From the NCBI GenBank assembly GCA_030167865.1, contig JALAGF010001455.1, positions 1 to 64,000 of the forward strand: a stretch of DNA of 64,000 nt, read 5' to 3'. Both the position numbers and the translations under genes were made by a program. This document shows, piece by piece, positions 1-64,000 of the stretch. The DNA is from Craspedostauros australis. Its lineage: Eukaryota. Numbering within the stretch: position 1 is the first letter of the stretch; each line of letters opens with the position of its first letter. The notes beneath the pieces are model-generated. The model was not told the DNA's origin, did no database searches, and was given only the letters and a program-made list of their open reading frames with translations.

Positions 1-643
1 TGTCAGCAACAGAATCCTGTCAGAGCAGGAGAGAACACACAGTTTCGAGGACCACAGCTCGAAACAGCAACAACAACAACAACAGCCACTAACGCTAGAT
101 AGGATCGTCTTCTGTGTGTCTTGAGGTCTCTCCTTTGCAGCACTTACCAGCTTGCAAGCATCAGAATTCATTCTTTTCGGTGGTGCTCGTGGTCGTCCTC
201 ATCATCGTCCATCTCTAATCTATCTTCGAGGCTTAAGACTACTTCACAGGACTCGATCAGATCAAGTTCAATCGTATATGACCTTTCACCGTTATATAGA
301 CGTTATAGATGATGTGAGACGTGGTTTTGAAAATCCAAAATCCATTCACGCAGCAACACGAAACATCGAACACATTCCACACAAATCCTCCAGAAGAGCC
401 TTGTTGTCATGCGACGGACGTGACATGGGTCTTCCTGAGGCAACACGATCATGCACAAGCGAGCACAACAACACAGACCTTTCGCTGCAAGGCCATCACC
501 AGCTGAGGCGAGAAGTGATGCAAGCAGAAGCAGCGTGAACAACCAAAGGGCGACGATAACACAAGCAAAAGGCATCCATCTCTGAAGGACCTCCCGCAGA
601 CAGCCATCGATAGACAGCAGCAGCAGCAGCAACACCAGCAATC

Positions 644-1875
644 ATGTCCGAAGATCACAAAGACAATGCCAGCGGCAACAGCAATGAAGGCAACGACGCC
701 CAAGACCAGCGCAAGCCGTTGCTGCCGCACGAACCTGACGACCCGTTGCTGGAGGCCTTTCGGTACATCAACTCCATGCCAGGCAAGAATGTTCGCGGTC
801 GTATGATCGACTGCTTCCAGCTATGGATGAAGGTGGAGTCGAACGAAGTTCTCGACGAGATCAAGGTACGTTGCGATGCTTGCTGTTGTGTCATGTTCGC
901 GCTTTGCATACCAGCGTACATCAGTGCATCACGTTGCATTGCATTGTATTGCATTTCGCTCAAGCACCACTCACCTGTACCTTACACTTCCTTTCTACTC
1001 GCACACAATCGATTCGATGTTGACAATGAATCTCTCATCCAATTTCAACCCTCCGCGGTTTCATCCTGCATCAGAATATCGTTGGCGATCTGCACAATGC
1101 CTCGCTCATGATCGATGACATCGAAGACAACAGCAAGCTGCGACGGGGAATCCCTGTGGCGCACTCGATCTTCGGCATTCCCACCGTCATCAATGCGGCG
1201 AACTACGCATATTTTCTGGCATTGGAGAAGTGCCATGCGCTGCGTAATCCGCAGGCGATGAATGTGTTCGTGGGCGAGCTGCTCAATTTGCACCGCGGGC
1301 AGGGCCACGACATCTTGTGGCGCGATGATGTGCGATGCCCCACGGAAGAGCAGTACCTCGAGATGGTCAAAGACAAGACCGGGGGCTTGTTCCGTCTGGC
1401 CGTCGGGTTGATGCAGGCATTCGCGACGGACATGAAGGACAGCGACTTCTCCCCGTTGGTGGACAACCTCGCATTGTACTTTCAAATCCGTGACGACTAC
1501 ATCAACCTCGCCGACGACGAGTACATGAAATCGAAGAGCTTCTGCGAGGACTTCACCGAGGGCAAATTCAGTTTTCCCATCATCCACTCCATCCGGAGCA
1601 ACCCGGATGACACCCGAGTCCTTTCCATACTGAAGAAACGCACGGAAGATGTTGACGTCAAGAAGTACGCCCAGAGCTTGATGATCGAGCACGGCAGCTT
1701 GGAGTACACGCGGGCGAAATGCCGCGTCCTCAAGACGGAGATCGTGGAACAAATTGAGGTGCTGGGAGGCAACGAACCCTTGATGAAGCTGATGGACCTT
1801 CTGGATGTGCAACTGGAAGGCATCCATTCCGACAAGTCAGCAAGGAAGGAGTTGGATCGCATCGACCACACCTGA
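644..1875 (+). CDS. GGPS1: Geranylgeranyl diphosphate synthase (type III-like), 2 exons: 644-865, 1075-1875
   Basis: PGKNVR motif in exon 1. A GT..AG intron at 866-1074 joins in frame to NIVGDLHNASLMIDDIED (first Asp-rich motif), followed by RRG, LHRGQG, KTGGLF, FQIRDDY and EDFTEGKFSFP. Confidence 0.93.
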
Positions 1876-2305
1876 AGAAGTACAACAGAGCCCTCTAAAC
1901 TATTATACTCAATAGCAGTTGAGTATTGTCCCTCGGTATTCTACAAATGGCACCGCACAGAACGATGCAACCCGCCGTGTCAAAGGAAACAAATGCAAGC
2001 ACGAGTCGAAGATGGATCCCCAAGGGAATGCTACGTGTTCGTTCTGTCTTGGATTTGGTTTAGTCTTATTGTGGCTCCAGAGAGAGAGATGCTTCATGAT
2101 TCGTTTCCCACTGTTCCAAAACACATCAGTGCAGGACTCCTCGACGCGCGTTTGTCTCCGCCAACCGCTCTGCATGTTCATGCCTCTTCACGGGCAAATG
2201 CTGACAGAGATTCATTTCGACCGGCTACGAGTACGAGTATCATCCAATGGAAGTGAATTGAAGATGAATGGAACCATGTCATACGAGTGCTCGGTTGGTT
2301 GCATC

Positions 2306-5300
2306 TCACTTGCCTTCTTCGTTGCCTGGCTGCTTCTCGGCTTGTGGGGGTGCAGCAGGTCCTGGCTGGGCCGGTGGACCACCACCGTTTGGATGAGCGC
2401 CTGGTGGCAATGGAACACCGAACACGGCGCCAGGCACCGGCATCCCCATCGGCATTTGTTGCATTCCCGGATGGCCCATGACCATTGGCTGCATTGGTAC
2501 GGGGCCTGATGGACCTGCAACGAATGGCATCATTCCCATGTGCGGCATCATTGGGTACATCATGCCATGTGGGCCAGGGTGAGGTAGCTGCTGCTGTGGG
2601 GGTCCCGCCGGTGGCATCGGCGCTTCCTTGCCTTCCTCTGTGTAAGTGAAATTGAACGAGGACGGCGAGGCGTTCGCGGGGCCTTGGTCGTGCCTCTTGT
2701 TCGACATCATGCGAAGGACCTGATCAGCTGCGGTCTTGGGATGCTGTGGCGGGCCTTGTCCATTTTGGTGCATGACGGGCGGCGCTTGCATGCCAGGCAC
2801 CATCCCAGGCATCATGTGTGGAATTGCCATGTGCATCGGCACTGGCAACGGCAGCGTAGATGCTTGCGGCGGGGGTGGTGGTGGTGGTGGTGGAGGGAAT
2901 CCTGCATCTCCCCCGCCTGACGGAGCCGATGCTGCTCCACCCGAAGTGACACCGAGCAAGCTCTTGAGCCCAGCTGAGGCATCATTTTCTACCGCCCCTG
3001 CCCCTGCTCCAGCTGGCGGTGGTGCTGGTGGCATGGGCACAGCATGAGAGTTGCCAACTCCAAGCATCGCTTTGAGCCCTTCGGCGCTGCTCAATGCTGC
3101 GGGCACGGTAGCCGCAGCAGCTGGAGCGGCAGCGGGTGTTGGATTCGCCTTGCCAGCGCCACCTCCCAAACCGAGCATGGCCTTCAATTGGTTGGCCTTG
3201 TTCTTGTCAGTTGCAGCGGCGGCTGGAGTTGGGGCCGTAGGTGCAGCCGCTGTGGCGGACGGGGCCACCTTTTTCGGCACGGGCGTCGTCTTGGCGACTT
3301 CGCCAGCCTTCTGCTCCATGAGCTTTCTCCAGTTCGCAATGCCACTCTTGCCGACCTTCCGCGCGCCCTTGAAACCGATGCCCTTCGGTGGTGGGCCTTG
3401 AGCCTCCTTCCATCCAGCCTGCTTGCTGCGCGAATCCGACTGAGCACGGCTCCTGGATCCTGCCCGTGATCCTGGATTGGCACGGTTCCTCGATGATGCT
3501 CGGCTTGATCCGCCGGATGGGGTGGGAGTAGTGCTGCGGTTGGGTGCGGTTTCTGCGTGAGTGTTCGAATCGGCCTCGATCTTGGACAGGAGATTGTTCA
3601 TGGCAGCCTTGCCCGCGCCCTTCGCAACGAGCTTGTCGACGACGTCACCGCTACCATCGGCAGAAATCCTCAAGAGGTGCGCCCACATGCAGAGCTTGCC
3701 ACGGAAGTTGGAGCAGTGGCCTTGGAGGGAGGTCCCTCCTACAAATTCCTCGTCCATCACGACTTCCACGCATCCAGTCTTCGCCTCGTGGATCGTGATC
3801 ACGGTTCCTCGGGCTCCGAATGGAATGCCCGTGGCGCACAGATTCACGATGCGGTCACCCAAGCGTGGTTTTTCGTCGTTGTTGAAGTCGCCGGCGAGGA
3901 TGACATCCGTTGCCTCGGTCGAGTTCTCCAAGTACAACGCGCTGGGAGGGATCTTGATGAGCGAGTCTGTTGGGAAGCCCTTCTTCTTGAGCGCGATGTT
4001 GCGCACTTGCGCTGCCTTCTCCACAGCCGCCACAGCATCCTGCGGCATCATTTCGGTGGAGATGGGCGTTCGTGGCAGCTTCGCACTCTCCACGTTGTTC
4101 AGCCACTTGCGGATCATTGGCAGCCACTCGGAACCGTTGGGGCCGAAGATCCTCTTGGCATCGTAACGCTTCTCGTTCGGGAAGTTGGCCAGCACGTGGA
4201 AGAGCTGGGGGAACTGCTGGCGGTACTCGTTCACCAGGCGGATAGCCTTCGGGGTGTACTCCCAGATGATGCGCTCCTTGGTGTCACTATAGCCATCGCC
4301 ACCCTTGCGAGCGCGAGAGCTGCCGACCACCAGAACCGTGTCACCGGTCTCCCAGACGGACTTGGCTTGGTTGGATTTGCCCTTTGGCTTCTCCACACGT
4401 TGGCGCGTGTAACCGGCAACGCACATGCCGTCGGATGACTTCAGATTCAGCCCGAGATCGTACTGGCCAGGCTCGAAGTTCAGGTTGCTCGTGATGCGCC
4501 CGAACAACGAGGGCGCCAGCTTGAGGATGCGGGCAGCGTCGGCCGACGAGATGTAAGATTCGAAGATGCTACGCGCGAGGGCGTGGCCGAAGGGGACTTC
4601 GGGTGGCATCACTTGGACCTTGACGGCCACCTTGTTTGCATCGGCGACGCCTGCAATGGATCCAGAGCATCCACGGTACTTGCCCTTCGTGAGGACGACC
4701 TTGGAGTCTGTTGGGAATCTGTCTGCAATCTGTAGCGGACCACGCTGGATGAAGCGCGGGTCGGGCGCTGGAGCCTGCCAAAGCGCAAGCTGCAGCGGGA
4801 CGTCTGCCAATTCCTTTCCGAACACCTTCTTGGTGGAACCGTCGGAGAGGTTTGACTTCATTCCCTGGAGGGGGTTCACCTTGATTCGGATCTTGACCTC
4901 GCCGATTTCGACACCTCCGGTGCCTGGGATGCCAAGTCCTGTCTTGTATCCCTCCCTCATGCCCTCGGCTTCCTTGATCCACGTGTCCTGCTGCTTCTTG
5001 TCGAAACGTTGCACTTTGTGCTTGCTGTTTCCCTTTCCCTTCGATTTACCCTTTTTCTTGGCGAGTGTCACCTCGCATGTCCTGTCGGAGACTGATACAA
5101 CACGGCCCTCGTGCATCATGGGCCAGTTCACGAACAGCGATTTGCCAAGCACGTTCTCGGCCAGGACTTCGACTGGCGGGAGGGCAGGCATCTCGTGCAG
5201 GGTGAGGAGCGTGTTCGGGTACTTGGACGGCATGCCGAAGCAGTTCACTCGGATTGGTTCCAACTCGGTATTCACGATTGGTAGCACGTTGAGGGACGGA

Positions 5301-8100
5301 AATCCGGGGAAAGGTATCTGGGTGCCCGGGATGAGTTCGGGGCGGAACGAGATGCTGGTGTCGTCCGGTTCCATGATCACGGACACACGGGAATGGCACT
5401 TGACGATGTCCACCAAGCCAATCTTTTTGTTTGGGGAAGGGATAGTGTCGGTGCATGTGAGATCGCGTACGTAGCTGTAGACGTCACCAACTCTGTTGCG
5501 TTTGTTTTCGGCGGCCGATAACTTATCCTTCGGGCAGTACTTCTCGATGGTGCTTTTCAGGAGGTTGCCGTCGATGAATGGGAGGAGGTTGACTCCTTCC
5601 CAGGGATTCTTCTTGCCGTTCATGTCAACCTGGAACGTCTTGGGGTAGAACTGGATGATGGGGGATTGCGGGTCCATCATCAACGAGCGGTACAGTTTCG
5701 GCACGAGCGAGGACGAGGCCGGCGGGAGGCAGGCCATCAGCTGCTGGAAGGGCGTTAAGGGTGCGCCATGTTCGAACTTAATCGTCTCGAACATCTGCGG
5801 GAGGTTGCGGAGATCGCTGAGCATGGGTCCGTAATGGTACGGGAAGTACCATCCCCAGGATATGCAGCCTTTGTAGTAGTACGCCATGCACCACATCAGA
5901 CCTTCGATGTAAGACTTGCGCAATGCATGATGAGCCTCGATGTCGGTTGGTTTTATCGCGAGCTTCTCGAAGTAGTAGCGACCTTTGAAGTCTTTCTCGC
6001 CGGCCTCGACTGGTTTCCAGCCGTCCACGAAGGTGGCGCCTTCCTGGGATAGGATGGAACGCAGCATCGCTTCGAACTCGGTCTGCTTGCCCTCCTCGGC
6101 CTCCGCCATCTGATCGTCCGAGAGGATGGTGCTCTTCTTGCCGTCGCGTTTGTCCCAGCGGCGCTTCTTCTTGACGTACGCAGCATCGTTCTTCTCGCGC
6201 TCCTCGAGGGTGTCCGTTTCCACTTCACCGATCTTCTGGAGGAAGGCTTCCAACCGGGCAGGATCGACGACGTCGCCGGAGTTAGTGAGGTACTGGCCGT
6301 CGCCCCATCCGGACCGCTGCTGCTTGTACACTTCGAACAGCAGATCGAACGCACCCTCGGAGATATCGAGGGTGTTGAGATGCGGCAAGAAGTCGTTGCC
6401 GACGAGGAAGGTGATGAAGACGAAGTCATCGATCGAGTGCTCCAGACTGACCTTGTCGAAGCCCTTGCAAAATTCGATGAAGAGGTATTCGCGCAGCACG
6501 GAGAGATGCAGAAGCTGGAAGTGCGATTCTTCGGTAAACTTCTTGACCTGCTTCAGGGCGTTGTCATTTCTCCTCTTTCCAAATCCAAAATCGACGATCT
6601 CACGCAAGAGAGTGAAGTGCGGTTCGTGCGTGACGAGGCCCAGCATGATGAGATCGGCATCCTGGCCGTACATGCAATGCCTCGTGTTTGGCCTGTATCC
6701 AGGCTGGTTTTTCATCCTGCGGATGTGTTCCATGATCTTGTGCTCTCCCTCCCCTGGGATCTCGTGCCCGCTGAAGATGACGTTGAGGTTCTTCCATTGC
6801 GGGTCTTCCTTGAGCTTCTTTTGGATGAAGTACTTGATGATCTCCGACACCCTGGCCATGAATTCGGTTCCTGGTGTGATGCAGTTTGAATCAAAGACTT
6901 GTACGCCCGGTTGTCCGTCCGAACCATCGATCCCCTTCTCCCTGGTTGCTTCCGCCATGTCCTTCGCGGAGCGGAAGCGCCTCGATCTCTGCTGGTTGAG
7001 CTTGGCGCGTGGTGCCACACCATCGATGGCCATGTACAATGAGACCTTTGGTTTCACGATCTGGATGATACGGTCCAAGTCTGCCCTCAGCGAATGCCAT
7101 GTTTTGATGTTGTTGATTCGTGGTATGTATTGTATGGTGTCGCATGGTGTCGCGTTGATTATATTCGTTGCGCATGTGTGGCGTCAATATTCCAGTTGAA
7201 TTGTTGGTCGGTTTGCCATGCACGCACATGAAAATGAATGTAAGGGAGAGAGAGTGAGCAAGGCAACGTTTTTCAAATTGTACGGAGAGTTGACGCGCAT
7301 ACACCATTGTCCCAGAGTTGCAAGTGTTGCTGACACGTACTCAACTCAATATTCGCCACAGCAGTCGCAGGGACCAAGCGGTTGCACGCAGTCACGACAT
7401 GTTCACTTACAATGCATGATGCCCAGCATCATGTCGCGATCGCTGACAACATCTGAGATGTCGCGGTCTGCGGGATGCGAGCAACCGTGAATGATACCGT
7501 TCATATCCAAGTACAGATGATCGAACTCCGGCAGCAGCGCCGAGTCCGAGATGATCTCATTGATCTTCGGATAGCGCTCGCTGATCCAACGGTAGAACTG
7601 CACTCGTAATTGCGGCGGTGGATTTGCATGAACAATGTGATGGGAGGGATATATGATCACGGCAAAAGACATGTGGCATCCCCCATTGGTCCAGTACGAT
7701 CGATGGTCGTTCACGATGCAAAAAGAAGATGCCGATCGATTCACAAATATAAAGTTAAAGCACAGCAGAAAGAGATGGATTCGTTGGATGAGGTGTTGCC
7801 GTTCGTTGAGTTGGACTCGACCGCTGCTGTCATCATTGTCCGCGATGAAGTTCTGCGCTTCCATCTGACTGCGATCAACGCAATGCTCTTGCACGCTTTG
7901 AATCTGTTCCGAATGAATCAACTCCACTCTTCTCTATCTGTTTCCACCCGCACAACGTTCATGTGACATCGGCCCCCTCGCTTTTCCCAAAGCTGATGAT
8001 ACATTGTGCTTCATGAATCCAAGCGTGCATGAAGTAGAGAGCAGAGTAGTACATGTGTACGAGTACGAGCAACCACACAACGGACCTTTGGAACTCCCAT
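2306..8100 (-). CDS. XRN1: 5'-3' exoribonuclease 1, 3 exons: 8100-8086, 7597-7411, 7080-2306
   Basis: Spliced N-terminus [15 protein letters not shown]...[17 protein letters not shown], then [52 protein letters not shown] and YPYHYGP. Long C-terminal region with an SH3-like [15 protein letters not shown] segment and a Pro/Met/Gly-rich tail. Introns 7598-8085 and 7081-7410 are GT..AG and keep the frame. Confidence 0.95.
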
Positions 8101-9158
8101 GTTGCTTCGTTGTTTTGCTTTGCTTTTGTGTTGGTTGCTGCCGCTGCTGTTCAAGTGACGCCAATGCCACTTCTGGTGCTATGTGGGTGATTGGATTGAG
8201 CTTGCCGATCAATGACGCCGTGGTGTGGTGTGCTCTGGAGTGGAGTAGAGTGGTCTGGGTTTGGTCTGGAAGTGGAGTGCTTCGCTGTTGAAATGCTGAA
8301 TAACTCAGCTGCAGATGTCGAACGGATGACCGAGAGTATGATAGCTGTAGCAGTGACTGTAGCAGTGACTGTAGCTGTATGGCTGCGGATGAAAGTAGGG
8401 ATGAGACGATGAGGACGGAAGCAATCTCAAGAGAGAGATGAATCTTCGGCCGTCTGTTTGTCCAACGGAAAGGCAAACGAGGATACGATCACAAGTACAA
8501 ACCGGTGCCGGTCTCGAACTGTTATTGCTTCTGCTCTCTTTGTTCAGCGTTGGGTTGATCTGCGTCCTGCGTGCCAATGATATAACTCTGTCCACAACGA
8601 CTCGGTGATGGGTGTTGCGGATGCTGTGGCTTCTTCGGCTGGCGACCCCTGTTGACGATGATGATGTCCGATGATGCCTGACGATGATGCAGATAAAGCG
8701 AGGCGAATGGCGATTGTGTGGATTGACTCCAAATGTCCAACGGCGATGTTCTGTTCCCTCCGTCTTCCGTTTCGTCTTTTGGCTTTGGCGCGTTTGGCCT
8801 CCCACCACAAATGCCGAACGGACTTTCTTGTGATGTTTGTTGTTCACATCGCAAAGTCATTGTTCGTGATCCAATGAGTCAGATCGACTGGTGCGATCGT
8901 ATTTGGCGATTGCGGTTCACACAACAATAGTCGTAGCACTCTCATCGGTCGTAGGCCATTGGCATTCTATTATCACCCACTTTGCAGGAGAGTAGAGCAA
9001 TTCAAGTCTTCTGAAGAGGCCGACCAAACCATTATAACATATTATAAATGGTAACCTTCGCTAGACTAAGTCCTGTTGCAGTCATCGTACGGGTGCTATC
9101 ATGTCCACCAATGCAATGGTTAGACTGTGCCGCTCACTTTCCAACAATATTCAACTCC

Positions 9159-10511
9159 TCATCGTTGACGCCTGGTTGCGACGCCGCCTCGTCGCTTTGC
9201 CCTGGTGGATCGGCTCATCTGCGCGACCTGCTTGCGCGTTTCGATCTCCTCGTTGTGCGCCTTCATCTTGGCCGCCTCCGTGGTGGGCTCGCCCTTGGCC
9301 TTCTTCACGAGGTTGTTGAGGGTTTCTTGGAATCCTGCGTCCTGCGCGGCCCCGGGCACCGGCTTGGGTCGTTCCCAGATACCGAAGGCCTCCTTCACCA
9401 TCCCGTTGCGCAGTAATATGGACTGGCCCATGCTGAAGAGGTTGTTGGGGACCCAGTAGCACAGCATGGCGGCAGGGAACGTGGTCATGACGGGCACCAT
9501 GACGACGGCCATGGCGCGGAAGGCATTGACCATGACGGGGCCGTACTTGGGGTTGGAATCCATCATCTGCTCCTTACCGGCCTCGATGGTGGCGAGGAAC
9601 GTCATGCCGCACGTGATGGGAAGGATGAAGGTGGGATCCGCCACGGTGAGATCCGTGAACCAGGCAAGGCCACCGGTGGACAGCTCGGTCGGGAACAGGT
9701 CGGGCATCTTCTTCATCCCGAAGAACATGCCGATGAACAGCGGCGCCTGGATCATCGGTGCTGCCATGGCAGCGAACGGCTTCACGTCGTACTTTTTGAA
9801 CACGGCCTTCATCTGGTCGGCGAAGACCTTCTGCTCGGCCTGCGTTGGCGTTCCGAGCTTCTCGTAGCGTTCCTTCAGCTGCGCCAGCTCCGGTTGCAAA
9901 TGCGCCATGCGCGATGCGGCGCGCTGTCCGCGGATGGCCAATGGCAGGATCAGCATGCGCAATGTGCATGTCACAGCGACGATGGAGGCGGCGTACTCCA
10001 ACCCGGTCATGTCATGCACCAAGTGCACACCATTGACGGCCTGATCGGCAAGGTTGTACCACGATGGCTCCCACGCAACTGACGCCGCCTGGTCGAGGAA
10101 CCATTCGTCGCTGCCATCCTGAGCGACCTTCTGAGTATCGTGGAACAGCTTGTCCATGGTGTCTTCGAAGGCGGGTTGCGATGCTCCGGCTGCAGTTGCG
10201 GTGCTGGTCACGTCCGCGCCCGTGCTGGTCGAATTGAAGCGCCTTTGGTCCATGCCACGCAGCTCCATCCTGTTCCGCATGCCCATGCCGACGCTGGTCG
10301 TGTGCAGCTTCATCGTTTGCTGAAGACGATGATGCATGGACGAATTTCTGCCCACGTCAATGGTCATTGACGCCGGTGTCACCAAACCCGCGGCATCAGA
10401 CCCTTTGGCATTGGCATTGCTTTGTCCAAGGACGGATGCCACTCGCTGCCGCACGACGACGTTGCCGTGCTGCGCCTGGAAGCGACCAAGGCTGGAAACA
10501 GATCGCAACAT
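9159..10511 (-). CDS. OXA1: Mitochondrial inner-membrane insertase, OXA1/YidC family
   Basis: First ATG at 10511 gives an Arg/Ser-rich presequence (MLRSVSSLGRF). Family motifs: SIVAVTCTLRMLILPL, QAPLFIGMFFGM, GGLAWFTDLTVADPTFILP and YWVPNNLFSMGQ. Confidence 0.9.
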   Translation of the reverse strand: MLRSVSSLGRFQAQHGNVVVRQRVASVLGQSNANAKGSDAAGLVTPASMTIDVGRNSSMHHRLQQTMKLHTTSVGMGMRNRMELRGMDQRRFNSTSTGADVTSTATAAGASQPAFEDTMDKLFHDTQKVAQDGSDEWFLDQAASVAWEPSWYNLADQAVNGVHLVHDMTGLEYAASIVAVTCTLRMLILPLAIRGQRAASRMAHLQPELAQLKERYEKLGTPTQAEQKVFADQMKAVFKKYDVKPFAAMAAPMIQAPLFIGMFFGMKKMPDLFPTELSTGGLAWFTDLTVADPTFILPITCGMTFLATIEAGKEQMMDSNPKYGPVMVNAFRAMAVVMVPVMTTFPAAMLCYWVPNNLFSMGQSILLRNGMVKEAFGIWERPKPVPGAAQDAGFQETLNNLVKKAKGEPTTEAAKMKAHNEEIETRKQVAQMSRSTRAKRRGGVATRRQR

Positions 10512-10960
10512 TCTCAACTTTTGTGCACAACGCGTACTTCCACAATGAAGGGCAGAGGGGAGGGTCGTCAATGACTTCTACTATGCTTCTGCCAAGAGAT
10601 GTCGCTGATGGATTGACTGATGATCGGATTGTGAATGAAGATGACGAGTGATGTGTTGTTTTTCGGATGAGAAAAATTCGTGAACGCCAAAAGCACGAAG
10701 ACACCATTCTTCAGGTGGAAGAACACGTATGGATGGACGGACGCAACAAGTGACATGGCTTTGGTCGTGAAGGATTCTTGGGCAACAAAGGTAGGCTAAC
10801 GTGCGTCCGCCCTCTAGAGAGAGAGAGAGAGTAGAGTTGAGCACCACATGAGATATGAGAGCTAAGGATCACGCTAGAGAGACTATACGTAAGAGAGCAA
10901 CAGTCGCTCTTATGCATAAGAGTAGTCGACCCTCATCTCTGGATAGAGAGACCCAAGCAT

Positions 10961-12938
10961 TCAACCCGCCCGCTCGGCACGAAAAGTATGGCCATGTTTG
11001 CGTCGCAACGCCGGGTAGCATTTGGAACAAAGGTCAAAGTCGAAGCACACGGTGCATTTCTGAATCGTTCCGACAATGCGTTGCGAGCAGCCATCACAGT
11101 GCGCCACTTCGCAAAAGTGAGGTACTGCTGCTGTAGCTGCGTCTTCTTGTTGTGCCGGCGAGGATGGGTTTTGCGGTTGTGCGCCAGGGAAGAGCAACAC
11201 TCTCTCATGTGGTACGGTGGTGCCAGACCATGCCTCCTTGTCAAAGTACCTTGCGGAATCCAAGTTTTTGGTTTGCTCATCGTCATCCTCAGAATGAGTC
11301 GGTTCAGACAACAGAGTGGACAGGACGACCCCAGCAATGTCGCTATCGCCGTTGTCGTGCTTACGTTTCTTCGACGTGCCGTTGGCCTTTTCTGGGAGCA
11401 GTACCCTTGCCAAGGCCCTTGTCACGTCGTCACAATATCCCAGCAGGTATGCGTCGAACACATAGCCGTCGCGAAAGTCTTTGTCATCTTCACCACCGCC
11501 ATTGCCATCACCATGTCTACCCGTATCGCCATTCGGCGATGCTGTGCTGGATGTTGCAGGATGGACGATGGTGCGATTGATCAGGATCCTCGGAATGTTG
11601 TTGGGAAAATACTCAATGACTTTGGAGATTGGTGCGCTGCGGTAAAACGAAACGAGGAGCAGTTTGTGAGTGCATTCAGTGAGAGAAAGAGGAAGCGACA
11701 AGGCCATCCGGAGGAATACTTGCAGCGGTTCAAATACCGACTGCGTTCAGAAGAACTTACACGGAGAGTGATGTTCCAATCACAATCACGCCATCGACTT
11801 TGTCGTGATCGATTTCCAATGATTTACGGACGTTGTCGTGCAACGTTTCACCAAAGAATGTTACACCAGGTTTGAGGATACCGCCGCAAGCATTTGGATT
11901 CGTCTGTTGCTCTGTCTGTGGTTGTGGTCTGGACCTTGATCTCGTCCTCGTGCTCGTTGTTGCATTTGCATTTGTCTGCGCTGCTGCTCCTTGCGATCGG
12001 TCCGTCACGCCGGTCCCAATCTGCTGTCTCCGATTGCGTATTCGTCTGCTCGGCTCGCGTTGTCGCGCCATCTTTGGTAGTGATACCCCATTTCCGGCGC
12101 TTGTTGCTGCTGTCGATGGAGTGCCAGTTGCTTCTATTGCATCATCAGCAGCAGCAGCAGTCGGTGAATTCCTAGATGTCGTACTGGTATCATCTTGGCA
12201 TGCATCATGTTGATCATCCACCTTTTCGCGTCGATTCTTTTTCTTCTTTGCTTTCTTTTCAAATGTACATTTGGGAACCTGTCCCTTCTGAATGACAGAC
12301 AGAAAGTCTTTCGACACGTACTTGCGAGAACATGCTTGACAATCGGCCCATTGCAAGCTGCCATGGGCATACACCATCTTCTTGTTGGATACACCCGCCA
12401 TGACCTCCAACCCGTCGATGTTCTGCGTGTAGATGCGCTGCAGGCACTTCAATTTGTGCTCCAGCAAGGCCAGGAGCTTGTGAGAGTCGCTGGGCTGCAC
12501 CATGGTCCGCATCCCTAGCGGGAAGTAAAGATGCTTCGCGAAGGTGTAGAAGGGAATCGGATTCTCACGAAAGAATTCCAAATCGAAGAGCTCTTCGGCG
12601 CACGAGAGGCCCAGCGATTCGATGTCCAGCGTGTTGTACAATCCATTGGCAGAACGAAAGTCCGGAATCCCGCACGAGACGCTGATACCCGCTCCGACGA
12701 TGACGGCGATGCGTTTGCGGCCGTGGAATAGCCGAGCGACGTTGTGCAATGCCTGCGAGAAAGTTGGTGTGGGCGTCGACGGTGACCCCTGTTCGCTTGT
12801 GGAGGATGAATGTGGTGGTTCGGACGGAGCATCGTCATCATGATCGTCGTGGAGATGGAAGTTGAACGGCGGCTCCATACGAACAATCTTCCTCGTCTTC
12901 TTCCTTCCCTGTTGTTTCACCTTCGTTTGCGTTTTCAT
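10961..12938 (-). CDS. Sirtuin (class I SIR2-like NAD-dependent deacetylase) with C-terminal ZZ zinc finger, 2 exons: 12938-11761, 11636-10961
   Basis: GAGISVSCGIPDFRS, YTQNIDGLE, HGS, LKPGVTFFGE, GTSLSV|APISKV, RILINR and LLGYCD. The C-terminus HCDGCSQRIVGTIQKCTVCFDFDLCSKCY..H is a ZZ-type finger. Intron 11637-11760 is GTAAGT..CAG. Confidence 0.9.
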
Positions 12939-13082
12939 GATGGACGTGCGGTGGGCGCTGCTTCCTCAATCTCGATCTCGACAACTCAATGAAATCACAG
13001 CGTTCTTCCAAAGATCGCCGATGAGATGCTGAGGTCCCTTGTTCAGATGGCGCCAACGCAAATGGTTGCTTCGCCTGGTCAA

Positions 13083-13132
<50 letters not shown>
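13083..13132. repeat. Compound microsatellite (CT)n(CA)n
   Basis: Directly visible in the divergent intergenic region between the sirtuin and RPN5 genes. Confidence 0.95.
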
Positions 13133-13133
<1 letters not shown>

Positions 13134-13596
13134 TCACTCGCCACAGACATCCACGCCCTGTTTCGCACAACCGACGCGTGTGCCTCTCACATTTTCGTTG
13201 CGTTTGGTCATCGCGAGATGGATCAGGATGTGGGAAATACGATTTGGTTTGGACATCCAAACTTTTGACATCTTGTTGTCGAAAATCGACTCGCATGATT
13301 AGAAATTGAAAATCGACCCCTTCGAATGAGAAGCCCATAATGGATCAACCGAGTCGTATCCAAGATAAGCAACGAACAGAAACGATTTTTGCCGATGTTT
13401 GGAGATTGGGAACAAATCCAACGACACGCAACAACGCCGTGGCGGCCGAATCAAGCAAGAGAGTGGACGCAGAGAGCACAGAGTCACGCAATTCAGAGGG
13501 GCCTCCACACAACCAAGACAAGGCAACAGAGACGATCAAGGTGAAGGTAGCATACGAGGACGATTACATTGCATCAAAGACAAGGAAGCTGAAGAC

Positions 13597-13644
13597 AGCA
13601 AGAGCAATAGCAATAGCAATAGCAAGAGCAATAGCAATAGCAAC
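13597..13644 (+). repeat. Hexanucleotide tandem repeat AGCAA(T/G), about 8 copies, just upstream of the RPN5 ATG
   Basis: agcaagagcaatagcaatagcaatagcaagagcaatagcaatagcaac. Confidence 0.9.
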
Positions 13645-13655
13645 AAGAACACACC

Positions 13656-15304
13656 ATGAGCAACATTGGACACAGCGGACGCGCTGCCGGCGGCGAGCTG
13701 GAGGAGAAGATCGATCTGTCGAAGGAGGCCGACGACAAGATCCCGGAGGCCAAGGCGCTGGCAAGCAGCGGCAAGCTGGAGGATGGATTGGCGTTGATGT
13801 TCGCGCTGGAGAAGCGATGCCGCGTGGGCAACGACTCGCCGTCGTTGGTGCGCGTGTGCAACGCCTCGCTGGAGATGTGCAAGACCAACATCGACGTGCT
13901 GCTGACGACGCTGCAGACGCTGGTCACGCGGCGAAGCCAGAAGACGCAGGCCATCCGTGCTTGCGTGCACACCGCCCTTCCGTGGTGCATCAAGGACTCC
14001 TTCACGCCCCTTGAGCTGGACGATGCTGCCGTCGTTGGATCCGGGGACAAGGCCGCCAAGGAGGAAGCGCGCGACAAGTTGGTCGTCGCCTTGAGAGACA
14101 TCACGGATGGAAGGATCTTCTTGGAGGGTGAGCGCGCTCGTCTCACCCGGGCGCTTTCCATCATCAAGGTGCGTCAACGTCTGCTGCTGTTGCTGCTTTG
14201 GGCATGCGCCAGTGTTCAATCGATGCTGATGTTGTGAGCGTGTCATCATTTGACAATTGCTTGAATTGAATCCTCAACACCGTCTCCCCCTTTCCTCTCT
14301 CTCCTTCTCTCTCTCTCTACCTATCATCTATCTATCTCTGTCTACATCTCTTTCGTGGAATCTACGTGCATGCGCTTTAACAGGAGGCCAGCGGAGACAT
14401 CAGCGGGGCTGCTGATGTGCTGCAGGATGTTCACGTGGAGACCTACGGATCACTTTCCAAGAAGGAAAAGGTGGAGTTCATCTTGGAACAGATGCGTCTG
14501 ACGCTGGGCAAGAAGGACTACGTGCGTGCCGCCATCGTGGCCGGCAAGATCTCCAAGAAGCAGTTCAAGGAGAAGAGCATGAAGGACTACAAGATCAAAT
14601 ACTACACCCTCATGACCGAATACCATCGCAGCCACACGATGGATGCGTTCGAGCTGGCGAAGTGCTACCATGAAATATACACCAGCAAGGTGTCCGACGA
14701 CGCAGACGAATCGAAAGAGGCGGGCGATGGTGACGCCAAGATGGAGACTGATATGGAATGGCAATCGTCATTGCAGGCGACCGTTCTCTTCCTCACATTG
14801 AGCGCGTACGGCAACGAGCAGCAGGATATGTTCCATCACATTGAGAAGGATTCGAATTTGGAAAAGCTGCCGGCGTGCCAATCGCTTGTGCAGCTCTTCC
14901 TCAAGAAGGAGCTCATTGCGTACCCCTTGGCCAATCAGGCCGAGATCGAAGCGTGGGAGGCATTTACCGAGGCCGACCTGCAGGAACACTGGAAGAAGAT
15001 CTTCCACACGCGGGTCATTCAGAACAACATCCGCATCGCGAGTCTGTACTACCGACGCATCCATGGCAAGCGACTGGCCGAGCTGCTGCGGCTATCCACG
15101 GATCGATTGGAACGCGAGATTGCCACCATGGTCAGCGACGGGTCCGTGTATGCCAGAATCGACCGTCCCAAGGACATCATCCGCTTTGCGCAGCCCAAAT
15201 CGCCCGAACAGGTTCTGACGGACTGGTCATCCAACATCGATGAATTGCTGCATCTTGTGGAGACCACAACGCATCTGATCAACAAGGAGAAGATGGTCGC
15301 ATAA
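13656..15304 (+). CDS. RPN5: 26S proteasome lid subunit RPN5/PSMD12, 2 exons: 13656-14168, 14384-15304
   Basis: LEKRCRVGND, ITDGRIFLEGERARLT, |EASGDISGAADVLQDVHVETYGSL, EFILEQMRL, PCI domain (NIRIASLYYRRI..ARIDRP) and terminal HLINKE. Intron 14169-14383 is GT..AG. Confidence 0.95.
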
Positions 15305-15666
15305 GCAGGCAGGATGATCTTGCTCGCTCACACAAGTACAAATACGACCGCATGCACAAGTAGCATCCTTTGCTCGTACCATTCGTAGCATGTGCCTCGT
15401 ATGGTGTATGTAGCGTAGCCTTGCACAATCGCCCCTTTCATGCTCCACGATCGCTCCATTGAAAGGAACGCAAATAACAAACCTAAGCTGGACAATACGC
15501 TGCGATAAGTTGATCAAGCTATTAGTTCTTGGGAGTCTGATGGTTTGCCCTCTAGATTTGCAGCTCCGACTGCAACTCATGGTCGCCATTTCGATGCTCC
15601 TAGTTGCATTGCGACAGCCGCACCATCTTCTACTTCGCCATGTACTTTTGGAAGCTTGTGACTTTC

Positions 15667-17336
15667 TCAGTCGAACAGCTCCACCGTCGGTGGCCTCGCC
15701 ATGCGGCCTCTCAGCAACGACCTCCAACCTTGGTTGTGCCTAGCAAGAATCGAGCTCTGGCTCGGGTACCGACAAACGTCTGGCGATGCATCCCCGATCA
15801 CCATGAGTTTGGACCAGTAGGAGAACCGCTGGGTGACTTCTCCCGCCCGAATGTCGCCGTGCGTCTCGGTCGCTTCCACCTCTTTGCTGAGGTACCAGAG
15901 GATGGTCTGAAATGGATGCAGAGTGCAGAGTCGTAGAGTGCAATGTTATGGTTGTGTTGTATCGACATGATGAGGATGGATGGATGGATACGATGGATAC
16001 GATGGATGGATGGTTGGTCGGATACGATGAGTGGAGGTATTGCGTGCACGGAAGCAGCATAACATTGAAAAGTGAGTAACACGTTGTGAGCGACACCATA
16101 AGAGTAAGGAAGCAAGTCAAGGCTTGCGGTCACAGGCTCAACAATTGCAGTGTCACTATGGGATACGTACACTGTCGCACTGCGATCCACAGACAGTGCG
16201 ACCCTCCGTTCCCAAAGTTACGAGTACTCTCACGAACTTACATCGTTGGAAAACCGCTTGGCTATGAGACACCGCAACAGCCTCCCTGGCCGTTCCGCTT
16301 CGCTCTCAAACCCTGCGTTGAGAGCCGCATCTGCTGCAACAGCAGCCTGCGCGTGCATGGCGGCCTGGACGAGCGGATCGATGTTGACGAAGTCGGCCAT
16401 GGCGTGTGCTCTCATCAACCCCGACGAGGCCGTTCGCTGCAAGTATCCCCGCCGATTCGTGTTGGCTGGCGTGCGTCGAACGCGATGCTCAGGATGGCGC
16501 GGTTTGGAGAAGACGAATCCGTTCCCGTTGCATCCCGTGCAGAAGTACACCCCGTTGTATTCCGGATCGCCTGCGTTGGTGACCATGATGCGACGGTGCA
16601 GCAGCAGCATGGGAACGGGCACGTGCCTGTGCAACGCGCTGATCTGCACTCCGTCAATCTGTTCCTTCGCCCGCAGCAGCAGCATGACGTTGTTGAGCTG
16701 CCGCGCGTCGGCCACATCCTGCGTCCGTTGCGATGCGCTGCGATGAGCCAACTGGTGGAATCTGGTGCATGTCATGGAGGTTCGTATCAGTGACTTGCAT
16801 TCCAGGAACTCAAAGACTCGGAGAACGACATCATCGGCCGGCAGTTGCTGCAAGAAGTTGTGGGGTATGTGAAGGTGCATAGCTGCTGACGCGCGCGGTA
16901 TCCGCTGCAGCTGTTGCTGGCGATGCGCCGCACCACGGGGATGTTGCTCACTGGTCTGATCCTGATGTCTCTGGTTCGGATGCTGATGATGCTGCTGGTT
17001 GTGCTGATGTTCCTCCGCCAGATCCAATCGGTGCACATGATGCTGCCCTTCCACGAATGCCGCTTCCTCGTCGATCGACATGGAACTCCGGTTCATGGAG
17101 ATCAATCCACGATGCGCATGTTCCAGGTGATCGAAGGCATGCAGAAAGTCCTGGAACTCTCGTGTTTGCCGCAGGACCACCATGTCATCGCGAGGCACGG
17201 ACGATAGCCAGCGGCCCATACGTTCCAGCTGATCGGACGGCGGGGACGACAAAGGCAACGACGCGCTGTAGGCCTCGTGCCATGTCGCCGACGTCTCACC
17301 CTCGTCAGTCTCTATTATTCCATGTTCGTACTGCAT
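15667..17336 (-). CDS. F-box domain protein of unknown substrate, 2 exons: about 17336-16242, 15906-15667 (start uncertain)
   Basis: F-box-like LQQLPADDVVLRVFEFLECKSLIRTSMTCTRFHQLA, followed by a beta-rich segment VTNAGDPEYNGVYFC..GNGFVFSK. Intron 15907-16241 (GTAAGT..CAG) joins KRFSND|TILWYLSKE in frame. Confidence 0.7.
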
Positions 17337-18305
17337 GTTTCCATACTCGTAGTCTGGTCGGTTGATGAATGCAATCGATGCTGGAGTATCGCACGTTGCT
17401 TGTTCGGACTTGGCTTCTTTGGTCTGCTGGTGTAATGGGTTGCAATTCTCTCCTTTCGCAAATGGTGGCAATTCATACAATGGCGACAGCAACGACGATG
17501 ACGAAGATCTTGTTGATGTGTCCCCCCTTTTCGTTCAATTGCGAAATGTTATATCCGTTCCCCACGCGTGGCTTCCTGTATCCAGAGATATCCTTCGCGT
17601 TCACGATGGCCTTTGTTCTTCTGTCTCCTTGCGCTCGTCCTCGCTTGCCAACTGCCTTCGTTTCCGTTGTTACTCGGCCACTGATTTGCGACCACACAGA
17701 AGCGCAGAGAGAGAGAGAGAAAGAGAGAGGCACACACCAAACAGGAACGATTTGTGATGATGTGAGGCACATCCTTCTCCCAGAAATCAAAACTTGATCC
17801 CGCCAAGAATCAGGAAGATCGGCTGTGACCGTGCCCTACGTCATCTGCGTAGGAAGTGTACTGAGATCTACGGGCATAAACACTTTTCCCCAATGTCCGA
17901 ACGTCTGGATCCGATTTCGTTGGTATCTTTCGATGAAAGACCTGCCATGACTCAATTTAATCGTGTGCACATCACAACAATGCGGAAACGAGTCACGCTT
18001 ACCCTTGCCAATCACGGGTTTCCCACGAGTTCGCGTCAGTGTTCGCACAGTTTTCATCGATTTCGACCCTTTCGTCAAGGAACACAGAACACAGCACCAC
18101 ACGCAGAGTCTACCAACCGACCAAGCGACCAAACAACAGGCAAAATGATCCACCTTGACAGCTTGCGCTGTGCCTCCCAGAGGAAAGTGTGATGGCTGGG
18201 TCAGGGCATTGGGGCTAGCTCGCACTTTATCGTATCGTATTACTATCACACAGATCTCATCTAATACAATCAGTTCGGATCCATCGAGCGGGCAATCTAT
18301 AGTCG

Positions 18306-19919
18306 ATGCCAAGTGCAGACGACAAGGTGGAGCCGACGAGTGCTTCACCAGATACTCGCACAAGCACCGCGAGTCGCACAAGTACGAGCATGCATGTTCA
18401 TTTGAGCTTTCCGCAAGGATGCATGCACTTGCCGATTCTGGCTGCCATCTTGGAGGCGACAACGCATTCTTCGCACGGCGATGGACAGAACGCCATCGAC
18501 GGAATTTGCGACATCATCAACAGTATCTTTGGTGCAGAAACCCAGCCGAGACAGAAGAGAGATGATGGAGCAGACTCAAGTCAAGACAACATATTCACGT
18601 TCAGCATCACGATATCTGATGTGGCCATCTCTCGGTTCGGTGATGTGGCAGTTGGATCCGTTTCAGTTGAACGTGGCAGCACCAGCAGTAGCCGTGGCGG
18701 CTTCGAGACTTCTCCAAATGAGAAAGAATTTCTCGTTTCACTCGACCATCTTCTCGAAGCATTCAACGAACGAGACTGGATAGGTTCCAAGTCGTTTCGA
18801 GACCTCACCTTCCGGCTGCTGAACACAATCCGGGATGGATGTGGATCCGGTCAGGATGGCGACGCAATACTTCTTGGCAAAGACAATATTGCCGCCATGA
18901 TTGGTGTGCCGTACCTGCTGGACAGGTACAGCGTTGAACACATCACGTACGATGCGATACCGATAGAGCTGATACGACATGGTTCTGCAATCTATTCCGT
19001 CGGCAACAGTAACAAACTGCTTGCACTACCAGCGGCGCTACTATATGGAGTGAAGATCACAACAAATGGGACAAAGCAGCCTCCGAAACACGCTCAGATC
19101 TCGGCCATGGCGGTTGCTATCCTTAAAACGTTTGCACCGGTGTCCACAGATGACTCCGCCGATGGCACACTGATCGCAACAGCTCTTGGTGCGCAATTCA
19201 TGCATGAAGCAGTATCTACTCGTATGGATGAAGTTCAACGGGGAGGTTCTCTGACAAGCGATGAGTTGGAGGACGGCGATCGTGATGACCCGAACGAATC
19301 ATTCCAAATCGCACAGTGCTTCCTCATGAACCAACAACAAGCAAAAGATGCCACACAAAGCCAAGCCCGCCATTCGGAAAACGGTAGCAACATTGACATT
19401 GACGAGCTGTGGACGCATGACCAAATCCTCCACATGGAGACCAACCTGGACGACACGACAGGTGAGCACTTGGGATTTGTCATCGAGCTCCTCATGAAGG
19501 CGGGCGCTTTGGATGCATGGGCAGCTCCGATCATCATGAAGAAGGGGCGTCCAGCCCACACGCTTCATTGTCTTTGCTCCAAATCAGCAGCTGATGCGCA
19601 AATGAAACGGCGCACGCTGACGGAGATCATGTTCCGCCACACGACCACGCTGGGAATTCGTATCTACGACGATCTCAAGCGCGTGAAGTTGAAGCGATCA
19701 TTTGTGACTGTCGAACTGCCAGGCAACAATTCTGCTTCGCCAGCATCGGTGGATGTCAAGATCGGGCAGTTTCGCAATGGAGAAATCGTGTCGGCAAAGG
19801 CGGAATACGATCACTGCAAAGTCATCGCAGAGTCGCAAGCGATTCCTATCCAGATGGTTGCCAATCAAGCCACGCAGTTAGCCTTGCAGGAGCATCGTAA
19901 GCAGCAGTCAGACCCCTGA
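18306..19919 (+). CDS. LarC-like protein (nickel-pincer cofactor nickel-insertion family, DUF111)
   Basis: The C-terminal half matches the LarC pattern: METNLDDTTGEHLG..LMKAGALDAW..PIIMKKGRPAH.L..LC, FRHTTTLGIR, VDVKIG and KAEYDHC. The N-terminal half is only weakly LarC-like. Confidence 0.8.
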   Translation: MPSADDKVEPTSASPDTRTSTASRTSTSMHVHLSFPQGCMHLPILAAILEATTHSSHGDGQNAIDGICDIINSIFGAETQPRQKRDDGADSSQDNIFTFSITISDVAISRFGDVAVGSVSVERGSTSSSRGGFETSPNEKEFLVSLDHLLEAFNERDWIGSKSFRDLTFRLLNTIRDGCGSGQDGDAILLGKDNIAAMIGVPYLLDRYSVEHITYDAIPIELIRHGSAIYSVGNSNKLLALPAALLYGVKITTNGTKQPPKHAQISAMAVAILKTFAPVSTDDSADGTLIATALGAQFMHEAVSTRMDEVQRGGSLTSDELEDGDRDDPNESFQIAQCFLMNQQQAKDATQSQARHSENGSNIDIDELWTHDQILHMETNLDDTTGEHLGFVIELLMKAGALDAWAAPIIMKKGRPAHTLHCLCSKSAADAQMKRRTLTEIMFRHTTTLGIRIYDDLKRVKLKRSFVTVELPGNNSASPASVDVKIGQFRNGEIVSAKAEYDHCKVIAESQAIPIQMVANQATQLALQEHRKQQSDP

Positions 19920-20064
19920 CGGGATTTGTAGAAGATAGCGTACAATGCTCCATGCAATTGTGGTCGAGGAGAGTAGAGAAATGCAATCTCCGTGCTACTC
20001 TCTTGATCTCGTTCCTTCGAATTACTCCATGCCGCACGTATCATTTGTTCGTCTGTCTTTGCTG

Positions 20065-20925
20065 CTACTTGATCGGAGAAAACGGGGCGCTCTTATGAAT
20101 CGTCGATGTGAATTCAATGGCCAAATCTGTGATGCTTGCGATGGCCGATCTCCATTCCTGTGCACCGCGAGCCGCGACACGGGAGCGTTCCATCGCCTTC
20201 GTACCATCGCCATGCCTCCAGATCTCAATCACCTCGTTCAGCCGGCCAACCTCGCTGTACAGTAAGGTCACGAGGGACGTTGTCGGATCCGTGCCTTGCG
20301 CTGTGGTCTTGGATGGCAATCCCGTACCGTACAGGTCCAGGAATTTGGGGACGGTGTCGTATCCCAATTTCAACTTGTACCGTCGAATCTCCAGGATGGA
20401 ATCCTCGCCAGGTTGCAATTCTGGAACCTGCGCCAATCCGGTTGGCCCCTCCAACGGTGCTTCGACGAAAAGCATGGATCGTTGCGCCTGCACACACGGC
20501 CGTGACTCTGCGAGGAACTGTTGGAACTCGGTATCCTGTGCCATGCGCGACCTTGTGGCATTGCGCTCATCGAAACCACCGGCATAGTAGTAGAAGGAGG
20601 TGGCCGTGTGCAGCTGGCCGCCAGTTTCCGGCAGACTGTAAATTCGAAGCGGAGAGTGTTTCTTGATCAGCTGCGATGCTGCTGCTGTCGTTTGCATGTA
20701 CTCTGCGGATTGGGCAGGAAACAGATCGTATTCTCGAAGTTCCACCAATGCCTGCTGCTGCGCTTTGCTTGTAGATTCAAACTGGCGACGGTCATCGCCT
20801 GCCGCACAACATCGCGGCAATCTCTTGAGAAAGCCAGCAGCTCTTGCAGAAGGTGTGGTTATGCGCGAGAGTGCTCTCATCGTGGACATCGTCTCTGATG
20901 CTCTGGCAACGAAGTACGCGCACAC
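20065..20925 (-). CDS. NIPSNAP family protein, probably mitochondrial (start may be a downstream Met)
   Basis: Two NIPSNAP-like halves (LVELREYDL..; ILEIRRYKLK..YSEVGRLNEVIEIWR..SRVAARG..EWR..PFSPIK) and an Arg/Ala-rich presequence. Confidence 0.85.
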   Translation of the reverse strand: MCAYFVARASETMSTMRALSRITTPSARAAGFLKRLPRCCAAGDDRRQFESTSKAQQQALVELREYDLFPAQSAEYMQTTAAASQLIKKHSPLRIYSLPETGGQLHTATSFYYYAGGFDERNATRSRMAQDTEFQQFLAESRPCVQAQRSMLFVEAPLEGPTGLAQVPELQPGEDSILEIRRYKLKLGYDTVPKFLDLYGTGLPSKTTAQGTDPTTSLVTLLYSEVGRLNEVIEIWRHGDGTKAMERSRVAARGAQEWRSAIASITDLAIEFTSTIHKSAPFSPIK

Positions 20926-21304
20926 TATGCAGATTACACTTCAGCTCGAGTCTTCTTTGTGCGTACTCCTACTCTTTGATGATGAGTGTGCATACGATTG
21001 GGTCTCTTCTCTCTGTGTCTGATGGTGCAATAGAACCCAAGTATCTTCATCGGCGTCGTGTTGTGTTGTGTTGTGCGTTTTGTGTTGTCATTCGTTTGAT
21101 GCGAGATTCTTCCAAACTGACGTCACGCGAAGATCCAATCAGCCACCCACCAAACCTGTACGCCCAGTCCGCACTCGTGTACCCACCGCAGCTAACTAGA
21201 CAGTATGCCTATTTTTACACACATCGTAGAATAGAAGTGCACTCTCGAGCAACTTTTGAGCATGGTATTCTATAATATTATACTGTGGATGATGACTTTC
21301 ATTC

Positions 21305-22787
21305 CTACTTGTTTGGCTTCCAATCAAGATCTGGTTGTTCAACGACCGATGCTTTCTCGTCCACAGCCTGGCCGTCGGCGAACGGCGAGGATGATTGTTC
21401 TGTTTCCGAGTCTTCGGTGGTTGCTACCGATGAACGAGGTTCCCCCCAATCATCGTCATCGTCGATGTCGATGAGATCATCAGGATGGAACCCGGGCAAA
21501 GGATCCGGCCGGAATGTCGACCCTTCCTTCTTCGTTCGCAGATACTGATCCAGCTGCGCCGCCTCGAACTCTTGCGGCACCTCATCGATGATGTTATCAT
21601 TGAAAAAGTTGGCAATCTCATCGTTGCCCCAGTCGTAGAAGTGGATTGGAATATCCAGCACAGTCTCCGCCATTTGATGATCCCATCCAGGCATCGTGTA
21701 GCCACATGTCAGCACCTTGCACCGCCTTCCTTTCAACCGCTGTTCCAACAGCGGACGCAGCTTGACCAGTCCCTCCGTTGCGAAGTACATGGTGATGATC
21801 GTGGCTTGGTCGATATATCCCCACGCGGGATGATCGCGATCCATGAGATCTGCGACGACGAATTCAATGTTCGGTTGGGGATGGATGCGCAGCAACCGAT
21901 CCTTGGCCACCTTCACGATATCCTCGTCCACGTCAATGCCCACCGACTTTTTGGCTCCGTACTCTGCCGCAAAGAAGTTGACCCGACCGTCTCCGCTGCC
22001 CAGCTCGACATGGATCTGATTTGGCGTACGCAAGAGTAGAGTCGTGGGATATTGCGGAATGGTCATTGCAGAAAAACGAGTTGTCGGTCATCCACACAAA
22101 CGTATTAGTACATTCGCATGACGACGGCGTTCGTGGATCATATAATAGTAAAATAGAATGGAGCAGATGAGAATGAGAATGAGAACGGAGGTTGATCGGA
22201 GATGATCCCGTGGTTGGTTTTGATACGTTGCCATGAATGGATGATATCCTCTGGCAAAGGTGCAGCGAAATGCTCTCTCTAGAGAGTCTCCGCGAGGATC
22301 AGACGTCAACTTCATCGCGTTGCATCGCATACATATCATCACAAGCAGAATAGCGTTGCACCAACACCGCACAACTCACATCTTCGGAGGACAGCTGGGA
22401 GATATCCATCATACGCCGCGCGACGGAATCCGGCACGGGCGTCCATGGACTCAAGGTCGCCTTCTCGGAGTATTCCTCGACGCTGTCACCCGAGTACTCA
22501 AACGGAGCATCGAGTCCGCGCGTTGCGATGATCGATTTGCCGTTGGCGCCATCCGCCTGATCGCTGTACTTCTCGTACGATGGCCGTCGCCTCCTCTTGG
22601 TGGCAAATGATCTGCGCGCGGCCAATATCTCGTCGCGTCGCAATGCGAGACCTGAGCGACAACAGCTGACGCTGTGTTGCATCAATCTCCTTGTGACATG
22701 GTGTGATCTCGTCACGCAGCCAAGCAATCCCATCTTCATCATCCTTGCCGCCGTCGTTGTTGTTGTTGTTGTTACCATTGTCGTCAT
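21305..22787 (-). CDS. Class I SAM-dependent methyltransferase, FAM173-like, 2 exons: about 22787-22380, 22015-21305 (start uncertain)
   Basis: LSPWTPVP..RRMM..SED|IHVELGSGDGRV..GIDVD..ATIITMYF..LRPLLE..VLTCGYTMPGW. Intron 22016-22379 is GTGAGT..CAG. Arg-rich transit-like N-terminus and acidic C-tail. Confidence 0.75.
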
Positions 22788-23235
22788 CTTGGTTGTGGTG
22801 TGCACTTGTGCGTACGTAGTCGTACGCTTGCGCCAGTACTGGTCGGCTGCTCACTGTAATCGTCGTGGTTGGTGCTGGGCGGAATGGATCCATCCACAAC
22901 ATTCCTCTTGATCGTTGATTGTTGATTGATCTCGGACAATTTAACGAACAATCAAGATGGTCTTCGAACAAGACAGTGATCGCGGTGGTCCATCTTCGTT
23001 CTTCTGCTGACGTCATTACCACCGAAAGGAACACAAGTGAAGCTCCGTGAAAAGCGAGGAACCAAAACTGCAGAAACAACGCAAAAAGAACACGCAGACA
23101 GACATCAAGATCCGTCCTTCTCGAGCACGGTGCTGGTGCGGACAGAGAGAGAGAAACCGTCATCGCCAGCGCCATCACCATGCTCTGAGATCCGAATCAC
23201 AAAAAGCGCGCTGACACAAACGCATCCAACCGACG

Positions 23236-23757
23236 ATGCGACTCCTCTCGTTCTTCACAAAGTCCCACGTTTCCAAGCGCGTCATGGCGACCAGCACCGC
23301 CGGCATGTCATTCTACGCATTGTCCGCAACCCGCAGCGACGGCTCCGACCAGCCGATGAAGGAATTCGAAGGCATGGTGGTGTACGCCACCAACGTCGCA
23401 TCCAAATGAGGTTTGACCCGCCGCGAGTATGCTCGTTTCGAGAAGCTCGGGGAGCGGTGGGGAGACCGACTGGCCATCCTGGCCTTCCCGAGTCGGGAGT
23501 TCGGAGCGCAAGAGTTCAAGACCGACGAGGAGATCCAGGCATTCGCCGCCAGCAAGAACTTCCCGGGCGTCCTCATGAAGCTCGGCAAGGTCACCGGCGA
23601 CGACGTTCCAGAGGTGTGGAACTTCATGCGCGATCAGACTGGAGCTCCGGATCCGTCCTGGAACTTCAGCTCCAAGTTCCTCGTCTCCAAGTCCGGTGTC
23701 GTCACCGTGCCCAAGAAGATCGAGGAAGAGATCGAGGCATTGATGGCCGAAGAATAA
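23236..23757 (+). CDS. Glutathione peroxidase, selenoprotein (in-frame TGA = Sec at 23407-23409)
   Basis: One continuous frame reads MRLLSFFTKSHVSKRVMATS...VVYATNVASK-TGA-GLTRREY..LAILAFPSREFGAQE..SWNFSSKFLV. The TGA sits exactly at the GPx active-site position of NVASxUG. An alternative in-frame ATG is at 23284. Confidence 0.88.
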
Positions 23758-24784
23758 GCGTTGCACCTGTACGGGTACTGCATGAGCACTGCACGAGTAT
23801 GAGAGTATGGCACCTACAACTAAGTGATGTGACGTAATGTGATGGTATTCCGCCAAACTTGCTACAGACCACCACAGCTGCGAGTATGGCAACGTCAAAG
23901 TGCAAGTAGCTTCGTCTGCTCTGCCCATCTCAAGCCATATGCTATCATGCCAGGCCAGAGCACTACAGATCCTGTCCCGAGCTTCCCGGTCATCGTGTCT
24001 CCCCACGACGCGACGGGAAGCAAGGAACAAGCCCCGAAAGGATCACGCGACACGCATGAATGGAGGTATTTTACAACACAATTCAGCAGTATTGCTTTCC
24101 GCACAGTCTCCAAATGCACCGACGCAAGCGCTCCCAATGAACGAATGACAGTGAGACAGAGTTCGAGGAGATGATGATGCAGCGATCAAACCCGCTCCTC
24201 TCATCCCTCGTCATTCCTCGATCACTTGACGGTTTCAATGCGCAATGCGCGGCGCACCAAAGCAGCAGTAAGTCCTCTAATCGTATTACATTAAATAATG
24301 ATGGACAACGACTAAGATGGCGTCACGATACTTACGAACATGAGGATCATACTGGTAGGATCAATTGATGCTCCTGAAGATGTACTCTCTCTCTCTCGTT
24401 GATGCTGTCTCGTTCCAAGGTTCGGCGATCGCTCTTGATTCTACACATGTGTGTGTTTCCAGGGATGATTTGGATTCAACATGTTGCACCATCGTGAAAG
24501 CAGAATTCACGTGACGCTAACGTTTCCCTATTTTTTGGCTTTCATTGTCCATCTGAATGTTCTCGAAGCGCTACATCAACAAAACCACATTGAAAACTGC
24601 ACCCACAGCCATCCAGAACCCTTGTGCCAACCGATCCCCCTCGAAACCTGTGCGTGCCAAGCTCAAAAGCAACTTGCGACATTCCTCAACCATCGGATAG
24701 GCACGTATAGTACCAACACCTTACCCTGCCATCACTCGTAACAACAGTAAAAAACGTCAGCCGGATTTTGGATTGCATCGCGCC

Positions 24785-27700
24785 ATGACAGAAGCTGCGG
24801 CACCCGAGAAGCGGGCCGTTGGAGGCAGAGGACGCGGCAGAGGACGCGGTCGTAGCAGAGGCGGCCGTGGCCGTGGTGACGCAAAGTCCAAAGACAAGGA
24901 CAACACCAACGCAACCGACGCGTCCAATCGCGATGGCGGTAGAGGAAGGGGCAGAGGCAAGGGCCGCGGGAGAGGCAATTCTCAGGGCAGGGGCCGAGGC
25001 AAGGGAGCCGCCAAGGGCGACGATACGCGCAAACCAAAGGGTAAAGACAATAGCAACAACAACAATAATGACAACCAGGACAAGAACAAGGCAAAGAATG
25101 CCACTGAGAAGCAACAGGGCGATTCCAAATCAAGCAACAAGCAGCCGAAGGCAAACAAGAACAAGAAAGGCAACAACAATAACAACAATAACAACAACAA
25201 CAAGCAGAAAGGGAAGAATCAAGGCAATGGAAACAACAACGGCGATGGCAGCAGCAACAACAACAACCATCCTGCTGCAGCCAACAAGAAGAAGGCGGGC
25301 AAGAACAAGGGCAACAGCAAAGGCAACAGTAAGGGAGGCAAACAACAAAAGAGCGAGAGCGACAAGCTTCGTGACGACGCCAGCAATGCCAAAGGAAAAG
25401 GACCCAAGCCCAACCAACAGAACAACCAAAAGCAAGGCAAAAGAGACGACACCAACGATGCCAACGATACCAACAAAAGCAGCAGCAACAACAACAACAG
25501 CAAGGGCAAGGGAAAGAGAGACAAGACTACCACGACGACAGTGGACGCGCCCAACAAACCGAGCGTCCCACCAAATCAGCCCCAGCAGACCAGCGACAAG
25601 AACTACGGAAAGGGTGAGAACATCACGATTCTGCATGTCGGCGAAAAGCCAAGTATCGCCGAGGCCGTCGCGAAAGGCCTCTGCAGAGGCGACCGGGACT
25701 TTCGAAAGAACATCATGCCGGTCCACGTCTTTACCGACCCGCCATTTCCCAAGGCAACCAGTGCCAAGAGATGCACGCACAAGGTCACGTCGGTTGCCGG
25801 TCACGTATTCAGCGTGGATTTTCCAGATAACTATCAGAGTTGGGATTCGGTGGATCCGGCGGAGCTCTTCCAGGCTCCCGTCAAAAGAAAACCGTGCAAG
25901 GGTTCTGTTGTCAAGCATCTGCAGGATGAAGCCAAAGGCGTGGATTTCATCGTCCTTTGGATGGATTGCGATAGGTGCGTCGTTTTTGCGCCTTTTCGAA
26001 CAGACCGCGAGGATTCAAATCGGTTGCGGCTGATTGAATGTATGGTGTATGTCCACTCCATCATCGTTCTTCTTGCCCAACGCCGTGATGTGATTGTCTC
26101 ACCTTTTCTGCCACTCTCCATCTTGTCACAACTTTTTTTATCCATCCATCCGTCGGTTCTGCAACGTCTAACACATTTCAATGCGACGTGACGTGACATG
26201 ACGCGATGCAACGACGATGTGACATCTTCTTGACCTTCCCCCACGGACTGCGGGTACAGAGAGGGAGAGAATATCAACTTCGAAGTCCTCGATTGCTGCA
26301 TGCATCTCATGAGAGGCGGGGGCGGTGTCGCGCACTACGATCGCGTCTACCGGGCCTACTTCAGTGCCATCAACCCAACCGACATTATGAAGGCATACAA
26401 TTTGCTCGGAAAACCCGATAAAAACCAAGCGATGGCAGTCGATGCTCGGCAAGAGCTCGACCTTAAGGTCGGCGTCGCCTTCTCCAGATTCCAAACGCGG
26501 TACTTCCAAGGCAGGTACGGCGATCTCGACAGCGCGGTGCTCACCTACGGCCCGTGCCAAACACCAACGCTCGGCTTCTGCGTGCAGCGTCACATCGATA
26601 TAGAGACCTTCAAACCGGAACCATGTAAGTGCGATCGTGTGTTCGTCGAGATGATGAGGATGAGGATGCCCGACAGTTCTCTTGTGCCTCGCTGTGAATC
26701 GTGGTGCGCTCAAATTGATTCACATGGCGTGCAGTCAGGTTGTTCCAGTCGTAATGTGTGCGCAAGGATATTTAATGGGTACAATACGTACGTCGCAATC
26801 TCTCTCACACACATACACTCGCGCGTACTCACATGCCCTGCTCCACTATTCCACAACAATTGTTGCCATCGCATGTAATATTGTAGATTGGACGCTGGAG
26901 CTTGGTGTGATGAAGCGAGGCAGAAGGTTGAAAGCATTGTGGGAAGGTGGTCGATCTTTCAACAAGGGCAAGACTGAGAATCTAGTGGCCAAAGCGATGG
27001 AAGAGAAGCCACTGGCAAAGGTGCACAATCTCGTGACGAAGGAGAAGAAGCAAGGCCGGCCGACACCGCTGAACACAGTGGCGCTGCTGAAGGCTTGCAG
27101 TAAGTCTCTGTCCATCGGACCTCATGCAACCATGCAGGCTGCCGAACGGCTGTACCTGAGCGGTTACCTCAGCTACCCAAGAACTGAATCGACGGCCTAC
27201 CCCAATTCATTCGACATCAAGGGCACGCTGCAGCAACAGGCTACGGATGGGAGGTGGGGAACCCATGTGCGCGAGCTCCTTGCCAAGGGACACAGTAAGG
27301 GCAGGGGCGGAGTGGACATGGGAGATCACCCGCCCATCACGCCATGCCGAGCGGCCCATCCTCAAGAACTGTCTGGTGACATGGCCCGAGTGTACGAATT
27401 CGTCGTGCGTCATTTCATTGCGTCCGTGAGCGAGGATGCCGTTTGGGAATCCACACGCATCGACTTCATGATTGAAAGCCTTGGCGACAAGGGCAAGTTC
27501 ACCTTATCCGGCAAACAGGTACGTTGGCTGCATCCTGTCCTGTGGTCGTTGGCGATCATTTTCGCTTCGTGGATTCGGTTTTGGCTGCGCTCTTCCATCA
27601 CTACTGTGCTATCTTGCTACTCGTATGATACATTGTGCCTTGCGTATCGGAAACCCAACCGTGTTTCATTGATTCTTTGCAAGCTTGGAGGAATATGACT

Positions 27701-29211
27701 GTAGATAGTCGTCCATGCCAGCCGCAATACACGTTCTTCGTGTGGACCATACGTAATCTCATCTCTGCACTCGTGCGATGCATGATACTGCTCTATGCCA
27801 ATTGAATAAAATGCCCTCTCTCGGTACGTTCGTCGTCTCGCAGATCGTTTCCAAAGGGTTCCTCCCCGTCTTGCTCCACCGTCACTTCGATGATGACGAC
27901 GATGAAGGGGAGGAGGAGGAGGAACGAACACTCCCCGAATTCACGGTTGGTGAATCGATTCCACTGATAACTTCACAGAAGACCTCAGGAACAGTCTCAG
28001 TTGTCACGGCCTCGCCTGTTTGGGGCTCGCTCGAAATCAAGGAAAAGAGGACCACGCCACCGGGATATCTTACCGAGTCAGAATTGATTGGCAAAATGGA
28101 GAAGCATGGAATCGGCACAGACGCAAGCATTCCGTCGCACATTGAAAATATCATGAAACGCCACTACGTGACGCTGGAATCGGGCCGTCGCTTGCTACCG
28201 ACAAAGCTCGGGCTGGTGCTCGTGCAGGGATATCACCAGATCGACAGCGGACTTGTGCTTCCCAAAGTGCGCTCCGACATCGAGGGGCAATGCAACAAGA
28301 TTGCCAAAGGAGAGATGGACAAGGACACCGTGGTTCGAAAGGCTATCGAGATATTCGAAAACAAGTTCGATTTCTTTGTGAAGAGCATCGACCGCATGGA
28401 CGTGCTCTTCGGATCCTCCTTCTCGAAACTGGAGGATGTTGGCAAGCCATTCACACGCTGCGGACTGTCGAGAAGGTACCTGCAGTACATTCCAGGACCA
28501 CCGTCTCGCCTCTACAACAAATTCACGGAGACAGTGTACCCGCTTCCCGCGGGAGGCATCGTACGAGAATGGAGCGGCCGAAATTGCCCGGTCGAAGGCT
28601 GCAACTTCGAACTGTGCACATATTCCGTCGGTACGCCGGAGCGCACGTTCCCGCTGTGCCCAAACTGCTTCAACAGCGCCGATTGGGCACTGGAGCCAAC
28701 TCCGGAGGACCCGATCGACAAGGAAGACGAGAACAAGGAACGTCAGATCAAGCGCATGGCCGGCAAGTCTCTGATGCTGCACTGCCCATTGCCTGAGAAA
28801 CACCCGCTGATCGATGAGTTGACCGTCAGCCCGGACCCTGACAGTGAGGGCGTTTTCATCCTGGATCCTCACTTTGGCCCCAAGTGGCGCCTGGTTTCCA
28901 CCAGAGAAGCCACGATCGTCTACCTACCCAAGAGCATCGAGAAGATCGTTGTTCTCAACAAGAAGGACGACATCTTGGACTGCCACTTGATGAAGATCTT
29001 CTTCAAAGACGGGATGTCACCGATCGAAGGCGGAGCGGAGACGCATACCTGCTGCTTCGCCAATGACCCGGTGCTGCAAAGCTCCTCACGCTTCTTTCAT
29101 GGATCGGAACGCATGAAGGCCTCTGGAAGAGGTGGCAGAGGGAGAGGCCGTGGCCGAGGTGGAAGAGGCGGGCGTGGAGGCAGAGGCCGCGGCGGCAGGG
29201 GTAGACGTTAA
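24785..29211 (+). CDS. TOP3B: DNA/RNA topoisomerase III beta, 4 exons: 24785-25974, 26260-26624, 26887-27518, 27844-29211
   Basis: TOPRIM motifs LHVGEKPSIA..TSVAGHVF and LWMDCDR|EGENINFEV, then DARQELDLKVGVAFSRFQT, YGPCQTPTLGF, AERLYLSGYLSYPRTEST, GDHPPITP and HGIGTDAS. Cys-rich zinc-ribbon region and C-terminal RGG box. All three introns are GT..AG and in phase. Confidence 0.93.
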
Positions 29212-29877
29212 GAAGTATCATGTGTGAGCAACATACGCATCAATAAGATGGTGTTCTACTGTAGCACGAGAACTCATCTTGGTAGTATGACATGATACGT
29301 GCAGAGGCGCAGAGTCAACTATCTGCCCGTTTGATCTCCGATTGGCAAGAGCGCCGTCATCCAATTCCACGATGGTCTTCCATGCTTTGATGGGAGGAGG
29401 TATCCAGGGCGCTTGTGTTGAAAAGAGAGCAGTAGCAGCCAAGAGGAATATTTATCGAACGACGGCATTCCCACAGCAACCAACGGCATTCAATTCAATC
29501 CATTTCATGAGCAATGCGTTCGTGGATACAAGAGTGGCAGGCGTCGGAAAGGAGAAGAGAACATATGTTATATAACTCTGGAGGTTCTCTAGTTATTTTC
29601 TTGATCAGAACTACGAGTAAGAGTGCTAGTATGAGACTGTACGCACGACGTGACTCGGCGTCATGGCTCTGCATCCTCTCAGCTGTGTGTGAGCTCCAGT
29701 CATTCTGTGTTTGGTTGGGATGGGCGAAACCAACCGCCTGATTCTCTTCTTTCGACGTTATTTCTGGCGATCCCCAAATCATTAGAAATCATGGGGAGAG
29801 TGTAGATGTATCAAATACCATTGCGTTGCACGGAAGGCCGCGAAGCCATCAACCAAGCCTCATGTTCTCTGCGCGAG

Positions 29878-31383
29878 TCAGCCAAGGTCATGGCGCATTT
29901 GGATTCGTTCTATTTCTTCCAGGTCCTTCTGCGCCTTCGACAGATGATGCAAGCAGCATCCGAAATAGTGTCGGGCCCAAGCGATTCGCCGAGGTCTGTC
30001 GAGTTCCCACGCAAACTGAATCAACTGGCTTGGATGATGCAGAACATGGTACATCACGCTTGGATGGCACGAACCGCCCGAGGGAATCATGGTGGCCAAA
30101 AGGCGACTACACGCGGATTGGTAGATTTCATCGTGAGGACCGGATTGGGATGCCAGAATCATATCGCCGCAAAGCGTATTCATGGAAGAATTCAGCCGGT
30201 GACGCCGAATGATGGGCGTGACGTGTGTCTTCCAAATCGTTTTGTGAATCGCTTTGCTGTGCACCTGGAGAGTGTGGATATTTGGTGTCTGTGCAAGTAA
30301 TTCTGCTATCGCCTCTGTTCTTTGTGTGTCGGTGGGATACGGGCACTCTCGATCGCACAGGTACATCTGGAAGTTGATGGATTTGGCCGTTGGGGATTCG
30401 AGGAGCAGGCACAGGTGCCACATCCAGTGTTTTCCGCTCACCCATCCCTCCACTGAGATGTTCTGAAGGTTGCCTCGATACTTGCTGATGGACTGCAAAA
30501 AGAGGTGCCACTTAACGGGCGGCAGCGTGACCGGTTGCTCGATGCAAATATCCGTGAGTGGACACGCTCGCTGTTCGTGAAACATCTTGGTCAACAGAAG
30601 TACCAGGTCATCGTAAAGGGCTTCATCTCCAGCTCGGAGCTTCGTCATGGTTGCCCCAGGTACCGTGAGTGCAGTCACGAGATCATCGAAGTCGAAGGGT
30701 GCACGGTCGCCCATCGGCAGATCGAGCGCCTGCGCATGTTGGACGATCCAGTTGATTTGCTTGGTATTGATGCGACGCCCGTAACATGTAAAAGCCACGG
30801 AGAATGGGGCAGAATGCTCGAAAGCATCTGAAATATTCATCATGAGTTCCAACGCGATGGGGTTGTGGATGACGATCGTGCCCAAAGAGGGCACTGTCCT
30901 GGAGCTCTTCAGCATGAACTTGAGGAAGTTTTGAATGTGTTTGAGGTTGTCAGCATCTGGGTCCATCGGGATATCAATTGCCAATGAGTCTGCGTCTGTT
31001 GAGTGGATTGACATGAGTGATTTCGATTCGGCGATGTCTCCAGGTTTGGATATGAACAACGATGAGTTTAGAAATACGTTCTTCAGCTTTTTCATCATTT
31101 CCAAGAACTCATCCCAGCTGTAACGTTCATTCTCGACAAGATCATCCCAGATGGTCTCATCGTCAATATCAAGCAGCCATGGTCGAAGAAGGTGTAGATG
31201 CTTCCACAAGTATGAGTCCCCTTGGGTCAGGATCCTTGGATTTTTCTTGTGCCATCGCAGCACGTCCAGTGCTTCATCGATTAACGGTTTGGGGTATGCA
31301 ATACTGGTACCATTCAAATGATTTTGTCCGTGGCCATGTCCATGTCCATGCCCATGTCCAAATTCAAAGTCACCTCCAAACAT
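29878..31383 (-). CDS. Uncharacterised protein, paralogue A of a tandem pair (501 aa)
   Basis: Long ATG-initiated ORF, colinear in amino-acid sequence with 32802-34349. No family recognised. Confidence 0.7.
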   Translation of the reverse strand: MFGGDFEFGHGHGHGHGHGQNHLNGTSIAYPKPLIDEALDVLRWHKKNPRILTQGDSYLWKHLHLLRPWLLDIDDETIWDDLVENERYSWDEFLEMMKKLKNVFLNSSLFISKPGDIAESKSLMSIHSTDADSLAIDIPMDPDADNLKHIQNFLKFMLKSSRTVPSLGTIVIHNPIALELMMNISDAFEHSAPFSVAFTCYGRRINTKQINWIVQHAQALDLPMGDRAPFDFDDLVTALTVPGATMTKLRAGDEALYDDLVLLLTKMFHEQRACPLTDICIEQPVTLPPVKWHLFLQSISKYRGNLQNISVEGWVSGKHWMWHLCLLLESPTAKSINFQMYLCDRECPYPTDTQRTEAIAELLAQTPNIHTLQVHSKAIHKTIWKTHVTPIIRRHRLNSSMNTLCGDMILASQSGPHDEIYQSACSRLLATMIPSGGSCHPSVMYHVLHHPSQLIQFAWELDRPRRIAWARHYFGCCLHHLSKAQKDLEEIERIQMRHDLG

Positions 31384-32801
31384 GATTGCAAGCGCGAGTC
31401 TCGGGGGAAGGGGTGTATGTGAAAACGAAGTCGAGGATGCAAAGTTGAAAGATTGGGCGACGTGATTTCCGTTTTATGACCACATCTCGTCGACAGGCCT
31501 CCCAACACGCTCACGGAATGAGTGGCCCACGCAGTTGCATCGATGTACTCTACGTGTGTGCAGTCGTTGTCTCCTGGAGTCGAATAGGGTAGTGCACAGT
31601 GTACTCCTCTGCGCGGATGTGTGCACCTGACTGTGCTGCATTCCAATGATCCATGAACACGCTCACTCGTGATGAACTCGTAAACATGCTACGAGTACAT
31701 CCGGTGATCAGTTCATCCACTTCAACGAAACAAACAGGCTGCCATCGAAGTACGAGAAAACACGCTGCTGCTCTCGGAACTGTGGTGAACAACAAATGGA
31801 GTCGTTATCGCCGGTTTTGCCAAGGCGTTGTGGCGACGCGTGGCATCATCGTGGTCTTGAGGAAGTGCCATACACGAGTGCCGCGTGTATGCAACACGAC
31901 TTCGGGGCTGGGAGGATGGACTTCATCTGTTCATCGCGGATTTCCACGTTGCGCCTCCGCATTGCCTGGAAGGTCCACGGCAATGAGCTGAGTTTGTCCA
32001 CGGTGTTTTCATGTTGTTTTGTGCTGTCCATGTTGGTCACCGCGAATCTCACTCACCGGAAGATACAGAGTTGATGTAGAAGAATGAGGACGGCGTGGAA
32101 AGGGAGTATTTTTGCAAATAGCAACACGGTGCTCTCCGAGCGTGGTCGGAATGGCTTCGAGATATGTTGGCAGAGAAAGATTCATTCATACGAGACGCGC
32201 ACACGGAGAGGCAGAGTGATATTTTCAGTGGCAGACTTGTACGGCATAAAATGCAAGAATAGAGTCGCTCACCAAATCGTAAAGTCTTGTCACCGTGGTC
32301 GCGCGCTTCATGGTGTGAGAGTATGTATGAATGTGTCAGAAGAGAATGGAGCGAGGTCGGCGAGGAGAGGTATCGTTGTCTGCGATGATCTTTGTCTGGA
32401 GAGAGAGAGAGAGAGAGAGTGTGTGGGTGGCTGTTTGTGCCGAATCTGTTCCGATCTGGCCTGTTCTCGTATGTGCATGCGCACGTGCGTGCGACCAAAT
32501 TGTTCGGGAGAGTTTGTTTGTCGACAAACACCTGCCACACCCTTCGCATCGCAGACTGACAAACGGACAGGGTTCTGTTTTCTCGTTGTGGGATGACCGT
32601 TCCCTTGTTGCGAGACAAATGAGGACGAGAACAACGTCCCTGATACCACAATCCGCGACTACTCGTAGTTGTCGCCTACTAATTCGCTGCAAGCATTCAA
32701 CGTGCCGCTTTCGACTCCAAGGTCAGTGTGACATGAATGTATTGTATGCAAGATGTGCAAGAATGAAATCATGTGTTTGCCTCTGGGGCATGCGTCACAT
32801 C

Positions 32802-34349
32802 CTATGGAGCAACGTGCCTGGCTTTCTTCGCGACCTCAGAACGACCGCGGTCCCACATCTGCTTGATCCACAAGAAATTCTCACCAGTCAGCAAGTACAT
32901 GAGATCTGCGCTGCGTCGGACATCCTTGTGAGTCAGCAGCCACCCGATTTCAAAGTGCGAGAGCTCGTCCAAGTCCGGGCCGTCTTCCATTGGACGTTTG
33001 ATGTTGTCTCTGTCATGGATGCGCTTGGAGGCTACGCTGTCATCGGAGCTCACGATTGTTCCTGAGTGAGCTGTTTTGAGTTTTTGAACCATCGCGCCGC
33101 GCTTCTGCAACATGTGCTTGTCCAGACGGTGTGAGATCAGAGCTGGTCTGATCAGATCTTCACGCTGCTGTTCTGACAGGTCATCGCTGTGCAGGCGGAG
33201 CTTTTCAAGATGAGGGCATCTCCACAGGTGTTCCTTGACTTCGTTTCTAAACCGTGCTTTTTCTTCGCAGCTCGTGCCGTCTGGGATCGGGACTTCGTAT
33301 TCGATCTCTCTAAGTGACGTGTTGCTCATGAGAAGCTTCAAATCATCTATCCACTTGATCGTGGAGACCTTGCCTGCGACGCGGACATGGTTCAAGTTTC
33401 CATGGTGGTTTGAGATCGCGTGAATGAAGCTTTCCCAGCTATCCACCGTCAAATACCCAGCTTTCTCCAAGCAGAAGCTCTTCAGTGAACACACAAGCTG
33501 TTTTCCAAATGCCAAGGCAGCCGAATGGATGGTGTCGGATATGTTGAGGATGTCACATCTGATTGTCAGTTCTGTCACTCTGGACGTCGCCTTTGCCATT
33601 TCTTGGAAGAGCCGCTCCGTCGAGAAGGTGTATCGCTGGACCAACCCCAGCAACAGGCTCTCCGTATGCCTGACGAGCCAATGGACGTGGTCGGTGCCAA
33701 TCATCAGCGATCGCTTCCCGAAGGACAGCTCCTGCGGAGTGACACGTGCGAGCATGTACGGTTCCGTCACGATGAGATCCAGCGTTTTCTTGTTGTAGAC
33801 GGTCACTCGCACAGGGTCGGCATCATGCTCCAAGCACTTGAACATGAATCGGAGGAAGCCTTGGATCATAACTTTCGTGGCGACATCAACATCTCTTTGT
33901 GCGAAGAAGAAGAGCTGGTACGACTTGTCGATTGGGGTGGAGAAGAGCATGTCCATGCGATTCGTGTATCCGGTGACGCCCATCGTGACGAAGATCGAGG
34001 AGTTGATGCACACCATGTTGTGCCTCGCCACGAACGCCGTGAACTCGCTCCACTTGTAGTGGAAGGTATCCACCAGCGCATCCCAGTGCCGGCCGTCGGA
34101 GATGTGGATGCTCCATGCCTTTGGTTTGTGAACCTCGAACGGCACGATTGATTCGGTGTCGTCGATGAGAGCAGGGATACCTTCGGTGATGAGATCGGGG
34201 TCGTAGAAGCAGTCTCGGAGGAGACAAAGGGCACAAATCAGGCTTGTCAGTTCCTGGGCGGTGATGTTATGCAGGGTCCATGCGTCGGCACGCCCTCCTG
34301 CAGATGGGTCCACGAATGGGTTCACGGATGGGTTCACGGATGAAGTCAT
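32802..34349 (-). CDS. Uncharacterised protein, paralogue B of a tandem pair (515 aa)
   Basis: Long ATG-initiated ORF, colinear in amino-acid sequence with 29878-31383. No family recognised. Confidence 0.7.
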   Translation of the reverse strand: MTSSVNPSVNPFVDPSAGGRADAWTLHNITAQELTSLICALCLLRDCFYDPDLITEGIPALIDDTESIVPFEVHKPKAWSIHISDGRHWDALVDTFHYKWSEFTAFVARHNMVCINSSIFVTMGVTGYTNRMDMLFSTPIDKSYQLFFFAQRDVDVATKVMIQGFLRFMFKCLEHDADPVRVTVYNKKTLDLIVTEPYMLARVTPQELSFGKRSLMIGTDHVHWLVRHTESLLLGLVQRYTFSTERLFQEMAKATSRVTELTIRCDILNISDTIHSAALAFGKQLVCSLKSFCLEKAGYLTVDSWESFIHAISNHHGNLNHVRVAGKVSTIKWIDDLKLLMSNTSLREIEYEVPIPDGTSCEEKARFRNEVKEHLWRCPHLEKLRLHSDDLSEQQREDLIRPALISHRLDKHMLQKRGAMVQKLKTAHSGTIVSSDDSVASKRIHDRDNIKRPMEDGPDLDELSHFEIGWLLTHKDVRRSADLMYLLTGENFLWIKQMWDRGRSEVAKKARHVAP

Positions 34350-35347
34350 GATGTTGCCAGAAGGGATCTCGTCGCATTCTCGGGATTATTGCACGGTTAT
34401 ATCTTGCAGATGCAACGCATTAGAGGATGAGTGTTGAAGCAGAGCGCATTCTGAGCATGGTGGACACCAGATGCTTCGTCGCGGGTATCGGTCCCCACTT
34501 CATTCGATGCTGTGTAAGGCAGCTTGTTGCCATTCTCGCCATGTTGCGATGTGCAAACCGATGGAGGTTGCGCTCATGTGAGCCTCACAAATCGTAATCG
34601 TCGCAAAGTGTTGTGCGGCTCGTCACGTTCCTCCAACGGTTGCCACCCACGAATTCGCTCCCAAGTTCTGACGTCTTGGCTTCTCTTTTGCGACGAACAG
34701 CGATTGGAAGTGTTGCCACCGGACACAGATGCACTCTTCTCGACGTCTGATCTATGTCGCATCATATGTCACCAATTCTGCAAACACGGCAGATGTGTTT
34801 CAGACGCGGAACAGGTTGCGTGTTTGCGGGGCTTCGTCTTCGCACAGCTGCGCGTTGGGACATCTCATTCAAACGATGAGATCGTATTAGTCGATCTGTC
34901 CAATCTGTGTGAATCTGGAACACACTATAATGATCACTAGTGTGTGGAGTGTAGAGTGTTTATCGAGTCGTGGTGGGGTTCACGAACAACAAGGAAGTTT
35001 GGGTCGTGGAGATTGGACACAAGACTGCCATGTCTGCGTGAAGATGACTTGTGATGAAGGCTCTCCCTGTTCGTGGAACGGTTTGAGATGCGATGTCAAA
35101 GGTGTTGATGGCATGCGGATGGTCACTCAGCCCAGCCTCCTCCCTATCTCTATCTCCACCCCTCTATCTATCAATGTGATGGGTCTCGGTGTGGTCTGCA
35201 GAATGCAAGGAAGGAAAGCAAACGATCATCGTCATAAAATCAACAAAGCGAGACGACAAGAAAGCAGACCAAAGCAAACCAAGGCGAAGAAGAAGAAGAA
35301 CAAGACGACGACATACTACTGCTCCGTCCACCAGTACAACAGCCAGG

Positions 35348-36721
35348 ATGGATCCCGGAGACGCCGCACTCTCGCCGCAAGAGGAGGTGCACGATCGCAG
35401 AGGCGATCCTCTTCTGCCGGAGTATTCACAGGTGGATTCCAATGGTGGTAGCAACAGCAATGGCGACGCTCCCAATGAGTGCATCGAAGAAGATGTGAAA
35501 GTGTGCAGGATCTGTCTGGAGGAAGACCAGCCAGAGGAGATGATCGCACCGTGCAAGTGCAAGGGAGGTTCCAAGTGGGTGCATCGGTCGTGCTTGGATC
35601 TTTGGAGGACGAACCAGAGGGACCGCGCCTTCTCGCAGTGCACGGAATGCCTGTTCCAGTACCACCTCCAGCCGCCACAGTCCGTCCTGCCCAGCCGACG
35701 TCGCAAGGTCAAGTTCTGCTGGCTCGTGTCGCGGGATCTCTGCGGCGTCACGCTGTGTCTGCAGGCCGTCATCGTGGCGCTGGGCGCATGCGTCTACCTC
35801 ATGGATCCTCAACAAGAGATTGCCGCAGCGTTGTGCGCAACACCGGAATGCCTCCACGGCAACTGGCACAGCAAGGGCATCTACTACCTGTGCGGATTCC
35901 TCCTTTTCCTCGTGATGCTGGGCATCGCTGGATGCGTCGTGCTGTGCAGCAACAAGTGTTCCATCCAAAACTCGATCCCCGCAAGCCTGCAGGAATCGCG
36001 ATCGGTGGCACAAGGTGATGCGCCCACGCCGATGAGATCCGCTGCTCCATCCGAATCGGAACGGCTGTTGTACAGGCGGCATCGACAGCGCAACGCATCT
36101 AGAGACGGTTGCTGCGCATGTTGCCACGACAGCGGCATGGTGTCGTCTCGGCCAAGGTACGGTGGACATCGTACCACCGTCTCCGACGATCTTGCCTGTT
36201 ACTACTGCTGCGAAGGCTGCTGTCGCGGGTGTGCCGGTTGCGGAGACGTATGCGACGGCTGCCAGTGTTGCGATGGCTGCAACACCGGTGGCGGAGGAAG
36301 TGGCAGCAACGACTGCGATGGCATGCAGGTGTTCATCATCTTTCTGGTGATCGTCGCGATTGTCATGGCGATCGTCGGGTTCGTCGTCGGCATCGTCATC
36401 GCCGTGCTTCTGTTCCAACGCACCGTTCAGAATCACCTCCATCTGGTGCAAAAGCGGGAGCTCGTGAAAGAGTTCACCGTCATGGATCTGTCCGCCTACG
36501 ACATGGACGGCCCGTTGCCCAACGCACCGCCATGTGAGATTCCACCGCCGGATGAGGATATCGAGCTGCAGACCGGGCAATTCGAAGATGGTCTCAAGAA
36601 GGCAACGAAGATGCATCCCGAAACATCTTCCGCGCAAGCATCTTCGCACCCGCCTCCGTCCGCTCCAGTTCTGCAAGAAGACGATGAGCTGTACTTGCAA
36701 AAGATGGGGTTGTTGGATTGA
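35348..36721 (+). CDS. RING-CH (RINGv) membrane E3 ubiquitin ligase, MARCH-like
   Basis: CRICLEE..MIAPCKCKGGSKWVHRSCLDLWR..CTEC, about three hydrophobic segments and a Cys-rich loop. First ATG at 35348. Confidence 0.85.
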   Translation: MDPGDAALSPQEEVHDRRGDPLLPEYSQVDSNGGSNSNGDAPNECIEEDVKVCRICLEEDQPEEMIAPCKCKGGSKWVHRSCLDLWRTNQRDRAFSQCTECLFQYHLQPPQSVLPSRRRKVKFCWLVSRDLCGVTLCLQAVIVALGACVYLMDPQQEIAAALCATPECLHGNWHSKGIYYLCGFLLFLVMLGIAGCVVLCSNKCSIQNSIPASLQESRSVAQGDAPTPMRSAAPSESERLLYRRHRQRNASRDGCCACCHDSGMVSSRPRYGGHRTTVSDDLACYYCCEGCCRGCAGCGDVCDGCQCCDGCNTGGGGSGSNDCDGMQVFIIFLVIVAIVMAIVGFVVGIVIAVLLFQRTVQNHLHLVQKRELVKEFTVMDLSAYDMDGPLPNAPPCEIPPPDEDIELQTGQFEDGLKKATKMHPETSSAQASSHPPPSAPVLQEDDELYLQKMGLLD

Positions 36722-37106
36722 GGCGCGCGCGTGTTGTGTGCGTCTATGTGAGTTGTGTAGAGTGGTGTGAAAAATGGTGGTGTACATATAATAGTACATT
36801 GCTGAATTCTGCTGTTGCCATACCACACATACTCGTAGAATAGAATATATCAAAGGTAGAGATGGAAATAGGGTTATAGTACCATCCGAGTATGGATCGA
36901 CTACTGGAACCGTGCGCATAGTAATGTATGCCTTTTCGATAAGCCGTGTTGGAGTCGCGCGCAAACACAATCGTCTAGCGAAGTATCATGCTCGTATGAT
37001 AGAGAGATAATGAACGTTGGGAAGTGTACTACTAATAGCTTGACTCCTACTCGCAAATAGTGCTCGTCCGCGAGCTGCTGACGTTTGGATCGAAGAGAAC
37101 TCTTGG

Positions 37107-37150
37107 ACACGCAACACCCAACACGCAACACCCAACACGCAACACCCAAC
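37107..37150. repeat. 14-bp tandem repeat ACACGCAACACCCA, 3 copies
   Basis: Directly visible, about 280 bp upstream of the bromodomain gene. Confidence 0.9.
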
Positions 37151-37430
37151 GGTGAGTTTTGGGAGGTGACGAGACGTGAATCCAACAAGTCGAGACGTCC
37201 GAAAACTCAGTTGGCCTGAGCGTGTGGCTCTCTGTGGTGGTTGGCGATTGTTGTCGTCTGTTGACAAATGCGGACAGAGACCAGCTCCGTTCGTGACGAG
37301 TGTGTCGAGCAGGAACAACAACCATTACAAAGGGTCAGGTGGGGGAGATCGCATCTCGTGAAGGAATTGATTGAACCAGTCCAGCGCCATCATTCTTGCA
37401 ACTGCTCGCACATTGCATTAGCAACCAAGA

Positions 37431-40400
37431 ATGTGGAACAGCATCCATCCCGACTCCGCAAGCGACGACGACGCATCGTACGCCTACGCCAGCGGTCACA
37501 GCCGCATGGCCGCCTTGCTCGAGGCCGCCCATGATCGCGATGGCATGGACGATGCCGTCGTCACGCAGCAGCCCAGAGGCAAACCGGAGGCCATTGCAGC
37601 GCGTTTGGCATCGGCGCGGCGCGTGCAGGAGAAGATGGAGGAGCTGGACAAGGAGGGCGGCGCGGCTGAGGCGGATGCGGACTTTGACGACGATGACGAC
37701 GGCAACGACGCGGTGGTGGCGGAAGTTGTCATGGACGACGAAGAGGATGAGGACGATCGCGCCTACAGAGCCGCCGAAGCGGAACGCAAGAGGAAGCAGC
37801 AGCTCAAAGCAAAGTCGAAGGCCAAGGCAAAGCCGAAAGCCAAAGCGACCAAGGCAAAGCCCAAGAAGGGCGCCTCCGCAAAGTCGCCCAAGAAGACGCC
37901 CGTCAAGGCTGCTGCATCCAAGGCGTCCGCCAAGGCAACCATAAAGGCGGCATCGACGAAGACGCCCAAGAAGACGCCAGCCAAGGCGGCCTCCAAAGCC
38001 ACAGCCAAGTCAGCGTCCAAGTCGGCATCGAAGTCGACATCCAAGGCAGCATCCAAGTCAACACCCAAGAAGACACCATCCAAAACTGCCTCCAAGACCC
38101 CGTCCAAGGCCACATCGAAGGCCAAGACACCCAAGAAGCCAACGAAACCAACGAAGCCTACGAAGCCGACGAAGGACTCCAAAGCAACTCCGACCAAACC
38201 AAAGGCATCGGCATCCAAAAAGGCAACGGCGGCGATGCTCACCGCTGCTGCAACTGCGGCCGCCGCATCCGCAACGCCCAAAAAGCGCAAGGCCCCGACA
38301 CCGAAGAAGAAGAATGATCCCAACATGCCATCGATGCGCGATCCGGTCAGGCCTATCACCGATGCGGAGTACGACAATCTGGAAGCCCTCATGATCCAAT
38401 TTTGCAAGGTGCCGCTGCTGGCGGAGTTCAGTCGGCCAGTTGCCCTTTTGCATCCGGAGGTGAGAACATGCCGTGTTTTCTTGTGTGCATTGTATCCGCC
38501 GACTTGCGACGATGATATCTGTCACGTATGTACACTGTAGATGTTGTATATATGCTGTATATATGTTACATACATGCTCTGTCAACGTACAATCTAACGA
38601 ATACCCTCCTTTCGTCCCATCTCTCCCTCTCTCTCTCTCTCTCTCTTCATACCGCGTGCTGTCACACCAATGCAACACGTTGCATCGCATCCAAAAACAG
38701 CTCATGGATTCCTACTCGAAGATCGTGAAGAATCCAATCGATCTGGGAAAGGTCTGCCGCACCATCCGCCGGCGGGACTACGATTCGTTAAGAGAGGTGC
38801 AGCTTGACATGTGGCGCATCTTCTCAAACTGCGTGCAGTTCCATTCCTACCCCACCAACCGCAGTGCCGTCCCATCCTTCCTCTCCATCGCCCTGCATCT
38901 GCGAGAGTACTTCAACGCGCTGTGGCAGGAGTTCATGCTGCCGTCCGATCCTCCCGCGGCCAACGACGAATACGCGGACATGAGCAAGCAGCAGCGTGCC
39001 AAGAGGGAAAAGGTCATCAAGAAGCAGATGCTCAAGCGCACCGAGGACCGTGGCAAGCGACTCACCGTCTCCGGTCTCACCATCATGACGGGCAAGTGCA
39101 TGGAACGTACGGCGAGGGGCATGCAGAACTTCGTCATGAGCGGTGGCTGCGTCGACGGGCTCGACACGGAGCCCATCTTCGGGGAGATGGCGGAGGATGA
39201 CGATCCGGAGCTGCAGCAAGTCGCGGACAACCTCCGCTCGCTGCTCGCCAAGCTAAACACGTTCGTGGAATCGCAGGATGAGTACGGTATCGACGAATTC
39301 GACAAGGACCTCAAGAAATGTTACACGGATGAGGTGCTGGAGAACAACTCCGCCTTGCGTTACCAAATCGCCAATCGGCTCAACCGCTTTCTGGGCAAGA
39401 TCATCGTGCCCATCCACGAGGCCAACTGCCGCGGTGTCACGCAGTCCAGCATCTGGGGATGCATGGCGGCGGCGGTATGGGCGCGCGAGAGCAGCAAGAA
39501 ACCGCTGTGGCCGGCCCTCGTCCTGGGAATCATGGCGCCGGAGGATCAGCGCGAAGACTGGCACCAGGCGCTGACGGATCGCAACGAGGCCAGACTTCCC
39601 GACAAGCTGCGGGTGCAGCTCACGGCGGGCAAACGCAAGGCGGAGCAATCCATCAAACGTCAGGCCGTAGGACAGATGGAACCGCAGAGCTTCTTCCTCG
39701 TCGAGTTCCTCGGCACGCACGAATTCATCTGGGTCAAGGAGAATGATATCATCGAGAACTTCGATCCCAACGACGATCCCAATCAGAATCATGCGCAGCC
39801 CGGCAGCAGCAAGAAGAAACGTCTCACAGGTCGCAATGCTCACATCCTCGGCACCAAGACCTACACGTCCGCGCTGGAGGAAGGCAAGTGGGCGATGGAG
39901 GAGTTCGAACTGCAGCTGCAGGATACGTGGGGCGATGGTGACGACGACGAGGAAGCGGAGGAGATGAACTACAGCTACAACATCCTGTGCCAATCCGACG
40001 AAGAGGCGGAGGAAGAGCAGAACAAGCTCGTGCGCGGCAGCAGGCCGAGTCTGCTCGACCTTGACGAATGCAACGAGCTGCTGGCCACGGAGGGCCTGCT
40101 GGACTTCAGCGCGTTGGCGCGCAAGAATGCGAAGAAGCGTGCGCAGGAAATGAAGAAGCAGCAGCAGGATGCCGTCAAGAAACAGAAGGCCGATAAGGTC
40201 AAGAAACAAAAGGCGGAGGTATCGAAGAAGAAGCAGGCGGCCAAGACGAAGGAGCGAGAGCTCAAGAAAGAGCAGCGCGACTTGGAACGCCGACGCAAGA
40301 AGCGATCGCGCGAACGCGACAAGGCGCTGAAAATGAACGTCAAGAAGGTGAAGGAAGAGGATGCCCTCAAAACGGCGACGGGTCGGCGCAACATGATCTG

Positions 40401-40875
40401 CGACAAGGGTGCCAGAGCAAAGGCCGTCGTCGAAGGCTACCTGCAACGCGCATCCACCGAGAAGTACAAGACGCTGGCGTTTGGTGGCGTGATGGGGATT
40501 TCCGCTGCAAACGTCGAGCCCAACGGACTGCTCGGAATGGCGCTCGCCTTTCGTGCTGCCGCAGGCGAACTCAACATGACCGACGATGGTGGCGAACAGC
40601 AACGGCAGCTGCGACCGTGGCTTACCATCGACGTCGACAGCAAGAAGACCGAAGGCGAACGCATCGAGGCATTGCAGAAACAGGTTGAATTGCTGAATAT
40701 CGCAATCGCCAGGACGAAAGCAAACACAGCGCGAAGGATTCAAATTGGGGACGACCTCGACAAGAGGAAATTCCATTTTGATGATAGAATAACGCGCAAT
40801 GACAACGCCGCCCGAGAGAATCCATTGAAGAAGAAAAAGAAGTCGCTTTCGGCATCAGAGAAGGCTTCTGCGTGA
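37431..40875 (+). CDS. Chromatin reader with Lys/Ala-rich tract, bromodomain and PWWP-like domain, 2 exons: 37431-38459, 38701-40875
   Basis: EFSRPVALLHPE|LMDSYSKIVKNPIDL..DMWRIFSNCVQFH is bromodomain-like. AVWARESSKKPLWPALV..FLVEFLGTHEFIWV is PWWP-like. Basic coiled-coil C-terminus. Intron 38460-38700 is GTGAG..CAG. Confidence 0.82.
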
Positions 40876-41006
40876 GGCACTTGGGTCGACAGAGTGAGTA
40901 GTTTTGGATGGCGGGCACAGTATTGCTGGCCTACCGTACTCTACCACGTCATAAATAGAGCACCATCATGGCGTCATCATCCTTGTTGCTATTCACATGT
41001 GCACTA

Positions 41007-42674
41007 TTACTCTAACTTTGGCACTGCAACGCCCAGCATCGTATCCCGCGTGATGATACGTCGCAGTTCATCATCGCTCCAACCTTCCGTTCCCTCCGGA
41101 CGCTCAGGAAGGACCAGGTACCGATGATCTGCGGTGGAGTCATGAACACGGATGCTCTTTGCGGATGGCAACTGCAGCCCAAATTCTGACAAGACGCTGC
41201 GCGGCTCACGCACCGCGCGGGAACGGTACTCTCTCGATTTGTACCACGCAGGCGCGATGCCCAGCAAACCGCTGGGGTAGCAGCTGCACAACGTGCAAAC
41301 GATGATGTTGTGCGTCGTGTCAGTGTTCGGTACCACAGTCAACACCGTCGGGGCGTTGGGATTCGAGGTTTCAATGTCCATCTCCCTGGCTGCGGATGGG
41401 GCATCCGCCAGCAGCCGGTCGCGAAAGCCAGGATCCGTCCATGCACGCAACACCAGCGAGGCGCCTAGCAAGTTCTTGCCGGCCGTGTCCAGCTTCTCAC
41501 ACATGACACGGATTTCGTCCGGCGAGATGATGTTTGCCTCCACAAGGATCTTCAGCAACGCTGCATGCAAGGCCTGACCTGGCCGAGGCGGACCTTCCTT
41601 GGCGACGGCGCGTCGCTCCACCGTCTGTCTGGGCTCGTGCGTGTGCGCGTCGTCGCCATGGCCGTGGCCGTGGCTGTGGTCATGACTGTGAATATGATTG
41701 TGGCCATCATCGTGGCTTCCCTCGGGAGGTTCGCAATCTCCTCCGGATGTGTGGTCAAACAACGTTGATAGGATGCTCTCATCTCCATTGGTGCTGTCGT
41801 AGGCATGCCCCTCTGATTTGTCGGATGCCTCCAGCCAGTGCTCGTACACCTCAGCTTCCACCACGTCAGAGTTGGACGAGGAGGAGGAGGTGGACTCGCC
41901 GGTGTGCTGCTCAGGCCAGATGTCCTGAAAGCGGAAACGTACGCGGTACAGTTGCGCGGGTGGGGCCTCCATGCCGAATGCTAAAAAAGAAGGATCCGCG
42001 AATCGATCGCAGATGCGTTCGATTTCACCGTGCACACCGTAGATGTATCCCGGAGTTCGAACGTGCGGACGGCGCCATTCCACCTTGTTGGACAGGTATG
42101 GTTTGACCCGCACCGGCTGTCCCACCGTGAACTTGGGCGTTGCATCTGTGGACTGCGATGCATCCGAATCATCGCCGATCAGCGTACTCATGAGGACACT
42201 TTTGCCGATGACGCCCTTGTCCAGCAGCAAGGACGTCATGGCGGCGCTCCATCTCTCGTAATACGACCAATCCTCGTACTGCGCTGGCGTCAACGCCTCT
42301 ACGGATCGACGAAGTTCGTCTGTGGAGACGATGCCCTTGATGGCAAGGACGGCGAACATTGCGTGGCATTGCTGTTCCCAGGCAAGCAGATCCTCGTTCG
42401 CTTTTGCACCAGGTACTGGTCCGAACACGCTTTGCGATCCACCAACGTCATGCGGGAAACCAGCATCGAACGATGATGACGCCCATCTCTTCGTGTTGGA
42501 GCGGAAGGCACGGTGCGGATCCGTCGATGGAACAGCAATAGGAGGAGTGGTGATGCTGCGGTGCTCAAAGTTGCCAATGGGACGAAGCGTGGATGCTGCA
42601 CCAATCCAAGCAGAACACTTCCTCCAAGCCGCCGCGCCGCGGTGTGCGCGCAATGTCATTCGTCGGGCAATCAT
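41007..42674 (-). CDS. Nitrile hydratase, fused beta-alpha subunits, cobalt-type (start 42674 or 42782)
   Basis: Beta motifs PHDVGG, AWE, DELRRSVE, SYYERW, HVRTPGYIYG and YEHWLE, then a His-rich linker, then alpha motifs RAWTDPGF, VCTLCSCYP, WYKSREYRSRAVREPR, VHDSTADHRYLVLPERPEGTEGW and TRDTMLGV. Confidence 0.95.
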   Translation of the reverse strand: MIARRMTLRAHRGAAAWRKCSAWIGAASTLRPIGNFEHRSITTPPIAVPSTDPHRAFRSNTKRWASSSFDAGFPHDVGGSQSVFGPVPGAKANEDLLAWEQQCHAMFAVLAIKGIVSTDELRRSVEALTPAQYEDWSYYERWSAAMTSLLLDKGVIGKSVLMSTLIGDDSDASQSTDATPKFTVGQPVRVKPYLSNKVEWRRPHVRTPGYIYGVHGEIERICDRFADPSFLAFGMEAPPAQLYRVRFRFQDIWPEQHTGESTSSSSSNSDVVEAEVYEHWLEASDKSEGHAYDSTNGDESILSTLFDHTSGGDCEPPEGSHDDGHNHIHSHDHSHGHGHGDDAHTHEPRQTVERRAVAKEGPPRPGQALHAALLKILVEANIISPDEIRVMCEKLDTAGKNLLGASLVLRAWTDPGFRDRLLADAPSAAREMDIETSNPNAPTVLTVVPNTDTTHNIIVCTLCSCYPSGLLGIAPAWYKSREYRSRAVREPRSVLSEFGLQLPSAKSIRVHDSTADHRYLVLPERPEGTEGWSDDELRRIITRDTMLGVAVPKLE

Positions 42675-43244
42675 CGTCGATCGTTGATGTGATGTGATGT
42701 GGGATGCAATGCTCCGTTGGGCTCTGGGATGTTGTGAGATTGCATTGCCTGGATTGAGTTGTGAAGGGTCAGCACCTCCCAACCTGCTACCAAATGCAAG
42801 ATACGACCTGCGAGAACATCAACGTCGTCGCGGGCTCCCCAAGAACGCAGTTCGCGCACGAGGAATCGCAAAGGTTGCGGTCTTGGTTGACCGGACTGAC
42901 AGATACGTCGAAACACGAATTCGAAAGTGTTTCAATATTGATACTCTCAACGGACATGTGGGTTCGTGAATGGTTTGTGAGCGGCGAGAGTGGAGCGAAA
43001 ACGAACAAGACGACTGAACCCCACATCAAACGAATCACCGTGGCTGATCGTGGCCAGACATGTTGGACGGTGTTTCAGCACATCCGACCCACCATCACGC
43101 GGCATTGCCACATTGGACGTACTACTATGGCCATTATCGCACATTTGATCACAGAGTAGCAACATCGATAGAGCAGAAAGAAGAACGACGCCAATCCATT
43201 GCATGCAACTGGATTGCTGCAGGTCGCATACTAGTTGAAGCAAG

Positions 43245-44474
43245 ATGAGGGTGGAAAAGAAGAGCATCAGCGCGAAGGACGGCAGCGGATACATCCGGCT
43301 GTGTCCCACGACGTCGGAAGATCTGTGGCACGCGTACAACCTGCTGCAGCTGGGCGACTTCGTGACGACGACGACGATCCGCAAGGTCGTGAAGACCTCC
43401 ACGACAGGATCGACGACGTCGGCGAAGAAGCGCATGAACCTGAAGGTCGAACTCAAGAAGGTGGACTTCGACACTGACGTGCTGCAGGTGCGACTCAGCG
43501 GTCCCAACCAGCTGGAGCGCGAAGACGTGCGCATCGGGGCCTACCACACGCTCACGCTGGAGATCAACCAATCCTTCAGCATCGAGAAGGCGTGCTGGGA
43601 TCAGATCTACCTCGACATCATCGCCGATGCCACCAATCCCGAGCGCAATGCCGAGATCGCCGCCGTCACCATGCACACGGGACTGTGCCACGTCTGCCTC
43701 GTCACGGGGGCGCTCACCATCACGAAGGCCCGCATCGAGGTCAACATTCCCAAGAAGCGGACGGGGTCGTCGCAGAATGCCAAGGCGGTCAAGAAGTTCT
43801 ACGAGGCCATATACCAGGCGTTGCTGCGGCACATCGACTTCAACAAGGTCAAGGTCGTGCTGCTGGCGTCGCCGGGCTACGTCAAGGACGATCTCTTCAA
43901 GTACGTGCAGGAGGAGGCCGTGCGTCGCGAGGACCGTCCGTTCATCGAGAACAAGTCCAAGTTCGTCCTGTGCAAGGCTTCGTCCGGTCACAAGCACGCG
44001 CTGGAGGAGGTGTTTTCCGATGATTCCATCATGTCGAAGATGACAGACACGAAGGTGGCCAGGGAAGTGCAGGTGCTCAACAAATTCATGCGCATGATGG
44101 ACACGGATCCTGACAGGGCCTACTACGGTTACGATCACGTCGCCAAGGCGCATGAAGAGCTGGCCATCGATTCGTTGCTCGTGACGGATCAACTGTTTCG
44201 CAGCTCGGACGTTAAGCTGCGGAGGAAGTATGTGGATTTGGTGGAGTCGGTGCGTGAAAATGGAGGCAAGACCTTCGTCTTCAGTTCCATGCACGTGTCG
44301 GGACAGCAGCTGCAGCAGGTGTCGGGTGTTGCCGCCATCCTTAGATATCCGCTGCCCGATCTGGATGAGCTGGAGGAACTCGCTAATCAAGCGCCCGAGG
44401 AAGCGGTGGAGTCAGACGATGAGTACGATCCGTTGCAGCGAGTCAATGATGACATAGCGGACATGAATTTATAA
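43245..44474 (+). CDS. PELO: Pelota/Dom34 ribosome rescue factor
   Basis: EDLWHAYNLL, GAYHTLTLE, LASPGYVKD, SSGHKHAL, RAYYG and SSMHVSGQQLQQVSGVAAILRYP. Confidence 0.96.
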   Translation: MRVEKKSISAKDGSGYIRLCPTTSEDLWHAYNLLQLGDFVTTTTIRKVVKTSTTGSTTSAKKRMNLKVELKKVDFDTDVLQVRLSGPNQLEREDVRIGAYHTLTLEINQSFSIEKACWDQIYLDIIADATNPERNAEIAAVTMHTGLCHVCLVTGALTITKARIEVNIPKKRTGSSQNAKAVKKFYEAIYQALLRHIDFNKVKVVLLASPGYVKDDLFKYVQEEAVRREDRPFIENKSKFVLCKASSGHKHALEEVFSDDSIMSKMTDTKVAREVQVLNKFMRMMDTDPDRAYYGYDHVAKAHEELAIDSLLVTDQLFRSSDVKLRRKYVDLVESVRENGGKTFVFSSMHVSGQQLQQVSGVAAILRYPLPDLDELEELANQAPEEAVESDDEYDPLQRVNDDIADMNL

Positions 44475-44558
44475 TACAGCACAGCGCTTTGCTGCTGCAC
44501 TCCATTGCGTTTCGCTGTGCTGCTCTTTGCTGGAGCGTATTGCAGTATGCGATGCATC

Positions 44559-45557
44559 TTACTTGGTGTTCCACGCCGCGTCATCTTGCAACATCTTGGC
44601 CAACGCCGATTTCAAATCATCCAGCGTCCCATCGTTGTCAATCACGCCCGTCACCACACCGTTCCGCACTTCGTCTTCCAAATTCCCAATCCCCCTCCTC
44701 GACTCTTGCGCGGCAATGCGCTTCAAGGCTTCCTCCTGCGACAATCCGCGCGTGTCTTGCAACCGCTGCAAGGCCGTGTCCTGCGATGTGCGGATCACCC
44801 AGACACCATCCACCACATCCTCCCAGTCGGCATCCAACAGCACGGCCGCTTCCAAAATGACGATGCCCCGTTGCTTGGCTTGCAGTTCTTGAATTTGCGA
44901 TTGGATTTTGAGCTTGATTTGTGGCCAGACCAGTCGTTCCAATTTCTGTGAATCGTGCGGTTAGTTGAGTTTGTGTGGCATCCATAAATGCACTCACGAC
45001 AAGTTATGCGTGCCGACACGTACCTTCATTTGATCGGGATCCGAAAAGACGATGGCACCCAACTTCGGACGATTGACTTCCTGCGGATCATTTTGCAGCA
45101 CGTCCTGGCCAAATTCTTCTCCGATCAATCGTACTGTCTCGCTGCCCGGGCTGTAGACGGAATGTCCGATGGAATCGGCGTCTGTATTGTGGAAGAGTGT
45201 GAGAGGTTGTTGTCGTCATTGAGTAAATTGCTGCACGACGAGAACATCGGCGTTTGTCGACGTACCTAAATGAGCCAGACAATTGAATTCCGACACGAGC
45301 AGTTTGCATGCCGTGCTCTTGCCCGAACCAATGCCCCCGCAGACTCCCAACACCCTGAAGGGTTTGGCGTTGGTACCCCTGGATGACGCTGACATGGTGT
45401 CCCGCAATGCCGTCGTCGATAATGAATGTTGCAGCGGCAATGTGGAAGTTGTTCGATGGATTGCGAAAGATGCGGAAGATGCTGGGAAGGCAAGGAGGCA
45501 GAAGAACGGAACGATGGTCTTGCGGCAGCGAGCGTACGCCATCGATGGTCGGAGCAT
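44559..45557 (-). CDS. Dephospho-CoA kinase, 3 exons: 45557 (or 45395)-45266, 45181-45024, 44945-44559
   Basis: VLGVCGGIGSGKST P-loop, |DADSIGHSVY..FG..VNRPKLGAIVFSDP..|KLERLVWP, ILEAAVLLDA, RL..RGLS.EEA..RI.AQ and VIDNDG. Introns 45182-45265 and 44946-45023 are GT..AG and in phase. Confidence 0.9.
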
Positions 45558-46231
45558 GCTTTCGTTCGTCGAGCGCGTCGTTTGCTTTCTCTGGAGGGAT
45601 TGAACACGTTTGAGGGAGAGGAAAGTGATGGCCCATTACGACTATTGGTAGAGTGGGAGCACAGGAGGTTCAAACAGGTGATGGATGTCCGATGGATTGA
45701 TCGATTCAGCAATCATAACCACCGCATCGTTGAAGTGATGTTGATGTCGGAGTGATCGTGACGTGATGTGACGTCAATCACGATTTGGCGGGAGTGGATT
45801 GACACCAAGAAACCTCCACAACGCAAAAAAGATTGCCACACAACACACCTCCCATCCAATCCACAGATGCCATCAGAAGGCTTCCGCAAAGGCCGCCGAA
45901 GTTCTCTTGTGTGGATGCTGTTGATGGATCTGCGGCTGACAGCGTCGTCGAGGTTTCTTCGGTCGGAAGGACCCTGCTCCGCAGACGTCAATCCACTCCC
46001 ATTGCGCTGACTCCTCTTGCAGCTGACTACTAGTACACGACCACCACATGCCACCACTCCACCAACAGTGGAAAGGAAAGATCGTGACACAAGTGGCCGC
46101 TGGTGCAATCGGATAGGCGAGAAGTGGCAACCGGAGAAGAATCAGGGATCAGAGGCAGGAGCAATAGAAGCAACGACGGGATCGGAAGCAGAAGAAGAAC
46201 AAATCAGCGTCGTTATTATTGATCGATCATC

Positions 46232-49200
46232 ATGCCGGGAAGGATACGGTGGATTTCGCGACAGCACCAATGCGTGGGGGTCTTACTCGTTGCGCTCTGC
46301 TTCGGTCGGTACGACTACCATTGCAATGCTCTATCAACGGCTTCGATCAATTACATACCGACAATGTCAGCCACAACATTGCCAACGACGAGATCGGCAT
46401 CATCGGCCAGCAAACGAGGTTGGAGCAGCAAACCCAGAATCCGACAACGGTTGTCCAAGACGTATCGCGATGCAACGCCGACGGCATTGCGCATGGTGCT
46501 CACGACGCCGGAATCCATCATCGAAAAGGCATCGACGCAGAATCTCTTGGACGATCTCATCGATGAAAGCGTGCGGACGAGCGCAAGGAGGCCCATCATC
46601 ATGCAGTTCGATCCATCCAGTGGTTGGGTGAGTCTCCCATTTCAGCTTCTTTTTGGGTGCATACAAGTACCTTTGCTCGTTCATGAAGCCATGCTTTCAT
46701 TCATCTGTTCATTCCAGCACTATTGCATGATGCGTGCGCAATACTGCCTCCTGCAATGCCATTCTTCTTCTCACCCTTCGATCCCTCGTGTGATAATCAT
46801 ATCCCAATTGGATTTGGCTGGACAAGCACTTTCCCATTCCATCCGCGGTACGCCACTCCATCACACCGTGTCGCAACATATGACAGATCTGGCGACGATG
46901 GAAGGGAACGGTATTTTCCGAGACCTGGACCACATGCATCCGGAACATGGTGTACGCGCTGATTGTCCTGTGCATGTACAGATTGGTTCCAAACCCCGAT
47001 CAATTCCTCTCGGGCCTTGGCACTTTGTGGGGACAGCTGCTCTCTGTCACCACCTTCACCTTGACCTTCTTCGTCAACCAATCCTACGCGCTGTGGCGCA
47101 AATGCACGGAACTCAGCCGACGGTTGCAGGGACGCTTGCACGACATCGGTCTCAACTGCGCCACGCACGCCGCACGCAAGACGCCCACGAGCCCCAACGA
47201 ACCGACGGGATACACGGCGGCGAGCCGGCAGATCCTAGAGCTCATGGGACGCTACATCCGTCTCTTCAACTTGCTGACCTACGCCTCCTTCACGCGATCG
47301 CACCGCCCCATCCTCACGCCGCGGGGTATGCGACGTCTCGTGGAACGTGGACTCATGACGCCGCAAGAACGCGAGACGCTCGTGCAAGCTGCCATTCCCG
47401 GCACGCAGCGGCACAGCGCCATCCTCATGTGGATGATGCGCCTCTTCATCGAGGCCCGCGCCTCGGGGCATATCGGCGGCGGCAGCGGATTCGAACAGCA
47501 GACGCTGGAAAAATTCCACGTCATTCGTGCGCAGTACGGTGCCATCGGGGACGAATTGACCGGCCGCATGCCCTTGGCGTACACGCATATCGTGCAGGTG
47601 TTGGTGGATCTCATCCTCTGGATGTATCCAATCATGGCTACGCATACTGGCATGTCACCCTATCTCGTCGTGATCGGAACCGGCCTTCTCACCATCTCGT
47701 ACCAGGGATTGTTCGATCTGGCGAAGCAATTCCTGGATCCATACGACAATGAGACTTACGGAAAGGGCGAGGATCCGCTCTCTGTCGACACGCTCATCGC
47801 AGAATCTAACGCCGGATCCATACGATGGATGAACGCCTTCGAGCAGATACCGTACTCGTCACAGAGAGTGAAGGATGGCGAGCTCTACGAGTACTTGCTG
47901 CCGCAGCGCGGTTACTCGGTCGAGGAATTGAACCAGATAGAGGAAGACCGCAAGAAGAAGGAACTCGAGCTAGAGCAGCAGAAACAGCGTGAAGAAGAGC
48001 TGCGTCAACAGCAAGAGCTGGAAGAACAGGAAAAGGCCGCCAAAGAACAAGCGGAGGCAGACGCATTGATGATGGATGATGCTGACGACAATATTGATGG
48101 CGACCATGATCCCAATGCAATTTTGGAAGAACCAGAGGTCGCAATGCTCACCACGAGTACCAACGACACGGCGATCGCCGCCGAAGGAAAGCTGGTCAAT
48201 ACCACGGCGGCCGCCACGGTAAAGACTGTGTCACAGGTCGACGCGAATGGCACGAAGGTTGTTACGACGCAAAATGATACCGCCAGTGCCACCGAGGAGG
48301 GTGCGTTGGTGAATGATGCGAATGCCACTGCAGCCATACCCGAAGACACAGCAGAGTCTTCCGCGACGAGCGATGAAAGGCCTGTTCATAAAGTCACAAC
48401 GGTTGCAGGTGGCATCCCTGTAACGTTGGATCCTCCAACGGCGAATGAAGACGTGGAGCTGAGCAACAGGACTGAAACTGTCGTTGAGGATCAAAGAGCA
48501 GCCGAAGAAGCGAACGTAACGACTACTGAAGCCGAACAGACACAGAAACAACGGAAGAAAAAGAAAAAGCTCAGCAAGAAGGACGCTGAAACAGTCAAGG
48601 AGTCTCAGCAACAACAAGAGCAACAGCGGAAGCAACAACAACAACAACAACAACAACAACAAGTCACTGCGAGGCCTGTGATAACGTCAGTGTCGTCTAT
48701 TGAAGAGGATAATGATGAAGATCTGTTCATGCGATTCGAGCCTGAAATGGATGAACGCACTGAGAAGGAGGTGCAAGAAATGGCAGCAGCCGCAGTTGCA
48801 ATAGCGGAAGCCGCCACTGCCGCAGCAAAGGCAGGCAAGACGCAATCCCCGACAGAGGCCGGCGGTACACCAACCGATAACAGAAAACTGCTGAGCCGTT
48901 CCAGGGAACCGAACATCGCCGTTGAAGAACCGATGTTCGAGGAAGATCTGCCGGACATCTTCGACACAAGCCCGTACGATGGCTTGCCATGGTACGATGA
49001 GGTGGGCCCTGACGGCAAAGAGGTACGGCTGAGCGAGGTTTTGGCGAATGAGGAATGGGAGGAGGAAAAGCGCACGGAGTCCATCGCCATGACGTATGAT
49101 GAATTCAACAAGCAGATGGCAGAGCTCGAAGAAGAGGCGCGCAAGGAATTGATGGAAACCGCAGAGATATTGAATGCCGCGCCAGGCCAAGAGGATTCCC

Positions 49201-50456
49201 CGGAGGTGGTCGTGCGCAAGACGGTGGAGGCAGCACCGGCGGCATACGATCAAACGAGGTTGGACGGTATATCTCAGCTGTGGGGTCTCCCGCCAGAAAG
49301 TCTGGATGACTACCGTGAGCTGGAACAGCCGGAACCGATCGAGGAGGTTTCGTACTCCAACACGATGCAGCTTTGGGGGCTTCCAGGAGAAACCGATGTG
49401 CAACAGGACGATGGCGAAATCGTCGGCACCGACTTCAAAGGGATCTCGGAATTGTGGAGCAATGAACGGCCATCAATGGCTTTGGAACGGAACGGTCCGT
49501 CGAATGGCGGGAGTATGCCTACATCAACAGCGACCTTGACGGGAGGTGGGGAGACTTTTGGTGGATCCTTCGATTCTCTGCCATGGTTCGATGAAGTTGG
49601 AGCCGATGGCAACGAGTATAGATTGAGCCAAATGCTTGCCGATGAAGTTTGGGAGGAAGAAGTCGAAGAACACGAACCAATCACGTACGAAGAGTACCAG
49701 GAGCAGGTTTCCGAGATCATGTCGAAGGCTGAAGAGGAAATGTTGGAGACGCAGGCAATTCTGGATGCGGCTCCCGGTACCGACCCCAAGGGATGGGACG
49801 TCGAAGAGGAGAAACATGAAGCGAACGTCGCCAATCACACGGAAGTGGCGGGAACAGAGGAGGGAGGCGGTGTTGGCGCTGTTGACGGTAGCAGTGAGGA
49901 AGCAGAAATGCTTGAAGACGCCTCTCTCGATGCATTGGAGATGGACCTGCAGAGCATCCCGATTGAAGAGGAAGGGGAGGAGTCCGTAGATCAAGACGGC
50001 GAAGCGCCTTCGGGTGCCAAGAGCGGCGAGGAACAGGACGACATCAGTCTTGGCTATGGCGATGGCGATAGCAATTCTACGGATGATAAAGAGGTTTACG
50101 AGGACGTGTTCAAACAAATGAATGATGTGGATTCGGAACAAGATGATGTCGCTGCTACGAACGGAGAAGCCGCGAACGGCTCGGGAGATTCGGAGAACGC
50201 GAACAGCCATTTTGCTCACGTTTCTGAGAACGACGACAACAGCGACGCCGATACAGACACGCTCATGGACGCAACGACGAACGGCGATGTGACACATGCA
50301 GGAGGTGATGACAAAGAAAGCTCGTCGAGCGAAGCTGCTGGTGCAGACGAAACGGATACGCCATCCAACTCCGGCAAGGCGGGGGACAGCACCGATACTG
50401 ACAGCGACAACGACAGCAGCGGCGGTGGTGACAAAAAGAGCTCAAGGGATGATTGA
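46232..50456 (+). CDS. Bestrophin-family anion channel with probable signal/plastid targeting peptide and about 830-aa acidic tail, 2 exons: 46232-46627, 46887-50456
   Basis: FDPSSGW|IWRRWKGTVF, TTFTLTFFVNQSYALWR, MPLAYTHIVQVLVD and YQGLFDLAKQFLDPYD. Hydrophobic N-terminal signal followed by an S/T/R-rich transit-like segment. Intron 46628-46886 is GTGAGT..CAG. Confidence 0.85.
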
Positions 50457-50601
50457 AATGAATGAAATCATGGGAGTACCTGCAAAGAAATAATAGAAAA
50501 TCCTGGCGATGCATTGAAAAAAGTTGACATAACTCCTGACCTACGGGTGCGATGGGGAGGAGGTGTATGATATTGGTGTGCGCAGTGTGCCTGCGGGCAC
50601 G

Positions 50602-51978
50602 CTATGATGATGATGGCTTTGTGTGCCACAGATACAGCGCACGGTCGTAGAAGGAGCAGCTTGCAGCAAATTCGACGCTCTTCGCCTCCGCTTTGTTCGA
50701 TGGCAGGTGATACAACCAATCGGCACCGTACGCCATGGATTCGTGCTTGGTAAATTTGCTTTGAATGTCGATGGTTACATCACCGTGCGCGGCGGCCATC
50801 TCATCGTCGACTAACATACCATCCATTCGTACCGTGCGACATCCACCGTGCATGGCACCCACCAGCAGTCTATCGTTGTCGATTGGATGCCATTTGAGTC
50901 GCCATATCCCTCCACCCAGCGATGGATGGGAGCACAGTGGTTTGGAAAAGTTCCTCGCGTCGTAAATGGCCACGGACTCGTCGTAGCTGCCAGCCGCAAC
51001 GATGTGATCCATGCGGGGATGCGGCGACAGCACCGTCACGCCAGCTGTGAAGTCTGTCAGGGTGTGGGCGGGCCGAGGCGTGCCTCCGCCTGAGGAGATG
51101 GTGCGCAGATCCCAGACTTTCAATTTGCCTTCGTCGCCGCCGGACAGGAGCATATTGGAATACGGGTCGGGACCGACGAAGGAAACGGACCAAACCTCTG
51201 CTGGGTGCTGGGCAAAGAGCGTGTGGGCGTGCCAAGACTGCTGCAACTCCAACGATTGTGTCGCCGCGTCGTATTGGTGGATCGCAACATGGCCGTGGCT
51301 GTAGGATGAAGCGATACGGGGAGATGACGACGACGACAACGACGACGACAACGACGACGACGCGGGTTGTTGTTGATCCCATCCAACGGCCAGGCACAAC
51401 CCATGTTGGCCGCTGGATGATTCGATCGGTTGGCTCTTGGTGATGAACTTTGCTTCGAATGGAAACGTGTCTGCTTCTGTTTGAGTGTTGGAAGATGAAG
51501 ATGTTGATGACGACCGGATGGAATGCAAGCACACTTCGCCAGACGCATGTGCCGTCGCGTACCACCAATCACTATCTGCAACCACCGTGGCGGATGATGA
51601 CGACGATGCTGGCGTGTACCATTTACCATCGAGGATCCCCGAGGTTGGCTCGGGCCCATCATCCTTGCCCATGATGGACAATGGCTTCCCAAAGTCCGTT
51701 GTGTGGACGTTGTCGGGTGGGACTTTGACCGCAAACAGATCCAACGTTCCCAACCGGGTCTCCCCATCTTCCTGCAGTTCGTAGCAGGCCATCATGACTG
51801 GCCACACATGTCTATCGCTGGTTGTGCCATCGTCATTGGCGTCCGCGATGGTGACGGTAAAGACCGGAACGGCCTCCTGGATGGACTCCACACTGCACGG
51901 ATTCAGCGACGTCTTGACCAAGTCAACATGCGGCAGTTCGGGGACAGAATCTGATGCCTCTCCTTCTATTGAATCCAT
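50602..51978 (-). CDS. DPH7: WD40 protein, diphthine methylesterase (DPH7/WDR85/RRT2)
   Basis: YEL..GILDGKW, LSGGDEGKLKVWDLR, GSYDE, LGGGIWRLKWHP, MHGG, HESMAYGADW and ASCSFYD. Confidence 0.88.
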   Translation of the reverse strand: MDSIEGEASDSVPELPHVDLVKTSLNPCSVESIQEAVPVFTVTIADANDDGTTSDRHVWPVMMACYELQEDGETRLGTLDLFAVKVPPDNVHTTDFGKPLSIMGKDDGPEPTSGILDGKWYTPASSSSSATVVADSDWWYATAHASGEVCLHSIRSSSTSSSSNTQTEADTFPFEAKFITKSQPIESSSGQHGLCLAVGWDQQQPASSSLSSSLSSSSSPRIASSYSHGHVAIHQYDAATQSLELQQSWHAHTLFAQHPAEVWSVSFVGPDPYSNMLLSGGDEGKLKVWDLRTISSGGGTPRPAHTLTDFTAGVTVLSPHPRMDHIVAAGSYDESVAIYDARNFSKPLCSHPSLGGGIWRLKWHPIDNDRLLVGAMHGGCRTVRMDGMLVDDEMAAAHGDVTIDIQSKFTKHESMAYGADWLYHLPSNKAEAKSVEFAASCSFYDRALYLWHTKPSSS

Positions 51979-52295
51979 CGTGCGGCGTTCTATTCCGATG
52001 GTACGTATTCTATAATCTTATATGTAATATAACATGTGGCGCTTCTATGATGTTGTTGGGTGATGATCGTAGAATACCATACCAGGACGAGCAACGCATG
52101 ATGTAACCTCCATCCACATCACAGAAATTGACATCGCGCGTTTTGTGTGGTTGTGGCGCCAAAAATCGCCGAAACAAAGATCTGATTTGAGTCGTCCGAG
52201 TCGGACATTATCAATGATTGGGATGCTGGGTGGCAACTGCGACGATTGTTCTACCTCGGTTATTCTGCCATGCTCTACTCTATTCTTCTCTACTG

Positions 52296-53354
52296 TCATG
52301 AGAAAGCGTGATTGCCGCGATTGGATCCGCGGCGCCGCAAGGTCCTCCGTTCCTTGGGACTCAGTTCATCCCACCGCTTCTTGAGGGCCTTAATGCGATC
52401 CAAGGTGCCGGGATGCGTCGATTCCCAATGCGTCGCACCATCGCTGCCGCTGGGCTGCGAATCCCACAGCTTCTGCAAAAGCGTGGCCATCGCCTCTGGG
52501 TTGTATCGTCCGCTTCCCAAGAGCAGATTCCAGCTGGTGTCATCCGCTTCGTATTCGTCCTTGCGAGAAAAGGCCTGCTGGCCCAAGAAATCGGCCGACG
52601 ACACCACGGTCTCTCGAATCTTGTTGATCATGGCGTTTTGGTCGCCGCGTCTGGCGTTGTTACCATCGCCGTTTGGGAACTTGTGCACGATGTAGTCGAG
52701 CAAGAGCTTGATGACCTTGCGCTGCAGGATGCGCGCCTGGGAATGGCGGTTCAGGACGTGGCCCATCTCGTGGCCCAGCAGGGCCGCAACTTCGTCATCC
52801 GAAAGTCCCAGCGTGTCCATCAATCCGCTGGATACGCGGATAATGCCGCCGGGCAAGGCGAACGCGTTGATCATCTCCGCATCATCGAGGATGCTAAAAT
52901 CCCAACCGTACTTGGTGCTGTCGTCGAGATGCGCCGATGTGACCAGCTGGTCGCCGATGGACTTGACGCGAGAGGCGGCCCTGTGATAGTGGTTGGTGCG
53001 CATGCCCGATTGTTGCCAAGCCTGGATGCCCAAACTGACATCCTCCTCGATCGGAATCTCCGCCAGCATTATGTTGACGATGGCATCCGAGACTGGCGTC
53101 AAGTAGAAGACGGAAAGGGAGATGAGGGACATGAGGATGACTGTGATCTGCTGACGAGAAAGTGTGAAGCCGTCGGTCGCGGTCGCATTGAAGTTGGCGC
53201 CACCTAAATCCGGCTGGTACGGGTTTCCACCGCCGCCGTTGCCTCCGTAGACTCTGCCATTGGCTTGGTGCGGCTGCTGCCGCCGTCTTGCACCGAAATC
53301 CTGCCGCTGCGGCCGATCCCGCGGTTCGTAGTGGGGATTACGTATGCTGTGCAT
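52296..53354 (-). CDS. Peptidase M48 family metalloprotease (OMA1-like)
   Basis: One TM segment, then INAFALPGG, LLGHEMGH (HExxH), FSRKDEYEAD and STHP..RI. Confidence 0.88.
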   Translation of the reverse strand: MHSIRNPHYEPRDRPQRQDFGARRRQQPHQANGRVYGGNGGGGNPYQPDLGGANFNATATDGFTLSRQQITVILMSLISLSVFYLTPVSDAIVNIMLAEIPIEEDVSLGIQAWQQSGMRTNHYHRAASRVKSIGDQLVTSAHLDDSTKYGWDFSILDDAEMINAFALPGGIIRVSSGLMDTLGLSDDEVAALLGHEMGHVLNRHSQARILQRKVIKLLLDYIVHKFPNGDGNNARRGDQNAMINKIRETVVSSADFLGQQAFSRKDEYEADDTSWNLLLGSGRYNPEAMATLLQKLWDSQPSGSDGATHWESTHPGTLDRIKALKKRWDELSPKERRTLRRRGSNRGNHAFS

Positions 53355-54131
53355 GGTCGTCCTGGCGCTCGTGCAGTGGAGTTGCGACGTGGAGTTTTAC
53401 TGCAGAGTGGGGTTGAATAGTAGGGTGGAGTAGAGTAGAGCAGAATGGGGAAACGGAAGGCTCACAGATCTTGATTCGATTGGCTGTCGTCGATGTTTGC
53501 ATCAATGCAAAAGGTACGTGATTTGCACCATCACAGCACTTCCTTCTTCCGCTTGTGAGCCTTGGGCTCGAGCTTGAGGTTTCGTATGGTAGAGTACAAG
53601 TATGTGCCAATAGTCGCACAGGAACAGAGGAGGCAGGCCATTGATGATGCTCCACCCATCACTCCTCAGATGGATGGATGTTGGTTGGCGGTTCGATTGG
53701 CGACGCCAAGAATCCCATTTTGTGTCGATTCCAGTCGTGACATTCTCTTCGTGTGTGTTTGAGATCGTTGTCACAAAGAATTCGAATGGATCGATTGTAT
53801 CCGTTGAGTTGACCCGTAGTCTGTCCTGCGTCGGTATTGTGCATGAAGAAACCGAATTCTGGCATTTGTTGCTGTTTCGCCTTGACGCCTCTCTTCTCTT
53901 TGTGTCTCGCCTTGTGGCCACCATCACGGATGGAGGAGCTGGAGCTGCGATGTGGCACCAGTTCTTCGCTCGCAGCTTGTGTTGTTCCACGGTTCTGCTC
54001 TCAACCACAAAGACACTGAACGTCCGCTCGAGAGAGACACAAGCGGAGCAGAGTAGAGTATAGCAGAGTAGAGTAAAGCAGAGCAGAATAGACTCCTGCT
54101 GTTATACACATTTGATTCGATACCGTAAGCA

Positions 54132-56630
54132 ATGTTGGCGCGATGGTTGGACCGTGATGGCATCGGACAGATGCTGGCACCGGACGAGGTGGTGGCCAAG
54201 GAACCCGTTGGGGATGACAAGAACAACTGGTTCTGGCAGATCGTGGCGCCAGATCCGAAGTTCGATCCCATCAAGGCACCGCCGGAAGAGGCCTTCCTGG
54301 TTGCCAAGATCAATGCTTTGCGCAACAGCACGGTTGCGTGTCAGCATTGCGGCAAGCAGACCAGCATCGCAAGTGCCTTTGGGGGTGGCGCGGTTGTTCC
54401 GCCTCTCAATCCGCAGCAGGCAGATGCTGCGTCTACTGCTGCTGCAGTTCCTGACAGTCCCGTAGTTTCGGACACCCCTGCATCGACCATTCCACCACCA
54501 GCACAAGCCCGCAGTTCCACGGAGCCGGTCCTGCCAGTCGCGGCAGTTCCAGAGACGCCACAGCCGTCCGAAATGCAGCACAAGGCAATGATGCTGCAAA
54601 CGCCATCGCCCGGCCACCCAATCACGGCCGCTTCTGGAGCCGTGGATCCTGCTTACAGCGGCAGGCCGTACAAATCGGATTCCGCGATCCAACTGGAGCA
54701 GCTGGTCCTATCCGCCGCCATGGAAACGGCCAGGAGCATGCACTCGCCGCCCAACCAAGCGGAGCAGCGCAACAAGATCTTCCGCATCTGCGGCAACCAC
54801 AAACCGCTCAATGACAAGCTCTCGGCAAGACTGCGCAAGTTGTTGACCAACGATCCCACCTTGCTCAATGCCCGCGCGACGCATCTTGGAATGCTGGTGC
54901 CGGATGGATACACGTGCTTCATGGCGGCTGCGCATGCGGGCAACGTGGAGGCTGCCAACATCGTGCTCGATGTCGCCTCCGCGCAAAACCAGGATGGCGA
55001 TGCCAGCATCACGGCCGATGTGGAGATGGATCGCGATCTGCAGGGACGCACGGCTCTTCACATCGCAGCCGAGATGGGGCATGTGGAGATCGTGGAGCTG
55101 CTGCAAGCCAGGCACGATGGTGATGCCATCGACGTTGGCACCGCCATTGGCGCAACGGACGAAACTTCCAAGCAGGATGATCCAGCAACAGCGAAGCAGC
55201 AACGACAGAAGAACAAGCAGATGCAGGCGCCTCTCGTGGACTTGCTGGGACGAACACCGTTCGGCCGCGTCATGACGTCACCCAATCCGAAGGCGCGCAA
55301 GAAGCAGAGAGAGCTGGAGCAGATCCTCTTCTCCCCCGTCGACTCCTCCATCCGCGGCGTCCCGAATCCGCTCTCGGAACGTGTCGGCGCCGACATGCTC
55401 TACAGGCAGCTCAAGGTCTTGTACGGCATTGCGGACATGCCCGGGATGAGGGTCACCATGGAGGATGCCATCAGCACGGCCTCCTGGAAGGACCCGACAA
55501 CGCAGGAGTACTTCACCTTGCTTGGTGTGTGCGATGGCCACGGCGATCACGGCCAGGTGTCCAAATTCATCGCCGACACAATTCCAAACAAGCTGCGAGA
55601 TATCCTCAAGGTGGAGCAGGAGGTCGTCATGGACAACAGCGGCGGCGATGCTCTACCAGCCGCACTGGATTGGCAAGCGATTTGGACGAAGACGTGCATG
55701 GAGACGGACATGCTGCTGCGTCAAGCGGCGCTGAAGGGCGGATCAACCGGCGTCTTCGCATTAATCACGGAAAAGTCCATCATCGTTGCCAACGTTGGCG
55801 ACAGCCGCAGCATCCTGGTGCAGTCCTCGGCAGGCATCGAACGCGCGCCAGAATCCATCGGATTGGAATCGGCATTGGAGCAGTTGCAATTGGGAGCAGC
55901 AACTGTCGCTGGGGATACAGCTGCCGAAACAAATTATCCCGAGGCCATCGATCAAGACGAGCCGCATCTGGTGAATGAGGAAGGATCAGACGAACAGCAA
56001 TCAGCTGATGACAAGCCAGCAGCGGCATCGAACAACGATGACGGTGCCGACAGCGCTGATGGCATCAACGTCATCCCGATGTCATTCGACCACAAACCAG
56101 ACAAGGAGGCAGAACGCATCGAGAATGCCGGACTCAAGGTCCAAGAGAGCAGGTTCATCGATGAGAATGAAAAGGAGCTGGTGTTCCACAAGATCATTCG
56201 ATCCAACGGAGACCAGCTTGCCGTTTCCCGCGCCTTCGGCGACTTCGAATACAAGACGAACAAGACGTTGGGACCCGAAGAACAGGCCGTCATCGCCGTG
56301 CCGGACGTGAAGATCCACCCACGCAACGTCCAGGTGGATCTGTACTTGGTGCTGGCATGCGACGGTATCTGGGACGTCATGTCCAACGTGGAAGTCGGCA
56401 AGTACGTGTCGCAGGAAATGGATGCGATCAAGACGCAGCCGCGACGCATCGATTCCACCGTATTGCCGCAGGTCGGCGATGCCTTGCTGTCCACCTGCTT
56501 GGACAAGGGTTCGCGGGACAACATGTCGGTCGTGCTGGTGGCGCTCAATCAAGGTGCGGAGCCGTTGGCACCGATCTCGGAGAGCAGCGGCGGCGATGAT
56601 GATGCCGTCAAGACTCTTAGCTTCGCTTGA
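54132..56630 (+). CDS. Ankyrin-repeat / PP2C (PPM) protein phosphatase fusion
   Basis: Ankyrin repeats GYTCFMAAAHAGNVE, GRTALHIAAEMGHVEIVELL and GRTPF. PP2C motifs MPGMRVTMEDA, GVCDGHG, GSTG, ANVGDSR, DHKP, LAVSRAFGD, LACDGIWDV and GSRDNMS. Confidence 0.9.
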   Translation: MLARWLDRDGIGQMLAPDEVVAKEPVGDDKNNWFWQIVAPDPKFDPIKAPPEEAFLVAKINALRNSTVACQHCGKQTSIASAFGGGAVVPPLNPQQADAASTAAAVPDSPVVSDTPASTIPPPAQARSSTEPVLPVAAVPETPQPSEMQHKAMMLQTPSPGHPITAASGAVDPAYSGRPYKSDSAIQLEQLVLSAAMETARSMHSPPNQAEQRNKIFRICGNHKPLNDKLSARLRKLLTNDPTLLNARATHLGMLVPDGYTCFMAAAHAGNVEAANIVLDVASAQNQDGDASITADVEMDRDLQGRTALHIAAEMGHVEIVELLQARHDGDAIDVGTAIGATDETSKQDDPATAKQQRQKNKQMQAPLVDLLGRTPFGRVMTSPNPKARKKQRELEQILFSPVDSSIRGVPNPLSERVGADMLYRQLKVLYGIADMPGMRVTMEDAISTASWKDPTTQEYFTLLGVCDGHGDHGQVSKFIADTIPNKLRDILKVEQEVVMDNSGGDALPAALDWQAIWTKTCMETDMLLRQAALKGGSTGVFALITEKSIIVANVGDSRSILVQSSAGIERAPESIGLESALEQLQLGAATVAGDTAAETNYPEAIDQDEPHLVNEEGSDEQQSADDKPAAASNNDDGADSADGINVIPMSFDHKPDKEAERIENAGLKVQESRFIDENEKELVFHKIIRSNGDQLAVSRAFGDFEYKTNKTLGPEEQAVIAVPDVKIHPRNVQVDLYLVLACDGIWDVMSNVEVGKYVSQEMDAIKTQPRRIDSTVLPQVGDALLSTCLDKGSRDNMSVVLVALNQGAEPLAPISESSGGDDDAVKTLSFA

Positions 56631-57389
56631 GGTTGACGGTGGCGGTCAAACTGATGCCACATTCTTGGTGGCATTTCACGATTACCAAGCACGCGAGTAC
56701 AACAAGGGACGAGGTCGCCGTCAGGCAGAGCGGGAGCATTCGACTGCTGGAACAATACAGACGAGACAAGGCAGTGAAGCTCCTGTACTCTTCTCGAATA
56801 GATGCGCAACAACATGGAAACGAGACTGCCGTACACACTCTAAAATAAACGAGAAGTGCCATAGAGTAGACAAACAACACATCAGGTCGTTGTCATTGCT
56901 CGAGTGCTGCTACTGTTACGATGACGGTTGTGTCGGCTGTCACTGCATCCGGATCCACACAATAACAATAACAACGACGGTGACGACAACGACATTCGCT
57001 GTGTTTCAGAAAAGGCATTTCATTATTTTGCTTATTTGCTTCGTGTTGCTGTTGCGCGTAATACGTGATGAATGGATCTGTTCGCGGCGCTTGCATGGTC
57101 TGCCAACAATCCACGATACCGGTGGGCTTGCTTTCAAGAGTAAGCAAGACAAACGATCGTCCTTGATTGACTGTTGCATTGCCGACAATTACCAACGATG
57201 TCATTCTCTGCTTCTTTCTCTGTCTCTCTCTCTCTTTGTTTTCATGTAGCGGTATTCTGCCAGCTTGACTTTTTCACTTGCTCCTTGCTGGCTGCTGTTG
57301 TCTTTTACTTGTAACATTGATTGCTGAACCTGTTGCATTGCATTGCGCTGCATGCAACTAGCCATCATTCTCTAACGCTCGTAGTATGT

Positions 57390-59561
57390 TCAATTGATCT
57401 TCTCCTCACCTTCCGTGAACTCGGCAAACTTGCTGAGGTCTGGGAGGGATGGTCGTCGGAATCCATCTGGCATGGTGATGGTGCCCTTGCGGCAGCACAC
57501 CACCATGTGCGGGATGTTGACGCCCAAGATCTTGCGCTGGAATCGTGCGATGGTCTTGGTGTACTCGTCCTTGGCGAAGACCTTGTTGAGGATGACGTCG
57601 CGGGTCTTGGCCTCAATGCGGACACCGTCCTGCTTGTACCAGGTGCGGATGAGGAAATCCTTGAAGGTGTTGCCAGCCTCGCTGTAGGTGTCGAAATCGG
57701 CGACGAGCACACGTCCTTGTTCGGAAAGCAAGACCTTTCCGGAGACGAGGGCCTCCTCCCATCGTGGGATCATGGAGAGAGAGTAGCTGAACGTGATGGT
57801 GTCGAATCCGCGGTTCAAGTCGGCGCCGGTGATCTTGGCGAGCTGCTCCTTGACGTCGTGGGCGTTGATGTCGAGGCAGACCCATTTGATCCTGGCGCAC
57901 TGCTCCTCTGTGAAGGACTTCTTGGCGCTGTCTTCTCCGATCTGAAGCAATTCTGGGCAAATGTCGAGGACGATGATGGATTCGAACTTGTCGAGCTGGG
58001 AGCGGAGGTAGTGCACGTTGCGGCCTGTTCCGCCACCGACATCGAGCCATGTCATGCCGTCGCGGACTGGACCGAATGCGGACATCATGTCCGGGCGTCC
58101 GACGAGCATGTTCTCACGAACGGCGTCGTACCCCTTGGCCTGGGCGGCGTAGAAGGAGGACATCTTGTCACCGTGCGCGCTGACACGCCCGGCAGTGATG
58201 GGGTGGAGGATCATCTTGGTGGTGGTGATGAATTTTCTCCAGGTGGAGGCCTTCTGACATGGCGATGGCTCGATGTCAACGAACGGGAAGTCGTCACGTG
58301 GCATGTAGGAGAGGAATGTGCCTGGGTACATCTTGACACGGTCCTTGGGGTACCACTTGGGGCTCAGGTCGTCAATGTCGAGGTTGTTGAAGAATGGCTT
58401 GTCCTCCATGTGGGTGAAGGCAGAGCGCCACAAGATCTTGGCGCCTGGAACGGTTGCGCGCTGCAGGGCGATCCACTCGTCATGGACCATGGAATTTGGC
58501 ATCCAGTCCATGTGATCGAGCAGGACGAGCTTGGTGAAGCTGTGCGGCTTGACGCGTTCCATGGTGTCCTGCACGGTGGCGTGGTGCCACTCGAAGCACG
58601 AGGCGTTGGCGCGAAGGCTGTCGAAGTGAGCCTTCTTGAGGGTTCGTGGGCAGCAGTCCTGGTCCTTGTAACCCTTCTCGTAGTAGAATCGGTAGAAGTA
58701 GTTGGTGCGACCGAATTCCGGATCGAGGAAGATCTCCTTGAGGATTCCCTCGTAGAATTCGACGGTGTAGAACTCCGGCCCGACCTGGTTTGGTGGCACT
58801 CCGGCGAATGGCGCGAGGATGCCTGGGAAGAGGCGGCGGAACCATCTGGCGGAATTCTCAATGACGTGGTAGTTTTCCTGCATGTACTTGTGAGAGAATC
58901 CGGTCTCAGCCCATGCCTTGACGTCGAAGCCGACGGAGTACATGAGGAAGGGGATGAGGTACTTGGCGGCGAATCCGCACGAACCGGAATTGGCAAAGCC
59001 CTTGCGGAAGACGCGCTCAATGCGGCCGTCCCACCACTTGCGTCCGCCGGCGGACATGGTGTGTCGCATGCGCTTCCACACGCGCAGCACGATGTCGACA
59101 TCGGAGCTGCCCCAAATTCCCCACCATTCCTCGTAGGTGAGCTTGGGGTCGCGCAGCATGCGGATCTTGAGCTCGAAGAGCCAGAGCTGGTGCTGGTTCA
59201 TGTCGCAGACGACGATCTTTTCTGGCCCCTCGATGGCGTAATCCAGGACGATGTCACCGGCGGAGCAGATTCGGAAAATCACGTCGTCGCTCTTGAGTTT
59301 GAGAATTTGGTGATCAACAGCAGGATCCTCCCAGCAGATGTTGTAGATGTAGGTGCGATTGACGATTGTGTCGATCATGTTGATGGACTTCTTCACGAGT
59401 GCCAGCGCCACCACGGAACCCGCAACACCAGCGGCTGCCATGCCGACGGTTGGGTTGATGTCGGCCTGAGCCTTGGTGACGGCAGTCGTCACGACAGTCG
59501 TCACAGCAGTCGTGACCGCATCGACCGCCTGGTCGAACATTTTCTGGGCCTTGACGCTCAT
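57390..59561 (-). CDS. BTA1: Betaine lipid (DGTS) synthase, BtaA(DUF3419)-BtaB(methyltransferase) fusion
   Basis: BtaA-like N-part: YIYNICWEDPAVD..ICSAGD..DMNQHQLWLFELK, NYFY, LDHMDW, ILWRSA, DRVKMY. BtaB-like C-part: SFYAAQAKGYDAVRE.ML.GR, WLDVGGGTGRN, VLDIC, ITFSYSLSMIP, VADF. Confidence 0.88.
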   Translation of the reverse strand: MSVKAQKMFDQAVDAVTTAVTTVVTTAVTKAQADINPTVGMAAAGVAGSVVALALVKKSINMIDTIVNRTYIYNICWEDPAVDHQILKLKSDDVIFRICSAGDIVLDYAIEGPEKIVVCDMNQHQLWLFELKIRMLRDPKLTYEEWWGIWGSSDVDIVLRVWKRMRHTMSAGGRKWWDGRIERVFRKGFANSGSCGFAAKYLIPFLMYSVGFDVKAWAETGFSHKYMQENYHVIENSARWFRRLFPGILAPFAGVPPNQVGPEFYTVEFYEGILKEIFLDPEFGRTNYFYRFYYEKGYKDQDCCPRTLKKAHFDSLRANASCFEWHHATVQDTMERVKPHSFTKLVLLDHMDWMPNSMVHDEWIALQRATVPGAKILWRSAFTHMEDKPFFNNLDIDDLSPKWYPKDRVKMYPGTFLSYMPRDDFPFVDIEPSPCQKASTWRKFITTTKMILHPITAGRVSAHGDKMSSFYAAQAKGYDAVRENMLVGRPDMMSAFGPVRDGMTWLDVGGGTGRNVHYLRSQLDKFESIIVLDICPELLQIGEDSAKKSFTEEQCARIKWVCLDINAHDVKEQLAKITGADLNRGFDTITFSYSLSMIPRWEEALVSGKVLLSEQGRVLVADFDTYSEAGNTFKDFLIRTWYKQDGVRIEAKTRDVILNKVFAKDEYTKTIARFQRKILGVNIPHMVVCCRKGTITMPDGFRRPSLPDLSKFAEFTEGEEKIN

Positions 59562-61005
59562 CTTTTCGTCGTTGCCGTTTGGTTTGAGTTGGAGTTATCT
59601 CCTCCTGCTCTCTGTCTCTGCGCATGTGCATGGCAGAGCGATAAAATGAGAATGCATCAGCACATTTCGCACATGATGACGAGGTTGAGGAATTGGCATT
59701 CCGATGGTCGCATCGGATCGCATCAGATCGAATGATTTGAATGCGGATTCAACCGATGTCGCAAATGCGATGGTGAATGCATGATGATGAAAAATGAACG
59801 ACGGCAACGGCCAGAGTAGGAAGAGAGGAAGATCAAATGGACCAGGATGACCAATGGCGGATTTTTGCAATGCGGAATCAAAGGCGACGGAGTGGGTTCA
59901 AACGCACGAGAAGAGATTTGTGAGAAAGGGGATGATGTAGTCGCATGAATAATGCACTCTGATATAGTGTTGAGGACTCCATGCAAAACGCACAGGGTTA
60001 TGGAGAGATAGGATTTGCAAGTGTGTTCCACATCGGTACGGATAGAGTGACGACGGCCAATGACGTGCAAAAATACGAAAATAAAGATCTTCTTCAATCT
60101 TTGTCTGAATTTGGCGACGACTATTGCTGCGCCATTCTCCCATTGTTCACCATCACACTCCCACAGCAGCAGCAGCGATCATTGAGCCAGAGTCAATGTC
60201 AACGCCAGTATCATCGCCAATGCACTGGCGAATGACCGTTTGGGGTGACTCGACATGACATGATCCCCCAATTGCCATGCGACCAACGCGTGACCTGCCA
60301 ATTCATGCAGGTTGATGCATTGATGAAGAGACGACGGATGACCCCTTGCCGTGAGAGTCCATTGCAGTGGCCAATTGCATCAACAGCAAAATCCATCGTC
60401 GGCGCGAGTTTCCGAAAACAAGATCCGAAGGGAATTCGCAGATCTCTGAAGATCGTCATCCGCAAAAGGGAACAGATTTCGCAGGTTTCACCATCCGCAC
60501 GATCACCAGTTGGATAACCACCAAGATGGTGACGCTCCATGGCAGGAGGCATAGAGCCAGGTATGGTATCGTATTGCCGACGACGCTGACGATGATGAGC
60601 ACTCACGTTTCCAAATCCAAGATTGTGAATGCACGTGCTTCAGAAGCATGGGTGTGGAACTGTGCTGTTTTTGTTGTTGTGGTTGTTTTCGGAGTGTGTT
60701 TGGTGGGTGGCTCGTTGGTTGGTTGGTTGGTTGGGTTGGTTGGTTGGCTGTTTCGTTGCTGGTCGGAAGCCGTCGCAGCCGCATACTTTTGGGCGCTCTT
60801 GTGTGTGTGGTGGCGGGAAATGCGTGACGTGCGAGGTCGCGAAGCGAGGTGCAAAGGATCTTGCGGAACTTTCGTTGTTTGCCTCTCGCCATCTATCGCG
60901 CATCGCTCATTCACGCTTCTACGCGTGTGGGTGCGTTGTTGTGTCGTTGTTGTTGAACTCAAATCGAGCTCGTCGTTTGTGTCCCACGAAATCGGACTCG
61001 GCAAA

Positions 61006-61095
61006 CGAATCTCTTTCATTACTATTCTTAATAGGTTTATGTGCTTTCATATTGAATCTTGGAAAAGCAAGAGATTCCCTCCAAATCCGAATCTT
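61006..61095. promoter_or_regulatory. Cluster of YGAATCTH phosphate-starvation-response (PSR-type Myb) motifs
   Basis: CGAATCTC 61006-61013, TGAATCTT 61053-61060 and CGAATCTT 61088-61095, plus a near-match GGAATCTC on the minus strand at 61071-61078. They lie in an AT-rich patch between two divergent lipid genes. Confidence 0.65.
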
Positions 61096-61798
61096 TGTGA
61101 TCGGTGAAGTCGTTTTCGTCATGTGGATCAAATTCAGTCACCAGCACATCGTCACACACAAAGGTTTATGATTGGCTGATTGCGAAGCAGGACGACTGTC
61201 CTTGGGTGCAAGTCATCATTGGAAAAGCAGTGAATTGCACCAATGACATCAACTGTTTTGAAAATTCAGAGTAGTCACATGAGTCACACGAGCAACCAAC
61301 AGCCGCCACGTCATGTTGAGCGCCAGCCATCACACATCAACACTCTTCTCCAATGCCAAAAGTAGTCAGACGCCACGAACGAGTCAAATGCCGAAGATCG
61401 ACAAACGCCGATCCAACGTCACGATGGTGATGGGGCAACCGACGTCCGGACCATCGAGAAGAAGGCAGGTGCAGAAACGGCGCCAACGCGAACCGAAGCC
61501 ACCTCTCCCCGCGCGTGTGTGTGCAAGAAGAACGCCGTGCTCGCAGCGACGATCCGGTCGGCCACACGTCCACATCGCAGCAATTCAGATCTTTGGTCAA
61601 ATCTCTTGCGCGGCAACCCATCAAAACTGACTTGTGCAGATCCATTCCGAACATAGCACAACAAAGTCCAATACTCTACTTTGCCTTCGTGCCACAATCA
61701 AGTCAACACCGATCCATCGACCCATCAATCGCCCCATTCGTCCCAACCACTGAGGCAACTGGAACAGAGCGCAGAGTGCACAGCACAAAACAGCAAAG

Positions 61799-63574
61799 AT
61801 GGCATCCAAGACAGGCGCCGGCAAGAAGGAGCTCGCCAACCTGTACAGCTTCGAGTCCATCTTCATCTCGAAGAAGGCGTACGAATATGTAGCATCCGAA
61901 TTCCATCCTTACCACAAGCATGAGCTCAACGTGCTCCTGCATGTCTTCACCACAGGATTCGGCCTTTGGGGTGCCTTCCAGCTGGCCGCCGAGCTCGATG
62001 CGGTCGCCGCCGTCTACGCTTACGCGGCCATCATTGCCCTCACGACTCCAGTCCCAACGGCATTGCTCCACACCGCCTTCGTCGCGGGATGCCTCCAGGT
62101 CCCCGTCTCGGCATTGGGACTGGCCTACGATCCCATCGTCACATGCGTCGGGGCCATCGCCGCTGGCTACGGTCTGCAGGACGTCGCCCACTACCTGTGC
62201 GATGAGAAGACCATGATGTCCTCGTACATCGGCACCAACCCAGCCATGCTCATCGTCCACACCCTCTGGCTCATGCCGCTGGTCATCGATTCCGTCCTCA
62301 TGCGTCACTTCTTCCTCCCGAAGATCGTCAACCGCAATCGCAACATTGTGTGCGACGTCGCCTCTCGCAAGGCCGTCGAGGATCTCCGCAACTTCATCAA
62401 CGAGAACGTGGAGGAGAAGCCGGAGACCACCCACCTGTGGCCGCATGACCACAAGGCCATCGACAAGGCCTCCACCGATTTGGAGAACGATGCCGGCGTC
62501 ATGGCGGGATTCCGCAAAATCTTCGCGCCGCAGCACTTCGACGTCAAGCCCGTCGTCGGCATGAACGAGATCTACGTCACCGCCGTGGGTGCCATCAAGG
62601 AGATCACCTCCGATGCGGTCTTCTACACACCGCACACCGACGGTCCCTACTGGTTCCTCCCAGGCGCATCTCTCTACCGCGTCCTGGTCGGCGTCACCCC
62701 CAACACCATGGTCCGCACCAATTTCAACCTGCAGCACGAGACCGAGAGTCAGATTCTGGACATGTACGGAGTGGTCGGATTCGATTACAACCGCGAGCTG
62801 CACTGGATCGACCACGTCCCAGGCGAGAAGAACAAGGAACGCCGATCGCTGCTCAAGCTGCATTACATCGTCTACCCCAAGGGATGGCACCGTTACGGCG
62901 CTCTCTGCGCCTATTTCAACACTTCCTACAACACGTGGGCCCGATCCAACTTTCTCCTCACCCTGCGCCCAAAGACCGCCTACGAAAACACAGTCGCTTG
63001 GTGGATCTGGATCACCACGTGGAGCAACTCCATGTTCGAGATGTACATCGGTTGGAGCAACGTCGTCTATCTGCTCGGATGCTTCGCCCTCGGACCAACT
63101 CCATTCCTGGTCCTCACATCCTTCCGTCACTACGCCGTCTACATCACCACCTTCGCCTACCGCAAGCCAGCCGTCGCGCACGGTTACCTCATGCGCGATG
63201 CCAAGTTCTTCAAGACCGTCGCCCTGATGCACCTGTCCCGTCGTCTGCTGCCACTCGTGGAGCTCCCATCCGACATTCCAGGCGTCCTCCTCGCCGCCAC
63301 AGGCTTCTCCATCACCATCCTTGCCACCGTCCGTCTGGGCATGGTCCGCACCTACTTCGGTTCGGAGCTCGACTTCGTCAAGCCAGAATGGATCAACGGA
63401 TTCCCGTACGGCACCATCCCACACCCCATGATCGTCGGCCAGCTCATCGCCTACAGCTCCATCCTCACGTGGTTCTGGGACAAGCTGACCACAGAGACCG
63501 TCGCTCTGATCGGTGCGCATATGTCGTGTTATGTCACCCACATGGTCCAGGAGATGCTCACCTCTAGCTACTAA
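61799..63574 (+). CDS. Uncharacterised multi-domain membrane enzyme: Mpo1/DUF962-like + HxD..H Fe(II)-dioxygenase-like + PEMT-like
   Basis: Intronless 591-aa ORF with strong codon bias. N-terminal FHPYHKHELNVLLH..GYGLQDVAHYLCDE; middle FYTPHTDGP..YRVLVG..FDYNRELHWI..RSLLKLHY; C-terminal RLGMVRTYFGSELD..GFPYGTIPHPMIVGQ. Confidence 0.85.
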   Translation: MASKTGAGKKELANLYSFESIFISKKAYEYVASEFHPYHKHELNVLLHVFTTGFGLWGAFQLAAELDAVAAVYAYAAIIALTTPVPTALLHTAFVAGCLQVPVSALGLAYDPIVTCVGAIAAGYGLQDVAHYLCDEKTMMSSYIGTNPAMLIVHTLWLMPLVIDSVLMRHFFLPKIVNRNRNIVCDVASRKAVEDLRNFINENVEEKPETTHLWPHDHKAIDKASTDLENDAGVMAGFRKIFAPQHFDVKPVVGMNEIYVTAVGAIKEITSDAVFYTPHTDGPYWFLPGASLYRVLVGVTPNTMVRTNFNLQHETESQILDMYGVVGFDYNRELHWIDHVPGEKNKERRSLLKLHYIVYPKGWHRYGALCAYFNTSYNTWARSNFLLTLRPKTAYENTVAWWIWITTWSNSMFEMYIGWSNVVYLLGCFALGPTPFLVLTSFRHYAVYITTFAYRKPAVAHGYLMRDAKFFKTVALMHLSRRLLPLVELPSDIPGVLLAATGFSITILATVRLGMVRTYFGSELDFVKPEWINGFPYGTIPHPMIVGQLIAYSSILTWFWDKLTTETVALIGAHMSCYVTHMVQEMLTSSY

Positions 63575-64000
63575 AGAGACAGATAGACAGACCGCAACGA
63601 ATTATATCAGAAAGCAGAGGGGTCTGACGCGTATTTGAGCGAGAGTGAAAGTCACTTTCATGTCAGGCCTTGTTGCTGATGTTATTGTTCCATCTTCTCC
63701 TTGCGAGTACGCGGACATCAGAAGACTCTTTGTCGCATTATTATTATCAGTATCCAAGAGACAAGCATTTAACAATTTAATCTATTTGAACATACCACAG
63801 AGTTGAGTGGGGCAGAGCAATTGATTGCTGAGGATGGTGCGTTACGGAGTGCTGTCCGAAGTAATGATTCTTGTGGTGTTCTCGCAGAACGAAGATTTCG
63901 AAAATGTTCCGCTCACTCGCAGAAATTGAGCGATGTGACCAACATGATGAACCCCAGGCAAGGATCGAACTCAAAAGCATCACACGACATCATAACCTTG

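Follow-up and report, generated by a model that had tools for sequence, protein, structure and literature searches.

Within the window, a 64,000-nucleotide stretch of Craspedostauros australis DNA, a BTA1-type betaine-lipid synthase gene lies head-to-head with a gene encoding an uncharacterised membrane protein (hereafter the partner), which we propose as the best candidate yet for the missing enzyme converting DGTS to its isomer DGTA (probability roughly 0.55). A role of the partner in the betaine-lipid pathway is very likely, and the DGTS-to-DGTA step is the best fit to its distribution and to a gap in the literature, since a 2023 paper describes this enzyme as unknown and our search on DGTA synthase and DGTA synthesis, which may have missed a recent claim, found no enzyme named and none after 2023. 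The two genes may constitute a phosphate-starvation betaine-lipid module, in which BTA1 makes DGTS and the partner modifies the product. The initial annotation had suggested the partner as a candidate DGTS-modifying enzyme, a proposal supported by its Fe(II)/2-oxoglutarate (2OG) oxygenase-type core, an invariant HxD...H and linkage to btaB in 19/20 planctomycete loci.

The minus-strand protein carries a DUF3419 domain (E 2.2e-65, Pfam) followed by a SAM-dependent methyltransferase domain, in agreement with its annotation as a betaine-lipid synthase (Table 1). The latter domain matches Methyltransf_23/12/31/25/11 and Ubie_methyltran in Pfam, and its UbiE-type NCBIfam matches score under their cut-offs. 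BTA1 family enzymes make DGTS from diacylglycerol and S-adenosylmethionine, and the window BTA1 is 76-82% identical to BTA1 of other diatom contigs. The divergent arrangement of BTA1 and its 591-residue partner was confirmed, both coding sequences (CDSs) are uninterrupted as claimed, and their antisense frames, initially described as open almost end to end, are open in full when codon-aligned (724/724 and 592/592 codons in BTA1 and the partner, respectively). This openness is explained by the absence of TTA, CTA and TCA codons from both genes and a GC3 of 0.81 and 0.82, whereas the neighbouring PP2C gene has eight stops in its codon-aligned antisense frame. Codon bias, the sole basis for this suggestion, may point to high expression of the pair.

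Table 1 Features of the betaine-lipid locus in window coordinates.
Feature	Position	Strand	Details and basis
Ankyrin-PP2C phosphatase gene	54132..56630	+	Pfam; context neighbour, not claimed as pathway member
BTA1-type betaine-lipid synthase CDS (BtaA-like then BtaB-like)	57390..59561	-	723 aa, intronless ORF
BtaB-like SAM-dependent methyltransferase domain, BTA1 residues 499-634	57660..58067	-	Pfam
BtaA-like domain DUF3419 (PF11899), BTA1 residues 68-417	58311..59360	-	Pfam, 221.7 bits (cut-off 28.2)
Shared spacer between divergent ATGs, presumed bidirectional promoter	59562..61798		2237 bp; sequence
Three YGAATCTH motifs (61006, 61053, 61088)	61006..61095	+	Motif scan, simulation
Partner CDS, three-domain membrane protein, uncharacterised family	61799..63574	+	591 aa, intronless ORF
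N-terminal helical membrane domain, weakly Mpo1-like, residues 1-177	61799..62329	+	Pfam PF06127, conserved residues
Central Fe(II)/2OG-oxygenase-type double-stranded beta-helix, residues 178-362	62330..62884	+	Structure comparison, conserved residues
Putative Fe ligands H279, D281, H335	62633-62635, 62639-62641, 62801-62803	+	Invariance across 49 sequences
C-terminal helical membrane domain, PEMT/ICMT-like, residues 363-591	62885..63571	+	Pfam PEMT, domain model

The shared region, put at ~2.2 kb by the initial annotation, measures 2237 bp between the two ATGs, with a GC content of 0.47-0.53 compared to 0.57-0.62 in the CDSs; no Rfam family was found at gathering score in 56600-64000. The dense cluster of YGAATCTH motifs described there stands at the local scale, as three copies in 90 bp are rare in simulations (three within 100 bp in 1/300 Markov-1 simulations of 64 kb and 0/2000 spacer simulations), and position 61072 adds a fourth, minus-strand GAATCT core. 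However, the motif is not enriched across the 64-kb window (13 found, 14.45 expected), and the "dense cluster" therefore amounts to three copies. Similar GAATCT-core clusters occur in the orthologous spacers of loci L008, L013, L019 and L014/L017, with the spacer holding 4/5, 4/5 and 3/6 of the motif hits of the locus in L008, L013 and L019, respectively.

Using the window BTA1 as a tblastn query, we found BTA1 within 5 of 80 metagenomic partner loci, in all five cases upstream of the partner and encoded on the other strand. Diatom-type loci number 21, seven of which have at least 1.3 kb of upstream sequence and represent five distinct contigs; the head-to-head pair is present in four of these and absent from one (L005/L006). 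The linkage does not extend to all carriers: no BTA1 relative was found near the partner in 59 non-diatom metagenomic loci (mostly Mamiellophyceae-like, searched up to 10 kb) and no BtaA/BtaB near its homologue in 80 giant-virus loci. In L008, L014/L017 and L019 the pair is flanked by the ankyrin-PP2C gene, which in L005/L006 is the gene immediately upstream of the partner and in L013 occurs downstream of it on the opposite strand. Since this gene is also syntenic with the pair, the diatom linkage may partly be plain microsynteny.

Both published PtBTA1 primers match the two ends of a 2427-bp ORF in L008, where the partner ORF starts 1209 bp from the BTA1 ORF, an arrangement that agrees with the chromosome 1 coordinates given for Phatr3_J42872 and Phatr3_J42871. 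Judged by sequence, L008 is a Phaeodactylum tricornutum contig with BTA1 as Phatr3_J42872 and the partner as Phatr3_J42871, the orthology being fixed by the matching primers and the identical spacing. In two published data sets, the genes rise together under P depletion, with log2 changes of 2.94 (J42871) and 3.20 (J42872) during prolonged depletion, and of 2.45/2.90 and 2.31/2.73, respectively, at two time points in Alipanah 2018. Both are also de-repressed in an SPX knockout (log2 +1.44/+1.46 for J42871, +1.98/+1.45 for J42872). The suggestion of a co-regulated mini-cluster is supported by this co-induction and de-repression, together with the recurrence of the diatom pair and the GAATCT clusters in orthologous spacers.

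The association with betaine-lipid genes is also found in Planctomycetota, which is evidence independent of the diatom linkage. Here, btaB is immediately followed by the partner homologue, in the same orientation, in 19 of 20 loci (the exception being L110), btaA is present in 18/20, a metallophosphoesterase gene lies upstream in 18/20, and all four genes follow the order phosphoesterase-btaA-btaB-partner in 17/20. We take this phosphoesterase to be of the phospholipid-degrading PlcP type. Pfam matches in L083 comprise DUF3419, methyltransferase, PEMT, Metallophos and a phosphate-selective porin. The partner is accessory in Pirellulaceae, given its detection in 22/401 genomes (E<=1e-10) as opposed to 280/401 for btaA.

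The partner family comprises 592 cluster representatives at E<=1e-3, and 167 relatives were found among scored candidates, of which the 120 listed show 55-75% identity. A confident AF2 model (pLDDT 93.3, pTM 0.89) agrees with the three-domain membrane enzyme originally described, with predicted helices at residues 9-176, a beta-rich core at 178-362 and helices at 364-588. Based on this model, we are confident that the central domain adopts the Fe(II)/2OG-oxygenase fold with an invariant HxD...H: 47 of the 50 rows listed in a VIA-align wide search are titled oxygenases (Z 9.0-11.4; top match 5c5t_A, Z 11.4, rmsd 3.7, 157 aligned), and Foldseek agrees (best E 1.8e-3). Identity to solved oxygenase chains is 7-17%, and no curated Pfam 2OG family matched the window partner even at E<=10. 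The putative Fe ligands H279, D281 and H335 are present in 49/49 family sequences (30-73% identity span), and all members compared from diatoms, green algae, haptophytes, Chromera, planctomycetes and myxobacteria retain them; R349, K353 and H355 are kept in every partner group compared.

The N-terminal domain conserves H39, H48, Q127, H131, E136 and H154. Its PF06127 (Mpo1-like) match is under the Pfam cut-off in the window partner (10.1 bits, E 0.91) and reaches 25.9 bits in the relative P0079 (cut-off 24); at E<=0.01 it occurs in 8/49 family members, one of which exceeds the cut-off. One giant-virus homologue carries the Mpo1-like domain at its C-terminal end instead. The C-terminal domain conserves P536-Y537 ... 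H542-P543-M544-x-x-G547 ... H574 ... Q584-E585 and matches PEMT over the last ~100 residues in 47/49 members at E<=0.01 (best E 6e-10), scoring 22.8 bits in the window partner, below the cut-off of 25, and 36.3 bits in L083. The top structural match of its model (pLDDT 91.9), ICMT 5vg9_A, has a Z of 6.7 that is not above noise for helical proteins, and the top rows also include steroid 5-alpha-reductase and sterol reductase. Source databases name partner relatives "phospholipid methyltransferase", which is probably misleading because the match spans one of three domains.

The analysis establishes the locus anatomy, fold, conserved residues, diatom and bacterial linkage and P. tricornutum co-induction; the substrate, product, domain roles and regulator identity of the module are inferred. 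The partner would be a membrane-embedded tailoring enzyme acting on DGTS, whose PEMT/ICMT-like and Mpo1-like helical domains may provide both its anchor in the endomembrane and, at the membrane surface, a binding site for the quaternary-ammonium head group. The Fe(II)/2OG centre formed by H279, D281 and H335, with 2OG probably held by R349 or K353, would abstract a hydrogen from the homoserine moiety and thereby start loss of the alpha-carboxyl and its subsequent re-placement on the neighbouring carbon. The Mpo1-like domain may supply the decarboxylating half, since Pfam describes a 2-hydroxy-acid dioxygenase and the Mpo1 reaction is a decarboxylation; DGTA formation also involves re-acylation. 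A single spacer with GAATCT-core sites would drive both genes, so that synthase and modifier would rise together at phosphate exhaustion. The "formal 1,2-carboxyl shift" by which the initial annotation related the two isomers has to be squared with the model given in PMC10685587, in which DGTS is decarboxylated and recarboxylated, the carboxyl being lost and then replaced. This model argues against the proposed conversion, as no part of the partner can be recognised as a carboxylase.

Named carriers of the partner include diatoms, Diacronema lutheri, Chromera velia and Mantoniella. DGTA has been reported for P. tricornutum (as its major betaine lipid), P. lutheri and Chromera velia, and as the only betaine lipid of Ostreococcus tauri, while one paper, in which the isomers are not separable, names Mamiellales betaine lipids DGTS. 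The family is also present in centric diatoms, Tetraselmis, the dinoflagellate Prorocentrum, planctomycetes and one Myxococcota MAG. We know of no DGTA from planctomycetes, Myxococcota, Tetraselmis or Prorocentrum, which counts against the DGTA reading, as does the presence in centric diatoms, given the DGCC reported for Thalassiosira pseudonana.

The same linkage and co-induction evidence would serve a rather unlikely alternative, namely that the partner tailors betaine lipids by head-group or acyl hydroxylation, DGCC formation, or DGTS demethylation or breakdown at phosphate return. Most often 2OG oxygenases hydroxylate or demethylate, structural neighbours of the central domain include prolyl/lysyl hydroxylases, PhyH and ectoine hydroxylase, and we know of no DGTA in planctomycetes. 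However, to our knowledge hydroxylated DGTS has not been reported as a major lipid of P. tricornutum, where DGTA takes that place among betaine lipids, and two additional conserved membrane domains with invariant His and Glu residues of their own would be superfluous in a simple hydroxylase. DGCC formation would suit the centric diatoms and the dinoflagellate, Thalassiosira pseudonana being reported to use DGCC, the pathway of which is unknown, but a DGCC-only role is argued against because Mamiellophyceae carry the family and the betaine lipid of O. tauri is DGTA only.

It is decidedly improbable that the partner belongs to the P-starvation lipid-remodelling regulon but has another lipid as its substrate, through PC/PE head-group demethylation or degradation or Mpo1-like alpha-oxidation of 2-hydroxy fatty acids. 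The PEMT-like (47/49) and Mpo1-like (8/49) domains, the presumably PlcP-type phosphoesterase gene opening the bacterial operon and the giant-virus homologues without nearby BtaA/BtaB (0/80) are consistent with such a role, whereas the position after btaB in 19/20 bacterial loci, in only a subset of btaA-bearing genomes, and a fixed diatom neighbour that is BTA1 rather than a phospholipase argue against it. That adjacency is inherited microsynteny and co-induction a side effect of the shared spacer, without any betaine-lipid tie, is very improbable: conservation of the ankyrin-PP2C gene next to the pair and the missing linkage in green-algal-type and viral contigs speak for it, but chance microsynteny in diatoms is insufficient because unrelated Planctomycetota show the association in operon form in 19/20 loci.

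The proposed DGTS-to-DGTA module resembles bacterial BtaA/BtaB and fused algal and fungal BTA1 in that the window BTA1 combines the two defining domains in a single chain, and it shares the phosphate-starvation setting of bacterial btaAB, which in L083 has phosphoesterase and phosphate porin genes as neighbours. Chlamydomonas BTA1, by contrast, has the reverse domain order, BtaB then BtaA. Known systems end at DGTS with two activities, whereas a third conserved gene is attached here, divergently oriented in diatoms and directly following in the planctomycete operon. The central domain shares the beta-helix fold, the invariant HxD...H and, on the strand after it, a conserved basic residue with Fe(II)/2OG oxygenases that decarboxylate or rearrange (TraH, AndA, AsqJ, SnoK) or hydroxylate (P4H, PhyH, EctD), but it lacks a Pfam 2OG match and has a polytopic membrane domain on either side, an arrangement we know from no characterised 2OG oxygenase. 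Yeast Mpo1 (PF06127, "2-hydroxy-palmitic acid dioxygenase Mpo1-like" in Pfam) is echoed by the weak repeated N-terminal match and conserved histidines, although the window match is poor (E 0.91) and two further domains share the partner chain. The integral-membrane SAM methyltransferases PEMT/Opi3 and ICMT (PF04191) are similar in their C-terminal profile match but have the motif R-H-P-x-Y, unlike P-H-P-M-I in the partner. OlsC, OlsD and OlsE hydroxylate ornithine lipids, which are phosphorus-free bacterial lipids, and offer a parallel in logic: a synthase makes a phosphorus-free lipid and an oxygenase, encoded in some strains only, alters it, by hydroxylation rather than by the isomerisation proposed for the partner.

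The minus-strand gene of the divergent pair in the window encodes a BtaA-type DUF3419 domain (PF11899) at residues 68-417 (E 2.2e-65; 221.7 bits, with the cut-off at 28.2) and, at residues 498-634, a SAM-dependent methyltransferase domain matched by six class-I Pfam families, of which four reach or exceed the cut-off. The presence of both domains on one chain points to a fused BTA1-type betaine-lipid synthase (hereafter BTA1). Its start codon is separated from that of the plus-strand gene, hereafter the partner, by a spacer of 2237 bp of lower-GC DNA. The positions given for both long ORFs in the initial annotation were exact, as was its description of two intronless coding sequences with open antisense frames: both genes contain zero TTA, CTA and TCA codons (GC3 0.81 and 0.82), so the codon-aligned antisense frame remains open from one end of each gene to the other, compared with eight stops in the corresponding frame of the neighbouring PP2C gene.

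Coordinates of genes, protein segments and spacer ORFs discussed in the text
Feature	Location	Coordinates	Strand	Remark
BTA1 ORF	window	57390-59561	-	723 aa, uninterrupted CDS
Partner ORF	window	61799-63574	+	591 aa, uninterrupted CDS
Partner, N-terminal helices	AlphaFold2 model	residues 9-176		predicted
Partner, beta-rich core	AlphaFold2 model	residues 178-362		predicted
Partner, C-terminal helices	AlphaFold2 model	residues 364-588		predicted
Long ORF across GT-rich tract	window	60526-61107	+	probable composition product
Long ORF across GT-rich tract	window	60629-61171	+	probable composition product
Long ORF across GT-rich tract	window	60503-60892	-	probable composition product
Long ORF across GT-rich tract	window	60603-61019	-	probable composition product
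Ankyrin-PP2C	window	54132-56630	+	diatom copies 35-41% identity
Ankyrin-PP2C copy	L006 (diatom)	1731-4058
Ankyrin-PP2C copy	L014 (diatom)	2918-4921
Ankyrin-PP2C copy	L019 (diatom)	2334-4730
Ankyrin-PP2C copy	L008 (P. tricornutum)	1-1278
Phatr3_J42871	P. tricornutum chromosome 1	1372880-1374694	-	'predicted protein' in supplement table excerpt
Phatr3_J42872 (BTA1)	P. tricornutum chromosome 1	1375904-1378330	+	supplement table excerpt
Porin-operon arrangement	L083 (Rubripirellula MAG)	4497-5942 and 6772-7839	- and +	side observation

Homologues of the partner also occur beside betaine-lipid genes in bacteria, with full copies placed behind btaAB in planctomycetes. Three planctomycete MAG loci were found, and a search with a single planctomycete member as query recovered the homologue at E≤1e-10 in 22 of 401 sampled Pirellulaceae genomes and in 1 of 401 genomes of a phylum-wide sample, namely the query genome itself. 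Among the 20 loci examined with their flanks, 19 have the homologue immediately after btaB in the same orientation, and btaA and an upstream calcineurin-type metallophosphoesterase gene are each present in 18. The order phosphoesterase-btaA-btaB-partner is found in 17 loci and one further contig begins at btaA; at one locus (L110) the homologue stands alone, and another (L123) has a degraded appearance. Pfam searches of L083, from a Rubripirellula MAG, confirmed DUF3419 (E 9.6e-122), methyltransferase, PEMT and Metallophos domains. This gene order is independent of diatom synteny and, as genomic evidence, we consider it the strongest single argument that the two proteins would act in a shared pathway. 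Since btaA is present in 280 of the 401 Pirellulaceae genomes and the partner in only 22, the latter is accessory to the synthase, as would be expected of a product-modifying enzyme.

Two further features of these bacteria were observed. Upstream of the operon in L083, a phosphate-selective porin gene (O/P type) is transcribed divergently, an arrangement that fits a Pho-regulated locus. Several genomes (G686, G737, G747 and G547 among them) encode a btaA 66-75% identical to the operon type with no match to the partner, and another (G783) retains a 65-residue remnant of the partner gene, which seems to have been gained or lost between close Pirellulaceae relatives.

A scan of metagenome contigs for the partner returned 80 loci, five of which match the BTA1 of the window, always on the opposite strand and upstream of the partner. 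Fourteen of the 21 diatom-type loci are uninformative, with less than 820 bp of upstream sequence, and the other seven represent five distinct contigs because L014 equals L017, L005 equals L006 and L019 equals L020. The pair is present in four of these five contigs, with spacers of ~0.96 to 2.9 kb. In the exception (L005/L006), an ankyrin-PP2C gene is located immediately upstream of the partner; because L008, L014/L017, L019 and the window all carry this gene on the far side of BTA1, BTA1 appears to have been lost from an otherwise conserved block. In L013, another diatom contig, the ankyrin-PP2C gene is found on the other strand, downstream of the partner. Ordinary microsynteny may account for part of the linkage seen in diatoms. 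The partner tblastn match exceeds the longest uninterrupted ORF in three diatom loci (L014, 8173-10161; L019, 10007-11908; L013, 1295-3253), where an intron or insertion seems to interrupt the gene, unlike in the window copy.

The dense YGAATCTH cluster described in the initial annotation was recovered locally but not globally. Three copies fall inside 61006-61095, a clustering reproduced in 1 of 300 whole-window simulations and 0 of 2000 spacer simulations, whereas the window as a whole contains 13 copies against 14.45 expected and is not enriched. We take YGAATCTH to be the motif recognised by PtPSR, a Myb factor of P starvation; searching the literature for the motif returned no relevant paper. 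The orthologous spacers hold four of the locus's five copies in both L008 and L013, three of six in L019 together with five GAATCT cores within 70 bp, and one of four in L014/L017, where three GAATCT cores fall within 40 bp. The middle of the window spacer (60690-60760) is a GT-rich low-complexity tract of repeated GGTTGG units, and 60697-60758 was treated as a repeat in read placement. Long ORFs crossing this tract on both strands look like by-products of composition rather than genes, and Rfam gave no family over 56600-64000. In a small public run, guessed to be RNA, one contig equals 57300-57993 and another 63195-63700, both at 100% identity; they cover the 3' ends of BTA1 and the partner (mean word depths 53.8 and 17.1), and the run yielded nothing between 57993 and 63195. 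We draw no inference from it on expression or on the stretches left uncovered.

Evidence of co-regulation comes from Phaeodactylum tricornutum. Of the three PtBTA1 primers given in a preprint, two match the two ends of a 2427-bp ORF in L008 and the third matches none of the loci; the partner ORF begins 1209 bp from the ATG of this ORF. The annotated BTA1 gene, Phatr3_J42872, has the same length and is separated by the same gap from Phatr3_J42871, which is therefore the P. tricornutum orthologue of the partner. This orthologue was not among the 120 matches listed in the protein search, and the identifiers J42871 and J42873 do not occur in the paper texts searched. In the available supplement excerpts, J42871 and J42872 change by log2 2.94 and 3.20 under prolonged P depletion and, at the two time points of Alipanah 2018, by 2.45 and 2.90 (J42871) and 2.31 and 2.73 (J42872). 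The corresponding values in an SPX knockout are +1.44 (P+) and +1.46 (P-) for J42871 and +1.98 and +1.45 for J42872. The joint induction under phosphate starvation anticipated for the pair is, on these excerpts, borne out in P. tricornutum.

The AlphaFold2 model of the partner (pLDDT 93.3, pTM 0.89; alignment of 49 relatives) places a beta-rich core between two helical segments, and structure searches of the model showed that residues 178-362 adopt a double-stranded beta-helix fold. Against a set of 48,161 PDB representatives, the 50 matches listed all aligned to model residues 166-420 with Z of 9.0-11.4 (best 5c5t_A, rmsd 3.7, 157 aligned). Oxygenase or hydroxylase titles, nearly all of the 2OG/Fe(II) type, account for 47 of these; the remaining three are an uncharacterised protein, an RNA-editing complex chain and vaccinia C16. 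Foldseek gave weaker agreement (best E 1.8e-3, probability 1.00). H279, D281 and H335 are invariant in 49 of 49 sequences and all groups compared, with H335 the probable distal iron ligand judging from its strand position, and R349, K353 and H355 are conserved in every lineage compared, R349 and K353 lying on the following strand. As modelled, the core contains the usual HxD...H iron triad and, on the next strand, a basic residue that is a candidate 2-oxoglutarate binder. No 2OG Pfam family matched at E≤10 with four members or at E≤0.01 with 49, and a PDB sequence search with the whole-family profile returned a chance row alone (tektin, E 5.8). The core has the 2OG fold and motif, yet falls outside every described family.

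The flanking domains are less clear-cut. Residues 363-591, which folded alone with pLDDT 91.9, match PEMT (PF04191) with 22.8 bits, under the cut-off of 25; at E≤0.01 the match recurs in 47 of the 49 relatives, and it reaches 36.3 bits in the bacterial homologue of L083. The top structural row for this domain, the ICMT 5vg9_A (Z 6.7, rmsd 4.0, 119 aligned), is within noise, since ICMT rows, including 4a2n_B at Z 5.1, overlap unrelated helical rows, and a PDB sequence search with the domain profile gave no match. Conserved residues H542-P543-M544...G547...E585 resemble the PEMT/ICMT family motif. The N-terminal residues 1-177 show a weak Mpo1-like match (PF06127; E 0.91, 10.1 bits), which rises to 25.9 bits in relative P0079, over the cut-off of 24, and recurs at E≤0.01 in 8 of the 49 relatives; the described reaction of this family acts on 2-hydroxy acids (Pfam description). 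H39, H48, Q127, H131, E136 and H154 are conserved here, and the domain may be iron-dependent. With an oxygenase core and a PEMT-like domain both found, the proposed oxygenase/methyltransferase-like fusion was a correct reading, to which the N-terminal domain adds a third part.

Sequence comparison assigns the partner to a large uncharacterised family. A word-indexed search placed 167 of 8000 scored candidates at E≤0.001; the 120 relatives listed are 55-75% identical to the partner, and names among them include Nitzschia, Seminavis, Fistulifera, Mayamaea, Entomoneis and a Thalassiosira-labelled transcriptome. With an exhaustive search, the count of cluster representatives was 592 at E≤1e-3, of which 133 reached E≤1e-30; full-length matches at 30-37% identity were numerous. 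Named distant members come from Chromera velia, Diacronema lutheri, a Chaetoceros debilis cluster, Mantoniella beaufortii, Tetraselmis, Prorocentrum minimum, and Planctomycetota and Myxococcota MAGs. In a FastTree inference with 75 members, the diatom sequences form a clade apart from all others (support 100), and the window copy falls beside a Nitzschia sequence. Several members are named 'phospholipid methyltransferase' in the source databases, a name that mirrors the last domain only. One sequence labelled Thalassiosira oceanica (THAOC_30326, P0289) is 77% identical to the Micromonas-like locus L030 and falls within the Mamiellophyceae clade, far from the diatom clade, which suggests green-algal DNA in that assembly or gene transfer.

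Conserved linkage, as the initial annotation expected, was found in diatoms and planctomycetes but does not extend further: no BTA1 relative was detected in the available flanks of the 59 metagenome loci from outside the diatoms, most of which are Mamiellophyceae-like, and no BtaA/BtaB within 10 kb of the 80 loci kept from 109 IMG/VR stretches matching the partner. The neighbours in L030 are an ABC ATPase, a cyclophilin and an Ocnus-family protein, none of them lipid-related. Most viral homologues are short, comprising the oxygenase core and some helices (384 aa in the giant-virus locus L135), and giant viruses also carry complete or permuted family copies. A 569-aa form in L171 (9791-11500), adjoining a capsid-like gene (7691-9166), has the order oxygenase core, PEMT-like, Mpo1-like, and this permutation shows the three parts to be separable modules that are retained together.

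Betaine lipids replace phospholipids across much of the phosphorus-poor ocean, and DGTA, an isomer of DGTS, is the form found in diatoms, brown algae and others. To our knowledge, DGTS synthase is the only betaine-lipid enzyme known, and the enzyme converting DGTS to DGTA has reportedly been sought since labelling work in 1992. A 2023 paper (PMC10685587) states that neither enzyme nor mechanism has been identified for DGTA, and that DGCC formation is wholly uncharacterised. Excerpts of other papers report DGTA as the sole betaine lipid of O. tauri, which expresses BTA1 under P depletion, DGTA in P. tricornutum and P. lutheri, DGTS and DGTA among the lipid classes of Chromera velia, and DGCC, of unknown pathway, in T. 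pseudonana; one names Mamiellales lipids DGTS, with isomers admittedly inseparable there. No DGTA-synthesis enzyme is named in the excerpts searched, and a recent claim is possible.

We consider it very probable that the partner acts in the betaine-lipid pathway, and propose, with a probability of roughly 0.55, that it makes DGTA as a candidate DGTS-to-DGTA converter. This proposal draws on its co-occurrence and co-regulation with the synthase, its optional presence where the synthase is common, and its predicted nature as a membrane-integral protein whose oxygenase centre would be capable of radical chemistry on unactivated carbon. The resemblance of the N-terminal domain to a family acting on 2-hydroxy acids also favours conversion, as does the overlap between the named eukaryotic carriers and lineages reported to make DGTA. 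The Mpo1-like reaction is a decarboxylation. At about even odds, the family is the DGTS-to-DGTA enzyme in the form of one three-domain membrane protein, which would move the carboxyl group by means of an Fe(II)/2-oxoglutarate centre and an Mpo1-type decarboxylating domain.

Two observations count against DGTA formation, namely that the partner has no carboxylase-like part and that the family occurs in lineages with DGCC or unknown lipids. The partner could instead perform another betaine-lipid modification, which the association with btaA and btaB would equally accommodate; we regard this as less likely. Action on another lipid of the P-stress regulon would be compatible with the induction of J42871, and is less probable still beside a bacterial operon that argues for a pathway shared with the synthase. 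A hitch-hiking gene, for which diatom microsynteny would leave room, is highly improbable given that this operon is independent of diatom synteny.

If the partner is a DGTS-to-DGTA converter, marine bacteria would also make DGTA-type lipids, viruses would remodel the betaine lipids of infected algae, and DGTA in seawater would not be a purely eukaryotic marker. Phatr3_J42871 is a specific gene on which the proposal can be tested, in a model organism open to transformation, and the compact bacterial operon could be expressed unaltered. Confirmation would close a gap in lipid biochemistry of more than 30 years, correct the widespread 'phospholipid methyltransferase' label, supply a gene marker separating DGTA from DGTS producers in metagenomes, and extend 2OG oxygenase chemistry by an unusual reaction. 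Compared with the phosphate-starvation lipid-remodelling set, the partner shows both induction (P. tricornutum) and physical linkage (diatoms and planctomycetes). Compared with solved enzymes of similar fold, its core resembles TraH, AndA, AsqJ and SnoK, which include decarboxylating and rearranging enzymes, a likeness that further supports a role in DGTA formation.

What the first reader, a model, noticed from the sequence alone, without database searches (positions are those of the whole stretch)
61799..63574. Three-domain Mpo1-like / HxD...H dioxygenase-like / PEMT-like protein
Seen: aa ~30-165 carry YHxxxxNxxLH and QxxxHxxxxE motifs around TM helices. The soluble middle has H279-x-D281...H335 and a downstream Arg. 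The C-terminal TM region has LGxxRTYFGxE..GFPY..PHPMxxG. Known: these resemble, respectively, DUF962/Mpo1 (an Fe2+-dependent dioxygenase that shortens 2-hydroxy fatty acids), the facial triad of double-stranded beta-helix Fe(II)/2OG oxygenases, and the phospholipid methyltransferase (PEMT/Opi3) fold. Inference: two metal centres plus a SAM- or lipid-binding membrane domain in one chain suggests a multistep lipid-tailoring enzyme. I do not recognise a characterised protein with this architecture.
Basis: partly seen in the sequence, partly recalled or inferred. Interest (0 to 1): 0.85.

Follow-up and report, generated by a model that had tools for sequence, protein, structure and literature searches.

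The report
Candidate enzyme converting DGTS to DGTA
A diatom membrane protein built from two iron-oxygenase-type domains and a methyltransferase-like domain is genetically tied to the betaine-lipid (DGTS) synthase, which makes it the best candidate yet for the unidentified enzyme that turns DGTS into DGTA.

Summary
Its three-part architecture holds: an N-terminal Mpo1-like/DUF962 membrane domain, a central Fe(II)/2-oxoglutarate-oxygenase fold with H279/D281/H335 invariant in 47 of 47 homologues, and a C-terminal PEMT/ICMT-like membrane domain. The cofactor motif of that last domain is altered, so SAM binding is uncertain.

The new result is context. The gene lies head-to-head with a BTA1-type DGTS synthase in the window and in 5 of 7 informative diatom-like contigs. 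In bacteria, btaA and/or btaB lie beside it in 18 of 23 loci, usually as a phosphoesterase-btaA-btaB-X operon. One 1231-aa protein fuses it directly to BTA1. Named homologues include organisms reported to contain DGTA (Chromera, Pavlova/Diacronema) or from groups with a DGTA-containing member (diatoms, Mamiellophyceae).

The papers I read say the DGTS-to-DGTA enzyme is unknown, and my searches found no paper naming one. My best explanation (about 0.5) is that this is that enzyme, working by iron- and O2-dependent head-group chemistry. The rest is other betaine-lipid tailoring or turnover. All of this is inference from sequence and context; no assay exists. The family is uncharacterised and of high interest.

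The parts
61799..63574 (+). Gene X: single-exon ORF of 591 aa, a three-domain membrane protein (including stop codon)
   Evidence: ORF listing and translation. Full-length homologues at 55-75% identity. AlphaFold model with pLDDT 92.7 and pTM 0.88.
61799..62329 (+). aa 1-177: Mpo1-like/DUF962 helical membrane domain with conserved H39, N44, H48, Q127, H131, E136 and H154 (putative first metal site)
   Evidence: hhalign against genuine DUF962 proteins: probability 95%, E 4e-8, X aa 25-137. Pfam PF06127 in 8 of 47 homologues. Conservation; helices.
62330..62938 (+). aa 178-380: double-stranded beta-helix Fe(II)/2-oxoglutarate-oxygenase fold. H279-x-D281...H335 are invariant. R349 is conserved in at least 90% and lies 14 residues after the distal His.
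   Evidence: VIA-align Z 11.0 to 5c5t; Z 10.9-10.6 to AviO1, AsqJ, ColD, P3H1 and AndA. Foldseek top hits are all 2OG oxygenases, but the best E is only 1.5e-3. Invariant columns.
62939..63571 (+). aa 381-591: helical membrane domain whose last ~100 residues are PEMT/ICMT-like (LGxxRTYFGxE, GFPYG, PHPMIVG, QE at the C-terminus)
   Evidence: Pfam PF04191 at aa 495-570, 22.8 bits, and in 45 of 47 homologues. hhalign against 9 genuine PF04191 proteins: probability 75%, E 2.5e-5. Domain model pLDDT 87.7. Best structural row is sterol reductase 4quv at Z 8.9; ICMT 5vg9 gives Z 7.4.
57390..59561 (-). Divergently transcribed neighbour: BTA1-type betaine-lipid (DGTS) synthase, 723 aa, with a BtaA-like DUF3419 domain followed by a BtaB-like SAM methyltransferase domain
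   Evidence: Pfam DUF3419 at 221.7 bits (aa 68-417) plus class-I methyltransferase families at aa 498-634. Papers equate DUF3419 plus AdoMet-MTase with BTA1 (passages).
59562..61798 (.). 2.2-kb spacer between the two divergent genes, presumably holding both promoters; function not tested
   Evidence: Sequence read. The same head-to-head arrangement, with 1-3 kb spacers, occurs in 5 other diatom-like contigs.

Best explanation
Gene X encodes an integral-membrane, iron-dependent oxygenase that acts on the head group of the betaine lipid DGTS, made by the neighbouring BTA1. It most likely carries out the long-missing conversion of DGTS (trimethylhomoserine ether) to DGTA (hydroxymethyl-trimethyl-beta-alanine ether).

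Shown here:
- the three-domain architecture;
- an intact, invariant HxD...H iron triad in a 2OG-oxygenase fold;
- a second conserved His/Asn/Gln/Glu cluster in an Mpo1-like domain;
- a tight genetic coupling to DGTS synthesis.

Inferred:
- The membrane domains bind DGTS in the bilayer.
- The 2OG-oxygenase centre abstracts hydrogen from the C4 chain next to the trimethylammonium group.
- The Mpo1-like centre removes C1. The only known chemistry of that family is Fe2+/O2-dependent one-carbon shortening of a 2-hydroxy carboxylic acid. This fits the published view that DGTA arises by decarboxylation and recarboxylation of DGTS.
- The PEMT/ICMT-like domain is a lipid- or cofactor-binding module. 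Its role (SAM, a nicotinamide cofactor as in the related sterol reductases, or none) is open.

The order of steps and the source of the new carboxyl carbon are unknown.
For: (1) Diatom synteny. X and BTA1 are head-to-head in the window. Seven diatom-like metagenome contigs have at least 1 kb upstream of X, and 5 of them show the same arrangement (L056, L061, L062, L064, L066). In these, X is only 57-74% identical to the window protein.

(2) Bacterial operons. btaA and/or btaB lie beside X in 18 of 23 bacterial loci. Thirteen have the same-strand order metallophosphoesterase-btaA-btaB-X with abutting genes (Rhodopirellula baltica, Stieleria and other Planctomycetota). Two unrelated lineages (L002 Myxococcales, L003) have a different, convergent arrangement. 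In an even sample of 201 Pirellulaceae genomes, 10 have a strong X match, and 8 of those lie within 3 kb of btaA.

(3) Fusion. P0216 (1231 aa; its cluster has 2 members) is X (aa 7-572) joined to DUF3419 (aa 594-949) and a methyltransferase (aa 1042-1200). Its second half aligns colinearly with the window's BTA1 (E 2e-35).

(4) Phyletic fit. Named homologues come from diatoms, Chromera velia, Diacronema (Pavlova) lutheri, Pavlovales CCMP2436, Mantoniella and Pterosperma. Papers report DGTA in Phaeodactylum, P. lutheri, Chromera and Ostreococcus. In Ostreococcus, DGTA is called the exclusive betaine lipid even though the alga has a BTA1 (passages).

(5) X is a minority add-on to DGTS synthesis, as expected for an optional downstream step. 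btaA is in 151 of 201 sampled Pirellulaceae genomes and X in 12 of 201.

(6) The activity is an orphan. A 2023 paper states that the DGTA enzyme and mechanism 'are still unknown' (passage). Six literature searches found no paper that names such an enzyme.

(7) Catalytic plausibility. The iron triad is invariant, and the family match is to a one-carbon-removing dioxygenase.
Against: - There is no biochemical or genetic test. Everything rests on context and phyletic pattern.
- Two of the 5 bacterial genomes whose X locus lacks bta genes show no DUF3419 anywhere (G004 and G005; completeness not given). One Pirellulaceae genome has X far from btaA (G353).
- Two diatom-like contigs (L054, L055) have 4.3-4.8 kb upstream of X without BTA1.
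- Only one fusion cluster was found.
- A homologue occurs in a chytrid fungus (Globomyces) whose lipids I know nothing about.
- I could not test absence from DGTS-only organisms (Chlamydomonas, Nannochloropsis, rhizobia, Rhodobacter). No eukaryotic genome search was available, and the hit lists carry few names.
- DGTS to DGTA is a net isomerisation. It is not an obvious outcome for a 2OG oxygenase, which oxidises its substrate, and I cannot write a complete mechanism.
- Many bacterial loci come from one family, so their operons are not independent observations.
Confidence: 0.5

Rival explanations
1. X tailors betaine lipids in some other way than making DGTA. Examples are hydroxylation of the DGTS head group, a step towards DGCC (whose synthesis is also unknown), or oxidative N-demethylation.
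For: The same context evidence shows only that X works with the DGTS pathway, not which product it makes. 2OG oxygenases typically hydroxylate or demethylate. A 2023 paper says nothing is known about DGCC synthesis (passage). Diatoms and Pavlovales are groups in which DGCC has been reported (recalled, not from a call).
Against: The passages read list only DGTS and DGTA for Chromera, and DGTA as the exclusive betaine lipid of Ostreococcus. Relatives of both carry X. DGCC is not known to derive from DGTS, whereas DGTA is. No hydroxylated or demethylated DGTS class turned up in the passages I read.
Confidence: 0.22
2. X degrades or recycles DGTS. For example, it could hydroxylate the ether carbon so that the head group falls off and diacylglycerol is released, as TfdA-type 2OG oxygenases cleave ethers.
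For: The fold belongs to a superfamily that includes ether-cleaving members (recalled, not from a call). The coupling to bta genes would also fit a homeostatic partner.
Against: A degrading enzyme fused in one polypeptide to the synthase (P0216), or co-transcribed as the last gene of a biosynthetic operon, would create a futile cycle. This reading does not explain the two extra conserved membrane domains.
Confidence: 0.1
3. X is what public databases call it: a phosphatidyl-N-methylethanolamine / phospholipid N-methyltransferase that makes phosphatidylcholine.
For: Automatic names on homologues say this (UniRef and JGI names). Pfam PEMT is found in 45 of 47 homologues.
Against: The PEMT-like part is only about 100 of 591 residues. 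The family's invariant Arg and Tyr of RHPxY are Pro and Ile here, and the conserved C-terminal Tyr/Tyr/Pro are missing. This reading ignores an invariant iron triad. The genetic partners are DGTS genes, which replace rather than make phospholipid. NCBIfam has no model that matches X.
Confidence: 0.03
4. X acts on fatty acyl or sphingoid chains, as an Mpo1-type alpha-oxidation coupled to hydroxylation, and is unrelated to head groups.
For: Mpo1 is a 2-hydroxy fatty acid dioxygenase (passages). Phytanoyl-CoA 2-hydroxylase is among the structural matches (2a1x, Z 9.9).
Against: This does not explain the linkage to btaA/btaB, the fusion to BTA1 or the phyletic pattern.
Confidence: 0.05

Closest known systems
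Yeast Mpo1 / DUF962 (Pfam PF06127), Fe2+-dependent 2-hydroxy fatty acid dioxygenase
   Same: The N-terminal domain is homologous: hhalign probability 95%, E 4e-8. It shares the H-x4-N-x3-H and Q-x3-H motifs in a helical membrane domain.
   Different: Here it is one of three domains in a 591-aa chain, whereas the DUF962 proteins sampled are 100-174 aa. The window protein scores only 10.1 bits against the Pfam model, cut-off 24. The spacing from the second His to the conserved Glu is 5 residues rather than 3. The substrate is inferred to be a betaine-lipid head group, not a 2-hydroxy fatty acid.
Fe(II)/2-oxoglutarate oxygenases of the prolyl-hydroxylase / AsqJ / AndA / PhyH type
   Same: Double-stranded beta-helix fold over aa 178-380 (Z 9-11). 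HxD...H triad, with a conserved Arg 14 residues after the distal His.
   Different: No Pfam 2OG-oxygenase family matches any of the 47 homologues at E<=0.01, and there is no PDB sequence match. The domain is inserted between two membrane domains. 2OG use is itself untested.
PEMT / ICMT / sterol-reductase superfamily (Pfam PF04191 and relatives)
   Same: The last ~100 residues match PF04191 in 45 of 47 homologues. The best structural row is the cofactor-binding C-terminal part of a sterol reductase (4quv, Z 8.9), and ICMT also appears (5vg9, Z 7.4).
   Different: In the RHPxY motif, Arg is replaced by Pro541 and Tyr by Ile545. The chain ends just after QE, so the family's conserved Tyr/Tyr/Pro tail is absent. 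The structural Z values are in the range that helical bundles reach by chance.
BtaA/BtaB and BTA1 (DGTS synthase)
   Same: Same pathway by gene neighbourhood, operon membership and one fusion.
   Different: No sequence relationship. X has no DUF3419 or class-I methyltransferase domain. It is present in far fewer genomes: 12 versus 151 of 201 sampled Pirellulaceae.

Membership tests
Fe(II)/2OG oxygenase superfamily | Double-stranded beta-helix fold | tested here: met
   Model aa 178-380 vs 5c5t: Z 11.0, rmsd 3.6 A, 157 residues. The top 13 rows are all Fe/2OG oxygenases. Foldseek's top hits are the same class, but only at E 1.5e-3 or weaker.
Fe(II)/2OG oxygenase superfamily | HxD/E...H iron-binding triad | tested here: met
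   H279, D281 and H335 are invariant in 47 of 47 aligned homologues. Positions verified. Their geometry in the model could not be inspected, because no coordinates were available to me.
Fe(II)/2OG oxygenase superfamily | Basic residue that binds the C5 carboxylate of 2OG | tested here: inconclusive
   R349 (at least 90% conserved) lies 14 residues after H335, and K353 is also conserved. Structural equivalence to the 2OG-binding Arg/Lys was not checked.
Fe(II)/2OG oxygenase superfamily | Match to a curated 2OG-oxygenase sequence family | tested here: not met
   No such Pfam family at E<=1 for the protein, nor at E<=0.01 for any of 47 homologues. No NCBIfam match.
Mpo1-like / DUF962 (PF06127) | Profile match above the curated cut-off | tested here: not met
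   The window protein scores 10.1 bits, E 0.91, against a cut-off of 24. Eight of 47 homologues match at E<=0.01, and one bacterial homologue reaches 24.2 bits.
Mpo1-like / DUF962 (PF06127) | Homology to genuine family members, with conserved His/Asn/His and Gln/His columns aligned | tested here: met
   hhalign of A1 vs 7 PF06127-positive proteins: probability 95%, E 4e-8, 111 columns.
Mpo1-like / DUF962 (PF06127) | Fe2+-dependent dioxygenase activity on 2-hydroxy acids | not testable with these tools
   The activity is known for yeast Mpo1 only (passages and reference titles). The papers on its catalytic residues were not held.
PEMT / ICMT (PF04191) | Profile match above the curated cut-off | tested here: not met
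   The window protein scores 22.8 bits against a cut-off of 25. Forty-five of 47 homologues match at E<=0.01, and several bacterial ones score 26-42 bits.
PEMT / ICMT (PF04191) | RHPxY motif and C-terminal Glu/Tyr/Tyr/Pro residues that are invariant in the family members sampled | tested here: not met
   Nine genuine members have invariant R, H, P, Y, then E, Y, Y, P. X has P541-H542-P543-M544-I545 and ends after Q584-E585. Only Tyr537, His542, Pro543 and possibly Glu585 are kept.
PEMT / ICMT (PF04191) | Shared fold with solved ICMT or sterol-reductase cofactor domain | tested here: inconclusive
   4quv gives Z 8.9 (96 residues) and 5vg9 gives Z 7.4 at rmsd 9.6 A. The tool warns that helical bundles reach such Z values by chance. 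Foldseek found nothing below E 1.6.
BTA1 / BtaA-BtaB DGTS synthase (the neighbouring gene) | BtaA-like DUF3419 domain plus SAM methyltransferase domain in one chain | tested here: met
   PF11899 at 221.7 bits and methyltransferase families at E 1e-10 to 1e-4. Domain equivalence to BTA1 is taken from paper passages.
DGTS-to-DGTA converting enzyme (no family defined yet) | Present where DGTA is made, absent where only DGTS is made | tested here: inconclusive
   The presence side fits (with passages). The absence side could not be tested, because no eukaryotic genomes were searchable. Bacterial DGTA is unreported.

The most novel reading that the evidence does not exclude
X is the long-sought DGTA-forming enzyme: a single membrane polypeptide that uses two iron centres to remove the DGTS carboxyl and re-install a carboxyl on the neighbouring carbon. 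As a corollary, Planctomycetota such as Rhodopirellula baltica and Stieleria, and some Myxococcota, make DGTA under phosphate stress. That would be the first bacterial DGTA. It would also mean that DGTA found in anoxic or subsurface settings need not be algal.
Probability: 0.45. Interest if true: 0.88.

Novelty: categorically new. Interest (0 to 1): 0.82.

Why it matters
DGTA is a major non-phosphorus membrane lipid of diatoms, brown algae, haptophytes and picoprasinophytes. It is central to how marine phytoplankton save phosphorus. Its synthesis from DGTS was proposed from labelling work in 1992, and a 2023 paper still calls the enzyme and mechanism unknown.

A concrete gene makes the question directly testable by knock-out or co-expression. 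It would give a marker for reading betaine-lipid capacity from genomes and metagenomes. It would allow DGTA to be engineered into DGTS-producing hosts. It would also revise the use of DGTA as an 'algal' biomarker if bacteria carry the pathway.

Mechanistically, a carbon-skeleton rearrangement of a lipid head group by a fused Mpo1-like/2OG-oxygenase/PEMT-like enzyme has no described counterpart.

Tried and rejected
- **PDB by sequence.** Nothing relevant, either with the protein or with the family profile.
- **NCBIfam.** No model matches X.
- **Earlier findings of this scan.** Nothing to show.
- **Whole genome of the window.** None is held.
- **Phylum-wide sample of Planctomycetota.** X was found only in the centre genome, 1 of 301, so the family-level sample was used instead. 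Two family-level calls failed with a machine error and were repeated with smaller n.
- **RNA evidence.** No RNA holder listed; one run holds 0.19 of the words.
- **Giant-virus lead.** The protein atlas listed a Nucleocytoviricota-rich cluster at score 0.83, which is only a lead. One scan of viral contigs with the Mantoniella homologue found no relative. Not pursued further.
- **More fusions.** A search restricted to proteins of 677-2155 aa found only the one fusion cluster.
- **C-terminal domain by Foldseek.** No match below E 1.6.
- **Papers not held.** Mori 2020 and Seki 2019 on Mpo1 catalytic residues, and the 2025 Progress in Lipid Research review of betaine lipids. The review could already name candidates, and I could not check. 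No supplements were opened.
- **A stepwise mechanism.** I considered a radical 1,2-carboxyl shift, oxidative decarboxylation to a vinyl-ammonium followed by carboxylation, a Stevens-type methyl migration, and C-methylation followed by oxidation. I could not make any of them both chemically sound and consistent with loss of C1, so none is put forward as shown.
- **Polar-lipid data for a carrier of the operon.** For Stieleria mannarensis, grown without phosphate stress, the description lists PC, PE and unidentified lipids only. This is uninformative.
Full report
**Observation**

The window holds an uninterrupted ORF at 61799..63574 (+) encoding 591 aa.

The protein has hundreds of relatives. The word-indexed search gave full-length proteins at 55-75% identity, with source names from diatoms (Nitzschia, Seminavis, Fistulifera, Mayamaea, Entomoneis). 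The window is therefore diatom DNA. The exhaustive representative search gave 592 proteins at E<=1e-3, many of them about 600 aa and matching end to end at 30-37% identity.

In an alignment of 47 full-length members (A1), 23 columns are invariant. They include H39, E136, H279, D281, H335, H444, E523, P536, Y537, P543, M544 and H574. N44, H48, Q127, H131, H154, R349, K353, H542 and E585 are at least 90% conserved.

**Architecture**

An AlphaFold2 model built on A1 is confident (mean pLDDT 92.7, pTM 0.88). It shows helices over aa 9-176, a strand-rich domain over about 180-360, and helices from 364 to 588.

*Middle domain.* An exhaustive structural comparison places aa 178-380 on Fe(II)/2-oxoglutarate oxygenases. 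The viral collagen prolyl hydroxylase 5c5t gives Z 11.0 (rmsd 3.6 A, 157 residues). AviO1, AsqJ, ColD, P3H1, AndA, TlxIJ, EvdMO1 and PHD2 give Z 10.9-10.4, and the top 13 rows are all of this class. Foldseek ranks the same class first, but weakly (best E 1.5e-3). No Pfam 2OG family matches by sequence. I read this as a new sequence family within the fold, with an intact, invariant triad.

*N-terminal domain.* Pfam Mpo1-like is insignificant for this protein (E 0.91). It is found in 8 of 47 relatives and passes the curated cut-off in one bacterial relative. I collected 7 genuine PF06127 proteins from Pirellulaceae genomes and compared profiles. The result was probability 95%, E 4e-8 over 111 columns, with H39/N44/H48 and Q127/H131 on the corresponding conserved columns.

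*C-terminal domain.* Pfam PEMT is just under the cut-off here (22.8 vs 25 bits). It is present in 45 of 47 relatives. A comparison with 9 genuine PF04191 proteins gives probability 75%, E 2.5e-5.

That alignment also shows that the family's invariant RHPxY reads PHPMI in X. X ends right after Q584-E585, so it lacks the family's conserved Tyr/Tyr/Pro tail. A separate model of aa 380-591 (pLDDT 87.7) finds the cofactor-binding part of a sterol reductase as best row (4quv, Z 8.9) and ICMT lower down (5vg9, Z 7.4, rmsd 9.6 A). These values are within the range that helical bundles reach by chance, and Foldseek finds nothing.

So the three-domain reading is right. Whether the last domain binds SAM is open.

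**Surroundings in the window**

The neighbour at 57390..59561 (-) is a 723-aa protein with DUF3419 (221.7 bits) followed by a class-I SAM methyltransferase domain. [quoted passage not shown] The two genes are divergent and 2.2 kb apart.

**The same pairing elsewhere**

*(a) Diatom-like metagenome contigs.* Of 21 loci found, 19 are close relatives (56-74% identity). Seven of these have at least 1 kb upstream of X. Five of the seven carry BTA1 head-to-head with X, 1-3 kb away (L056, L061, L062, L064, L066). Two do not within 4.3-4.8 kb (L054, L055).

*(b) Bacteria.* A scan of one genome per prokaryotic species, seeded with a bacterial-type relative, returned 23 loci. They come from Planctomycetota (Rhodopirellula baltica, four Stieleria species, Rubripirellula, Rhodopirellula, Phycisphaera and other Pirellulaceae), Myxococcota and a few MAGs.
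- btaA and/or btaB lie beside X in 18 of the 23, counting the locus that supplied the tblastn queries.
- Thirteen have the order metallophosphoesterase - btaA - btaB - X on one strand with abutting genes. In L021 the coordinates are 4907-5899, 5899-7101, 7101-7877 and 7887-9806.
- The phosphoesterase is LpxH-like. From memory, this resembles the phospholipase PlcP that supplies diacylglycerol for DGTS in rhizobia.
- L002 (Myxococcales) and L003 have a different, convergent layout, with bta genes only about 26% identical to the planctomycete ones. These are independent instances.
- Of the 5 loci without bta neighbours, 3 genomes have DUF3419 elsewhere and 2 (G004, G005) show none.

*(c) An even sample of 201 Pirellulaceae genomes.* DUF3419 is found in 151 and X in 12, of which 10 are strong matches. 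Eight of those 10 lie within 3 kb of btaA. One (G353) has btaA far away, and there X sits beside a PstS-type phosphate-binding protein gene. One (G004) has no btaA. In a phylum-wide sample, X was found in 1 of 301 genomes.

*(d) A fusion.* P0216 (1231 aa; its cluster has 2 members) is X (aa 7-572), a linker of about 20 residues, DUF3419 (aa 594-949) and a methyltransferase (aa 1042-1200). Its second half aligns colinearly with the window's BTA1 (aa 68-692, E 2e-35). A targeted search found no second fusion cluster.

**What it most likely does**

Neighbourhood in two domains of life, several independent gene arrangements and a fusion all say that X works on the product of BTA1/BtaAB. X is much rarer than btaA, which fits an optional downstream step.

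The known downstream fate of DGTS is DGTA. [quoted passage not shown]

Named carriers of X fit DGTA producers:
- Diatoms: Phaeodactylum has DGTA as its major extraplastidial lipid (passage).
- Diacronema/Pavlova lutheri and another Pavlovales strain (passage).
- Chromera velia, whose lipid classes include DGTS and DGTA (passage).
- The prasinophytes Mantoniella and Pterosperma. Their relative Ostreococcus has a BTA1 homologue, yet DGTA is reported as its exclusive betaine lipid (passages).

Chemically, the two conserved metal sites suit an oxidative head-group rearrangement. The only known reaction of the Mpo1 family is one-step, Fe2+-dependent removal of C1 from a 2-hydroxy acid (passages and reference titles). 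That is the kind of step the labelling model requires.

I therefore put about 0.5 on X being the DGTS-to-DGTA enzyme, and about 0.8 on the weaker statement that X acts in the betaine-lipid pathway.

The steps I cannot show are:
- which carbon is attacked;
- whether 2OG is used;
- where the new carboxyl comes from;
- what the PEMT-like domain contributes.

I tried several paper mechanisms and none was convincing (see Tried and rejected).

**Evidence against, and limits**

- No experiment exists.
- The bacterial operons come largely from one family and share ancestry.
- Two bacterial genomes with X show no btaA, and two diatom-like contigs lack the neighbour.
- A chytrid (Globomyces) carries a homologue.
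[quoted passage not shown] The bacterial side is therefore a prediction, not a confirmation.
- I could not test absence of X from DGTS-only organisms.
- A net isomerisation is unusual for a 2OG oxygenase.
- The rival readings are another head-group modification including DGCC, DGTS turnover, a plain PE methyltransferase as the databases name it, and acyl-chain alpha-oxidation. They are weighed in their own section.

**Comparison with what is known, and novelty**

X works like a hybrid of an Mpo1-type and a 2OG-type iron oxygenase anchored by a PEMT/ICMT-like membrane module. By the curated sequence thresholds it is a member of none of the three families. The window protein fails both Pfam cut-offs and matches no 2OG family. 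It also lacks defining residues of the PEMT/ICMT cofactor site.

No curated NCBIfam model matches it, and there is no solved relative by sequence. Six full-text searches found no paper assigning a gene to DGTA formation: BTA1/DGTA/DGTS/diatom; 'DGTA synthase'; DGTA+Mpo1; DGTA+Planctomycetes; DGTA+betaine lipid since 2024; and DGTA+DGTS+oxygenase. The 2025 betaine-lipid review was not held and might already name candidates.

On this basis I rate the family as categorically new in architecture and inferred reaction. The function is still a hypothesis.

**Verdict**

It is sharpened into a specific, testable claim of high interest.

Noticed in passing
L071:5897-7282 (-) (= G319:C13); also G343:C6:5349519-5350730: Two Pirellulaceae genomes carry a 462-490 aa distant paralogue. 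It lacks the Mpo1-like domain and has the other two domains in the opposite order: PEMT-like (45.7 bits) at the N-terminus and the oxygenase-like part after it. It is not next to bta genes; its neighbours are an ECF sigma factor and a Ser/Thr kinase.
   Followed up: partly
P0216 (1231 aa, unnamed assembly): A natural fusion of X with a complete BTA1. Only one cluster (2 members) was found, and its organism is unknown.
   Followed up: yes
L072:4425-5570 (+) and L072:6082-7959 (-) (G353): In the one sampled Pirellulaceae genome where X is far from btaA, X lies convergent with a PstS-type phosphate-binding protein gene (PBP_like_2, 122 bits) and an ArsR-type regulator. This hints at a phosphate-stress setting.
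   Followed up: no
L014:6616-7866 and L023:6568-7570: Beside X, the btaA/btaB (L014) and phosphoesterase/btaB (L023) matches cover only parts of the query proteins. These may be decayed or rearranged operons, or assembly problems.
   Followed up: no
Protein atlas, cluster 3: A cluster of 54 proteins, mostly from Nucleocytoviricota and named PEMT-family, is the third nearest by language-model features (score 0.83, a lead only). One viral-contig scan found no relative.
   Followed up: partly
L064-L068: In several diatom-like contigs, the match to X is split into 2-3 colinear pieces with short gaps. This suggests introns in those species, whereas the window's gene is a single exon.
   Followed up: no
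window 60690-60760: A short GGTTGG-type simple repeat lies in the spacer between BTA1 and X. No function was examined.
   Followed up: no
window 38473-57249: Several long ORFs (e.g. 46947-50456 +, 54132-56630 +, 41007-42782 -) lie upstream of the gene pair and were not analysed.
   Followed up: no
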